From: a virus
Lineage: Duplodnaviria > Heunggongvirae > Uroviricota > Caudoviricetes
Length of the DNA stretch: 32,525 bases
Reading direction: 5' to 3' (one strand)
IMG/VR virus record: IMGVR_UViG_651053023_000008
In this document: positions 1 to 32,525 of the stretch, in pieces
Layout of the letters: the number at the start of each line of letters is the position of its first letter
Numbering within the stretch: position 1 is the first letter of the stretch
Translations under genes and position numbers: made by a program
Notes under the pieces: generated by a model
Database searches by the model: none
Told to the model about the DNA's origin: nothing
Seen by the model: the letters and a program-made list of their open reading frames with translations, nothing else

Positions 1-1698
1 TTAAGGTGTGGGTTGTGCCTCTTTGGTTGAGGGTTGCGTCGTTGCTGACTTAACGGTCGGACGCGTCGCCGGAACATTGTCACACGGTTGCTCTTTCGGG
101 CAGATCAAATCCAGCATTTTCAGCGTCACGCCATTGGTCCAGCCAAAGCCATCCTGTAATGGATATTCGCCACCGCCGCCCTCCGTTCCGGTGGTGCTGA
201 CATCATATTTTTCCACCAGCTTTTTCTCCCGGTCATAGGTGTGCTGAACATTGGTCAGGAAGTGCCAGCTAATGTCCATCGCCACCTCTTTTTGCCCGTA
301 GTTTTGTAATCCTTCTGTCGCGACCCACTGTAACGGTGCCCAGCCATTTGGCGCATCCCATTGTTGCCCACTTTTCACCGACGTGGTGTTCAGGCCGCCG
401 GGTTGCAGCAGATGTGTTTTCGTCGCCGTCGCCATTTTGTTGGCGCGATCTTTCGCTGCCGCATTGACGTACAGCGGGAACAGGGCGGCCGCGGTTAACT
501 GATTGCGCACTTTATGACTTTTCAGGTCGTAATCGGCATACCAGCCTTGTTGATCGTTCCACAGGTATTTTTCGATCCCTTTTTGACGGGCATTTGCCAG
601 CGTTTCGTACTGGTTTGCCATCGCGTTATCTCCGGCAGCTTTGCTGGCGCGGGCGAGGATTTTTTCCATTTTAAACATCAGGCTGTTCAGATCGACCGGT
701 ACGATGCTGGTGGTGCGTAAGGTATTTAACTGCTGCGGGTTGTCCATCCAGCGCGAGCTGAAATCCCAGCCAGACGCAGCGGCAGAGCGCAGGTCGCGGT
801 AAATTTCAGTGGCAGGTCGATTCGGATTGCTTTTGGCGGTGGCAATATCTTCCACCCATGACTCTGGTCGTGGCGTATCGCGATCGTCCCAGTAGCGGTT
901 GAGAAGGGTACCATCCTGAAGTTTGACAACGCGTTTTTCCTGTTGTCCGGCTTGCAGGTTTTCAACACCGTCCATCCAGTAAGCATATTCTTTTTGCATT
1001 TGCGGCAGGTATTGCTTCAACGCGGCATCGCCTTCATGCTGCGCCAGTAACTCTACCATCAGGGCAAAGAAGGGCGGTTGCGAGCGGCTTAAATAGTAAC
1101 TGCGGTTGCCGTTGGGAATATGACCGTAAGTGTCTATTTCATGAGCAAAATTGGCCACCATATTCGCGACTTTATCCCAGTGACCGCTTTCGGCAAGTCC
1201 TAACATGGTGAAGTAACTGTCCCAGTAATATACCTCGCGAAAGCGTCCGCCCGGCACGACATAAGGTTCCGGCAGCGGTAACAGAGAATCCCATTTTTCG
1301 GTGTTTTCGGTAGAACGCGTTAATACCGGCCAAAGTCCGTCAATATGTTCGCGCAGTGACTGCCCCTCTGGCGGAACATATTTCTCGCCTTCTTTCGGCA
1401 GGGTGAAATTGACGTTAACGAAATGGCGCAGATCAAATCCGCTCTGGTTTTGCTGCATCCGATAATCAGCAAGGATCATCAGCGGATCGCTGTTCGGCAC
1501 GGCATCGGCAAAGGTTTTTTGGTCCGGAAAAAGTTTGGCGTTTTGCACATCATTAAACAGCGGCCCTAATAAAATATCAGGCGGCTGTGGTGTTACCGGT
1601 GTTTCTTCTGCCTGCACCGATAGCGCAGCGAAACACAAAAAGATACAGGCTGGAATTAACGCCATTTTTTGCGGGCGAGAAGGTGCGGGGGATTTCAT
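1..1698 (-). CDS. treA: periplasmic trehalase TreA (host gene)
   Basis: ORF 1..1701 (566 aa) with signal peptide ([20 protein letters not shown]) and family-37 trehalase length and sequence as I recall E. coli TreA. The first ORF codon is TTG per the sequence line; the second Met (ATG ending at 1698) is the likely start. Confidence 0.9.
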
Positions 1699-1826
1699 CA
1701 ATCATTCTCCTTTGGCGAAACCGAATAAAACGGTATTCAAGTATCAGAAAACCTTAGTTCAGGATCGCACTAGCTGCATGATCGAAATCTCATTCTGCGA
1801 ACTGTCAGGCATTTTAGAAAAGGGAA

Positions 1827-2010
1827 TGTATTGATTCACTTGAAGTACGAAAAAAACCGGGAGGACATTGGATTATTCGGGATTTGGCGGGATTAGATTT
1901 TGTGGGGCTTGCAAGCCTGTAGGACAGATTTTAGCCGTTACATCTTGAAACGCGAAAGATTGTTGGAAACAGCTTTTGATTCATTAAAGACACGAAAAGC
2001 AATTACTTCA
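1827..2010 (+). repeat. attL region with three candidate MuA end-binding sites (L1 about 1831-1853, L2 about 1944-1965, L3 about 1976-2000; approximate)
   Basis: Repeated ..TTCA..GAAG/AAAG..CGAAA(A/G) motifs (tgattcacttgaagtacgaaaaa; cttgaaacgcgaaagat; ttgattcattaaagacacgaaaag) resembling the MuA end-site consensus. Confidence 0.55.
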
Positions 2011-2165
2011 CGCATCATTTCAAGTACAGCTTCAAAAATGCTTCAAAAACGGTAACAACCAGGCTTTCAGCAAGTGATGTGTGTCAAAAATAATCATCAC
2101 TGTTTGGGTATCTTACATATGTAATTACCTGGAGTGAAGTTTATGTCTTAGCTATTACCTGGTTG

Positions 2166-2690
2166 TTATACAGCTTTCTTTACATCGTTTTCTCTTACAG
2201 GGAAATTATGTTCTTTGCCTTCATACTGAGACAAAATCTCTCTCACTTTTTCCGGTGGTAATGCCTGAAGAGTTTGCAGGGTTTTCTGTTGCTCCACAGT
2301 AATCCCTAATGCCTCTAATGCCTTATCTTTACTGACAATTGTAGGCATAAGTCCTTTAATCCCTGCTACACGAATGATCTCCACAGCTGCGGCCTGCTCA
2401 TCTGGTGTTAAGAAGCTCATTGCATAAATTAGCCTCTCATCAACTGTATGGGCGATTGATGTATGCACTGGTTTATCAGAAAGTGAGGCTCCTTTAATGG
2501 CCCTGCGTGTTTCTTCTGGCAGACTGTTGATGTGATACTCATAAGCGACACCTTTCCCACCGTGACGCTGACGTTTTACCCAATCTTCCGCCACAGCTTT
2601 CCTGGTAATGTTAGTCGCCAACTTTGGTACACCAGGCATCCCTTCCAGCTCTTTCGCATTAAACCATTCTTTGATTTCAAAAGACATCAT
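2166..2690 (-). CDS. c: Mu-type repressor (c-like)
   Basis: 174-aa ORF divergent from ner at the position of the Mu repressor. Its N-terminus ([34 protein letters not shown]) parallels the transposase N-terminus ([34 protein letters not shown]). Confidence 0.8.
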   Translation of the reverse strand: MMSFEIKEWFNAKELEGMPGVPKLATNITRKAVAEDWVKRQRHGGKGVAYEYHINSLPEETRRAIKGASLSDKPVHTSIAHTVDERLIYAMSFLTPDEQAAAVEIIRVAGIKGLMPTIVSKDKALEALGITVEQQKTLQTLQALPPEKVREILSQYEGKEHNFPVRENDVKKAV

Positions 2691-2875
2691 TTAAAATCCT
2701 AGTGATTTCAATAGAGACAAAATAAATTCATATAAAAATCATGCCGTTATATAAAATCATGGCAAATCATTTCAAATCACTATTGATTTGGAAGTGATTC
2801 CACACTACATTGCACGATATGCCGTGAGCTACTTTATAGCGTAGCTCACGGGGGAATCTGAAAGGATTACATGAA
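2691..2875. promoter_or_regulatory. operator and divergent promoter region between c and ner; candidate early promoter -35 TTGATT (2783-2788) and -10 TACATT (2806-2811)
   Basis: AT-rich intergenic region with many AAATCA/TGATTT half-site repeats; hexamers with 17-bp spacing upstream of ner. Confidence 0.5.
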
Positions 2876-3097
2876 ATGCATATGAATAAAAGAACTAACC
2901 GCCAAGATTGGCACAGAGCTGACATCGTTGCAGAGCTACGAAAACGCAATATGTCACTAGCTGAATTGGGAAGATCTAATCATCTTTCGTCTTCAACATT
3001 AAAAAATGCTTTGGATAAGAGATATCCGAAAGCGGAGAAAATCATTGCAGATGCACTGGGAATGACACCGCAAGATATTTGGCCGTCTCGATACTAG
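2876..3097 (+). CDS. ner: Ner-like DNA-binding regulator
   Basis: 73-aa ORF directly before the transposase with Ner-family motifs ([14 protein letters not shown]...LAELGR......STLKNAL...[24 protein letters not shown]). Confidence 0.85.
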
Positions 3098-3104
3098 GTG
3101 CGCT

Positions 3105-5093
3105 ATGAAAGAATGGTATACAGCAAAAGAGTTGCTCGGTTTGGCAGGTTTACCAAAGCAAGCCACTAACATTACACGTAAGGCACAAAGAGAAGGCTGG
3201 GAGTTCAGGCAGGTTGCAGGGACTAAAGGTGTATCATTTGAATTCAATATCAAATCATTCCCTGTCGCATTACGTGCTGAAATTCTGTTGCAACAAGGGA
3301 GAATTGAAACCAGTCAGGGGTATTTTGAAATCGCCCGCCCCACGCTGGAAGCCCATGATTATGATCGTGAGGCACTGTGGAGCAAATGGGATAACGCCAG
3401 CGATTCCCAGCGCAGACTTGCTGAAAAATGGTTGCCTGCGGTTCAGGCTGCAGACGAAATGCTGAACCAGGGGATTTCAACGAAAACGGCATTTGCGACC
3501 GTTGCAGGACATTACCAGGTCAGCGCATCCACTTTGCGAGACAAATATTACCAGGTACAGAAGTTTGCGAAGCCTGACTGGGCGGCTGCGCTTGTTGATG
3601 GACGTGGTGCATCCCGTCGCAACGTTCACAAAAGTGAATTTGACGAGGATGCCTGGCAGTTTCTGATTGCAGATTATCTGCGACCAGAAAAACCCGCCTT
3701 TCGCAAATGTTATGAGCGTCTGGAACTGGCAGCCCGCGAGCATGGCTGGAGTATTCCCTCCCGTGCCACGGCCTTTCGCCGGATTCAGCAACTGGACGAG
3801 GCAATGGTTGTTGCCTGCCGTGAAGGTGAACATGCACTGATGCATCTGATACCGGCACAGCAGCGAACTGTGGAACACCTGGACGCCATGCAGTGGATCA
3901 ACGGCGACGGTTATCTGCATAACGTCTTTGTACGCTGGTTTAACGGTGATGTGATCCGCCCGAAAACATGGTTCTGGCAGGATGTGAAAACCCGAAAAAT
4001 TCTGGGCTGGCGCTGCGATGTGAGCGAGAACATTGATTCAATTCGCCTCTCGTTCATGGATGTGGTGACACGCTACGGCATCCCGGAAGATTTTCACATC
4101 ACCATTGATAACACCCGTGGGGCAGCGAATAAATGGCTGACGGGGGGCGCGCCCAATCGTTACCGCTTTAAGGTGAAAGAGGACGATCCAAAGGGACTGT
4201 TTTTACTGATGGGCGCGAAAATGCACTGGACAAGCGTTGTTGCCGGTAAAGGCTGGGGCCAGGCAAAACCTGTTGAACGTGCTTTCGGTGTTGGTGGGCT
4301 TGAGGAATACGTTGATAAGCATCCGGCACTGGCTGGCGCATATACGGGGCCAAATCCGCAGGCAAAACCTGATAACTATGGCGACCGTGCTGTTGATGCA
4401 GAGCTGTTTCTGAAAACCCTTGCTGAAGGTGTGGCGATGTTCAATGCCAGAACAGGCCGTGAAACAGAAATGTGCGGGGGCAAACTCTCGTTTGATGATG
4501 TTTTCGAGCGTGAATACGCCAGAACGATTGTGCGTAAGCCAACCGAAGAACAAAAACGGATGCTGTTACTGCCTGCCGAAGCGGTGAACGTTTCACGCAA
4601 AGGCGAGTTTACGCTTAAAGTTGGCGGCTCCCTTAAAGGCGCGAAAAACGTTTATTACAACATGGCGTTAATGAATGCAGGCGTGAAAAAAGTTGTGGTC
4701 AGGTTTGATCCGCAGCAGCTACACAGCACAGTTTATTGCTACACCCTGGACGGTCGGTTTATCTGTGAAGCGGAATGTCTGGCACCTGTTGCATTTAATG
4801 ATGCTGCGGCAGGCCGTGAATATCGCCGCCGCCAGAAACAACTGAAATCTGCAACTAAAGCAGCCATTAAGGCGCAGAAACAAATGGACGCGCTGGAAGT
4901 TGCTGAACTGCTGCCGCAGATAGCCGAACCAGCAGCACCAGAATCAAGGGTTGTTGGTATTTTCCGGCCTGTGGGTAACACAGTACGGGTTAAATATCGC
5001 ACCCCCGATGATAAATACGAACCCGCTCGTGATGAATATCTGAATCAGTCACTGGATATTCTGGAACAGAAAAGACGTAAAAAAGCCATTTAA
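3105..5093 (+). CDS. A: Mu-type DDE transposase A
   Basis: 662 aa; N-terminal end and enhancer-binding domain, central catalytic core, C-terminal region, at the Mu A position; sequence closely matches MuA as I recall it. Confidence 0.95.
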
Positions 5094-5131
5094 TTAACGT
5101 TTAAACAAAATTTAATTACGAGGTTATTCAG

Positions 5132-6091
5132 ATGAATATTTCCGATATTCGCGCAGGACTGCGCACGCTTGTAGAAAATGGAGAAACCACGCTGACACGC
5201 ATCGCCAGTGAATCAGGCGTGGCCCTGAGCACAGTCAGTGGTTTTGTGAATGATAAATATAACGGCAACATGGAATCAGTCGGGCGCACACTGGAACGCT
5301 GGCTGGAAAACTATCACCGCGCAGAAGAACTGCCGGAACCCCCGCGTTTTGTGGAAACTGCAACAGCCCGTCAAATCTGGACAAGTATGCGTTTTGCTAA
5401 TCTGACCGGAACCATTGCTGTTATCTGCGGTAATCCAGGAGTGGGTAAAAGCGAAGCAGCCCGTGAATTTTGTCGCACTAATAATAATGTCTGGATGATC
5501 ACCATTGCGCCATCCCGTGCCAGTACGCTGGAATGTCTGACTGAACTTGCCGAAGAGTTGGGAATGAATAATGCACCATGTCGCAAAGGACCGCTTTCCC
5601 GTAACCTGCGTCGCCGCCTGAAAGGAACGCAGGGACTGGTCATTGTTGACGAAGCTGATCACCTTGACACCGAAGCGCTGGAAGAGCTCCGTCTGTTACA
5701 GGAGTCCGCCTGTATTGGTCTTGTTCTGATGGGGAATCACCGTGTTTATTCAAATATGACCGCTAATGGCGACAGAACAATTGAGTTTGCCCGTCTGTTT
5801 TCCCGTATTGCAAAGCGCACAGCAATTAATAAAACCAAAGAAGACGATGTAAACGCAATTGCGGATGCCTGGCAGATTACCGGGAAAAATGAACGGGAAT
5901 TATTACAGCAGATTGCACAAACGCCTGGTGCGCTCCGCATTATGAATCAAACGCTGCGCCTTGCTGTTATGAATGCCTTCGGTAAAGGCGAACGTGTTAA
6001 TGAGGATTATCTGCGTGAGGCTTACAAAGAGTTAGACCAGGACGTTGATGTTTCGATGCTGCTGGGTGTGCAAGGGGATGCTGAATCATGA
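5132..6091 (+). CDS. B: transposition ATPase and target-capture protein B
   Basis: 319 aa; Walker A motif GNPGVGKS; directly downstream of A. Confidence 0.9.
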
Positions 6092-6315
6092 TGTCACGGA
6101 ATATCAAAATGGCGACGGAAGTAAAGACCTGGTTACAGGAGCGCGGCAGCCACGTCAACGAATCCTGGCTGGGCGTGGCCCGCCCGGTGCTTGAAATTAC
6201 CTGCCCGCCACCGGAGCTGGTCAGAAACGCTGTCAGGATTATGGAGCATAAATCAGGGGTTGCCCGTTCCGTATGGACGGCCCGCCTTAATGGTTGCCAG
6301 ATTATCTGGCGTTAA
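6088..6315 (+). CDS. small early protein at the Mu kil position (Kil-like, unverified)
   Basis: 75-aa ORF; ATGA overlap with the B stop. Confidence 0.5.
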
Positions 6316-6347
6316 TAACGGCTTATTTATTTGTGAGGAATAACAAA

Positions 6348-6617
6348 ATGGCAAAAGTAATCTTTGAATTTAACAATACAAGAAATATTGAGTTTCAGGA
6401 AAATGGAGGTTTTGCCGTAAATATGAATGTGCGACTGGAAGAATCCTCACCTGAGGACCAGACCGGGCCACATGATGTAATGGCAGGCATCATCAAGAGC
6501 ATGGCTCCTGAAATCATTAAAAAAGCGACCGAGGATTTGTTGAAATCAGCCAGGGAGCTTGGGCTGGAAGCCGAAGGCGAGTTATTCCGGTATAACCCGG
6601 ATGCAGCTAAATATTAA
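6348..6617 (+). CDS. hypothetical early protein
   Basis: ATG 6348 preceded by a GAGGA ribosome-binding site; 89 aa. Confidence 0.5.
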   Translation: MAKVIFEFNNTRNIEFQENGGFAVNMNVRLEESSPEDQTGPHDVMAGIIKSMAPEIIKKATEDLLKSARELGLEAEGELFRYNPDAAKY

Positions 6618-6637
6618 TTCGCAAAGGAACGCTGACA

Positions 6638-7057
6638 ATGAAAGCCAAAATCAGAAACGAAATTCAGGCATTAATTCGGATTAAAGAGCGTAATAGCAAT
6701 GGTGGAGACTTGCGCGAATTTATTTGCGCGCGCGAAGTTGAGGGATATGGCGAAAAGACTTACCTGATTGCATTCGACCATTACAGCATTTGTGCGCGTT
6801 ATTGCGGGGAGGCGGTATTCCGCGCCATTACGTTTGGCAATGCCTTCAATGTGGATTTATGGGAATACGTCATGGACCGTGAATACATCAGCGCGTCAGA
6901 CCCGGACGCACGGGAGCAGTGGCAGAACATCTGGCGCGATTACCGGCAAATGGCGAAAGGCTGGACGCAGGGGACGTATTCTTCCCTTGCCCTGAAAGCG
7001 GTTCAGTTATCGCTGCGGCATGTTCCGTCAGTACGGTTTGAACTTGCGGTGCACTGA
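6638..7057 (+). CDS. hypothetical early protein
   Basis: 139-aa ORF in the co-oriented early operon. Confidence 0.5.
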   Translation: MKAKIRNEIQALIRIKERNSNGGDLREFICAREVEGYGEKTYLIAFDHYSICARYCGEAVFRAITFGNAFNVDLWEYVMDREYISASDPDAREQWQNIWRDYRQMAKGWTQGTYSSLALKAVQLSLRHVPSVRFELAVH

Positions 7058-7074
7058 TACAGGAGGGCGACATC

Positions 7075-7363
7075 ATGATACCCCCTCGTAAAAGATGGTC
7101 ACGTGAAGACCGGGAATTTATCGAAGCCAGTGTCGGGAAAATGACTGTTGAAGAAATGGCGAAAAAAACTGAACGTTGCCCCAACCGCCCTACAGGCACA
7201 TGCCAGAAGACACGGAATATCGTTGTGTGCATACCGGGTCAGTGAGCACGACAAATATTTGTGTCGTGAACTTTATAAAGAAGGGCTGGATATTCATGTC
7301 ATTACCCAAAAGATGGAATTAAGCAATCGTGCTGTATCCAGCATTGTATACAGCGAATATTAA
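7075..7363 (+). pseudogene. small HTH-like early gene split by a +1 frameshift in an A7 run (7162-7168)
   Basis: ATG 7075 with an AGGAGGG ribosome-binding site reads to a stop at 7245; ORF 7148..7363 continues in the next frame. Removing one A gives a single 95-aa product ...MTVEEMAKKLNVAPTALQAHARRHGISL.... Confidence 0.45.
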
Positions 7364-7383
7364 TTAACAGGAGCTTTATTTAT

Positions 7384-7908
7384 ATGGCTAAACCAGCAAA
7401 ACGAATCAAGAATGCAGCAGCGGCTTATGTTCCACAGTCCCGCGATGCCGTGGTATGTGATATCCGCCGGATTGGTGACCTGCAACGCGAAGCGGCACGA
7501 CTTGAAACGGAAATGAATGACGCTATCGCTGAAATTACAGAGAAATACGCCTCACAGATTGCGCCGCTAAAAACCAGTATCGAAACCCTTTCAAAAGGCG
7601 TTCAGGGATGGTGTGAAGCGAACCGTGACGAACTGACGAACGGCGGCAAGGTGAAGACGGCGAACCTGGTAACCGGCGATGTGTCATGGCGTCAGCGCCC
7701 ACCATCGGTAAGTATTCGCGGTGTGGATGCGGTGATGGAAACACTGGAGCGTCTTGGCCTGCAACGCTTTATTCGCACGAAACAGGAAATCAACAAGGAA
7801 GCGATTTTACTGGAACCGAAAGCGGTCGCAGGTGTTGCCGGAATTACAGTTAAATCAGGCATTGAAGATTTTTCTATTATTCCGTTTGAACAGGAAGCCG
7901 GTATTTAA
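7384..7908 (+). CDS. gam: Gam host-nuclease inhibitor (Mu Gam family)
   Basis: 174 aa, same length and sequence pattern as Mu Gam as I recall it. Confidence 0.9.
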   Translation: MAKPAKRIKNAAAAYVPQSRDAVVCDIRRIGDLQREAARLETEMNDAIAEITEKYASQIAPLKTSIETLSKGVQGWCEANRDELTNGGKVKTANLVTGDVSWRQRPPSVSIRGVDAVMETLERLGLQRFIRTKQEINKEAILLEPKAVAGVAGITVKSGIEDFSIIPFEQEAGI

Positions 7909-8006
7909 TATCACCATTAATATTTAATTAGTTCACTTTCTTTTAATTATGGCGCGATGCGTCAGGGGATTGCTCGCGCCTGAAACAGATTACTGAGGAA
8001 TAAAAA

Positions 8007-8546
8007 ATGGTTGATGCAAAAGTTCTGAACGGTGTCAGTACATTATTACGGGCTTACGGACGTCTGACCTGTGGCGTTCTGGCGGAAAAAATGAATATGC
8101 CACCTTCTTCAATGGTGTATTTCCTGCGTGATGCGGTTGATGCCGGAGTTCTCACTGAATGCAACGGATTTTATGACGTTCCGCGCCCTCGTCCGACGCC
8201 GCCAGTAAGACGAAACGCAACGGAGCACCCCGCTGTTGATGATGCTCAATGGTGCGCTTTCCGCCGCTCTTTGCCCTGGCTGGAAGGCAATGCCATTCCG
8301 GCACTGGCAAAAGAATTTGCGACAGGCGTACTGACCTGCGAGTCGGTTTACATCGTTGCTGAAGTGGATGACGAGATGTGCAAACAGGGGATGCCCCGTT
8401 TTGTGATGGCGTATATCGATATCCGACTGGGACGTTTTATTTGTGGCTCCAGTGGCTGGAATATCACCGACCACGTCCTGCGCTATCTCATTCTTGATTA
8501 TTCACCGGTTCCGGCGGCAACACAGGATGTCAGCGAGCATGGTTAA
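8007..8546 (+). CDS. hypothetical early protein with N-terminal winged-helix-like region
   Basis: 179-aa ORF; N-terminal LLRAYGRLTCGVLAEKMNMPPSSMVYFLRDAVDAGVL followed by a Pro-rich linker. Confidence 0.5.
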   Translation: MVDAKVLNGVSTLLRAYGRLTCGVLAEKMNMPPSSMVYFLRDAVDAGVLTECNGFYDVPRPRPTPPVRRNATEHPAVDDAQWCAFRRSLPWLEGNAIPALAKEFATGVLTCESVYIVAEVDDEMCKQGMPRFVMAYIDIRLGRFICGSSGWNITDHVLRYLILDYSPVPAATQDVSEHG

Positions 8547-8721
8547 GTCAATTGGCTTTGTCCTGCTGGTTGGTACTTGCGGGAATGATGCCTGTGATGC
8601 CATTCCGGTAACAGAAAAAATCTGGCCCACAGAACAGGCATGTATGCAGGTGATGGAGCGCATACAAAAACGTTATCCCAGTGAAATCTTTTATTGCGAA
8701 GAGGTATTAAGAAATGAATAA
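8539..8721 (+). CDS. small putative secreted protein or lipoprotein (moron)
   Basis: ATG overlaps the upstream stop. 60 aa; N-terminal hydrophobic segment ending ..LLVGTC (lipobox-like); GC content lower than the surrounding sequence. Confidence 0.4.
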   Translation: MVKSIGFVLLVGTCGNDACDAIPVTEKIWPTEQACMQVMERIQKRYPSEIFYCEEVLRNE

Positions 8722-9103
8722 CGCAGAGAAAAATGAAATTAAATCCGCATCCGCCAGCACCAGAAAGCATCTTCATGATTTTTATGTTGCCTATAACCAG
8801 TGGTTAAAAAATGGTGTACCAGAAACAGAGGGTGAAATATTTGTTCAATATTCAGGATTATGTACAAATGCTTGTCGTTATTTTGACGAAATCGGAGTGG
8901 ATACCGAAGATATATTAGAACAATTACGTGCAGATTTTATCGCGAACGAGTTGGATGAATTATTACCTTTCAATGAAAGTGGAACGCACTATCATGAGGA
9001 ATGCAGACTTGGCAGATGTCACCTGAATTCTGCTCGTGTGGCATGGGTCGAAAAACACTGCATTAAGGAGATGGGACATAATGAGCCGCACATCCCTGAT
9101 TAA
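8714..9103 (+). CDS. hypothetical protein (AT-rich moron)
   Basis: 129-aa ORF; visibly AT-rich compared with flanking phage genes; Cys and His rich C-terminal half. Confidence 0.5.
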   Translation: MNNAEKNEIKSASASTRKHLHDFYVAYNQWLKNGVPETEGEIFVQYSGLCTNACRYFDEIGVDTEDILEQLRADFIANELDELLPFNESGTHYHEECRLGRCHLNSARVAWVEKHCIKEMGHNEPHIPD

Positions 9104-9632
9104 ATTAATTCATGTCGCCCGTCGGGAATTGCAACTTGACGATGACACTTACCGCGCCTTTCTGGTGCAGTGCACGGGCAAAACCAGTTGCCGCGAGCTG
9201 TCCGTTGCACAACTGGAACGGGTGCTCGATGCCATGAAAGAGCGCGGTTTTAAGAAGCAGAAAAAACATCCCCGCCGTCGCTTTAAGGGGCATGTCACAC
9301 CACGCGAGAAGATTTACAAAATCTGGCAGCAGATGTTTCTTGATGGTTTCGTCTCCGATATCAGCGACGCCGCGCTGGACAAATACGTTGAACGCCTGAC
9401 GGCCAGACGTAATGGCGGTCAGGGTGTTTCCACGCTGGCCTGGTGTCACGGGGAATCGTTGCAGGTTGTGCTCGAAACGCTCAAACAGTGGCACATGCGC
9501 TGCATCCGTGAAGCCTTTGCCCGACATGGTGTGCCTTTACCTGTAAGCCCATCCGGGCGGGAACTGCGCGGCTATGATGCACTGACCAGTGCATATGCCC
9601 GCGCACGAAACAGCGGGAGAATTGCTGTATGA
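9081..9632 (+). CDS. gemA: GemA-like protein (Mu gp16 family)
   Basis: Internal ATG 9081 with an AAGGAG ribosome-binding site; 183 aa; position immediately upstream of mor; N-terminal LIHVARRELQLDDDTYRAFL motif. Confidence 0.65.
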   Translation: MSRTSLIKLIHVARRELQLDDDTYRAFLVQCTGKTSCRELSVAQLERVLDAMKERGFKKQKKHPRRRFKGHVTPREKIYKIWQQMFLDGFVSDISDAALDKYVERLTARRNGGQGVSTLAWCHGESLQVVLETLKQWHMRCIREAFARHGVPLPVSPSGRELRGYDALTSAYARARNSGRIAV

Positions 9633-10078
9633 AACAGATGAAAGAGCAGGATTTGTTCGAAGACCTTCGGGACGACAGCGTTCTGGAATATCTTCATGAT
9701 TACCAGGAAAACACCGCTTATCCGGCGTTACTTTCTGAACTGAACGCACTGCTGCGTAAAGAGCTGGCCCGGATTGGCGCAGACCCTGCCCATTCCCTTG
9801 AGCTGGTTGTGGCGATTTGTCGCCATATCGGCGGGATGCAGGTTTATGTTCCGAGGGGGAATATTCTGGAGAATCTTGTCCGGGATATGCGTATCTGGCG
9901 TGATTTTAACGGCCATAATATTCCTGAACTGGTTCAGCGTTACGGGGTGACGTATAAAACCGTCTACAAGGCCATCAAACGGATGCGACGTCTGGAGCGC
10001 AATAAATACCAGCCGGATTTGTTTTACCTCTCCCCGAACCTGCCTCACCCCGTTCGTCGTCCGCCACGACGCCCTTAA
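9629..10078 (+). CDS. mor: Mor/C-family transcriptional activator
   Basis: 149 aa with a Mor-family C-terminal HTH (VYVPRG...IWRDFNG.N..EL..RYGV....VYKAIKRMRR), located at the end of the early operon and followed by a terminator. Confidence 0.8.
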   Translation: MKQMKEQDLFEDLRDDSVLEYLHDYQENTAYPALLSELNALLRKELARIGADPAHSLELVVAICRHIGGMQVYVPRGNILENLVRDMRIWRDFNGHNIPELVQRYGVTYKTVYKAIKRMRRLERNKYQPDLFYLSPNLPHPVRRPPRRP

Positions 10079-10084
10079 TCAATG

Positions 10085-10108
10085 AAGCCGGTAAATCCGG
10101 CTTTTTTT
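10085..10108 (+). terminator. rho-independent terminator after mor (stem AGCCGG, loop TAAAT, stem CCGGCT, T7)
   Basis: Perfect 6-bp stem hairpin followed by seven T, 7 nt after the mor stop. Confidence 0.7.
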
Positions 10109-10122
10109 ATGCCTCCGGCACC

Positions 10123-10752
10123 ATGAAGCAGACCACGTTTAACTCTGCTTCACAGGTGCTTTTTATGGAAAATCTAAAATTATATCTGGCCTTTGAGCGT
10201 GCGCTGAATTTTATTCTGCGTCCTGATATCGAAGGCGTCTATGTCAATGACCCCACTGACCGTGGCGGAGAAACCAGGTACGGCATCTCTGACCGCCGCG
10301 ACGGTGTGATTGACGGCAAAACTGACGTCAACGGTGATGGTAAACCCGACACCCGCATTAAGGATTTTACCCGCGAACAGGTTGCGCAGATTTACTGGCG
10401 CGATTACTGGCTGCCTGCCGGGTGTGACCAGTGGCCTGACAGAGTGGCGCTTTTTGTGTTCGATGCGGCGGTTCAGCATGGTGTTAAAAAAGCCATCAAA
10501 CTTTTGCAGGAAGCCACTGATATCAATGCCGATGGCATCATCGGCCCGCGCACCCGCAGGGCCGTGAACCTGGCTGACCAGAACTGGTTGCTGACCCGCT
10601 GTATTGTCCGTCGTTCCCGCTTTTATGCCGAAATCATCAAATCAAAACCCGCCCAGGGCAAATACCTGAACGGCTGGTTTAACCGCATGGAAAAACTGAC
10701 CGACGCCTGTCTGGAAATCATCGACAACGCGCCGTCCACCACGCGGGGGTGA
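10123..10752 (+). CDS. endolysin, GH108-like N-terminal domain plus peptidoglycan-binding C-terminal domain
   Basis: EGVYVNDPTDRGGETRYGI motif typical of glycoside hydrolase family 108; no N-terminal transmembrane segment. Alternative start at ATG 10165 (MENLKL) has a better ribosome-binding site. Confidence 0.75.
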   Translation: MKQTTFNSASQVLFMENLKLYLAFERALNFILRPDIEGVYVNDPTDRGGETRYGISDRRDGVIDGKTDVNGDGKPDTRIKDFTREQVAQIYWRDYWLPAGCDQWPDRVALFVFDAAVQHGVKKAIKLLQEATDINADGIIGPRTRRAVNLADQNWLLTRCIVRRSRFYAEIIKSKPAQGKYLNGWFNRMEKLTDACLEIIDNAPSTTRG

Positions 10753-10753
10753 T

Positions 10754-11389
10754 ATGGGCAAAGGCTGGGATGCCTCACTGAAAGCCGGGCGGCGTGACCG
10801 CCTGCGTCAGGAGGTTCTGCACCGCATGGCCGGAGGTCCGCCCCCGAAACCGCTGGACTATACCGGCCATGACGGCACACACGCCAGCTACTACATGCGT
10901 GGCTGGAACTCCGTGGATACACGGGACATTTTCTGGCAGTGCCAGAAGTACAGGGAAAAATTCAATGTGGAAAAAGGTAATGAACAAAATTTTAAACTGT
11001 GTGACTGGCTGCTTTGTTCCCGACTGATGAGAACCCCATGGCCGCTGGCCGGACTGACACTCTGCATGTTCATCATCAGCATGTTATGTGGCTGGCGATC
11101 GTTCGTGTTGATGTTGTTGTCCTTTGCCGGGGTGGTGTTGTTTTCATACAGCGCAAGCCTCGGGAATGTGCCATTTCGCCTGCTGCCTGAGGTCCGTTAC
11201 CGGGCTTTTGGTCGCCACATCATCGTGTGGTCATGGGTGGTCTGGGCGCTGGGATATTTCTGCTGCGTCTTCAGCACGCTGATGATGGTGTCACCGGTGC
11301 ATCCGGTGTTCTGGCTGTGTGGTGGCTGTTGCGGCGGTCTGCTCTGTCTTCAGCGTTATCTGTATGGAGGTTTCCCGTGGATCCGTTAA
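10754..11389 (+). CDS. putative lysis-cassette membrane protein (soluble N-terminal part plus about four predicted TM helices); holin candidate
   Basis: 211-aa ORF immediately after the endolysin; the C-terminal 120 aa are strongly hydrophobic. Confidence 0.4.
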   Translation: MGKGWDASLKAGRRDRLRQEVLHRMAGGPPPKPLDYTGHDGTHASYYMRGWNSVDTRDIFWQCQKYREKFNVEKGNEQNFKLCDWLLCSRLMRTPWPLAGLTLCMFIISMLCGWRSFVLMLLSFAGVVLFSYSASLGNVPFRLLPEVRYRAFGRHIIVWSWVVWALGYFCCVFSTLMMVSPVHPVFWLCGGCCGGLLCLQRYLYGGFPWIR

Positions 11390-11985
11390 CCCTTTCAGGC
11401 ATCGCCTCTGTTCTGCTGAAAGCCGGGCCGGGGCTGATTCGTTCCGTCGGGCGCTGGTTTGGTGGCAGTACATCTGCCGCCGCTGACTCGGTGGCCGGTA
11501 TGGTGGAAAGCGTCCGGGAAAGCCTGCCGGTGGCTGAACAGCAACGCATTCTGGAACAAAAACTGGTGATGCTGTCACCGGAGCAACTGATGCAGCTGGA
11601 AACCCTGAAAGTTCAGCTGCAACAGCTGGAGGTGGAGCGGCAGAAGCTGGTGCTGGCTGACCAGCAGGCCGCACACCACGAACAGCAGGAAACCATCCGC
11701 AATGGTGACAACGCCACGGACAGCTATGTGCGCCAGACACGCCCGCTGCTGGCCCGCCTTTCCTGTTACAGCAGTCTGGCCTATGTGCTGTTGCTCTCCT
11801 GCGGCCAGATTGCCGGAGCCATTGCCGGTGCCAGAGGTATCACGCTGCATATGCCATCACCGGACTGGGATATCACGCTGATGTTGCTTACCCCGGCGCT
11901 GGGCTATCTCGGTGTAAGAACCCTTGACGGCTTTGCCCGTTACAGCAAATCAAGCCGTCACAAAATGTCTGCGGGGCCGAAATGA
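11377..11985 (+). CDS. putative membrane protein with central coiled coil and C-terminal TM segments (lysis-associated)
   Basis: GTG 11377 preceded by a GGAGG ribosome-binding site at 11366-11370; Leu/Gln-rich heptad region; two hydrophobic segments near the C-terminus. Confidence 0.5.
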   Translation: MDPLTLSGIASVLLKAGPGLIRSVGRWFGGSTSAAADSVAGMVESVRESLPVAEQQRILEQKLVMLSPEQLMQLETLKVQLQQLEVERQKLVLADQQAAHHEQQETIRNGDNATDSYVRQTRPLLARLSCYSSLAYVLLLSCGQIAGAIAGARGITLHMPSPDWDITLMLLTPALGYLGVRTLDGFARYSKSSRHKMSAGPK

Positions 11986-12209
11986 CCGACGAAATCGATC
12001 GCATCAGTGAAGTGGTTCTGAACGAGCGTCAGAGCGTCGTTAAAGCCTGGCAGACACGGACAAAAGAAGCGCCCCACAGCCGGGGCTTCTGCAATGACTG
12101 CGGGAACGTTATTCCGGCACAGCGCCTTGCGGCGCTGCCGGATGTGGTGACCTGTATTGACTGTCAGCAGATGCGGGAACGCAGGAGGAAATCGTGTCCT
12201 GGGAAATGA
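11982..12209 (+). CDS. TraR/DksA-type C4 zinc-finger protein
   Basis: 75 aa with CNDCGN...x17...CIDC four-cysteine motif. Confidence 0.7.
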   Translation: MTDEIDRISEVVLNERQSVVKAWQTRTKEAPHSRGFCNDCGNVIPAQRLAALPDVVTCIDCQQMRERRRKSCPGK

Positions 12210-12499
12210 TCCGGGCCAACTGGCCCATTCTGTGGGCATTGCTGATGACAGGAATAAACCTGCTTCAGCTGATTCTGGCGAAAACCTACGTCAAACGCGA
12301 AGAGTTTGATTCACTCCGTTCCCGCATGTCGGTGATGGAAAGCCAGGTACACCATTTACCCGACCGTGATGAGTTCCACCGCCTGCAACTGGATATCAGC
12401 AACCTGCGGGGAGAAATCAAAGAGCTGGGGCCATCCATCCGCCAGGTATCCCGCATCAGCGATTTGTTATTAGAGAACGAGTTAAAGGAAAAAAAATAA
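12194..12499 (+). CDS. small membrane-anchored coiled-coil protein
   Basis: 101 aa; N-terminal TM segment (WPILWALLMTGINLLQLIL) then a charged helical region. Confidence 0.55.
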   Translation: MSWEMIRANWPILWALLMTGINLLQLILAKTYVKREEFDSLRSRMSVMESQVHHLPDRDEFHRLQLDISNLRGEIKELGPSIRQVSRISDLLLENELKEKK

Positions 12500-12792
12500 T
12501 GGCGATGAAAGAGATCCTCACTGAAGACCGTCGTCTTGTGTTGCTGCGTTCCCTGCTGGACTGTGGCGACAGCGCGAATGAATCCGTGTTGCAGACCTGC
12601 CTTCAGGCCTACGGTCATAAGGTATCCCGTGATGTGGTGCGCACCCAGCTTGCATGGCTGCGCGAGCAGGGGCTGGTTCGTCTGTCTGATGTGGGCGGCT
12701 GTTACGTGGCTGAAATCACCGGCAGCGGTGAGGATGTGGCAAACGGCCTGTCCGGCGTTCCGGGCGTTAAAAAACCCCGTGCGAGGGACTGA
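12499..12792 (+). CDS. hypothetical protein (winged-helix-like)
   Basis: 97-aa ORF, translationally coupled to neighbours. Confidence 0.5.
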   Translation: MAMKEILTEDRRLVLLRSLLDCGDSANESVLQTCLQAYGHKVSRDVVRTQLAWLREQGLVRLSDVGGCYVAEITGSGEDVANGLSGVPGVKKPRARD

Positions 12793-12794
12793 GC

Positions 12795-13094
12795 ATGGCC
12801 CGAAAACTGAAGCCGTTAAGTCGCGGAGAACGGGCCGTCGTGCGGCAGCTAGCGTACTGTCTTGTGCTCGCGGATATTGAGCAAAACGCCATTGCCTGTG
12901 CATACGAACAACAGACCGGAAAGCCCTGGAACCCGGATGCACCGGATACCCCCATGAAACGTGCCCTGCGTTCATCACCGGCATGTGCGCGGCTGTGGAA
13001 GCTGCTGGGTAAGGATATCCGCTCCGTTCGCGAAGAAATATACGCCGGTCTGAAAACACCGGGAACTGAAGACGGGGGCCGTCGTGAACCGTAA
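12795..13094 (+). CDS. hypothetical protein
   Basis: 99-aa ORF upstream of the terminase genes. Confidence 0.45.
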   Translation: MARKLKPLSRGERAVVRQLAYCLVLADIEQNAIACAYEQQTGKPWNPDAPDTPMKRALRSSPACARLWKLLGKDIRSVREEIYAGLKTPGTEDGGRREP

Positions 13095-13231
13095 AAAGAA
13101 TCCGATAAGTAAAGCGTCCCGTGATGAACTCCGCCGTCTGGCGCACAACCTGACATGGCGGGAAATCCAGAGCGGCGCACTGAAATCTGCATACGAAAGT
13201 TTACAGCGTAGTGAGCAACAGGAGGGCACAC

Positions 13232-13813
13232 ATGGAAAATGAACAACGCCCCACCCGTGGCCGTCTTTCCAAAGTGGATTTACTCCCGGACAGCATCCGG
13301 GAGCAGTTGCATCAGATGCTGCGGGAAAAGCGGCACACGCAGGAAGAAATCCGCGAAGCCATCAACGCCCTGATTGACGAACACAACCTGCCGGAAGAGA
13401 TGCAGTTAAGCCGGACGGGCTTAAACCGCTATGCCATCCGCATGGAAAAAGTCGGGGCAAAAATCCGTGCCTCCCGCGAAATGGCCGAAGTCTGGGCGGC
13501 AAAGCTGGGTTCCGCGCCGACGTCAGACGTCGGCAAACTGCTGATGGAGTTTGTAAAAACGCTGGCTTTTGAAACGTCCATGTCGATGGCAGAAGACGAC
13601 AAGCCCGTTGCACCGAAGGCGCTGGGGCAACTGGCGCTGGTTGCCCAGCGTCTGGAAGCGGCAGCCATGACCAGCCATAAACGCGAGAAAGCGATCCGTG
13701 ATGCGTTTGCGCAGGAGATGGCAGAGAAAACCGAAGAACTGGTCAGAACGGGCGGTCTGTCAGGCGGTGCGGCTGACACCATCAAACGAGACATTCTGGG
13801 GATTAGCGTATGA
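13232..13813 (+). CDS. Mu gp27-like protein (putative terminase small subunit)
   Basis: ATG 13232 with an AGGAGG ribosome-binding site at 13220-13225; position immediately upstream of the large terminase. Confidence 0.6.
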   Translation: MENEQRPTRGRLSKVDLLPDSIREQLHQMLREKRHTQEEIREAINALIDEHNLPEEMQLSRTGLNRYAIRMEKVGAKIRASREMAEVWAAKLGSAPTSDVGKLLMEFVKTLAFETSMSMAEDDKPVAPKALGQLALVAQRLEAAAMTSHKREKAIRDAFAQEMAEKTEELVRTGGLSGGAADTIKRDILGISV

Positions 13814-15345
13814 CACAAATGGATACGTTCAGTGAATATGATGTTCTGCTGCCGTATCAGAAACGCTGGGTGGCGGATGATGCCGACCTGAAAATTGCCG
13901 AGAAATCCCGCCGTACCGGTTTAACCTGGGCGGAAGCGGCGGATGCGGCACTGACGGCATCACTGAAGAAGGAAGACGGCGGGCGCGATCACTTTTATAT
14001 CGGTTCGAATAAGGAGATGGCCCGCGAATTTATCGACGCCGTGGCGATGTGGGCGAAAGCGTTTAATGCGGCAGCGGAAGAAATCTGCGAGGAAGTGATC
14101 ACCGACGAAGACAAGGACATTCTGACGTTCGTCGTGTACTTCGCCAGCGGTTTTAAGGTCAAGGCATTGTCCAGCAACCCGAGCAACATTCGCGGGATGC
14201 AGGGGAATGTCACCATCGACGAGGCCGCGTTCCATGAAAAACTGGACGAGCTGCTGAAGGCTGTGCTGCCGCTGAAAACATGGGGCGGCAAAATTCGCCT
14301 TATTTCCACCCATGACGGCGTGGACAACCTGTTTAACCAGCTGATTCAGGAAAGCCGCGCGGGCAAAAAAGATTACAGCATTCACACCATCACGCTGGAT
14401 GACGCCTGCAATGACGGGCTGTACCGGCGTATCTGTCAGGTGCGCGGCATGGTGTGGTCACCGGAAGCCGAAGCGGAATGGAAAGAAGGTCTGCTGCGAA
14501 ATACCGCCACCCGCGAAGACGCACTGGAAGAATATTACTGCGTCCCGAAAAACGGCGGCGGCACGTATATCCCCCGCTCACTGCGTGAACGTGCGGCCTG
14601 TGGCACCGGGAAAGTGTTGCGCTTTACCGGCACACCGGAATTTAACGCACTGACGGAAAGCCAGCGCCGGGCAGATATCCGGGAATGGCTGGAAACAGTG
14701 GTGCGCCCTGAACTGGAAAAACTCCCGAAGAACCTGCGCCACTGTCTGGGGGAAGACTTTGCGCGTTCGGGTGACCTGACCGTACTGGCCCCGGTGACGG
14801 TGAACGATGACACCACCCGCGAGGTGCCGTTTCTGGTTGAGCTTGGCAATGTGCCGTTTAAACAGCAGGAGCAGGTGCTGTTCTGGCTTTGCGATCGTCT
14901 GCCCCGCCGTGACGGCATCAAAATGGATGCGCGGGGGAATGGTCAGTATCTGGCAGAACAGGCGGCGGAGCGGTACGGCGACGAAGTGGAACAGGTGATG
15001 CTGTCCGTGGCGTTCTACCGCGAAAACATGCCCCGTTTCCGTGCGGCGTTTGAAGATGATGAGCTGATCCTTCCGAAGCATGAAGACGTGATCAATGACC
15101 TCGGGGCCATTCAGTTACTGCGTGGCGTTCCCGGCATTGATGATTCACGAACCAGAGGCAGCGACGGTCACAAACGTCACGGCGACGCCGCTGTGGCCAT
15201 TTTCCTGGGCTTCCTTGCCAGCAAGGATGACTGCCACCGTTACGAGCTGCACCGCCTGAACCGCCCGGCGAAACCGGAAGAACGCAACGCGCGCCGCCAG
15301 ATGAAGCTGACGCGCGGCCTGAAAAATGAGGGAGGTTTACTGTGA
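13810..15345 (+). CDS. terminase large subunit (Mu gp28-like)
   Basis: 511 aa; overlapping start and stop with neighbours; position between gp27-like and portal. Confidence 0.8.
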   Translation: MTQMDTFSEYDVLLPYQKRWVADDADLKIAEKSRRTGLTWAEAADAALTASLKKEDGGRDHFYIGSNKEMAREFIDAVAMWAKAFNAAAEEICEEVITDEDKDILTFVVYFASGFKVKALSSNPSNIRGMQGNVTIDEAAFHEKLDELLKAVLPLKTWGGKIRLISTHDGVDNLFNQLIQESRAGKKDYSIHTITLDDACNDGLYRRICQVRGMVWSPEAEAEWKEGLLRNTATREDALEEYYCVPKNGGGTYIPRSLRERAACGTGKVLRFTGTPEFNALTESQRRADIREWLETVVRPELEKLPKNLRHCLGEDFARSGDLTVLAPVTVNDDTTREVPFLVELGNVPFKQQEQVLFWLCDRLPRRDGIKMDARGNGQYLAEQAAERYGDEVEQVMLSVAFYRENMPRFRAAFEDDELILPKHEDVINDLGAIQLLRGVPGIDDSRTRGSDGHKRHGDAAVAIFLGFLASKDDCHRYELHRLNRPAKPEERNARRQMKLTRGLKNEGGLL

Positions 15346-16913
15346 ACCTGAAACAACTGGCCGGGGCCGTTCGCCGTCTGCTGAACCCGGCAACCGGTGA
15401 GGAAGACACGCTGAAAAAAGAGGCGCTCAACGAAGCACAGGCACGTCCGCGTCATGCCAGTGTGCGTTCGGCCTCGCCGGGCGTCAGCATTGCTTCCGGG
15501 CTGAATCCCGGCAGGCTGGCAGGCATTCTGCGCAATGCTGCCGACGGCACCACGCGTGACTTTTTTATCCTTGCTGAAGAGATGGAAGAACGCGATTTGC
15601 ATTACGCCTCGGTGCTGCGCACCCGCAAGCTGACGGTGGCGGGTATCGAACCGGTGGTGGTGGCCGCCAGTGATGACGATGCTGACGTGCAGCTGGCGGA
15701 CGCCATCCGTGCACTGATGGAAGCACCGCAAATCCCTGAGCTGATGTTTGATCTGCTCGACGGGCTGGGAAAAGGCGTGGCGGTCTGTGAAATTTTGTGG
15801 AACACCCGCAACAACCACTGGGTGCCCCGTGATTATGAGTGGGTTGATCCCCGTTTTCTGAAAGCCGAAAAACCCACGCTGCGCCAGTTCCGCCTGCTGA
15901 CTGACGATGAACCGGTGGATGGCGTACCGCTGACACCGGGAAAATTCATTGTTCACCAGCCGCGCCTGAAATCCGGTCTGCCGCTGCGTAACGGTCTGGC
16001 CCGTCTGGTGGCGGTGATGTACATGCTGAAATCCTTTACCGTGCGTGACTGGTGGGCATTCGCGGAAAAGTTCGGCATTCCGGTTACGGTGGGGAAATAC
16101 GGTCCCAACGCCACGGAGGAGCAAATCCGCGTGCTGATTGACGCGATTGCGTCCATTGCCTCGGATGCCGGGTGTGCCATTCCGCAGTCCATGCAACTGG
16201 AGATGCAGGAAACTGCCAGCCGGAATAACGGCGGCGCACTGTTCTGTGAAATGGCGGAATGGTGTGATGCGCAAATCAGTAAGGCCGTGCTGGGGCAGAC
16301 CATGACCACGGATAACGGCAGTTCGCGCTCACAGGCGGACGTGCACAATCAGGTGCGCATGGACATTGTGCGCTGGGACGCGCGGCAGCTGGCTAACACG
16401 CTGAATGAATTTCTGGTGCGGCCCTACATCGAGGCCAACTACGGGCCACAGGCGCACTACCCCCGTGTTGTTCTGCGTATCAGTGAAGCCGAAGATCTGA
16501 AGGCGCTGACAGATGCTCTGGTGCCGCTGATTGACCGGGGGATGCGGGTTCAGGAATCGGAGCTGCGGGACCGGTTCGGCCTGGCTGAACCGGACGACGG
16601 GGCTGATGTTCTGCATCCGGTTTCTGCCGGAATGTCAGGTGATATGGCGATGAACCGCGAGCGCGTCGCCCTGAACCGTGAACACTCCGACGAACTGGCG
16701 CTGATGGTGGATGATGCCCTGCGTGACTGGCAGAAAACCGGCGAGGTGTTCACGAACCCGGTGCTGACACTGGCGCAGGAATGCGACAGTTTTGATGACT
16801 TTCTGAAACGCCTGCCTGAGCTTCAGGAAACGCTGAACGCGGACGACTTTGCCCTGCAACTGGCGGAGGTGTGCTTTAAGGCCCGTGCGCTGGGGGACAC
16901 TGCTCATGCGTGA
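15342..16913 (+). CDS. H: portal protein (Mu gp29 / H-like)
   Basis: 523-aa ORF following the terminase; Mu-like portal family by sequence pattern and position. Confidence 0.8.
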   Translation: MNLKQLAGAVRRLLNPATGEEDTLKKEALNEAQARPRHASVRSASPGVSIASGLNPGRLAGILRNAADGTTRDFFILAEEMEERDLHYASVLRTRKLTVAGIEPVVVAASDDDADVQLADAIRALMEAPQIPELMFDLLDGLGKGVAVCEILWNTRNNHWVPRDYEWVDPRFLKAEKPTLRQFRLLTDDEPVDGVPLTPGKFIVHQPRLKSGLPLRNGLARLVAVMYMLKSFTVRDWWAFAEKFGIPVTVGKYGPNATEEQIRVLIDAIASIASDAGCAIPQSMQLEMQETASRNNGGALFCEMAEWCDAQISKAVLGQTMTTDNGSSRSQADVHNQVRMDIVRWDARQLANTLNEFLVRPYIEANYGPQAHYPRVVLRISEAEDLKALTDALVPLIDRGMRVQESELRDRFGLAEPDDGADVLHPVSAGMSGDMAMNRERVALNREHSDELALMVDDALRDWQKTGEVFTNPVLTLAQECDSFDDFLKRLPELQETLNADDFALQLAEVCFKARALGDTAHA

Positions 16914-17670
16914 AACCTTCATCCCGAAAGAGGCGCTGGCGTGGCTGAAGGCGAAGAAGCTGCGCCCCGGTTTTGATTACCGGGATGTATGGCGGGAAGA
17001 ACACCGGAACAGCTTCACCGTGGCAAAAATGCTGCAACTGGATTTGTTGTCGGATGTGAAAGCCCTTGTGGAAGACGCCCTGCAAAGCGGGCAGACGTTC
17101 AGCGAGTTCCGGGAGATGCTGCAACCGTTGCTGATAAAACGCGGATGGTGGGGCGTACAGGAGATGGATGATCCGCTGACGGGTGAAACCCGCACCGTGC
17201 AACTGGGCAGCGACCGCCGCCTCCGCACGATTTTTGACACCAACATGCGCACCGCCCGCGCGGCGGGCCAGTGGGAACGCATTCAGCGGACAAAGCGGGC
17301 CATGCCGTATCTGATTTATGAGCTGGGGCCATCCCGTGAGCACCGGGCGGAGCATGTGAAATGGGCGCGTCTGTGTCTGCCGGTAGATCATCCGTTCTGG
17401 CAGACACATTTTGCCCCTAACGGCTGGGGCTGCAAATGCACCATCCGTCAGGTCAGCCGTGGTGAGTATGCGCAACTGGCGGCACAGGGCACCATTCACA
17501 CCGAAGCGCCGGAAATCAGAACTGTCCGCTGGGTGAACAAACGTACGGGCGAAGAGGAAGAGGTGCCGGAAGGGATTGATCCGGGCTGGAACTACAATCC
17601 CGGCATAAACCGTGAGCAGGAGCTGGCGCGCCAGCTGGCGACCAAACAGGCCCGTTTTGACAGTGAGTAG
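16906..17670 (+). CDS. F: head morphogenesis protein, Mu F family
   Basis: Internal ATG 16906 overlapping the portal stop; 254 aa. Confidence 0.7.
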   Translation: MRETFIPKEALAWLKAKKLRPGFDYRDVWREEHRNSFTVAKMLQLDLLSDVKALVEDALQSGQTFSEFREMLQPLLIKRGWWGVQEMDDPLTGETRTVQLGSDRRLRTIFDTNMRTARAAGQWERIQRTKRAMPYLIYELGPSREHRAEHVKWARLCLPVDHPFWQTHFAPNGWGCKCTIRQVSRGEYAQLAAQGTIHTEAPEIRTVRWVNKRTGEEEEVPEGIDPGWNYNPGINREQELARQLATKQARFDSE

Positions 17671-17812
17671 CCCTCCCGCCGTAAATCCCCCTGAAACGCA
17701 TCAGAAACGCGTTTTTTATTCTGATGGCGTGAATGTGCATTCTGACGTTTTTGAAGATGCTGTGGCGTTTTTGAAGGGGGTTTTGAAGGGGGTGTTTCCC
17801 CGTTTTCAGTGA

Positions 17813-17835
17813 AGCCGGTAAATCCGGCTTTTTTT
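17813..17835 (+). terminator. rho-independent terminator (second copy of the element found after mor)
   Basis: Stem AGCCGG 17813-17818, loop TAAAT, stem CCGGCT 17824-17829, T-run 17829-17835. Confidence 0.7.
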
Positions 17836-17884
17836 CTGCCTTCCGCATACTGACCGTCGGTAACCCCAAACGACGGAGACTGAC

Positions 17885-18847
17885 ATGCAACCGGAACTGC
17901 TGGCGCTGTGTTTTTCCCTGCCAGAACCCATCCCTGAGCTGACACCTGCTCAACTGCCGGAATGGCTTGAACTCGTCCCTGCGGGTGAGTTCACCGGGCG
18001 CGATGGCCGGACGTGGATTAACCGCAATCCGCATGAGGTGGTCACCCGCTCGTCCGACATCAAAATTCCGGTGGACATTGAACACGCCACCGAAATTAAA
18101 GGGCAACGCGGTGATGAAGCCCCGGCGTATGGCTGGGTGGAAGAACTGCGCGTGACGGACAGCGGCACCATTGAAGGCCGTGTTGTCTGGAGCGAGTACG
18201 CCCGGTGGATGCTGAGCGAACGCCGCTACCGCTATTACAGCCCGGCGTTTTTCTTTGACGCAGACGGTGTGGTGACGCGCCTGTCCAGCGTCGGGCTGAC
18301 CAACAAACCTAACCTGGACTTTCCTGCACTGAATACGGAGAAAAACCCGATGACAGTACCTGTGCAAATCACCGGCCTGCTTGGGCTGGCTGAATCTGCC
18401 ACGGTGGACGATACCGTGGCCGCCATTAAACAACTTCAGGAGAACGAACAGGTGGCGCTGAACCGCGCACAGACACCTGACCTGACGAAGTTTGTGCCGG
18501 TGGAAACCCACAATCTGGCACTGAACCGTGCCGAAACCGCAGAACAACGCCTTCAGCAACTGGAAGAGAAGGAAGCAGAAGCGCTTGTGGATGCGGCCAT
18601 CGAAGCCGGAAAAGTGGCCCCGGCAAACCGTGACATGTTCCTTGCCACCTGCCGCACGGAAGAAGGCCGCAAACAATTTGCGGAATACACCAAAGGTGCA
18701 CAGCCGCTGGTGAACAACGACAAGCCCAGCCAGGGCAAGGATAAACCCGCGCAGACACTGACCGACGCCGAACTGGCGATGTGCCACAGCATGGGTATTA
18801 CCGGGGAAGAGTTCCTCGCCGCTAAACCTAAACAGGAGAATAACTGA
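17885..18847 (+). CDS. I: head maturation protease and scaffold (Mu I family)
   Basis: 320 aa; N-terminal protease-like domain, C-terminal Ala/Glu/Gln-rich helical scaffold-like region; directly upstream of the major head gene. Confidence 0.8.
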   Translation: MQPELLALCFSLPEPIPELTPAQLPEWLELVPAGEFTGRDGRTWINRNPHEVVTRSSDIKIPVDIEHATEIKGQRGDEAPAYGWVEELRVTDSGTIEGRVVWSEYARWMLSERRYRYYSPAFFFDADGVVTRLSSVGLTNKPNLDFPALNTEKNPMTVPVQITGLLGLAESATVDDTVAAIKQLQENEQVALNRAQTPDLTKFVPVETHNLALNRAETAEQRLQQLEEKEAEALVDAAIEAGKVAPANRDMFLATCRTEEGRKQFAEYTKGAQPLVNNDKPSQGKDKPAQTLTDAELAMCHSMGITGEEFLAAKPKQENN

Positions 18848-19749
18848 TGGGAGCAGTCACTTCCGAAGTCCTTCACGCGCTGACCACCTGTCTGAGCGCC
18901 GCTTATACCCGTGGTCTGAGTGGTGTCACCCCACAATGGCAGCGCATCGCCTCTGAAATCCCGAGTTCGTCCGCTTCCAATACCTACGGCTGGATGAAAG
19001 ATTTACCGGAGATTAAGGAATGGGTCAGCGCCCGTCAGATGGCAACGCTGGACGGTTATGGTTACACCCTTGCGAACAAAACCTGGGAAAGTTCGATCCG
19101 CGTTAAACGCGAACACATTGAAGACGATCAGATTGGTCAGTACAGCATTATCGCTGAACGCTATGGCCGCCAGACGTCGGAGTTCCCGGACAAGCTGTGT
19201 TACCCCCTGCTGTGTGCCGGGTTTAACACCCTGTGTTTTGACGGTCAGAACTTCTTTGATGAAGACCACCCGCTGGGCGACGGCACCTGCAGCAACGTTG
19301 TCGGCACCCCGGCATCAGACCAGGGAGAACCGTGGTTCCTGATTGATGATTCTCAGGTACTGAAACCCATCATCTGGCAGACGCGACGCGCCTTTAAGTT
19401 TGAAGCCCTGGATGATCTGAACAGCGAGCACACCTTCAAGAATAACGAGTTCCTTTACGGGGTGGACGGTCGCTGCAATGCGGGCTTCGGCTTCTGGCAG
19501 ACCGCCGTCGGTTCCCGTGCGGCACTGACAGCGGAGAACTACGAGAAGGCCAGCAATCTGCTGCTGGGTATGAAGGCCACCAACGGTGAACCGCTGGGCA
19601 TCCGCCCGACCACCCTTGTGGTGGGGCCGAAAAACCGTGCAGCCGCGAAGCGCATCATTGACGCCATGCTGGTTAACGGCGGCGATTCCAACATCTGGTA
19701 CAAGGATGTGGACATCGTGGTCAGCCCGTTCATCACCACCCCGGCATAA
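18847..19749 (+). CDS. T: major head subunit (Mu T family)
   Basis: 300 aa, ATGA-coupled to I; matches the Mu-like major capsid protein family in length and position. Confidence 0.8.
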   Translation: MGAVTSEVLHALTTCLSAAYTRGLSGVTPQWQRIASEIPSSSASNTYGWMKDLPEIKEWVSARQMATLDGYGYTLANKTWESSIRVKREHIEDDQIGQYSIIAERYGRQTSEFPDKLCYPLLCAGFNTLCFDGQNFFDEDHPLGDGTCSNVVGTPASDQGEPWFLIDDSQVLKPIIWQTRRAFKFEALDDLNSEHTFKNNEFLYGVDGRCNAGFGFWQTAVGSRAALTAENYEKASNLLLGMKATNGEPLGIRPTTLVVGPKNRAAAKRIIDAMLVNGGDSNIWYKDVDIVVSPFITTPA

Positions 19750-19832
19750 CCCGTCATCCGTAATCTGTTGTAACCCGCAATGACTGGCTGATTAGCTGTA
19801 TCGGCACCAACCTGTCACCGCACCCGGCGTGG

Positions 19833-20426
19833 ATGTGGGCCGCGTCATACGGCGCAACGGCAGCGTATCACCTTGCCATTGACCCGGCGCGTCCGCTTCA
19901 GACGCTGGTCCTGACCGGCATTCTGCCGCCTGCGCGTAATGTTCGCTGGGATATGCCGGAACGTAACCTGCTGCTGCATGACGGCATTGCCACGCACATG
20001 GTGGACGCCGGGGATAACGTCTGCATAGAGCGTGAAATCACCATGTACCGGGTTAATCAGTACGGTGATGCGGATGTGTCGTACCTTGATGTGCAGTCAC
20101 CCGCCACGCTGGGCCGTATCCGTTACATCATCAAGAACCGTTTCACGAACCGTTATCCGCGCCACAAGCTGGCAGATGATGACGTGCTGGACTCACTGGA
20201 TGCCGGTCAGCCGGTGATGACGCCGAAGCTGTGCACCGCAGAGCTGCTGGATATCTGCCAGACCGAACTTATTCCTGCGGGCCTTGTGGAGAACTTCAGC
20301 GATTACAAGGACACGCTTCAGGTGACACGCGACAGCAGCGATAAAAACCGTCTGAACTTTATCTGTCACCCGAATCTGGTGAACCAGCTGCGTGTGCTGG
20401 CAGGCCTGATTCAGTTCAAGCTTTAA
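19833..20426 (+). CDS. hypothetical tail-region protein; possibly the C-terminal remnant of a contractile-sheath gene
   Basis: 197-aa ORF. The reading frame is open upstream to 19764 with no start codon and no ribosome-binding site before ATG 19833; it sits where the sheath gene would be in Mu. Confidence 0.4.
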   Translation: MWAASYGATAAYHLAIDPARPLQTLVLTGILPPARNVRWDMPERNLLLHDGIATHMVDAGDNVCIEREITMYRVNQYGDADVSYLDVQSPATLGRIRYIIKNRFTNRYPRHKLADDDVLDSLDAGQPVMTPKLCTAELLDICQTELIPAGLVENFSDYKDTLQVTRDSSDKNRLNFICHPNLVNQLRVLAGLIQFKL

Positions 20427-20435
20427 GGGGGCCGC

Positions 20436-20783
20436 ATGGCAAAAATTCTTGGCATGGCGACCATTCGCGTGAATGGCCGCGAAATTAAAACCGAGGGGAA
20501 ATCCACGCTGAATCCGGGCGGCTTCAGTCGCACCCAGCATATGGGCGGCGGCAAGGTCTGGGGTATCTCCAGCAAGATGGCCTCGCCGTCCATCAAGGTG
20601 ACCATTGCGGCGGCAGCGGATATGGACGTGATTGAAATCAGCAGCTGGGAAGACGTCACGGTGATGTTCTACGGCGACAACGGCCTGAACTACATGATGA
20701 CGGGTCCGCCACGGATAACCCGGCGGAGCTGGACGAGGATTCCGGCACCATCAGTGCGAACTTTATCGGTGAAAAATGCGTGA
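20436..20783 (+). CDS. tail tube protein (Mu M-like)
   Basis: 115 aa directly upstream of the chaperone and tape-measure genes. An alternative 3' end in another frame would stop at 20791. Confidence 0.55.
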   Translation: MAKILGMATIRVNGREIKTEGKSTLNPGGFSRTQHMGGGKVWGISSKMASPSIKVTIAAAADMDVIEISSWEDVTVMFYGDNGLNYMMTGPPRITRRSWTRIPAPSVRTLSVKNA

Positions 20784-20792
20784 AGGTGTGAC

Positions 20793-21288
20793 ATGGCTGA
20801 AATGGAATTTGAACTGAAACACGGGCTTCTGACCGGCAAAGGCACGGCAGATGAAACCCTGCATAAAACCGTGAAGCTGCGCGAACTGACCGCCAGTGAT
20901 GTGATTGATGCACAACTGGCCGCAGAACGCGTCGTCATGGGCGGGAACGGAAAGGCGGTGGCCTACTGCTCTGAAGTGCTGATGGGGCTGGAGATGATGC
21001 GCCGTCAGGTTGCGGCCATCGGCAGCATTCCCGGCCCGCTGGACATGAAACAGCTGCGAATGCTCCACCCGGCAGACCTTGAGCTTATCAGCACGAAAGC
21101 CGCTGCGCTGGATGACATGCTTGAGGAGGTGGCAACGCGGGGGCGAACTGATGCCGCTGGCGGCGGCACTGATGAACCTGCTGGTTAACCTGTCCCAGCG
21201 ATTCAGCATTCAGTACCTGGAACAGCTGCCCCTGCGGCAGCTGTTCCGCCTGATAAAGCAACTGGAGAAACAGCATGGCAACAGGTAA
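20793..21288 (+). CDS. tail assembly chaperone with a putative programmed frameshift (short product 20793-21188; extended product to 21288)
   Basis: Two overlapping frames; the second frame has no independent ribosome-binding site and ends at the tape-measure start. G5 run at 21139-21143. Confidence 0.6.
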
Positions 21289-23122
21289 CCGTCTCAGCAC
21301 GGAAATCATGATCAACCTTGCCGGGAACCTGACCGCCAAAGCCCGGCAATACGGCGCAAATATGTCGCAGTTCGCCCGGAATCATCAGAAGGCCATGCGC
21401 CTTGTCAAAGCCACAACGGAGGCCGCAGGACGCGGCCTTGATACGCTGGGTAACCGCTACACGGCGATGATTGCCGGGTTCGGTGGTGGTATGACCCTTA
21501 AAGGCCTGACAGATTTTGATGCACAAATCCGCCGTGCGGGTACAAATGCAAAACTGACCGATGAGCAGGTATCCCGTTTAAGAAAAAACATCCGGGAAAC
21601 AGCCAGAATGTCAGACATTCGCCTCAGTGCGCAGGTTTTACTGGAAGGCCAGGATGCACTGTATGGCCTGACAGGTAAGCCGGAATTTGTTGAAAAAAAT
21701 ATCCGCAATCAGGGGCTGGCCACGCAGGCATTCGGGACTGCGCCACAGGATGTCGCGGCACTGATGGCACAGATGTCCGAAAAACAGATTGAAGATCCTC
21801 AGGAAGTTGAAGACATGTTCGACCGCTTCTACCACCAGTTTTCCATTGGTTCGGTTGGTGTGGATCAACTGGCGCGCGTATCAGCAAAACTGTTTTCGAT
21901 TTATACCGGTGGTGGCAAAGAGGCGATGGCCCAGTTGGGGGCACTTGAGCAGATGCTGGCGAAAACAACCGGTTCTGCAGATGAAGCGGTAACCGCGCTG
22001 AACAGTATCTGGAGTGAAGTCACCCGAAAAGACAACATCAAGTTTCTGAAAAGAAACGGTGTTGATGTGCTTGATCCAGTCACAGGGAAACCCCGTCTGC
22101 CCTATGACGTGATCAGAGACGTTGTCAGGCGGGCAAAATTTAATGAGCAGAATTTGCAGGATGTTTTCGGGGACACCTCCATGCGGGGATTAAGGGCGCT
22201 GTCCAGTGAAGAAGCCCTTCAGTTAACAGAAAAAATGATTTACGCCCCGGTTGAATCCGGTGCCATGAAAAAAGCCGCGGAGAAAAACGCCCAGAGTTTT
22301 CAGTCTGCGATGCAGTCCCTGAAGAATGAATATGAGGTTTTTGCTGAAAAAAATCTGGCAAAACCCGTTCAGGACCTGGCGGATGCGCTCAACAGCGTGG
22401 ACCAGAACACCGTCCAGAACTGGTTGCAGGTCGGTAAATATATGGCGATTGCTGTGGGCGGCATTATCGCCATCCGAAAAACGTACCAGTTAGGTAAAAC
22501 CCTCCACGACATCATGAATCCCAAAGGGAAAGGCAAAGGAATACCCGGTGGCATTACAGATGTTTTCGGCTCCGGTGTGATGCCGGTTTATGTGGTTAAT
22601 ATGGGCAGTGGCGGGATGAATGGTAATACCGGCGGTCTGCCGGATACACCAGATTCATCGCGCAATCCCCGCAATCCTCGGGGGCCGGGTAACCGTGGAG
22701 GAAAGGCAGGTAAAGGCGCTGGCATCATTGCCGGTGCTCTGGAGTTTTACGATTTTCTGACCACACAATACGCCCTGCCGGGTGAGGTTGACAGTCTCAC
22801 TAAATCCGTTGCCGGTGATGCCAGCGCCAGCCCGCGGGAGCGCGAGTTCGCGCAACAGAGTCAGGACAACCAGAAAGCGCTCGAGTCCGTCTGGCGTAAG
22901 GTAACGGACTGGTTTGACTCGCTGAACGGGAAGAACATCGGCGGGATGCCGTCATGGGGTGGAATGCAACCCTCGCAGCTTGCACCGTTTCTTTCTCAAC
23001 AATTGCAGGGGGAAATCCGCGTGGTGGTGGAAGGTGACGCCCGCGTGAAAAGTGTCAGAGTGGATCAACCCGGCGTCAGACTCAGTGCGCAGGCTGGCGT
23101 CACCAGCGTGGAGCAAGGGTAA
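21275..23122 (+). CDS. tail tape measure protein
   Basis: 615 aa; helical with a Gly-rich hydrophobic segment; preceded by the frameshifted chaperone. Confidence 0.75.
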   Translation: MATGNRLSTEIMINLAGNLTAKARQYGANMSQFARNHQKAMRLVKATTEAAGRGLDTLGNRYTAMIAGFGGGMTLKGLTDFDAQIRRAGTNAKLTDEQVSRLRKNIRETARMSDIRLSAQVLLEGQDALYGLTGKPEFVEKNIRNQGLATQAFGTAPQDVAALMAQMSEKQIEDPQEVEDMFDRFYHQFSIGSVGVDQLARVSAKLFSIYTGGGKEAMAQLGALEQMLAKTTGSADEAVTALNSIWSEVTRKDNIKFLKRNGVDVLDPVTGKPRLPYDVIRDVVRRAKFNEQNLQDVFGDTSMRGLRALSSEEALQLTEKMIYAPVESGAMKKAAEKNAQSFQSAMQSLKNEYEVFAEKNLAKPVQDLADALNSVDQNTVQNWLQVGKYMAIAVGGIIAIRKTYQLGKTLHDIMNPKGKGKGIPGGITDVFGSGVMPVYVVNMGSGGMNGNTGGLPDTPDSSRNPRNPRGPGNRGGKAGKGAGIIAGALEFYDFLTTQYALPGEVDSLTKSVAGDASASPREREFAQQSQDNQKALESVWRKVTDWFDSLNGKNIGGMPSWGGMQPSQLAPFLSQQLQGEIRVVVEGDARVKSVRVDQPGVRLSAQAGVTSVEQG

Positions 23123-24396
23123 TGACAACAGGCAATGGCAAATGGGACGGGCTGCGCGACGCCTCGTTTCGCGGCGTTCCCTTCTTTCTGGTGGATACAG
23201 AAGGCACCGGTGGCCGCAGGGCTATTCCCCGTGCTTACCCCCGGCGTGAAACCGCCTGGACGGATGATAACGGGGCCGTTCCCGGTCAACAACAGATTAA
23301 CGCAAAGCTGCCAGGTAAAAACTTCCGGGATGATTTAAACGCCCTTTTAGACGCGCTCAATACCCCAGGCCCCGGCGAGCTTATCCACCCGTGGTTCGGG
23401 ATACAGACCGTACAGGTTGGCAAGGTCACTCATCGCCTCAGCACGGAGGAAGACGGCATTGCGTATGTCACCTTTGAAGTGTTTGAGGCAGGCGAGCGCC
23501 TGTTCCCGTCTGCGGCGGATAACACGCAGCAGGAAGTGCTAACGGGCATTGATGCGGTGAAAGCCGCCATTGACGATGGCGACTGGTTCGGCGCACTCGA
23601 CGGGCTGGGTGAGATGGCCGACAGCTTTCTGGCCGATATGGAAAACCTTGTGGCTAACCTGCCCACGCTACCGGCAGCACTGAATCAGTGGATGGACAGG
23701 CTGAACCATTTTAAGGAGATGGCCGGAACCATCATTGCCACGCCGGGGCGTCTGGTCAGTGAGTTGTCCTCGTTCATCGACGGCGTGGTTGATCTGGTGA
23801 CGGAACCACCCGAAGCACTCGCGGTTTACACGACATTACGCAACCAGTGGGTCGGAGAACGCGCCCGACAGGTTGCCACCGGCGCACTGCCGGAAGATAT
23901 CACCGTGAAGCCAGGCAGCGTGGCAGACGGCGAAATCGGCTTTGCCATCGGTCTGTCACCGGGTTATCAGCCGGTATCTGACAGCCTGCAAAAGAACATT
24001 GATGACTTCCGCCAGGTGGTTGTGCTGGAAACCCTGCTGGGACAGGCAAATGCCGTGGCCTCGATGACGTTCGATACCAGTGATGCGGCATTATCTGCTG
24101 GTGACACGCTGGCGGCTGAACTGCATGAGCAGGCGGTGGCGGCGGTGGAAAATAACCAGCGGGCATTATGGCGAACGCTGCGCGATTTACGGCAGGCCGT
24201 GATTACGGATGCCCGCGAGCGTGCCGCCCGTCTGCCGGAAACCCGACAGGTGACGCTGACCACAACCACATCTGCCGCATTGCTGGCATGGCGCGAACAT
24301 GGTGACACAAGCCGACGGGATGAAATCGTGCAGCGTAACCGCCTGCGCCATCCGTCATTCATCCTGCCAACGCAACCAGTGGAGATTACCGACTGA
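23122..24396 (+). CDS. P: DNA circularisation protein-like tail protein (Mu P family)
   Basis: 424 aa; N-terminal region resembles the Mu gp43 N-terminal domain; position after the tape measure. Confidence 0.65.
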   Translation: MTTGNGKWDGLRDASFRGVPFFLVDTEGTGGRRAIPRAYPRRETAWTDDNGAVPGQQQINAKLPGKNFRDDLNALLDALNTPGPGELIHPWFGIQTVQVGKVTHRLSTEEDGIAYVTFEVFEAGERLFPSAADNTQQEVLTGIDAVKAAIDDGDWFGALDGLGEMADSFLADMENLVANLPTLPAALNQWMDRLNHFKEMAGTIIATPGRLVSELSSFIDGVVDLVTEPPEALAVYTTLRNQWVGERARQVATGALPEDITVKPGSVADGEIGFAIGLSPGYQPVSDSLQKNIDDFRQVVVLETLLGQANAVASMTFDTSDAALSAGDTLAAELHEQAVAAVENNQRALWRTLRDLRQAVITDARERAARLPETRQVTLTTTTSAALLAWREHGDTSRRDEIVQRNRLRHPSFILPTQPVEITD

Positions 24397-25467
24397 TGGA
24401 ATCCGTGATTCTTACCGTTGACGGCAAATTGTGGGAAGGCTGGACGGAAATGTCCGTCAGCCGTTCCCTGAAGGCGATTGCCGGTGAGTTTGATCTCAGT
24501 GTGACAACCCGCTGGTCAGCGGCGGCACCGCGCGTGATACGTGAGGGGCAACCCTGCACGGTCAGGCTGGGTGCGGATACCGTGCTGACAGGGTATATCG
24601 ATGATTTTATCCCCAGCTATGACGCAGATAACGTGGAGATTCGCGTCATGGGGCGCGACAAAAACCGGCGACCTGGTGGACTGCTCTGTGGTGCATTCAT
24701 CCGGGAAATGGAAAGGCGTGCGGCTGGAACAGGTAGCGGCTGATGTCTGCCGCCCGTTCGGGATAGCCGTCATCACGGAAACCCCGACCGGGGAGGCGTT
24801 TGCGTCCGTTGTTCTGGAACAGGGTGAAACGGGCTTTGAACTGCTCGACCGGCTGGCAAAACAGCGCGGCGTTCTGCTGACGTCTGACGGCGCAGGTAAC
24901 CTGATTATCACCCGCGCCTCTTCCGTTCGCGCGGGCGTGTCACTGGTGCTGGGGAAAAATATCCTCGCCGCCCGTGGGCGCTTCAGCTGGCGGGAGCGTA
25001 ACAGCCAGTACATCATCAAGGGCACCACCAGTGCCGGTGGCAAACTGTGGGACAGCCAGCCTGCCTCGATGGTGGGTGGTCGCCAGTACATCACCGAAGA
25101 CCCGGAAATTAACCGTTACCGCCCGCGCATTCTGGTCAATGAAGACAGCCTGACCGTGGGCGGGGCCAGCATTCGCGGGGAATGGTACAAAGCCCGGATG
25201 CTGGGGGAATCCCGCACGACGGAAATCACGGTGGCAGGCTGGCGCGAACAGGGCGACAGCGGCCCGCTGTGGCAGACCAACCGCCTTGTCGATATCGACG
25301 ACAGCATTCAGAACCTGAAAACCACCTGGCTGATATCCGGGGTGACCTGGACGGATGGCGCACAGGGGCGGATGACGGTTCTGGCGCTGGTTCCGCCTGA
25401 ATCACTGGATATGCCGGAAATGAAAGCGAAGACGAAGAAAACAAAGGCGGTGGCCACATGGGATTAA
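24396..25467 (+). pseudogene. baseplate hub protein (Mu Q-like) with a +1 frameshift in an A5 run (24660-24664)
   Basis: ORFs 24396..24743 and 24601..25467 join into one 357-aa product (..VMGRDKTGDLVDCSVV..) if one A is removed. Confidence 0.6.
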
Positions 25468-25994
25468 ACGCAATTGCCCGCCGTCTGCGGCTGCTGGTTG
25501 ACCGTGCCGTTGTGCGCATGGTGTCTGACAGTCTGGAGCGGCAGAACCTGCAAATCCAGACGCTGGCTGATGCCACCGACGACGACGTGGAACGCTTCCA
25601 GAACTACGGGTTTACTTCCGTTCCGCCGGAAGGTTCTGAAGCCATCGTGCTGGCCGTGGGCGGACGGCGTGACGGGCTGGTTGCCATCGCGGTGGAGGAC
25701 AAGCGATGTCGCCCGAAAGGCCTGTCCCCCGGTGATGTCCGGCTGTATCACCAGGACGGTAAATCGCATATCACGTTAAAGAAAGGCGGAATTATTGAAA
25801 TCACAGGAGAACAATTAAACGTTTCAGGGAAAACGGTAAATCTCACCGCCGACGAATTGCTGAATATTATCGGTAAACAAATGAAATTCGTCGGTCCCTG
25901 TGAATTTACTGCAGATGCCACAATCAACGGTAAATCTTTCATCAAACACATTCATAAGGACGGCGACAATGAGAAGACATCACCGCCCATATGA
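25458..25994 (+). CDS. baseplate spike protein (gpV-like)
   Basis: 178 aa, overlapping the end of the Q-like gene; position in baseplate cluster. Confidence 0.55.
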   Translation: MGLNAIARRLRLLVDRAVVRMVSDSLERQNLQIQTLADATDDDVERFQNYGFTSVPPEGSEAIVLAVGGRRDGLVAIAVEDKRCRPKGLSPGDVRLYHQDGKSHITLKKGGIIEITGEQLNVSGKTVNLTADELLNIIGKQMKFVGPCEFTADATINGKSFIKHIHKDGDNEKTSPPI

Positions 25995-26443
25995 CGACCG
26001 GAATCCGCTGGAATAATACTCTCTCACGGGGTGACATCACCGTCACCCATAACGGCCTCTCACTGGATGAGGGGCTGGTCACTCAGGTTCTTATCTGCCT
26101 TTTCACTGATGCCCGTGCTGATGACGATGATGTCATTCCAGATGGTTCCGGCGACCCGCGCGGCTGGCCGGGCGACACGTACAGCGATTTTTCGTGGGGT
26201 TCCCGCCTGTGGCTGCTTGAGCGCGAAAAACTGACGGAAGATGTCCGCCTGCGCGTGGAGGATTACGCGCGACTGTCCATGCAACCGCTGCTGCGGGCCG
26301 GTTACGCCCGTAACGCCACCGTCACGGCCAGAATCATCGTCCCTGACCGTATTGCCTTTCAGGTGGTGTTAACCCGCCCGGACAAAACCACGCTCACAAT
26401 CGAAATCACCCGCCGATGGGAGGCCACCATTAATGCCGTATGA
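25991..26443 (+). CDS. baseplate protein (Mu gp46-like)
   Basis: 150 aa, translationally coupled between the spike and J-like genes. Confidence 0.55.
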   Translation: MTTGIRWNNTLSRGDITVTHNGLSLDEGLVTQVLICLFTDARADDDDVIPDGSGDPRGWPGDTYSDFSWGSRLWLLEREKLTEDVRLRVEDYARLSMQPLLRAGYARNATVTARIIVPDRIAFQVVLTRPDKTTLTIEITRRWEATINAV

Positions 26444-27510
26444 AATCCCCACGCTGGGCAAACTGATTGCCGACGGCGAAAAAGATATTGCGTATGAACT
26501 CGGCCTGCAAAAGCTGCCGCCTGTCAGTGTTGAGCAGGCGCTGAATGTGTCATTCAGCAGTCAGGTCCGGGATTTATACGACCATCAGAGCTGGATCAAG
26601 GACCAGATAATTCCGTCCACTACGTCTGATGATGAAACCATTATCAAAAACAGCAACGTATGAAGGGGTTATCCGCAAGCAGGCCACCTTTGCCAGCGGG
26701 CCGGTGACCTTCACCAGTCAGTCCCCCATTCCGGCAGAAACCCGGATGCAGTCCGACACGAATCAGGTGTATCAGGTACTCACATCCGGCGAGGTACAGG
26801 ACGGCGAGGTCACTGTCATCGTGCAGGCTGAAGAAGCCGGTGTGGCGGGCAATCTTGCTGCCGGTGCCGTGCTGACCCTGTTATCCCCGCTACCCGGAAC
26901 GGGCAGCACAGGCGCGGTGACTGAAAGTGGCATCACCGGTGGCGCAGACATCGAATCCATCGCAGAGCTGCTGGACCGTCTGCTGTATGTGCGCCGCAAT
27001 CCCCCGGTGGGCGGTGCACTGCATGATTACGTCATCTGGGCGCGTGAAGTGCCGGGTGTCAGCCGCGCGTGGGCATGGGATGCGTGGCACGGCCCCGGCA
27101 CGGTCGGGCTGGCATGGCTTTATGATGACCGTGAAGACATTATCCCCACACGGGACGACCTGAAGACAATGGAGCAGTATCTGTTCTGCCACAAACACCC
27201 TGCCACCGGCGTGATGGTGGGCAAACCGGGCGGCATCGAGGTCTGGCCGGTGCAGGTCAGGCTGAAGAAGCTCGACCTGTCCATCCGTCTGACACCGGAC
27301 AGCCAGGCGAACAGGAACGCCGTCCGGGCAAACCTGACCGCATTGCAGAAAACGCTGGCCCCCGGTCAGATGCTGCCGGTGTCCTCGCTGCGCACGGCCA
27401 TCGGTATGACGTCCGGTATCACGGATTACTTCCTCAACATCGGGGAGGACACCACCAGTGATGTGGATGAGCTTATCACCATCGGGGAGGTGACATGGCT
27501 CACAGCGTGA
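26433..27510 (+). pseudogene. baseplate J-like protein (Mu gp47-like) with a +1 frameshift in an A5 run (26646-26650)
   Basis: ORFs 26433..26663 and 26629..27510 join into one 359-aa product (..DDETIIKTATYEGVIRKQATFASG..) if one A is removed. Confidence 0.6.
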
Positions 27511-28079
27511 CGGAATGGCTGACCGCACTGCAACAGGTCATGCCACGGGGTAAGGCATGGCCGCGTGATAACGACGCGGATTTAAACCGTTTTTTAAGGG
27601 CGCTTGCAGAGCGTTTAACCCGCGTTGAATACGACGCCTCGCGTCTGCATGTGGAGATGCGACCGGAAACCACGCTCCAGTTGCTGCCGGAGTGGGAGCA
27701 ATATCTGGCGCTGCCGGAATGCGGAATTGCCGCCACCACAACGGAAGCCCGCCGCCGGGCCGTGGTGGAGAAATACCGCCGCAAAGGCGGGCTGGCCACC
27801 TGGCAGATTGAAGCCGCTGCGGCGGCGCTGGGATTCACTATTAAGGTGACGGCCGTTCTGCCGCACCACTGCCTGCGTGACTGCATGTACCCGCTACATC
27901 CGGCGCGGTATCGCTGGCTGCTGAAAGTGGAAGTCCCGGACAAAGATGCCGGGCGGTTTACCTGTATTGATGACGTCATGACGCCATTAATCAGCGAACG
28001 GACCCGCGAGCTGGAATGCCTGCTGAAGCATTACCGGCTGGCGGGCACGGAATATGAATATTATTACACCGGAGAATAA
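27495..28079 (+). CDS. tail protein (Mu gp48-like)
   Basis: 194 aa following the J-like gene. Confidence 0.55.
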   Translation: MAHSVTEWLTALQQVMPRGKAWPRDNDADLNRFLRALAERLTRVEYDASRLHVEMRPETTLQLLPEWEQYLALPECGIAATTTEARRRAVVEKYRRKGGLATWQIEAAAAALGFTIKVTAVLPHHCLRDCMYPLHPARYRWLLKVEVPDKDAGRFTCIDDVMTPLISERTRELECLLKHYRLAGTEYEYYYTGE

Positions 28080-28082
28080 TTT

Positions 28083-28970
28083 ATGTTTCATGTGGATAAT
28101 CCGACGGGTGTGCCAGTGATGCCACCTGTCGCGGCTGAATTAAGCAAAACAACGCTTTATTTTACCGAAGGCGGGAACGGTATTCCGCCCACTTATCCGG
28201 GGCCGGACTGGTTTAATATTATTCAGTCTGAACTGCTGGAAATTCTCCGGCAGGCAAATATCAAACCGGATAAAAACACAACCGACCAGATTATGACAGC
28301 GCTGAAAAAAACTGTTTATTACGAACAGTGGTTCAGCCGGAGCTATTGCCGGATTAACCGGTCAGAATAATACGTTCCCGTATTTTACGGCGAAGACACA
28401 ATGGCATTAACGCCGCTCAGTGCTTTTGTGCGCGGTATTCTCGGGAAAAACACAGCCGGTGAAATTATCGACGCGCTTTTATTACGTGACACGGTAAATA
28501 AAGCTAATAGTGCTGTACCGAATACCCGCAGGGTCAACGGCATGGCTCTGTCTTCGGATATCACCATCAGCAACATCAGCGGCAACGCCGGAACGGCAAC
28601 CCGACTTCAGACGGCCCGCAGGATTAACAATGTGCTGTTTGATGGCAGCCGCGATATCACGATTTCTGCGGGAATGTCACAAACTGAAGGTGACAACCGT
28701 TACCAGCAAAAAAACACGGCGTCAAAAGCCGGTAATGGCTGGTTTAAGGACACGTCCACCGGGGTGATTATTCAGTGGGGGTATCTCGGCAATGCCAGTG
28801 CCGGGCTGACGTTTCCGATATCATTTCCGTCAGCATGTACCAGCATCACTATTACCAACGCATACACCCGTGCTGATTACTCTATTTCCCTGAAATCGTT
28901 ATCAGCAGCAGGTGCGACATTCAACAGCGAGAATAACGGCGTTATGTACTGGACAGCGATAGGGTATTAA
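28083..28970 (+). pseudogene. tail fibre gene (S-like) interrupted by two compensating indels (extra A in the A7 run 28305-28311; likely missing G at 28389-28390)
   Basis: Conserved fibre N-terminus (MFHVDNPTGVPVMPPVAAELSKTTLYFTEGGNGIPP). The fibre motif GLTGQNNTFPYFT is encoded in frame +1 between the two ORFs; the C-terminal ORF 28401..28970 continues with MALTPLSAFVRGILGK. Confidence 0.55.
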
Positions 28971-29410
28971 TGATGACTATTTATTTCAGCCCATCAACAA
29001 ACGGTTTTTATCATTCTGGCCTTCAGGGTGATTATGAAAATGCGGGAACGTGGCCGAATGATTTACAGGAAATCACGGATGAAGAATATCAGAGACTGTT
29101 ACAGGGCCAGACTGACGGTTTTATTATTGTATCTGGCGAAAACGGATATCCGGTATTAAAAGAACCCGTAATTAACTGGCAGCAGAAAGCGGAAACGCAA
29201 CGCCAGCACCTGCTGGCTGAAGCAAGGGAAATCACCTCCGACTGGAAAACCGAGCTGGAGCTGGGCACCATCAGCGACGATGATAAAGCCCGTCTTACGC
29301 AGTGGATGGCATATATCAAAGCGGTAAAGGCACTGGATTTAAGCACCGTTACTGACGAAGACTCCTTTTATTCCATCAACTGGCCGGAGCGTCCCGATGC
29401 CGCAGCTTAA
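28970..29410 (+). CDS. tail fibre assembly chaperone (Tfa-like)
   Basis: 146 aa immediately after the fibre gene; Tfa-like sequence. Confidence 0.7.
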   Translation: MMTIYFSPSTNGFYHSGLQGDYENAGTWPNDLQEITDEEYQRLLQGQTDGFIIVSGENGYPVLKEPVINWQQKAETQRQHLLAEAREITSDWKTELELGTISDDDKARLTQWMAYIKAVKALDLSTVTDEDSFYSINWPERPDAAA

Positions 29411-31004
29411 AGGTGTGATTAAAACGCCCACGGGAGAACCGCTGGGCGGCGCAACCATTACATTGACCTCCCTGCACAACCGCGCAGGGATTCTGAAAAG
29501 TGTTTTCAGCCATGTCACCACACAGAACGGGGAATATGACTTCCCCGTTCTGCCGGGTGTGTACAGCGTTCGCCTGACACAAAGCACACAGCGCCTTTCA
29601 GAAATCGGTGTCATCCGCGTTTATGAAGATTCAGCGGACGGTTCGTTGAATGATTTTCTGGGTGCAACCGATATTGACCTGCGCCCGGAAGCCCTGAAGA
29701 AATTCGAAGAGCTGGCGCAACAGGCGCAGCAAAGCGCAGAAGCCGCAGCGGAAAGCGAGCGACAGGCCGGGCAACATGTCGCTGATGCGCAGAAGATAAA
29801 GAAAGACTGTCAGACGCTGGCGGATAACGTACAGCAGAACGCAGAAGCCGTAGCGGCCAGCAAACAGCACGTTGAACAGCTGGCCTCAGAAGTTGAGCTG
29901 AACGCCGGGCAGGTGCAGCAGGGCGTGCAGAATGTTACTGATGCGGTAAAAAAGGCGCAGCAGGCAGCAAAGGATTCTGCTGACAGTGCCACAGATTCGA
30001 AAAACAGTGCTGACAATGCGGCACTGAGCGAACAGAACGCACAAAAACACGCGCAGAAAGCTGAACAACACGAGCAGCAGACTAAACAATATGCGCAGGA
30101 TGCAGCGACCGCCGCAGAATCAGCAGAGAACGCCAAAGGCGAAATTGACGAAATTCTGGAAGGTGGCTATCTCAAGATAAAAAACAACTTTCAGGAAATT
30201 GTTGATGCTGGCCCGTCAGCACTGGCTCAGGCCCAATGGAATTTACAGATTTCCGGGGTGAAAAATAAACAGGTAATTGCCACCCCTTATACATGGCCAT
30301 CCAGAACTGAGTATGAACAAAGGGTGCATCTGCCACTCGCCGGGGCTTACGGATTTGGCTACACATTTGAAGACCAAAGCCAGGGGCGAATAAATTTTAA
30401 TGAGGGCTATACGGCGTCGTGGTGGTCACAGTGGGCGAAACCTGGTCGTTATTACGTCAGCGCCAGTGATAAAGAATACCTCGCACCTGAAGGAGAAAGG
30501 TGGGGGATTGTTGATTTGCTGTGGCTTAATGGCAGCGGATATAACGATGCTTCGAAGGTTCTGAAGATACTGGCTTTTTACGACTCAGACGGGCACTTAC
30601 ACATAGGCAAGCGCGTTGGTCAGAGCGACTGGTCAATAAGCTGGCGCAAGCTGGCATCGCTCTCTGATGTCAGGGCCATGCTGTATTCATATATTTATAA
30701 TAATTACAACAGAGAATGGCGAGACCCGGAACTGGGAGGTTTAATTCTGGCGTCATACCAGGGAACCGCAGACGGCGACACAAATATAAAAGTATCCCGT
30801 GGTCAGACTTATCCCGGCTCGCGACTCGCTCCTGTGGCGATAGAATGCCAGTTCACCCCATCCGGCACGTATGCTGCAACACCGCGATTCTACATTACCG
30901 GCTGCAAGAGCAAATCACTCCCCGGAACTTATATTTCATTGTCTGGCGCGCCAACAACATACAGCGACCAGGCATTTGTTGCGCTATTCATGAGGATTGT
31001 ATGA
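29397..31004 (+). CDS. side tail fibre protein (lambda Stf-like N-terminus, coiled-coil shaft, C-terminal receptor-binding region)
   Basis: 535 aa; N-terminus parallels lambda Stf (..TITL......VYSV.L......IRVYEDS.DGSLNDFL); long Ala/Gln/Glu-rich helical shaft; AT-richer 3' third. Confidence 0.75.
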   Translation: MPQLKGVIKTPTGEPLGGATITLTSLHNRAGILKSVFSHVTTQNGEYDFPVLPGVYSVRLTQSTQRLSEIGVIRVYEDSADGSLNDFLGATDIDLRPEALKKFEELAQQAQQSAEAAAESERQAGQHVADAQKIKKDCQTLADNVQQNAEAVAASKQHVEQLASEVELNAGQVQQGVQNVTDAVKKAQQAAKDSADSATDSKNSADNAALSEQNAQKHAQKAEQHEQQTKQYAQDAATAAESAENAKGEIDEILEGGYLKIKNNFQEIVDAGPSALAQAQWNLQISGVKNKQVIATPYTWPSRTEYEQRVHLPLAGAYGFGYTFEDQSQGRINFNEGYTASWWSQWAKPGRYYVSASDKEYLAPEGERWGIVDLLWLNGSGYNDASKVLKILAFYDSDGHLHIGKRVGQSDWSISWRKLASLSDVRAMLYSYIYNNYNREWRDPELGGLILASYQGTADGDTNIKVSRGQTYPGSRLAPVAIECQFTPSGTYAATPRFYITGCKSKSLPGTYISLSGAPTTYSDQAFVALFMRIV

Positions 31005-31570
31005 TGCAGATTAAAGAAATCACCAGCCCCCGTTATACCGAATCCGGTGCGATTGACTGCGACGTTCTGTTTGAGGAAATGGAAGCCCCTGTTCCCTACA
31101 CTGCCACGCCGGACGATACAGCGAAAACCGGTCAGCAAATCTGGCAGGAACTGCAAAGCGGAAAATGGGGTGAAATAACCCCGTTTGCCGTCACGCCGGA
31201 ACTTATCGCAGCGGCGAAGGATGCCAAAAAACGGGAGATTGAGGCATGGCGCACAGAACAGGAGGCGCAGCCATTCACGTTCGAATGGAACGGTCGTACC
31301 TGGAATGCTGGTCCCGATTCGATGGCTCGCATTGCGCCCGTGGCAATGGCCGCAAAAGTGGCAGGTGCACGGGCAACGCTGGGGTGGGGGGATGCAGCAA
31401 ACAGCCTTGTCACCATGACAATGGCGCAGCTTCAGGAGCTGGCAGCAACAATGGCGCAGGCGCAAACCGAGCGCAATACTGTGATTTATCGTCGTCAGCG
31501 TGAGATGAAAGAGCAGCTTTCCCTGTTGACCACACTGAACGAAATAAGAGCATTCACACCCGGCGATTAA
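31001..31570 (+). CDS. tail fibre assembly protein or chaperone
   Basis: 189 aa; ATG overlaps the fibre stop. Confidence 0.55.
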   Translation: MMQIKEITSPRYTESGAIDCDVLFEEMEAPVPYTATPDDTAKTGQQIWQELQSGKWGEITPFAVTPELIAAAKDAKKREIEAWRTEQEAQPFTFEWNGRTWNAGPDSMARIAPVAMAAKVAGARATLGWGDAANSLVTMTMAQLQELAATMAQAQTERNTVIYRRQREMKEQLSLLTTLNEIRAFTPGD

Positions 31571-31693
31571 ATAATCATTTTGTATAGTTTATGACGATCG
31601 ATAACATCATATCGATCGTCGGTTTGCATCATATGTGATTAAATACCCCCAGCCCTCCGGGCGGTCATGTCTGGTTATTACACAGGGGGAATC
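31571..31693 (+). promoter_or_regulatory. com and mom promoter region with Dam GATC sites (31596-31599, 31614-31617) inside 7-bp inverted repeats
   Basis: GATCGAT ... ATCGATC arrangement directly upstream of com, consistent with the methylation-sensitive upstream region of the Mu mom operon. Confidence 0.55.
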
Positions 31694-31879
31694 ATGGACT
31701 CTGTTCGCTGTAAAAACTGCAATAAATTACTGTTTAAAGGAGGTTTTAAGCATATAGAAATTAAATGCCCTCGCTGTAAACGTTACATTGTCATATCGAA
31801 TGCCAAAGAGCATCCCACGGAGCTGTATTGTGGGAAAAGAGAAGAAATCACGCATTCTGACAAAACCCTGCGTTATTGA
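31694..31879 (+). CDS. com: Com zinc-finger translational activator of mom
   Basis: 61 aa from ATG 31694 (AGGGGGA ribosome-binding site); CKNC...x16...CPRC zinc finger; overlaps the mom start. Confidence 0.85.
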
Positions 31880-32525
31880 GTATGAAGGTCGTATTGTCGG
31901 CTATGGTTCAAAGGAGCTACGTGTTGAAACCATATCCTGCTGGCTGGCCCGCACAATCATTCAGACAAAACACTATTCCCGCCGTTTTGTGAATAACTCC
32001 TACCTGCATCTTGGCGTATTCAGCGGACGTGATCTGGTTGGCGTTCTTCAGTGGGGATATGCCCTTAACCCCAACTCAGGGCGTCGGGTCGTGCTTGAAA
32101 CGGATAACCGGGGCTATATGGAACTGAACCGCATGTGGCTACACGACGACATGCCCCGCAACTCTGAATCACGGGCTATCAGCTACGCGCTGAAAGTTAT
32201 CAGGTTACTGTATCCGTCAGTTGAGTGGGTTCAGTCTTTTGCAGACGAACGCTGCGGACGTGCTGGCGTGGTATATCAGGCGTCGAATTTTGATTTTATT
32301 GGTAGCCATGAAAGCACGTTCTACGAGCTGGACGGCGAGTGGTATCACGAGATAGCGATGAACGCGATTAAGCGCGGAGGGCAACGAGGCGAGTATTTGC
32401 GGGCTAATAAGGAGCGGGCCGTGGTACACAAATTTAATCAGTATCGCTACATCAGGTTCCTGAACAAGCGCGCAAAAAAGCGCCTAAACACCAAGCTATT
32501 CAGGATTCAGCCATACCCGAAGTGA
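31800..32525 (+). CDS. mom: Mom DNA modification protein
   Basis: ORF overlapping the 3' end of com and ending at the window edge; sequence matches Mu Mom as I recall it. Start uncertain (ATG 31800 or GTG 31830). Confidence 0.85.

Follow-up and report, generated by a model that had tools for sequence, protein, structure and literature searches.

Bacteriophage Mu produces two forms of its tail assembly chaperone, gp41 and the longer FS-gp41 (Mu_41/Mu_56), and a -2 programmed frameshift linking the two was reportedly described by Xu, Hendrix and Duda in 2004, a report known here through a GenBank note and two reviews. The GenBank note, attached to Mu_56 in record AF083977, reads 'tail assembly chaperone frameshift product; verified -2 translational frameshift in PMID 15469818'. 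Slippage at the Mu site, GG GGG CGA, has been described as a tandem -2 event, the -2 frame offering the A-site tRNA-Arg (anticodon 3'-GCI-5') a better contact after slippage than the -1 frame would (PMC3458567), and Mu is listed among the few -2 frameshifts known (PMC5009743). The general plan of such loci, with an N-terminal domain shared by both products, overlapping frames ahead of the tape measure gene and a longer form that is the minority product, is also that of lambda gpG/gpGT and P2 E / E+E' (PMC5009743), and the locus analysed here follows the same logic. The lambda shift is, however, a -1 shift on the heptamer G_GGA_AAG, whereas the locus analysed here does not fit the pattern of an X_XXY_YYZ heptamer with the second ORF in the -1 frame: its second ORF is in the +1/-2 frame, and the -1 frame presents a TGA after three codons.

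The window, that is, the whole 32,525-nucleotide stretch of DNA analysed, is a Mu-like prophage adjoining a trehalase gene; it carries genes for a Mu-type repressor, transposases A and B, a terminase, a portal, a protease, the major head protein gpT, a DNA circularisation protein, baseplate proteins, tail fibres and Mom. The right end of the window (31788-32525) falls inside a Mom-family gene. Close relatives of the prophage, at 94-98% identity, occur in 48 of 5426 complete E. coli genomes. In its tail module, the gene order from tube through chaperone to tape measure is common to the window and Mu (Table 1). The first open reading frame of the locus, ORF1, matches the Pfam family Gp41_Mu (PF23746), to which Mu gp41 belongs, (E 4.4e-37; 126.9 bits, the cutoff being 27); it also matches Phage_TAC_7 (E 1.5e-7) and PHROG 508, 'tail assembly chaperone' (E 4e-37), and a 97%-identical protein is named 'phage tail assembly protein' in RefSeq. 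When compared with Mu by tblastn, it aligns at 48% identity (E 1e-15). These sequence matches identify ORF1 as a homologue of Mu gp41, from which it differs in that the N-terminus is longer in Mu (144 versus 131 aa) and the zero-frame tail is longer in the window. Homologues of the gene that follows are annotated as tape measure in the same position in Mu, SfMu, Vibrio phage martha, Shewanella phage MuM16-2 and E. coli RefSeq records; NCBIfam holds no model matching either the tape measure protein or the predicted fusion described below.

Table 1. Coordinates of the features discussed, numbered from the first letter of the window.
Feature	Position	Strand	Remarks
Trehalase gene, left flank	1-1701	-	Pfam Trehalase, E 1e-179
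Tail tube gene	20436..20791	+	directly 5' of ORF1; Pfam Tail_tube, positions 1-90 of 117 only
ORF1, gp41-type tail assembly chaperone (zero-frame product)	20793..21188	+	ATG 20793, TAA 21186-21188, 131 aa
Second frame, offset +1 (= -2) relative to ORF1	stop-free 21049 to TAA 21286-21288	+	from the ORF listing
SD-like GGAGG, candidate stimulator	21125..21129	+	11 nt 5' of the P-site GGG codon
Slippery site C_GG_GGG_CGA	21138..21146	+	9-mer identical to the Mu site
G5 run	21139-21143		
-2-frame extension, G/R + ELMPLAAALMNLLVNLSQRFSIQYLEQLPLRQLFRLIKQLEKQHGNR	21142..21288	+	predicted; stop TAA 21286-21288
Small hairpin, core GCCG 21153-21156 / CGGC 21164-21167	21152..21168	+	predicted; 5 nt after CGA
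GGAG, ribosome-binding site of the tape measure gene	21264-21267		
Tape measure protein gene	21275..23122	+	ATG 21275, 615 aa; homologues in the same position annotated tape measure

Near its 3' end, ORF1 overlaps a second frame that runs on to the tape measure gene, with a 14-nt overlap between the tape measure ORF and the end of the second frame. ORF1 starts at 0 mod 3 and the second frame lies at 1 mod 3, and the two can be joined by a +1 or a -2 shift only; a -1 shift would read GGG GCG AAC and then stop at TGA 21149-21151. The first-pass annotation had placed the ORF1 stop at 21188, the end of the open frame at 21288 by the tape-measure start, and a run of five Gs at 21139-21143 as the point of passage between frames, all of which agree with the ORF listing, and its statement that a -2 or +1 shift is needed agrees with the phases of the frames.

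The G5 run belongs to an octamer, GGGGGCGA, at 21139-21146, in phase 1 and close to the ORF1 3' end, where the zero-frame codons are CGG (21138), GGG (21141) and CGA (21144). In Mu the surrounding sequence is ...CAA GAA CGG GGG CGA GTG..., and the window 9-mer CGGGGGCGA recurs there at 1549-1557 of the Mu locus (L002), in the same phase and at the same position in the gene, the octamer occupying L002 1550-1557. On its own, the window offers little statistical weight: the octamer occurs once in it against 1.57 occurrences expected, and stop-free stretches of 49 codons are met in the +1 frame of the window's own genes at 13% of positions, so that the octamer together with the open frame is not significant from the window alone. 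The significance of the signal lies in its recurrence, because the same octamer, phase and open frame are present in 122/122 of the related loci analysed. Taken with the gp41 homology, the identity of the site with that of Mu and the annotation of the latter as a verified -2 shift, this conservation sustains the earlier proposal of a programmed frameshift at the chaperone G run, in which -2 had been favoured over +1. The locus very probably carries a Mu-type -2 frameshift signal (GG_GGG_CGA), from which a shorter and a longer version of the chaperone would be made. That the shift would be ribosomal and of two bases backwards is carried over from the Mu literature, by analogy with a protein 37-48% identical.

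The comparison draws on 129 loci collected from annotated phages, GTDB (one genome per species) and IMG/VR; seven broken or fused loci and one contig fragment were set aside, and the 122 loci analysed reduce to 109 distinct sequences. A comparison with other Mu-like phages had been suggested as a check on the frameshift, and it shows GGGGGCGA conserved in phase at every one of the 122 loci, with the new frame open for 100-142 nt past the ORF1 stop. The hosts are gammaproteobacteria, among them Escherichia, Klebsiella, Serratia, Brenneria, Vibrio, Aeromonas, Shewanella, Marinomonas, Rheinheimera, Endozoicomonas and Haemophilus felis, together with Bilophila. While the flanking codons are free to vary, with 20 kinds upstream and 13 downstream, the octamer is invariant, and by this conservation the Mu signal is an octamer common to phages of distant hosts. 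The same survey bears on the question as to whether the chaperone is really a single open reading frame, the G5 run being a miscall or an inactivating mutation. Two single-base indels in the window, one in the tube gene (20705) and one in a baseplate gene (24660), lend this reading some colour. It is nevertheless the least credible of the explanations considered, and can practically be dismissed: five Gs are found in 122 independent loci, Mu itself among them, whereas the fused state with four Gs is rare (3/129 loci), and some of its carriers are, judging by contig names, apparently long-read assemblies.

The four-G alleles deserve a description of their own. The sequence GGGGCGA, in place of GGGGGCGA, is found at position 1832 of L038, L046 and L047 and is represented by the proteins P0001, P0069 and P0074. 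Its carriers are Marinomonas rhodophyticola, Kluyvera genomosp. 3, Erwinia tracheiphila and some Logan contigs, and in all of them chaperone and extension are fused (...RG-E/D...). They may reflect miscalled homopolymers in sequencing, or they may be natural alleles that make the fusion only.

Codon choice at the site is strongly biased. In the 109 sequences the Arg codon preceding GGG is CGG in 101 and AGG in 8, two codons that account for 15% of Arg codons elsewhere in ORF1; the Gly codon is GGG in 109/109, against a share of 17.6% among Gly codons elsewhere in ORF1; and the Arg codon that follows is CGA in 109/109, against 7.6%. The site is thus built entirely of rare codons: CGG or AGG, GGG and CGA. 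The alternation between CGG and AGG retains the two upstream Gs, which are needed solely by a two-base backward re-pairing, and this favours a -2 over a +1 shift. In the latter, the P-site Gly-tRNA would move from GGG 21141-21143 to GGC 21142-21144 while the poorly decoded CGA waits in the A site, giving a product of 164 aa (...TRG-ELMPL...) without the extra residue at the junction and with the junction peptide GELMPLAAALMNLLVNLSQR. Such a shift is permitted by the frame arithmetic, the rarity of CGA in these genes would suit it, and the four-G alleles (L038, L046, L047, P0001, P0069) encode exactly this product as an in-frame fusion; it is nonetheless improbable, since it has no need of the upstream GG that is kept in 109/109 sequences and since both the annotation of the Mu site and the reviews give it as -2 (AF083977, PMC3458567, PMC5009743). 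The arrangement around the site also differs from that of prfB-type +1 frameshifting, in that the A-site codon is a sense codon, CGA, and 11 nt separate the end of the SD-like element from the P-site codon, a spacing that favours backward slippage. In the prfB type, a stop or hungry codon occupies the A site and the SD lies about 3 nt 5' of the shift codon.

Relatives also delimit where the change of frame would take place. Eight loci have a stop in the new frame 6 nt 5' of the G run, among them L054, whose chaperone protein is 98% identical to that of the window, and in Vibrio-type loci ORF1 terminates one codon past CGA; these stops leave room for the shift only within about 17 nt, from 6 nt upstream to 3 nt downstream of the octamer. 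The zero-frame tail after CGA is 1 to 13 codons long among the relatives, which suggests that its sequence is unconstrained.

The extension, by comparison, has the properties of a protein-coding sequence. The predicted fusion is 165 aa long, with a C-terminal extension of 47-48 residues whose first 47 nt overlap the apparently dispensable ORF1 tail. The relatives provide 69 distinct extension peptides, which can be aligned between the junction, G-[ED]-L/W..., and a conserved motif, LPLRxL(L/F)R, present in Mu as SLPLSRFFRH. For sequence pairs with 80-90% DNA identity, positions 1, 2 and 3 of the new-frame codons show substitution rates of 0.142, 0.054 and 0.267, a pattern which indicates that the extension frame is under coding constraint. 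The first-pass annotation had held that lack of conservation of the downstream frame in relatives would speak against a frameshift; the extension is conserved, and conserved as a protein. It matches PHROG 38797, 'unknown function' (E 5e-34), and by BLASTP the window fusion aligns with Mu FS-gp41 over both of its parts, at 37% identity (E 8e-24); as in Mu, the homologous extension carries an LPL(R/S)xxFR motif and reaches the tape-measure start. For P0001, a naturally fused allele, AlphaFold gives a model of mean pLDDT 86.7 in which the extension is predicted to be helical (pLDDT 66-80). When this model was compared with viral models, the best match was again Mu FS-gp41 (E 1.2e-12, 165 columns), and the weaker matches, to other phage tail assembly chaperones, had E values of 1e-2 to 1e-1 and are suggestive only. 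The PDB yielded no meaningful match either by sequence profile or by fold.

These data also weigh on the alternative that there is no recoding at all, the second frame being a separate small gene or a non-coding spacer open by chance. The extension frame does have stand-alone calls, in PHROG 38797 and as 'gp42' of D108 (48 aa), and an open stretch of 49 codons would arise by chance in the window with a probability of about 0.13. Yet a spacer is excluded by the coding substitution pattern, and a separate gene lacks a conserved start codon: the SD-like element stands 21 nt from the sole nearby ATG (21151), and other clades are without that ATG. Moreover, the stop that closes the frame in eight relatives lies 6 nt 5' of the G run, and it is exactly at the run that conservation starts (G-[ED]-L...). 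With this evidence against it, the absence of recoding is very improbable.

In the preferred reading, a -2 shift on the Mu-type site, most ribosomes would read ORF1 through to the TAA ending at 21188 and release the 131-aa gp41-like chaperone, while a minority would pause, Gly-tRNA occupying the P site at GGG 21141-21143 and the A site presenting CGA 21144-21146. A slip of two bases backwards would bring Gly-tRNA onto GGG 21139-21141 with perfect pairing. If the slippage is tandem, Arg-tRNA(ICG) would at the same time re-pair with GGC 21142-21144 at 2/3 positions, as compared with 0/3 for GCG in the -1 frame. Reading would resume at GAA 21145 and continue to the TAA ending at 21288, producing the 165-aa fusion with its mainly helical extension. 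By analogy with lambda gpG/gpGT, the N-domain common to both forms may serve as a coat for the tape measure protein, while the extension may recruit the tube subunit, the ratio of chaperone to fusion being set by the efficiency of frameshifting; for Mu-type proteins, we infer this chaperone mechanism from the lambda case.

The residue at the junction depends on the version of the -2 slip. A tandem slip would give ...EEVATRG-R-ELMPLAAAL... (165 aa), in which the junction peptide ELMPLAAALMNLLVNLSQR is preceded by GR. A slip of the P-site tRNA only, before CGA is decoded, would insert Gly (GGC) as the extra residue, giving ...TRG-G-ELM..., likewise of 165 aa, with the junction peptide GGELMPLAAALMNLLVNLSQR. 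The Mu records differ on this point: GenBank UIW09302.1 (P0067) has Arg (...ERG-R-EWL...), whereas UniProt P0DJY4 (P0068) has Gly (...ERG-G-EWL...). The re-pairing of Gly-tRNA from GGG to GGG, as first proposed for the window, fits the -2 shift of Mu, whereas the Gly that had been proposed with it at the junction matches P0DJY4 but not the GenBank Mu sequence. There is a slight lean towards Arg, because the slippage has been described as tandem (PMC3458567) and because the GenBank Mu record with the 'verified -2' note has Arg. UniProt labels the Mu frameshift product 'probable'.

A homopolymer at the point of passage raises the question as to whether RNA polymerase, rather than the ribosome, slips there, dropping one G or adding two in the G5 run so that the edited mRNA encodes the fusion. 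Variants with four Gs exist in several assemblies, where the run length changes at the level of the DNA or of sequencing. Known bacterial transcriptional slippage sites, for their part, are runs of about seven or more A or T. The treatment of such sites in PMC5009743 is in line with this, and the run here differs from them in being a short run of five Gs. In addition, that CGA never varies and that the codon phase is strictly kept in 122/122 loci are features of a ribosomal signal and not of a polymerase signal, which leaves transcriptional slippage with only a very small probability. 

Ribosomal -2 slippage at the octamer may be assisted by neighbouring elements, of which two were considered. 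The first is the SD-like GGAG(G) element upstream of the site. GGAG starts at -14 from the G run in 60/82 non-redundant contexts, compared with 0.46% per position elsewhere in ORF1. The Glu codon within the element is GAG in 50/50 cases, against 48.6% elsewhere, and the codon before that Glu ends in G in 48/50, across eight different amino acids; TCG is used nine times in this position, whereas G-ending codons make up 9% of Ser codons elsewhere. Such a pattern at synonymous sites indicates that the element is constrained at the nucleotide level. It is absent from Mu, SfMu and Kluyvera-type loci, Mu lacking the GGAG(G) 14 nt upstream as well as the downstream GC hairpin of the window clade, and because of these absences the element can be at most a modulator. 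RBS-like motifs have a general role in backward shifts (PMC10885494). The GGAGG found here 11 nt before the P-site codon has the spacing of the SD stimulator upstream of the E. coli dnaX frameshift. The dnaX shift differs in being -1 and not -2, and the locus here has no supported strong downstream stem-loop; Mu, for its part, manages without an SD-like element. In dnaX, AGGGAG is followed by 10 nt and then by A_AAA_AAG. Sequence conservation makes it conceivable, though with slightly less than even likelihood, that GGAG(G), ending 11-12 nt before the P-site codon, acts as a dnaX-like anti-SD stimulator that tunes this rare -2 shift and is kept by selection. Were this the case, no such stimulator would have been described before for a bacterial -2 frameshift, and differences between lineages in the ratio of chaperone to fusion would have an explanation. 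The literature searched contained nothing specific on stimulators of the Mu frameshift.

The second candidate, the small hairpin downstream of CGA, was rejected as an unsupported stimulator. It is kept in the enteric clade only, Mu and Vibrio-type loci having no equivalent; pair counts on 39 sequences gave no covariation beyond that of shuffles, and the hairpin folds no better than shuffled sequence (fold z-score -1.16). A scan of 20700-21400 with Rfam found no family, the only match (Erse, 12 bits against a gathering score of 138) being a chance one.

In current annotation the fusion is nearly invisible. When 5.8 billion proteins were searched with the predicted fusion, almost all matches were ORF1 products of 127-131 aa, named 'phage tail assembly protein' or 'FluMu protein gp41', and the two fused exceptions both came from frame-disrupted contigs. 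RefSeq leaves the extension unannotated in the window clade, and the fusion, annotated in Mu, is absent there; PHROG 38797 is the extension called as a separate ORF. The mechanism as such has been in the literature since 2004; what is newly recognised is the fusion in the window clade, which was previously unannotated. RefSeq and most phage records of the clade list only the 127-131-aa chaperone, and the stretch of about 90 nt before the tape measure gene now stands as unannotated sequence or as a hypothetical ORF; the 165-aa fusion merits a -2 join. Frameshifts of -2 are very rare, and since PRFect and similar tools omit them, the invariant octamer would be useful for their automatic detection.

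For the window itself the importance of the signal is small, as its tail module is already broken. Unlike the Mu gene, the window copy lies in a prophage with several lesions, which were called by comparison with the intact STEC346 prophage (L001). The first is a deletion of 2941 bp with a 14-nt microhomology junction at 19766-19779 (compare L001 2266-5220); it removes everything from just past gpT to about codon 270 of the sheath gene, leaving a sheath ORF (19833-20426) that represents the C-terminal 197 aa only. No complete E. coli genome among those searched has this junction. The second is a 1-nt deletion at 20705 (GGGTTCC to GGGTCC), which puts the last 28 or so tube codons out of frame. 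The third, a 1-nt insertion (A) at 24660, splits a gpP-like baseplate gene, a single 1071-nt CDS in STEC346, into ORFs at 24396-24743 and 24601-25467. The lesions spare the chaperone, the slip site, the extension and the tape measure gene, all of them intact in the window.

Either the prophage is defective or the assembly contains indel errors. Because the sheath, tube and baseplate genes are broken, the fusion could not serve in building tails here, unless these lesions are errors of assembly; with the same proviso, the prophage cannot build tails and its frameshift signal is probably a well-preserved relic. In the otherwise intact STEC346 prophage (L001 386-2249), the protease and major head genes are annotated as frameshifted pseudogenes, whereas the window carries an intact protease gene (17885-18847) and an intact major head gene (18847-19749). 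As the pseudogenes differ between STEC346 and the window, copies of this prophage family appear to decay in different genes.

Follow-up and report, generated by a model that had tools for sequence, protein, structure and literature searches.

Mu-like prophage and its baseplate hub gene

The window, by which the whole 32,525-nt stretch of DNA analysed is meant, corresponds to a Mu-like prophage that sits between the genes treA and dhaM in a 2011 assembly of Escherichia coli UMNF18. Its gene layout was Mu-like: a repressor, ner, the transposase A (3105-5093) and B (5132-6091) came first, and the right edge carried com and mom. The prophage abuts treA, and the left end of the window (1-1827) was 99.9% identical to E. 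coli with 0 indels. Among 15 billion proteins, both a 95-aa fragment encoded at 28083-28370 (AEJ56152.1) and a 211-aa fusion encoded at 10754-11389 (AEJ56130.1) were found in UMNF18 only. Among 5,426 complete RefSeq E. coli genomes, a set from which the UMNF18 record is absent, no match to the hub region exceeded 98.7%. The strain was reportedly described by Shepard et al. in 2012, and the platform of its assembly was probably 454 pyrosequencing. PMC4358887 gives UMNF18 as a porcine ETEC with the accession AGTD00000000.

The following features were found at the hub locus.

23122-24396, plus strand: Mu N/gp43-like DNA circularisation gene (Pfam DNA_circ_N); with a stop codon that overlaps the start codon of the hub gene (TGATG)
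24396-25467, plus strand: Mu P/gp44-like hub gene, a 356-codon ORF once the run is A4
24396-24743, plus strand: ORF1 as deposited; hub residues 1-89 (domain 1), then 26 out-of-frame residues and a stop
24601-25467, plus strand: ORF2 as deposited; hub residues 90-356 (domains 2-4) behind a stretch of 21 residues that are out of frame
24660-24664, plus strand: A5 run; the extra A shifts the frame past codon 89 (GAC AAA / ACC GGC), and relatives have A4
25458-25994, plus strand: Mu Q/gp45-like baseplate spike gene (Pfam Phage_Mu_Gp45)
25991-26443, plus strand: GP46 gene (Pfam GP46), downstream of the gp45 homologue

The hub gene was split as deposited. The five A's lay exactly at 24660-24664, directly after GCGCGAC, in the context GGGGCGCGAC-AAAAA-CCGGCGAC, and the two ORFs (115 aa, and 288 aa in the +1 frame) overlapped by 143 nt. 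The first-pass annotation had held that these ORFs would fuse if the run lost one base, and this was borne out: deletion of one A turned 24396-25467 into one ORF of 356 codons (...RVMGRDK/TGDLVDCS...), in which the A4 run spanned codons 88-90. A single uninterrupted ORF of about 356-380 codons was missing as deposited, and it was present in the relatives and after removal of one A. Only GpP-like_1st (residues 4-88) was found by Pfam in ORF1; in ORF2, Gp44-like_2nd and GpP_4th were above the cut-offs, and Phage_GPD was weak and under the cut-off. The exact ORF1 product was not found in the gene index, and the exact ORF2 product was not found in the protein collection. The frame break coincided with the boundary of hub domains 1 and 2.

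The gene had earlier been named a Q-like hub, which was incorrect. According to Pfam and PDB 1WRU it is Mu P/gp44, and the homologue of Q/gp45 is the next gene (25458-25994). With PF21683, PF22255, PF05954, PF21929 and PDB 1WRU as the reference for the hub family, the repaired protein contained GpP-like_1st (4-88), Gp44-like_2nd (90-173), Phage_GPD (31-319) and GpP_4th (258-338), all above the curated cut-offs. Residues 3-341 matched Mu gp44 (PDB 1WRU) with an E value of 5e-64, and residues 2-348 matched the 43-kDa tail protein of Shewanella prophage MuSo2 (PDB 3CDD) with an E value of 1e-102. These alignments were gap-free across the repair point at GRDKTGDLVDCS. Furthermore, the gene lay between the DNA circularisation gene and the gp45 spike gene, its position in a Mu-type tail module, and the relatives shared this order. 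The repaired hub was exactly the protein P0121 (100%), encoded by at least 49 contigs of NCBI, Logan and ENA, and intact copies with an identical amino-acid sequence were common in E. coli. In addition, the exact upstream protein was found in three drafts (L010-L012) with an intact hub next to it; this hub had 356 aa in L010 and L012, and the L011 copy ended at the contig end.

Run length at the hub site in related prophages

The run was A4 in all 19 aligned relatives. In complete E. coli genomes, nine related prophages, each at another chromosomal site, carried A4 (9/9), and in eight of them the annotation gave an unbroken product of 356-357 aa, named "phage baseplate assembly protein". The ninth, ETEC1732, was flagged "frameshifted" at a different run. 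A run of the hub gene also differed between the sister assemblies ETEC1732 and ETEC1734 (G4 vs G5), PGAP calling ETEC1732 "frameshifted"; run-length errors therefore happen in the hub gene itself. Orthologues of intact phages were not split at the A run in the way that would have counted for a real A5. This length was absent from all 45 complete E. coli genome records with the locus (75-nt query centred on the run; a one-base gap in every match), and with the codon-degenerate pattern for GRDKTGDLVDC the A4 version was found on at least 120 IMG/VR contigs and the A5 version on none. The phage GenBank collection gave a single distant match, Klebsiella phage Kp4866-3, which at 68% identity was useless for a one-base question.

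These data bear on whether the A5 could be real and functional, with recoding (+1 ribosomal frameshifting or transcriptional slippage) or a phase switch yielding a domain-1 product together with some full-length hub. The break does fall exactly between Pfam domain 1 (4-88) and domain 2 (90-173) and, as read from the sequence, AAA-A would let tRNA-Lys re-pair in the +1 frame. However, we find this explanation hardly credible. The site showed no conservation, every orthologue having an in-frame A4; the codon after the run was the common AAC, neither rare nor a stop; no slippery heptamer was present; and the same kind of change occurred at six unrelated sites of the assembly, one of them intergenic. 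A phase-variable site would be a long tract with a length varying among strains, and here a length of 5 was confined to the window, every relative having 4. Efficient transcriptional slippage or phase variation needs a run of more than five A's. Both programmed frameshifting and phase switching were rejected, the site being unconserved and without supporting context. There is likewise next to no likelihood that the extra A is real in UMNF18 and that an occasional +1 slip of tRNA-Lys on AAA-A would make an incipient recoding site at the domain boundary.

Deletion in the structural gene region

About 2.9 kb was missing from the window compared with every intact relative, from just past the major-head gene to about codon 272 of the sheath gene. 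The lost genes were gp36-like, virion-morphogenesis and DUF2635, together with two small ORFs that matched no family; the sheath gene lost its codons from 1 to about 272. Two features marked the lesion.

19772-19779, plus strand: deletion junction, with one copy of the 8-bp direct repeat AACCCGCA
19833-20426, plus strand: ORF after the deletion, a remnant of the sheath C-terminus

The identical junction occurred in an independent Logan assembly, L013 (SRR26621191), so the deletion is genuine and the prophage defective. Misassembly as the origin of the deletion was rejected, since L013 has the same junction at the 8-bp direct repeat. No complete RefSeq E. coli genome contained the junction. The element therefore carries another, independent inactivating lesion in this 2.9-kb deletion. 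L013 was identical to window 19408-21146 except for the tail tube indel described below, and it had the consensus run length at all three of the sites that it covered. On this comparison, the run-length changes are to be regarded as no part of the inherited decay.

Other run-length changes in the window

Six further changes of one base were found.

10994-10996, plus strand: one A lost (A3 vs A4), joining a gp18-like ORF (83 aa) and the ORF after it (136 aa) into ORF 10754-11389
17776-17780, plus strand: one G gained (G5 vs G4), intergenic between a Mu F-like gene and the protease gene; G4 in 21/21 relatives
20701-20704, plus strand: one base lost (GGGT vs GGGGT or GGGTT), putting the final 29 codons of the tail tube gene (ORF 20436-20783) out of frame
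26646-26650, plus strand: one A gained (A5 vs A4), splitting the baseplate J/gp47-like gene into 26433-26663 and 26629-27510
28305-28311, plus strand: one A gained (A7 vs A6) in a fibre-like gene (Gp53-like_C; 28083-28970); 15/15 relatives shorter
28387-28391, plus strand: one base lost in the same fibre-like gene, 83 nt downstream; 15/15 relatives one base longer

The signature had previously been said to recur in three other genes. This was true and slightly understated, since four other coding regions were broken or fused and one intergenic site was affected. At 10994-10996 all eight relatives had A4, including L029 from the same insertion site. One base more was present at 20701-20704 in 27/27 relatives, and the shifted tail tube product of 115 aa was not on record. 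The J run was A4 in 18/18 relatives, and apart from its extra A, L010 and L012 matched window 25282-26909 at 100%. In the fibre-like gene, the change at 28305 gave the 95-aa product AEJ56152.1, on record for UMNF18 only; the loss at 28387-28391 regains the frame, but past the stop at 28368-28370. Reverting the sites gave proteins 100% identical to intact ones for the hub (7 loci), J (L023), the fibre-like protein (L023, once both runs were reverted), the tube (25 loci) and gp18 (4 loci, L029 from the same site among them).

Relatives at the same insertion site

Two draft assemblies, L029 and L031, carried the same prophage adjoining treA. Over window 1-13925, L029 showed four substitutions and a single indel, which lay at 10993 (A3 vs A4). 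It agreed with the window at the runs A7 7162, T5 10160 and G5 13074, which are genuine lineage variants because they are common to L029. Two others, L023 and L021, had dhaM, dhaL and dhaK on the right flank of the prophage. They represent the right half of the same insertion, since dhaM is the neighbour of treA in E. coli K-12. Over 8.2 kb (window 24307-32525), L023 showed two substitutions and four run-length differences (24660, 26646, 28305 and 28388). It had A4 at the hub run, and all its genes were intact. Neither the same-insertion relatives L023 and L029 nor the deletion-sharing L013 had inherited the run-length lesions of the window.

Private variants in the window and in control loci

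A variant was counted as private where the window differed from every aligned relative at the position. The window was aligned to 37 loci, and 16 control loci were tested likewise. Over its 32.5 kb the window had seven private single-base indels and two private substitutions (182 and 7416). Four of the indels were insertions and three were deletions; six were coding and one was intergenic. A single one of these sites fell in the left 13.9 kb, and none fell in the host flank of 1.8 kb. The true length of the affected run was four or fewer in six cases, and the remaining one was an A6 read as A7. Longer runs agreed with the relatives at 25/25 informative runs of six bases, at 7/7 informative runs of seven bases and at the one run of eight bases.

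Twelve of the 16 controls had no private indel, and none had a comparable excess of indels over substitutions.

Seven draft or Logan controls: 0 private indels, 0-16 private substitutions
Five complete-genome controls: 0 private indels, 88-379 private substitutions
L006 (complete genome): 5 private indels, one of them a +1 in a C run; 323 substitutions
L008 (complete genome): 2 private indels; 98 substitutions
ETEC1734: 5 private indels, two of them single-base in runs (both PGAP "frameshifted"); 146 substitutions
GCA_000194535.2 (2011 draft): one private single-base run change; 0 substitutions

The private indels of L006 and L008 were mainly multi-base and frame-preserving. Isolated examples similar to those of the window were seen in assemblies of related prophages, namely ETEC1732/ETEC1734 and GCA_000194535.2.

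The spectrum was compared with that of mismatch-repair-deficient E. coli, which was used as the most indel-rich natural comparison. Mutation accumulation in such strains gave 6.02 substitutions vs 0.85 small indels per CDS (PMC8510543). The ratio of indels to substitutions was roughly 1:7 there and 7:2 among the private changes of the window. By our own calculation from the PMC8510543 spectrum (indel fraction 0.14), at least seven indels among nine private changes would arise with P of about 3e-5. The spectrum fits miscalling and not decay, because the indels are private and exceed the substitutions to this degree.

It could still be proposed that the frameshifts are real, replication slippage in short runs having hit the hub, J, tube, fibre-like and lysis-region genes after the deletion and left recent pseudogenes in a decaying prophage. 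The prophage is indeed defective, an independent assembly having the deletion at the 8-bp repeat as well, and there would be no selection against frameshifts in it. Slippage by one base in a run is also the commonest natural indel, with a rate that varies with run length (PMC8510543). Moreover, truncated hubs are known in other lineages, such as P0085 of Shigella dysenteriae, a "Mu P family protein" with 251 aa that occurs on 95 contigs. We regard real slippage as unlikely all the same. None of the seven indels was common to any relative, L013, L023 and L029 included, and their excess over substitutions is the reverse of what is found even without mismatch repair. Two indels of opposite sign only 83 nt apart in the fibre-like gene, with no substitution between them, are improbable by mutation, and most controls had no private indel at all. 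Were the frameshifts real, they would add no more than a routine case of pseudogene formation by slippage in a Mu-like prophage that is dead already.

A chimeric assembly of two co-resident Mu-like prophages of 98-99% identity, with unreliable merged run lengths, was also considered. The window was made up of 2-3 kb blocks of two alternating haplotypes, one like L032 and the other like L013/L017/L023, and drafts with the same insertion broke their contigs at about 13.9 kb and 23.2 kb, as expected of a repeated prophage middle. However, both haplotypes had equal run lengths at 7/7 sites, so merging should leave the length unchanged. The blocks were clean, without site-by-site mixing, and are equally compatible with natural phage mosaicism. 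A chimera is therefore highly improbable as the source of the changes, and it is in any case a variant of the error explanation instead of an alternative to it.

Origin of the split hub gene

The extra A and the six other run differences are private to the window, private substitutions are nearly absent, and repair of the runs gives known intact proteins. A sequencing error is expected to be a single base in a run, private to one assembly, with near-identical relatives at the consensus length, and to recur as gains and as losses, inside and outside coding DNA, in excess of private substitutions; this was the pattern found. Error is favoured because 7/7 indels are private and in excess over substitutions, because one case is intergenic, and because paired changes of opposite sign lie 83 nt apart. 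Judged from these comparisons, the hub split is very probably an ordinary artefact, a homopolymer-length miscall in the deposited assembly, and the gene would not be truly split. An A4 in a Mu P/gp44-type hub would have been recorded as A5, producing an apparent +1 frameshift at the boundary of domains 1 and 2. One-base over- or under-calls in short runs at six other sites would explain the remaining "broken" or "fused" genes. The cause in all likelihood lies in base calling or consensus building and not in mutation of the strain DNA. The affected runs were mostly short and almost all long runs were correct, whereas pyrosequencing error should rise strongly with run length; this somewhat weakens the pyrosequencing picture.

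The first-pass annotation had left the choice between a decaying prophage and homopolymer error. For the frameshifts the evidence favoured the second proposal over decay, as they were private, absent from L023 and in the ratio of 7 to 2. Decay was upheld solely as the real 2.9-kb deletion common to an independent assembly. The significance of the result is limited to data quality, the UMNF18 record having about one run-length error in every 4-5 kb here. Apparent pseudogenes, fusions and "hypothetical" fragments from it, such as AEJ56130.1, AEJ56152.1 and WP_244422676.1, should not be read as biology, and because the record carries run-length errors, UMNF18 fragments are unfit for scoring prophage decay.

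Comparison with known systems

Like the programmed or phase-variable sites (+1 in prfB, -1 in dnaX and tail chaperones, homopolymers of contingency loci), the hub site combined a frame change with an A run. It differed from them in being unconserved, without stimulatory context and only five bases long. The window also resembled slippage pseudogenisation in having a homopolymer frameshift inside a defective prophage with a real inactivating deletion. In contrast to such pseudogenes, the frameshift was not inherited by the relatives sharing the deletion or the site, and it came without accompanying substitutions.

The window also agreed with the homopolymer miscalls of pyrosequencing, ion-semiconductor and nanopore data, which are likewise single-base, confined to runs, private, found in coding and non-coding DNA, and reversible to known proteins. 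Unlike typical miscalls, those of the window mainly affected short runs (true length of four or fewer), and almost all longer runs were right.

The protein itself was in agreement with Mu gp44 (PDB 1WRU/9KI1) and the MuSo2 protein (3CDD), with the same four Pfam domains and an end-to-end alignment. The gene order was as in Mu: N/gp43, P/gp44, Q/gp45, gp46, J/gp47 and gp48. The split is thus an artefact, with little doubt, and not new biology; both the gene and the type of prophage are well known, the sole difference from the Mu gp44/MuSo2 system being one extra A in the deposited DNA that splits the frame.

Deletion and private substitutions

The loss of about 2.9 kb from the window is genuine, and its junction was placed as follows.

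Window 19772-19779: deletion junction, with ~2.9 kb lost between 8-bp direct repeats (AACCCGCA)

The identical junction was present in L013 (SRR26621191), an independent Logan assembly, and was absent from all complete RefSeq E. coli genomes. The gp36-like, virion-morphogenesis and DUF2635 genes were lost with the deletion, together with two more small ORFs that matched no family, and the tail sheath was deprived of its first ~272 codons (affected ORF, 19833-20426). Only two substitutions in the whole window were private, that is, different from every aligned relative. They were found at positions 182 and 7416, one within treA and the other close to where the Gam-like gene (7384-7908) begins.

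Lineage variants shared with a same-insertion assembly

Three runs, T5 (10160-10164), A7 (7162-7168) and G5 (13074-13078), differed in length from those of most relatives. The same lengths were found in L029, a draft assembly with the same insertion and the treA flank, and they are therefore real lineage variants rather than errors. These runs of the window are useful as an internal control. Furthermore, the GH108 endolysin gene was divergent at its C-terminal end (window 10720-10740), where its length differed from that of most relatives by a net 9 bases, in frame. This segment is a real allele, because it was also present in L029.

Block mosaic of the window

Two haplotypes, named after the related loci that they resemble, alternated in blocks along the window (12898-24362 and onward).

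Window ~1-12897, 15046-18006 and 21117-24362: L032-like haplotype
Window ~12898-15153, 18007-21146 and 24363 to the end: L013/L017/L023-like haplotype

The mosaic could have arisen by natural recombination between Mu-like prophages, or it could reflect contig-level chimerism of two co-resident prophage copies. Contigs of the same-insertion drafts broke at ~13.9 kb and ~23.2 kb of the window, which suggests a second prophage copy in this lineage.

Run lengths and hub variants in other assemblies

A run in the baseplate hub gene differed between the sister pig ETEC assemblies ETEC1732 (L002, NZ_CP122823) and ETEC1734 (L001), and the gene was annotated as 'frameshifted' in the former and intact in the latter. 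In addition, ETEC1734 possessed private run-length changes in the sheath gene (A6) and a tail-assembly gene (C2). The treA-dhaM insertion was also present in L021 (GCA_000194535.2, AFAB02000106.1), a further 2011-era draft. L021 had no private substitutions, and its sheath was split into 310 + 157 aa by a private T2-to-T3 change.

Window-equivalent 24545: G4/G5 difference between L002 and L001 in the hub gene
Window-equivalent 19872 (L021 position 1436): T2-to-T3 change

Truncated or fused hub variants were also found in other lineages (P0085, P0059 and P0069). For example, Shigella dysenteriae 155-74 has a 'bacteriophage Mu P family protein' of 251 aa, which occurred on 95 contigs, and another variant, likewise of 251 aa, carried GpP_4th together with Glyco_hydro_108. 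Therefore, real decay of the hub gene may occur elsewhere.

Follow-up and report, generated by a model that had tools for sequence, protein, structure and literature searches.

A One-Base Insertion Private to One Assembly Splits the Mu gp47-Type Baseplate Gene of a Defective E. coli Mu-like Prophage

Results

A Single Extra A Breaks the Reading Frame of a Baseplate J/gp47 Gene

In the window (the whole stretch of DNA that was analyzed, 32,525 nt), the Mu gp47-type (Baseplate_J) gene at 26433..27510 on the plus strand is interrupted by one extra A. The two J-like ORFs that result are parts of one gene, an orthologue of phage Mu gp47, and the A4-to-A5 change at 26646-26650 is a one-base lesion private to this assembly. 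The insertion is neither programmed nor conserved. It is probably a homopolymer-length miscall left in the assembly, a reading that we infer from comparison of the sequence with its relatives. Both ORFs are already in NCBI and the lesion is of a well-known kind; it offers nothing novel on baseplate biology or recoding.

The gene measures 1078 bp here, compared with 1077 bp in all relatives, and is written as two plus-strand ORFs that both start with ATG and overlap by 35 nt. The upstream ORF (26433..26663, 76 aa) encodes 72 native gp47 residues followed by the out-of-frame residues NSNV and a stop. The downstream ORF (26629..27510, 293 aa), which lies in the +1 frame relative to the first, begins with seven non-native residues (MMKPLSK) and continues as native gp47 from Thr73 to the end. 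The plus-strand run at 26646..26650 reads exactly AAAAA, with a C on either side, and constitutes a one-base insertion that shifts the frame. As written, the gene encodes no full-length wedge subunit, its ORF being broken after residue 72, and only the removal of one A restores it: a single uninterrupted ORF is then obtained, with a product of 358 aa. A preliminary description of this DNA had proposed a baseplate J-like gene split by an extra A, with the 76-aa and 293-aa ORFs overlapping and fusing once one A is taken away. The overlap and fusion are seen directly in the sequence, and the split itself is borne out by the sequence together with the homologue comparison, but the length of the fused product, given there as 359 aa, had to be corrected to the computed 358 aa.

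The Split Pair Is One Gene Orthologous to Mu gp47

The repaired protein matches Pfam Baseplate_J (PF04865) over residues 67-322 with 199 bits (cut-off 21.1; E 1.1e-58), spanning positions 2-255 of the 255 in the profile. The 293-aa ORF alone scores 197 bits (E 3.5e-58) and the 76-aa ORF alone gives no Pfam match; identical proteins in related loci also bear PF26078 and PF26079. Among all PDB chain sequences, the best match is the Mu "Baseplate protein gp47" (9ki1 chain H, 360 aa; E 4.5e-61). An alignment to the Mu gp47 family across the junction, suggested in the preliminary description as a check, proved colinear: residues 1-356 of the repaired protein align to residues 1-360 of 9ki1_H, unbroken at residue 72. 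The frameshift junction falls inside a stretch conserved with Mu gp47, QIIPST...KQAT.ASGP, where the query reads QIIPSTTSDDETIIKTATYEGVIRKQATFASGP and Mu reads QIIPSTADEDE-LLEHCRFWGVRRKQATAASGP. At least 80% of the repaired protein is held as one piece in 74 of 50,697 phage records searched by tblastn; one of the 74 is SfMu, at about 38% identity.

In contractile tails such as that of Mu, the J/gp6-type wedge subunit is gp47; the gp44/gp45 hub and spike form the core around which it assembles together with gp46 and gp48. The order gp44-gp45-gp46-gp47-gp48 is present both in the window and in its relatives. The Mu gp44-type baseplate hub gene (24396..25467, plus strand; PF05954/PF22255) is itself split, by an A4-to-A5 change at 24660-24664, and is followed by the gp45-like gene of the baseplate set (25458-25994; PF06890). 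The gp46-type wedge gene (GP46, PF07409; 25991..26443, plus strand) and the gp48-type wedge gene (YmfQ, PF10076; 27495..28079, plus strand) are both intact and overlap the J-like gene, the former at its start and the latter at its end; 258 blocks of the collection list the exact gp46-type protein. The resemblance to Mu gp47 therefore comprises full-length colinearity and a position between gp46 and gp48 orthologues, and it extends to the element as a whole, a transposable prophage with Mu ends, MuA/MuB and com/mom. Unlike Mu proper, the window carries a divergent version of the gene, a member of a widespread group of E. coli Mu-like prophages annotated in RefSeq, and unlike Mu gp47 this copy is interrupted by one extra A.

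The ORFs might instead be genuinely separate genes, encoding a small N-terminal and a large C-terminal gp47 subunit. Each has an ATG start and its own protein accession. However, no homologue is split at this point, the junction lies within the stretch conserved with Mu gp47, both ORFs carry out-of-frame residues where they meet (4 at the end of the upstream ORF, 7 at the start of the downstream one), and no SD-like sequence precedes the ATG at 26629. We regard this explanation as extremely improbable.

All Homologues Examined Carry a Shorter Run and an Intact Gene

In all 48 complete E. coli genomes carrying the gene, the match is one base shorter than the window, at 94-98.8% identity; among the 40 matches listed for these 48 genomes, the 1078-base query is matched over 1075-1077 bases. 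The features under the matches are named "baseplate J/gp47 family protein," and the four annotations that were opened (4/4) each show a single intact CDS without a pseudogene flag. In base-level alignment, the extra A is the sole indel. Of 26 relative loci compared at site 26646, 24 read AAAA, one AAAAC[G] and one AAGA, all one base shorter than the window, and the loci fetched overall give 31 AAAA and one AAGA. AAAAA was present at this site in none of the more than 30 fetched loci, and the gene was out of frame in none of these loci and in 0/48 complete genomes. Two separate genes in homologues, which the preliminary description had named as what would refute its reading, do not occur; the relatives hold one 1077-bp gene.

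An intact allele, P0016 (358 aa; CAD5543561.1, EAU8387729.1), has 100% amino acid identity to the window gene minus one A; it differs in having A4 instead of A5, hence a single 1077-bp ORF. In NCBI it is named [quoted passage not shown] An exact match to the repaired 358-aa protein is present on 40 public contigs, in complete Mu-like prophages that occupy many different places in the chromosome.

Tailed phages use programmed frameshifts in their tail assembly chaperone genes, and full-length gp47 could in principle be made from the A5 allele by programmed or phase-variable recoding, either by a +1 slip of tRNA-Lys on A_AAA_AAC or by transcriptional slippage. A +1 shift of tRNA-Lys between the two overlapping AAA triplets is formally possible and would recreate the wild-type ...IIK-TATYEG...; the trans-frame peptide expected from such a slip is ETIIKTATYEGVIR. 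Yet the frameshift is not conserved, all relatives being in frame with a 4-base run, and by inspection the context, GAAACCATTATC AAA AAC AGC, shows neither an SD-like stimulator upstream nor a flagged element downstream. The A-site codon AAC is common, being neither a stop nor a rare codon. Efficient transcriptional slippage in E. coli needs a run of about 8-9 A/T, and A5 is well below this length. Furthermore, one-base changes also affect the gp44, tube and fibre genes, which is not a regulatory pattern. Recoding is thus a very unlikely explanation.

The Extra A Is Found in One Assembly

In a cluster look-up, the exact 76-aa product is known only as WP_244422676.1 and the 293-aa product only as WP_244422677.1, two consecutive NCBI accessions. 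An exact protein look-up placed the 76-aa product on no contig on record, and the cluster look-up listed no contig for the 293-aa product. When a 41-mer with the exact A5 sequence was searched against IMG/VR viral contigs and JGI metagenome contigs, it had no match; the exact A4 41-mer had 12 matches in IMG/VR. In a species-representative genome set, the A5 41-mer had no match, and neither did the A4 control.

Apart from the extra A, window positions 25282-26909 are identical to loci L026 and L028, and over 25282-32525 (7.2 kb) the window differs from L051 by no substitutions and three single-base indels. These three loci, the closest sequences at 26646, are identical blocks from other insertions. 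Loci L026-L028, which share the window's exact circularization protein, were considered as copies of the same prophage and rejected, being mosaic relatives without the deletion described below.

The Prophage Is Defective through a Head-to-Sheath Deletion

The Mu-like transposable prophage occupies 1827..32525 on the plus strand, with a canonical Mu L-end (TGTATTGATTCACTTGAAGTACG) at 1827, and the window ends inside mom. Its genes run in the order c-type repressor, MuA, MuB, early genes, lysis, terminase, portal, protease and major head, followed by tail, baseplate and fibre genes, with com/mom last. The host DNA on the left (1-1826) consists of E. coli treA with its upstream region and shares 99.9% identity with thousands of genomes; the prophage sits between treA and dhaM, some 125 bp ahead of the treA start codon. 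The same-lineage draft contigs L034 and L036, in which treA is followed by the repressor gene, are 99.96-99.98% identical to window positions 1-13925 and 1-10941, respectively. L052, also of this lineage and 100% identical to 28410-32525, shows the right host flank, with mom followed by dhaM-dhaL-dhaK-dhaR. The treA-dhaM insertion is present in several draft E. coli assemblies, GCA_012305485.1, GCA_033176165.1 and GCA_011938085.1.

A 2.9-kb deletion, with its junction at 19766..19779 on AACCCGCA microhomology, starts shortly past the major head gene and ends within the sheath gene. Lost with it are the gp36-like, gp37/S-like and DUF2635 genes and two-thirds of the sheath, from the N-terminal side; a 197-aa sheath ORF remains (19833-20426). 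The identical junction is found in L039, an independent short-read assembly, and the deletion is therefore real. Neither this junction nor that of the treA-dhaM insertion occurs in 5426 complete RefSeq E. coli genomes, which places the source genome and its lineage outside that set. Because of the sheath deletion, the prophage is tail-defective whatever the state of the J gene.

Seven Run-Length Changes Point to a Probable Assembly Error

When private run-length changes were scored against every relative covering each site, seven were found across the window, and at each of them all the relatives disagreed with it: A3 vs A4 in relatives at 10994 (4/4), G5 vs G4 at 17776 (5/5), GGGT vs GGGTT or GGGGT at 20702-20705 (28/28), A5 vs A4 at 24660 (25/25), A5 vs A4 at 26646 (26/26), A7 vs A6 at 28305 (18/18), and ACGG vs ACCGG or ACGGG at 28388 (22/22). 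Five or six of the seven alter gene structure, and each repair of a single base yields a protein that occurs elsewhere at 100% identity. No contig on record encodes the exact protein of the tube variant (115 aa), the fibre fragment (95 aa) or the gp44 fragment (288 aa). Against these 7 private indels stand only 2-3 private substitutions, a count that applies outside a divergent portal block (15246-16046) and that the size of the panel of mosaic relatives helps to keep low. Even if the indel share is set generously at 0.2, the probability of at least 7 indels among 10 private events is 8.6e-4. All seven changes lie within 10.94-28.41 kb, where same-lineage short-read contigs break (chance P = 0.013). 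Short-read contigs of the same lineage or with the same deletion (L034 and L039) disagree with the window at each of the three indel sites that they cover (10994, 17776 and 20702).

A real and very recent frameshift, produced by replication slippage and leaving gp47 as a pseudogene in a sheath-less prophage, is possible but rather unlikely. The 2.9-kb deletion shared with L039 would relax selection on the tail genes, frameshifted Mu-like prophage genes exist elsewhere (as "frameshifted" flags and as a split circularization gene in L009), and NCBI keeps both products as real protein records. Homopolymer slippage is, moreover, the commonest natural indel mechanism (PMC6330053). Nevertheless, substitutions are 4 to 23 times as frequent as small indels in ten bacterial species (PMC6330053), and the excess of seven indels over 2-3 substitutions, remote from any bacterial spectrum measured, has P < 1e-3 even at the indel share used above. 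The sequence surrounding the indels matches intact alleles at 100% identity, and no indel lies outside the prophage segment left unbridged by short-read assemblies. A mismatch-repair mutator would still be expected to add several-fold more substitutions than indels. Same-lineage contigs also contradict the window at the three covered sites, and the frameshift-derived ORFs tested recur in no other assembly, whereas the deletion does recur, in L039. A known cryptic-prophage frameshift is that of jayE, the J-like baseplate pseudogene of the E. coli K-12 prophage e14; the window resembles it in having a J-family gene with a small lesion in a defective E. coli prophage. Such cryptic-prophage lesions, however, are fixed and reproducibly sequenced in many genomes, whereas the lesion in the window is found in one assembly only and is accompanied by indel-only differences. 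If the mutation were real, it would be just one more lesion in a prophage already unable to build a tail. It is hardly credible that a real A5 allele yields some full-length gp47 by spontaneous +1 slippage of tRNA-Lys and that the seven indels, all in the late region, reflect a localised indel-prone process such as error-prone synthesis in abortive Mu replication.

We prefer an assembly error because the change is private, is one of seven run-length changes, and occurs where indels exceed substitutions. A homopolymer-length miscall would have added an A to the A4 run, and the real gene would be the intact 358-aa allele. Other Mu-like prophages in the same genomes probably repeat the 10.94-28.41 kb stretch, which would cause short-read contigs to break there; as many as 5-6 copies per genome are seen. 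In long-read bacterial assemblies, most of the errors that remain are homopolymer-length indels; these cause frameshifts and, specifically in repeats, escape correction by short-read polishing (PMC8812927). In simulated long-read contigs, the errors were mostly homopolymer deletions (PMC8812927). The changes in the window resemble the errors described by Wick & Holt, 2022 (PMC8812927) in being one-base run-length changes that fragment ORFs in repeats, in a stretch where short-read contigs break. They differ from those errors, mostly deletions in simulated contigs (PMC8812927), in that a number of the altered runs have only 2-4 bases. Some points weigh against an assembly error. The shared sheath deletion makes the prophage truly defective, and it would therefore tolerate real frameshifts; if the source were deep Illumina-only data, one would not expect miscalls in runs such as A4 and G3; and none of the same-lineage contigs found spans 26646, their coverage breaking at 10941 or 13925 and resuming at 28410.

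The finding is of use only for quality control, as a flag for probable homopolymer-length errors in the assembly, or at least in its repeated prophage segment. One-base homopolymer differences split phage structural genes into "hypothetical" pairs that enter databases, as with WP_244422676.1 and WP_244422677.1, and comparison with near-identical alleles can tell such artefacts from real pseudogenes.

Other Altered Genes and Minor Differences

The preliminary description had reported the same signature in a second, Q-like gene. The signature was found: the gp44-like gene (24396-25467), which is probably the gene meant, is split by the identical change from CAAAAC to CAAAAAC. The Q-like label was rejected, since this gene is a Mu gp44/P2 gpD-type hub and the portal gene, the analogue of P2 Q (15342-16913), is intact. 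As written, the gp44-like gene consists of a 115-aa and a 288-aa ORF; once it is repaired, its product (356 aa) is identical to the protein of 11 loci.

The loss at 10994 fuses a gp18-like gene (83 aa in L034) with the next, 136-aa gene into a 211-aa ORF (10754-11389). The change at 17776 is intergenic, between the Mu F-like and protease/scaffold genes, and has no coding effect. In the tail tube gene (20436-20783), the loss at 20702-20705 shortens the product from 118 to 115 aa and alters its last ~26 residues; the repaired protein is identical to that of more than 20 loci. The tail-fibre gene (28083-28970) is broken into 95-aa and 189-aa ORFs by a +1 change (28305-28311) and a -1 change (28388), 83 bases apart, with a stop codon within the shifted stretch between them. 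When both are repaired, a 295-aa protein identical to that of L051 is obtained.

Only two private substitutions are clear against the same-lineage contigs: a T for C in treA at 182 and, at 7416, an A for C in a Gam-like gene (7384-7908). The portal-gene block at 15246-16046 contains 14 substitutions absent from the three loci covering it, and the portal ORF is intact (523 aa). This block looks like a recombination-derived mosaic rather than a set of point mutations.

The tail assembly chaperone gene (Gp41_Mu/Phage_TAC_7) lies at 20793-21188 and in relatives is followed by a 45-aa overlapping ORF before the tape-measure gene. This region (20793-21288 here) would be the expected place for a genuine conserved programmed frameshift of tailed phages.

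Follow-up and report, generated by a model that had tools for sequence, protein, structure and literature searches.

A probably chimeric Mu-type prophage of Escherichia coli with two co-oriented tail fibre modules and no detectable inversion switch

The viral DNA analysed here (the window: the whole 32,525-nucleotide stretch of IMG/VR record IMGVR_UViG_651053023_000008) is probably a transposable Mu-type prophage of E. coli with a chimeric genome, in which Mu/D108-like ends enclose a late block of the type of Klebsiella phage Kp4866-3 with a fixed, non-invertible fibre locus from which both fibres would be expressed. The initial annotation had described two co-oriented fibre and chaperone modules with neither gin nor an invertible G segment, and both points hold: all four genes lie on the + strand and every search for a switch was negative. 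It had also read this arrangement as a modular replacement of the inversion system. G and gin are indeed absent and fibre/chaperone cassettes stand in their place, but, to judge by the alignments, the unit replaced is the entire lysis-head-tail-fibre block (~10.1-31.6 kb) and not the inversion system locally. No description of this chimeric lineage was found in the literature, of which our coverage was limited.

Mu/D108-like DNA is present only at positions 1827 to ~9630 and ~31583 to 32525, that is, 7.8 kb on the left and 0.95 kb on the right (88-91% identity). The left end runs attL, c, ner, A, B and then kil to gemA; positions 1827-8512 are 90.6% identical to D108 and 88.5% to Mu in nucleotide sequence, and amino acid identity to Mu is 92% for MuA, 93% for Gam, 82% for GemA and 96% for Mom. 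Between the ends, the ORFs from 10123 to 28370 encode proteins 54-85% identical to those of Kp4866-3 and 26-50% identical to those of Mu, and the GC content rises from 48.9% in the early region to 57.4% in the late block and drops back to 48.3% in com-mom. The element thus departs from Muvirus members (Mu, D108, SfMu), which are collinear and share high nucleotide identity over early region, late region and right end. These comparisons bear on the reading of the initial annotation, namely that in a Mu/D108 genome only the G segment and gin were excised and a second fibre and chaperone took their place. The Mu/D108-like ends fit such a local exchange, as do the right-hand junction, which falls exactly where gin ends in Mu (the mom operator), and the homology of the fibre 1 N-terminus to the constant part of Mu S. 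We nevertheless consider it unlikely: everything from lysis to gp48 is closer to Kp4866-3 than to Mu, so the replaced unit measures ~21 kb and not the 3.7 kb of the G-gin region; tandem fibres also occur in phiP27 and in relatives without Mu-like com/mom; and there is no gin trace upstream of the operator. Exchange of the whole late block is the reading we prefer. Because this block is Kp4866-3-like and its relatives without Mu-like com/mom have tandem fibres too, the layout most likely arrived with the block and was not inserted for G/gin. Of the relatives of this late block, one from Kluyvera has an invertase, so the direction of change cannot be proven, and the block may have had an invertase-bearing ancestor.

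The known switches of the Gin/Din type (Mu G, P1 C, e14 P and that of Sp18) combine an invertase gene, paired inverted 26-bp sites of the gix/cix/hix type, and fibre/chaperone sets in opposite orientation that share one constant N-terminus. The window has none of these: (i), a tblastn search with Mu Gin gave a best E-value of 2.3, and an invertase profile HMM built from three invertases gave 1.6 at best on the six-frame translation of the window (controls, 5e-112 and 4e-106); (ii), the best match to the gix consensus in the window is 13/18, inside the 12-14 range of 50 shuffled sequences, while Mu gixL and gixR, used as positive controls, both score 16/18; (iii), the longest inverted repeat in 27400-32525 spans 31 nt at 71% complementarity, and none in this interval is meaningful; and (iv), each fibre has its own start and an unrelated N-terminal domain. 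The initial annotation had allowed that gin could lie beyond the window. In relatives, however, a Mu-like attR and host genes follow directly after mom; since their host DNA begins ~115 bp past mom, gin is not to be expected further right. The relatives' attR is nearly identical to that of Mu and would fall past the end of the window, the last position of which is the mom stop codon.

The right-hand junction is sharp. In an alignment with Mu and two relatives, Mu-like sequence resumes ~13 nt past the stop of chaperone 2, at the mom operator, and the boundary lies at the same point in relatives regardless of the upstream gene; in STEC388 it is identical although no DUF4376 gene precedes the operator. 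A stretch of ~30 nt similar to the 3' end of Mu gin was considered as a gin remnant and set aside, as it coincides with the GATC operator of mom and is thus no proof that gin was ever there. The chaperone stop had been placed 97 bp from the mom promoter region; this needs adjusting, in that the earliest ATG in frame within the com ORF (31667) is reached after 96 nt and lies upstream of the com start found in relatives (31694), and the GATC operator begins ~25 nt after the stop. Table 1 lists the features of the locus.

Table 1. Genes and regulatory region of the fibre locus and right end (positions in the window).
Feature	Position	Strand	Evidence
gp48 / YmfQ-type baseplate wedge protein	27495..28079	+	Pfam Phage_Mu_Gp48, 5.9e-32
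Fibre 1, short baseplate-type, 295 aa if intact	28083..28970	+	Pfam Gp53-like_C, 6.7e-14
Chaperone 1, tail fibre assembly protein	28970..29410	+	Pfam Caudo_TAP, 3e-25
Fibre 2, 535 aa	29397..31004	+	Pfam phage_tail_N (PF08400), 1.8e-27
Chaperone 2 (predicted), DUF4376 protein, 189 aa	31001..31570	+	Pfam DUF4376, 1.7e-16
Spacer with mom regulatory region	31571..31693	+	GATC at 31596-31599 and 31614-31617
com, translational activator of mom	31694..31879	+	Pfam Zn_ribbon_Com; 73% aa identity to Mu Com
mom, DNA modification gene	31800..32525	+	Pfam Mom, 1.1e-75; 96% aa and 89% nt identity to Mu

The locus is anchored by gp48, the last conserved baseplate gene, which is 31% identical to Mu gp48 and 56% to that of Kp4866-3 at the amino acid level. 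From there to chaperone 2 the genes are tightly packed: a 3-nt gap precedes fibre 1, its stop overlaps the start of chaperone 1 by 1 nt, fibre 2 starts 14 nt inside chaperone 1, and the ATG of chaperone 2 overlaps the fibre 2 stop in a 4-nt ATGA. The mom operator, com and mom lie directly 3' of chaperone 2. In 27400-32525, promoter- and terminator-like sites are no more numerous than in shuffled sequences, and an Rfam scan of the whole window returned zero families above threshold.

Fibre 1 had been called S-like, which is borne out by 48% identity between its N-terminus and residues 1-75 of Mu S; it belongs to the tail fibre family phrog_1833 (3.6e-39). In the window the gene is split into two ORFs (28083-28370 and 28401-28970) by a run of seven A at 28305-28311, where relatives have six, together with a stop codon (TAA) at 28368 and the loss of one base at 28388; an intact version of 295 aa is found in E. 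coli AP027411.1. Chaperone 1 matches phrog_188 (4.9e-46) and is 37% identical to the C-terminal part of Mu U'.

Three parts make up fibre 2 (phrog_2636, 1.3e-198): the collar-type domain at the N-terminus (29397-29789), a helical shaft rich in Ala and Gln (~29682-30146) and, at the C-terminus, the receptor-binding part (30147-31001). The shaft and the AT-richer C-terminal domain proposed in the initial annotation are both recovered: A, Q, E and K make up 59% of shaft residues 96-250, and the C-terminal part has 49.1% GC against 55.7% in the N-terminal domain and 53.2% in the shaft. The proposed likeness to lambda Stf holds only for the N-terminal ~130 residues (37-38% identity); with lambda orf-401 there is 30% identity over 244 aligned positions, and the C-terminal part does not resemble lambda orf-314. 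Against PDB sequences, the N-terminal domain matches that of lambda Stf (9e7m/9mgh, 4.1e-9) and the collar spike gp40 of Vibrio phage XM1 (7kjk, 5.5e-7). An AlphaFold2 model of residues 240-535 has a pLDDT of 69 and a pTM of 0.36, and Foldseek found nothing below E 1e-3 for it in the PDB; the best matches (7.8e-3), to staphylococcal phage baseplate and receptor-binding proteins, were not taken as an assignment of the distal fold.

The second fibre had also been credited with a chaperone of its own, and a DUF4376 gene does adjoin it (61 bits, cut-off 25), but this is not lambda Tfa, to which no similarity was found downstream of fibre 2. DUF4376 proteins have been described as tail fibre chaperones in Alteromonas phage V22 (gp27) and phage A5 (gp9) (PMC7289586, PMC10579305), and the window shares with the V22 gp27 type a small DUF4376 protein encoded directly downstream of a fibre gene. 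By this likeness, the product is the predicted chaperone of fibre 2.

The closest known counterpart of the locus is that of the Stx2e phage phiP27, where L53-L57 have the same order and orientation and end the late operon in the same way (wedge, fibre, Caudo_TAP-type protein, PF08400 fibre, DUF4376 protein); the window thus has a tandem fibre locus of the phiP27 type. L56 is 33% identical to fibre 2 over its full length, and L57 is 78% identical to chaperone 2. phiP27 also has a Mu-type baseplate gene set, to which the baseplate proteins of the window are only 26-37% identical; it differs in not being transposable, in having attR directly after the locus, and in lacking com/mom. Mu and D108 share with the window the early region (88-91% nt), com-mom (89% nt) and the order gp47, gp48, fibre, chaperone, but they carry gin, gix sites and the inverted S'/U' set, their late genes are only 26-50% identical at the amino acid level, and the window differs from them in its DUF4376 chaperone and in a second fibre whose N-terminus is of the lambda-Stf type. 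In Kp4866-3 and the related prophages of Klebsiella, Brenneria, Serratia and Pluralibacter, gp48 is followed by two co-oriented fibres, an assembly protein lies between these, and no invertase is present; their second fibre, however, repeats the S-type N-terminus and lacks PF08400, the DNA fetched for these relatives yielded no com or mom homologue, and identity between the MuA of the window and the transposase of Kp4866-3 is only 25%. Sp18 of E. coli O157:H7 Sakai is likewise a Mu-type transposable prophage with com-mom at its right end (Mom, 75% aa identity; other proteins, 25-73%), but it retains an invertible fibre region (PMC2669165), with an invertase 75% identical to Gin.

Among relatives of the window the layout is ordinary: phiP27 and hundreds of genomes have it, and E. 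coli annotations record it routinely. The assembly collection lists the identical gp48 protein in 1408 blocks, and all 10 distinct contexts compared for it have the five-gene order gp48, fibre, Caudo_TAP, fibre, DUF4376; a protein 100% identical to fibre 2 occurs on 68 contigs, matches were found in 194 of 5426 complete E. coli genomes, and ETEC1703 has a full-length copy of 35 kb at 2,610,400-2,645,600 of NZ_CP122923.1. The locus search, run with a gp48 alignment of two sequences (an alignment of window, Kp4866-3, Mu and phiP27 being too divergent), returned 14 loci, and tandem S-type fibres were seen in Klebsiella, Brenneria, Serratia and Pluralibacter. The STEC388 annotation lacks a DUF4376 gene after fibre 2, and none was called in L025. 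The layout being known from phiP27 and from routine E. coli annotation, no new mechanism is opened by it. The element is rather a clean case of transposable phages built from large interchangeable blocks, with Mu/D108 ends around the virion genes of another lineage, and the site after gp48 acts as a plug-in that can hold one long fibre, fibres in tandem or a fibre under invertase control within one lineage. For annotation this means that a G segment should not be assumed from Mu-like ends, and for host-range prediction or engineering that both fibres probably need considering in this lineage.

How would two such fibres be used? Each late infection would produce both of them together. Fibre 1 would dock on the baseplate through its Mu S-type N-terminus and fibre 2 at a different site, bearing in mind that domains of the Stf/XM1-gp40 type ring the tail or neck in solved virions: the lambda tail is encircled by a 12-mer collar of StfN (PMC12617516), and XM1 gp40 trimers attach to the neck of a myovirus (PMC10457771). 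lambda Stf and XM1 gp40 are homologous to the N-terminal ~90-190 residues of fibre 2, and Stf also has an Ala-rich helical shaft, but the gp37-like distal part and the downstream Caudo_TAP chaperone of the lambda Stf/Tfa pair are missing here, and the window has Mu-type contractile-tail genes, in which it differs from lambda and XM1. Domain homology and gene layout suggest that the fibres are co-expressed and co-displayed. Joint display is probable, given that their attachment domains are unrelated; a particle would then present two receptor-binding proteins at once, where Mu alternates between two by Gin inversion. A more specific picture, which we propose tentatively, is a Mu-type contractile-tailed lineage without a switch, every particle of which would carry S-type baseplate fibres and a neck or tail ring of the Stf-N type, the two sets being served by different chaperone classes. 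One large recombination event, with its right joint at the mom operator, would have placed this arrangement under Mu/D108 transposition and Mom control. Three proteins from the neck region of the full-length relative were compared with PDB sequences: one had matches to Mu gpJ, to a DUF1320 protein and, weakly, to CdnD, and no XM1 neck chain was matched by any of the three.

Alternatively, fibre 2 and the DUF4376 gene could be a passenger cassette from lambdoid or phiP27-like prophages and no part of the virion. PF08400 fibres are found mainly in lambdoid prophages, and the pair has its own GC profile and a DUF4376 gene close to that of phiP27 (the 78% given above). This seems improbable to us, given that fibre 2 starts within chaperone 1, that the pair is retained in all ten contexts and in phiP27 next to Mu-type baseplate genes, and that the homologous N-terminal domain is structural in the myovirus XM1.

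Virion assembly from this particular copy is, by its gene content, not likely: besides a 2.9-kb deletion, with its junction at 19766-19779, it carries homopolymer frameshifts, with the sheath truncated, connector genes deleted and fibre 1 interrupted. The A-run in fibre 1 raises the question of whether slippage between A6 and A7 switches the baseplate fibre on and off, as A7 occurs in the window and ETEC1703 and A6 in the near-identical L025 allele. We think this very unlikely. Such a tract is short, and particles in the off state would have no baseplate fibres. Baseplate genes of the window show two further A-run differences of +1, and one of -1 is also present; as split genes also occur in other assemblies of this lineage, the pattern is typical of homopolymer assembly errors. 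The sites that could be either real frameshifts or such errors are 24660, 26646, 28305-28311 and 28388. The same deletion and frameshifts could suggest that an inversion system once existed in this element and was lost by decay, but full-length and independent copies share the fibre locus and the mom-operator junction, and neither invertase nor crossover-site remnants are left, which makes such a loss highly improbable.

We propose that the fixed tandem fibres of this lineage would shift host range by cassette swaps, one unit being the 3' end of fibre 1 with its chaperone, the other the distal part of fibre 2 with or without the DUF4376 gene. Across relatives, the N-terminal ~580 nt of fibre 1 are kept while the 3' ~310 nt are swapped, breaks in identity lie at ~28660, 29189-29741 and 30991, and fibre 2 ranges from 498 to 1037 aa in length.

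Relative to Mu and D108, the element is a large-scale chimera in which D108/Mu-like ends flank a late block (lysis, head, tail and fibre genes) related to that of Klebsiella phage Kp4866-3 (an unverified record). The early region (1827-9632) is D108/Mu-like at 88-91% nucleotide identity: the segment 1827-8512 shares 90.6% identity with D108 and 88.5% with Mu, the left end and the c repressor agree with those of D108, not Mu, and several early proteins are close to those of Mu (MuA 92%, Gam 93%, gp11 89% and GemA 82% amino acid identity). From the lysis genes (~10.1 kb) to the N-terminus of fibre 1, the S-like short fibre, the ORFs (10123-28370) are 54-85% identical to Kp4866-3 versus 26-50% to Mu; the large terminase also resembles those of Shewanella/Vibrio Mu-like phages (58-71% amino acid identity) and BcepMu (53%). 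Mu-like DNA restarts ~13 nt past the stop of the DUF4376 gene, at the mom operator (31583-32525), com-mom being 89% identical to Mu in nucleotides and Mom 96% in amino acids, and in relatives it runs on into an attR almost identical to that of Mu. GC content follows the same mosaic (early 48.9%, late block 57.4%, com-mom 48.3%). Given Mu/D108-like ends and a Kp4866-3-like middle, the part missing relative to Mu/D108 is larger than the invertible G segment plus its invertase gene gin: everything from about mor through gin is replaced by the late block of another lineage. The modular replacement of the inversion system proposed in the initial annotation thus stands as a replacement, but its unit is the entire late block. 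The initial interpretation is in this sense partly supported; the tandem fibre locus is most likely the usual ending of this block, and not a substitute inserted for G/gin. To the left of the prophage, whose left end lies at ~1827, the host flank (1-1701) carries a trehalase gene on the minus strand (Pfam Trehalase, 1e-179).

The absence of a recombinase, also claimed initially, is borne out. Mu Gin reached a best E-value of only 2.3 by tblastn against the whole window, and an invertase profile HMM, built on Mu Gin plus one invertase each from Sp18 and Kluyvera, gave 1.6 at best when applied to all six translated frames, with positive controls at 5e-112 (Mu) and 4e-106 (Kluyvera). A scan with a 26-bp Din-family crossover consensus peaked in the window at 13/18, within what 50 shuffles produced, while both Mu gix crossover sites score 16/18; no inverted repeat in 27400-32525 is longer than one of 31 nt at 71% complementarity. 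The window's last base is that of the mom stop codon, and gin might have followed beyond this edge; this cannot be so, because in relatives a Mu-like attR of ~115 bp is all that separates mom from host genes. A gin remnant at 31583-31640 was considered and rejected: the operator stretch of Mu overlaps the last gin codons, so the likeness is attributed to the mom operator, in which two of the three GATC sites of Mu are kept (31596, 31614) and the third position reads GCATCATATG.

Two co-oriented fibre and chaperone modules are indeed present, Pfam and PHROGs agreeing on their content. A 3-nt gap separates gp48 from fibre 1, and the next three junctions are overlaps of 1, 14 and 4 nt; the locus has no excess of promoter-like or terminator-like sites over shuffles, and it therefore reads as one transcription unit. 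An Rfam search of the whole window found nothing.

Features of the fibre locus and positions of broken genes in the window
Feature	Position	Strand	Evidence or detail
gp48/YmfQ-type baseplate wedge gene	27495-28079	+	Pfam Phage_Mu_Gp48, 5.9e-32
Fibre 1	28083-28970	+	Pfam Gp53-like_C on C-terminus, 6.7e-14; PHROGs tail fibre
Tail fibre assembly gene (chaperone 1)	28970-29410	+	Pfam Caudo_TAP, 3e-25; PHROGs tail fibre assembly
Fibre 2	29397-31004	+	Pfam phage_tail_N (PF08400) on N-terminus, 1.8e-27; PHROGs tail fibre
DUF4376 gene (chaperone 2)	31001-31570	+	Pfam DUF4376, 1.7e-16; PHROGs tail fibre
Spacer	between DUF4376 gene and com		123 nt
com	31694-31879	+	Pfam Zn_ribbon_Com, 3.1e-07
mom	31800-32525	+	Pfam Mom, 1.1e-75
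gp44/P-like hub, break	24660		single-base homopolymer difference
gp47/J baseplate gene, break	26646		single-base homopolymer difference
Fibre 1, break	28305-28311; 28368; 28388		A7; TAA; missing base

This two-fibre architecture is not new: phiP27 has it, and it is common in annotated genomes. Genes L53-L57 of phiP27 have the same order, with 78% identity between L57 and the DUF4376 protein and 33% between L56 and fibre 2 over its full length. The identical gp48 protein occurs in 1408 blocks of an assembly collection, and all 10 distinct contexts shown carry gp48, fibre, Caudo_TAP, PF08400 fibre, DUF4376, com, mom and then host genes, with few exceptions (Caudo_TAP displaced by an IS in one, the PF08400 fibre cut at its 5' end in two, DUF4376 uncalled in one); a resolvase domain is absent from all 10. 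Matches were found in 194 of 5426 complete E. coli genomes. The fibre locus of E. coli AP027411.1 is 99.3% identical (and identical from 28401 on), and ETEC1703 holds a full-length, PGAP-annotated 35-kb copy in which no invertase gene is annotated or detected by the invertase HMM. No paper describing this chimeric lineage was found in the literature searched. Some E. coli genomes (loci L022-L031) contain this prophage two or three times at separate places in the chromosome (three times in GCA_047261855.1), which is consistent with active transposition.

Contents at the same position vary among the 14 loci examined from late-block relatives in other genera, so the site downstream of gp48 is a plug-in site, most commonly filled with tandem fixed fibres. 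Klebsiella, Brenneria, Serratia and Pluralibacter relatives have two co-oriented fibres, both with an S-type N-terminus, and an assembly protein in between; in Kp4866-3 and the Brenneria/Serratia/Pluralibacter loci (L006, 29405-32802; L011, 10588-14579) this protein consists of two Tfa-like halves (~291 aa) and no separate chaperone follows the second fibre. Phytobacter and Aeromonas relatives have a single long fibre. Kluyvera intermedia (L008, NZ_JAKCNS010000076.1, 10591-13338) carries a fibre, Tfa, an inverted start-less ORF for a fibre C-terminus (12205-12765, minus) and a serine invertase sharing 47.5% identity with Gin, with host rhaD next; the fibre gene contains one gix-like site (16/18, at 10985), whose partner appears degenerate. 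No com/mom homologues were found in the fetched DNA of other-genus relatives. Sp18 of O157:H7 Sakai represents a third, distant Mu-type lineage that has kept an invertase (75% to Gin; also PMC2669165): its locus (L034, 42806-49596) reads fibre, inverted assembly gene and fibre fragment, invertase, ~3 kb of extra genes and com-mom, with a Mom 75% identical to that of the window. Within the window's lineage, diversity comes from cassette exchange: the match to relatives breaks off at ~28660 (3' end of fibre 1 and 5' end of its chaperone gene), is regained at 29189-29741 and is lost again to ~30991. Lengths of fibre 2 in relatives run from 498 to 1037 aa, and in two of them no DUF4376 gene is annotated or called downstream of it.

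Fibre 2 had been likened to lambda Stf, which holds for its N-terminal ~130 residues only (PDB matches: lambda Stf N-domain 9e7m/9mgh, 4.1e-9; collar spike gp40 of the myovirus XM1, 7kjk, 5.5e-7); its distal part does not resemble lambda orf-314, and a model of the distal domain (pLDDT 69, moderate) gave no significant match in a PDB fold search. The shaft is rich in A, Q, E and K (59% together), and the C-terminal part is AT-richer as described (49.1% GC versus 55.7% in the N-terminal domain and 53.2% in the shaft). Its proposed own chaperone corresponds to the downstream DUF4376 gene, which does not encode a Tfa of the lambda type; a role as fibre chaperones has been described for the DUF4376 proteins of Alteromonas phages V22 and A5 (PMC7289586, PMC10579305). 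The 97 bp said to separate this gene from the mom promoter region is in fact the distance to the first ATG in frame with the com ORF, the GATC operator of mom beginning ~25 nt past the chaperone stop.

Over 75 residues, fibre 1 is 48% identical to the constant N-terminal part of Mu S, and the N-terminal attachment domains of the two fibres are shown to be unrelated. In lambda, a collar of 12 StfN copies sits at the gpV/gpM junction of the tail (PMC12617516), and in XM1 six gp40 trimers bind the neck via an StfN-type domain (PMC10457771). We hypothesize that fibre 1 would dock at the baseplate and that fibre 2 might form a ring elsewhere, most plausibly at the neck on a sheathed tail; neck proteins of a relative have no sequence match to the XM1 neck chains. 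Both fibres would then be produced and mounted on every particle, each folded by its own chaperone, such that a Mu-type myovirus could carry a baseplate fibre and a collar-type one at the same time, with constitutive dual specificity instead of alternation as the outcome.

The window prophage itself is defective. Relative to the ETEC1703 prophage it has a 2.9-kb deletion at a AACCCGCA microhomology (19766-19779), which links the end of the major head gene region directly to mid-sheath sequence and removes five small genes between them (head-tail connector region) along with ~60% of the sheath from its N-terminus; what is left of the sheath, ORF 19833-20426, is its C-terminal half alone. A tail cannot be built from this copy. 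Four single-base homopolymer differences from relatives also break three genes; sequencing or assembly error is judged more likely than biology, because three of the four are +1 in A-runs (the other is -1) and split genes are also seen in other assemblies of the lineage. The A7 allele of fibre 1 is found in ETEC1703 too, and a near-identical allele of another genome has A6. AP027411.1 carries two internally deleted copies in opposite orientation ~4 kb apart, both sharing the same fusion of a Mu F-like gene region to baseplate J.

Follow-up and report, generated by a model that had tools for sequence, protein, structure and literature searches.

Homopolymer miscalls as the probable cause of a split tail-fibre gene in the Mu-like prophage of Escherichia coli UMNF18

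The short tail-fibre gene of a Mu-like prophage in the 32,525-bp stretch of DNA analysed here (the window) is interrupted by two one-base length changes, which are most probably homopolymer miscalls of a draft assembly, a reading to which we give a probability of about 0.7. The source genome is that of E. coli UMNF18, a porcine ETEC draft that we take to have been pyrosequenced (454), and the prophage lies in it between treA and dhaM. The true gene would be an intact 295-aa short tail fibre resembling Mu S, in which the draft assembly had read A6 as A7 and G3 as G2, and the same type of miscall would also have broken gp44, baseplate J, the tail tube gene and a small early gene of the prophage. 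Miscalls are favoured because the indels are private to one assembly, confined to homopolymers and far more numerous than substitutions; from this we infer an origin in sequencing or assembly.

Direct reading of the window confirmed all the positions given in the original prediction, namely both ORFs, the A7 run, the GG pair and the TAA stop (Table 1). The 95-aa and 189-aa ORFs lie in the same frame with the stop between them. The two indels are 78-84 bp apart and of opposite sign, +1 in the A run and -1 in the G run, and translation of the window with one A deleted and one G added gives a continuous 295-aa protein. Entry to the +1 segment had been predicted to need one fewer A and exit from it one extra G, which is exactly what orthologues show. 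The frameshifts had also been described as compensating. They do cancel, but in arithmetic only, because the stop lies in the shifted frame; functional compensation by the second indel is ruled out by the TAA at 28368, and orthologues shifted in the same way would meet its equivalent too.

Table 1. Coordinates in the window of the fibre gene, its parts and neighbours, and the other features discussed in the text.
Feature	Position	Strand	Details
Left prophage end, canonical for Mu	1823..1860	+	TGTATTGATTCACTTGAAGTACG...; treA-dhaM intergenic region, 5-bp target duplication GGGAA
Private A7, small early gene	7162..7168	+	A6 in 5/5 comparators
Intergenic private one-base homopolymer indel	10993		
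Intergenic indel	17776		G4 to G5
Deletion junction, 2.9 kb lost	19763..19779	+	between 8-bp direct repeats AACCCGCA
Private G3, tail tube gene	20702..20704	+	G4 or G3TT in comparators; C-terminus frameshifted, 115 aa instead of 118
Private A5, gp44/baseplate hub gene split	24660..24664	+	A4 in 18/18 comparators
Private A5, baseplate J/gp47 split into 76-aa and 293-aa ORFs	26646..26650	+	A4 in 19/19 comparators
Mu gp48-like baseplate wedge protein, intact	27495..28079	+	immediately 5' of fibre; PF10076
Whole S-like short tail-fibre gene	28083..28970	+	295 aa after -1 A at 28305-11 and +1 G at 28389-90
N-terminal ORF as deposited, 95 aa	28083..28370	+	AEJ56152.1, 'tail fiber domain protein', E. 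coli UMNF18
A7 run	28305..28311	+	one base longer than A6 or A5G of comparators
Segment in correct register only in +1 frame	28312..28389	+	reads LFITNSGSAGAIAGLTGQNNTFPYFT
TAA stop in shifted (deposited) frame	28368..28370	+	from AAT AAT (Asn-Asn) codons of true frame
GG, one base short	28389..28390	+	ACG GGC or ACC GGC in orthologues
C-terminal ORF as deposited, 189 aa	28401..28970	+	AEJ56153.1, UMNF18_1557; receptor-binding part and Gp53-like C domain
Tail-fibre assembly protein, intact	28970..29410	+	directly 3' of fibre; Caudo_TAP, PF02413

Homology and gene order both identify the interrupted gene as the S-like tail fibre that had been predicted. The first ~200 aa of the repaired fibre are 32% identical to Mu S (BLASTP, E = 3e-24), residues 225-295 form the Pfam domain Gp53-like_C (PF21882), and the gene sits between a gp48 homologue and a fibre assembly protein, an order that the annotated orthologous prophages have in common with the window. 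The likeness to phage Mu extends to the gene order gp47-gp48-fibre-assembly protein and to the homologous N-terminal ~200 aa of S (gp49), which has U as its chaperone, whereas Mu S is 504 aa long and the window fibre 295 aa, with a Gp53-like domain as its C-terminus. Mu also carries an invertible G segment and the gin invertase, and the window prophage has neither: in the window and its annotated relatives, no G segment with alternative C-termini and no gin invertase were found between the fibre and com/mom.

The window prophage belongs to the Mu family and encodes a repressor, transposases A and B, gam, mor and lysis genes, as well as terminase, portal, head genes, a contractile tail, baseplate, com and mom; its early region is ~90% identical to D108/Mu. 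At 29397-31570 lie another fibre gene, resembling lambda Stf (535 aa, with phage_tail_N and CarboxypepD_reg), and after it a DUF4376 gene, which together occupy the place of the Mu G segment and gin ahead of com/mom, so that each prophage of this family has two different fibre-like proteins and no invertase. The region 20793-21290 holds the tail assembly chaperone gene (131 aa), which in relatives is overlapped at its end by a 45-aa ORF, a layout typical of the conserved programmed frameshift in tail chaperones.

Alignment with orthologous loci indicated that the window is the exception at both sites. All of the loci aligned, about 45, have one base fewer in the A run (A6 or A5G) and one more at the second site (ACGGGC or ACCGGC), and 25 of 25 comparators support an extra A in the window. 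Complete E. coli genomes hold many relatives, with 89-97% identity across the first ~580 nt of the fibre gene. The receptor-binding C-terminus is exchanged among relatives after about nt 580-594.

A protein search with the fibre gave 391 homologues at E <= 1e-10, the best of which is 295 aa long and 96% identical. Whether orthologous fibres lack the motif segment had been named as a test of the prediction; they carry it, as PYF(T/A/S) is present in 101 of 101 N-terminally complete homologues among the best 120 of the 391 matches listed, and 38 of these 101 have exactly AGAIAGLTGQNNTFPYFTGEDTMALT, the sequence of the repaired window. The description of this segment as a conserved fibre motif holds among close orthologues but does not extend to Mu S, which is without the GLTG..N.FPYFT motif at the aligned position, while the window fibre has it in the +1 frame. 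The repaired 295-aa fibre is 100% identical over its full length to a protein, P0139, encoded on 21 contigs of other isolates, an identity far beyond chance.

The interrupted form was restricted to UMNF18. Among ~15 billion proteins, the 95-aa and 189-aa fragments were represented only by AEJ56152.1 and AEJ56153.1, both from this strain. Exact look-ups of the frameshifted products on contigs of other assemblies gave no match, and neither did exact-pattern scans for the A7 allele in viral, species-representative genome and metagenome contigs. Among the aligned orthologous loci the only other A7 was that of ETEC1703. Over 6.6 kb the ETEC1703 and ETEC1732 sequences differ by 0 mismatches and 2 homopolymer indels, one of which sits in the same fibre A run as that of the window. 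Because these two otherwise identical sequences differ there by one base, the fibre A run is demonstrably prone to length miscalls. In RefSeq the ETEC1703 fibre is annotated as two CDSs, with exactly the split of the window.

Comparison with isolates that carry the same insertion is more direct. Contigs encoding P0139 include L044 (GCA_011822295.1) and L046 (GCA_040135965.1), in which the right end of the prophage abuts dhaM, at about 9420-9440 in L044. With the junction marked by a slash, the right end in both reads ..GCCGCTTCA/GGGAATTAAAGG, i.e. CTTCA/GGGAATTAAAGG, and the left junction in the window reads ..AAAAGGGAA/TGTATTGATTCAC, i.e. GGGAA/TGTATTG; with the empty site, AGAAAAGGGAATTAAAGG, the two junctions define one insertion with a 5-bp duplication, GGGAA. 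Junctions and empty site agree, and L044 and L046 therefore hold the same prophage by descent. Both fibre indels are absent from these two assemblies. Aligned with L046 and L049, window positions 26932-32525 (5,594 bp) have 0 mismatches and, as their only gaps, the two fibre indels, and aligned with L044, positions 24307-32525 (8.2 kb) have 2 mismatches and 4 homopolymer indels.

The pair of fibre indels had been presented as a feature of one gene; the pair is there in the sequence, but it is not isolated and belongs to a window-wide set of private homopolymer indels. Alignment to relatives, with gaps left-normalised before counting since their placement differed between comparators, revealed six private coding indels in the window, all of them homopolymer length changes and four of them +A (Table 1). 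Private substitutions in the window are almost absent. The repaired gp44 and J are 100% identical to proteins of other isolates (P0209 and P0208, respectively).

In E. coli mutation-accumulation spectra, indels make up ~10-20% of neutral mutations. If that proportion applied here, the probability that 2 of 2 events are indels would be 0.01-0.04, and that at least 4 of 6 are would be 0.001-0.017. With six indels placed at random, the probability of a pair of opposite sign within 84 bp is about 0.04, and the mild clustering of the fibre pair is explained equally well by chance and by locally poor coverage.

A further lesion of the prophage is a 2.9-kb deletion that begins shortly beyond the major head gene and ends halfway through the sheath gene, taking with it the head-tail joining genes, the gene for virion morphogenesis, DUF2635 and the first 294 codons of the sheath. 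The identical deletion junction is present in L030 (SRR26621191), an independent assembly, but the tube gene of L030 is intact at 118 aa. Because the same junction recurs in L030, the deletion is real, and the prophage is defective; the recurrence also means that the defective prophage is in circulation in more than a single isolate.

UMNF18 proteins AEJ57799-AEJ57811, which lie outside the window, represent a second copy of the prophage that has the sheath deletion in common with the first. GenBank protein numbering suggests that the second copy has the tube frameshift and is without the gp44 and J proteins. It has one fibre protein (AEJ57808 by numbering) instead of two. AEJ57808 was compared with the repaired 295-aa fibre, with the 95-aa and 189-aa fragments and with the 108-aa product expected from A6 and GG, and none of these matches.

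The alternative that deserves most attention, which we regard as possible but doubtful, is that the indels are real slippage mutations private to the UMNF18 lineage, that the prophage has been unselected since the 2.9-kb deletion, and that the fibre is a true pseudogene. The deletion, which lies between 8-bp direct repeats, is real and common to L030, and homopolymers are natural slippage hotspots; the prophage is truly defective, so real frameshifts could accumulate in it without cost. For a consensus error, moreover, an A4 run read as A5 is short. The tube frameshift and the missing gp44 and J proteins in both UMNF18 copies, as far as numbering tells, would make the mutations older than the intragenomic duplication, but the same two-copy picture would result from a collapsed-repeat consensus entered at both sites. 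The frameshifted products occur in no other assembly and the sister isolates are intact: those with the same insertion have none of the four indels that the window shows beyond 24.3 kb, and only 0-2 substitutions over 5.6-8.2 kb separate them from it, and L030 has the deletion yet retains a full-length tube gene. Private slippage would also require the two fibre events, opposite in sign and 84 bp apart, to have coincided by chance (P about 0.04, as above), and the indel excess is improbable under known mutation spectra (P about 0.001-0.04).

Each of these two explanations has known counterparts. The frameshift pseudogenes of cryptic E. coli and Shigella prophages resemble the window in combining a disabling internal deletion with several interrupted structural genes, but the window differs from them in having clonal relatives without the frameshifts and almost no substitution load. 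Homopolymer consensus errors, of the kind found in pyrosequencing and long-read drafts and flagged 'frameshifted' by annotation pipelines, resemble it in affecting mononucleotide runs only, in being absent from independent assemblies and in having indels far above substitutions, with a parallel case in ETEC1703 and ETEC1732 at the same A run. The window differs in that two of its runs are only 4 nt long and in that ~1 indel per 4-5 kb is high for a consensus.

A functional split, whether by programmed frameshifting, transcriptional slippage or phase variation or as a two-piece fibre with an adaptor and a receptor-binding part, is in our judgement highly improbable. Slippage of tRNA-Lys by +1 on AAA AAA A would bring translation into the correct frame, and the ATG at 28401 opens the C-terminal ORF, but ahead of that ATG there is only a weak GAAG, the exit site TTT ACG GCG AAG is without a slippery motif, and two shifts are needed. 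Neither shift is conserved: in ~45 loci, and in 101 N-terminally complete homologues among the matches listed, the gene is in one frame. Runs known to produce transcriptional slippage efficiently, or phase variation, in E. coli are longer than A7. With several other tail genes of the prophage broken likewise and its sheath deleted, no tail could form anyway. Programmed or transcriptional frameshifting at A7 was rejected for the lack of conservation in relatives, the lack of a slippery second site and the need for two shifts, and phase variation on these same grounds together with the deleted sheath and the other broken tail genes. The programmed frameshifts of tail genes known from the tail assembly chaperone G/GT resemble the window fibre in using two overlapping frames for one protein, but those sites are conserved and involve a single shift, whereas no relative of the window fibre is shifted and its two shifts are opposite.

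We give equally little credence to the idea that both indels are real and stem from one event, such as imprecise recombination or a repair patch, or that a 95-aa adaptor and a 189-aa fragment serve as a two-piece fibre. The fibre has a mosaic structure produced by recombination, and the crossover from L007-like to L009-like alleles, at 28384-28424, spans the second indel. Recombination as the source of the indels was nonetheless rejected, as intact sisters with the same insertion carry the same mosaic without the indels. Around window positions 28240-28425, the 5' part of the fibre gene is like L001/L007-type alleles, and all the sequence after about 28392 is identical to the L009 type.

With homopolymer miscalls as the preferred reading, the UMNF18 fibre, gp44, J, tube and early gene are best flagged for quality, as genes that would be intact apart from miscalls or that carry at most strain-private lesions. 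The frameshifts of the window should not be taken as recoding, phase variation or truncation of the fibre, and automated pseudogene counts or inferences of prophage decay made from the UMNF18 assembly would be inflated. Were the indels real, they would represent ordinary slippage decay in a prophage already disabled by deletion. The biological significance of the split fibre is low.

Several related prophages carry lesions or rearrangements of their own. At position 10730 of L007 (Logan ERR12450820), the fibre has lost 4 bp (TTTC) from its C-terminal domain and is frameshifted to a product of 268 aa (P0003), which is either an independent lesion or an error in the same gene. A related prophage in L012 lies ~1.7 kb from treA and is oriented the opposite way; it is apparently a nearby but separate insertion. 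At ~2.81-2.85 Mb of AP027411.1 (L013, L014, L027 and L028) there are two truncated copies of the prophage family, inverted and ~15 kb apart, in an arrangement that looks like a transposition-associated rearrangement. In each of these copies a 676-aa ORF fuses the region of a Mu F-like head gene with baseplate J, and the 295-aa fibres are intact.
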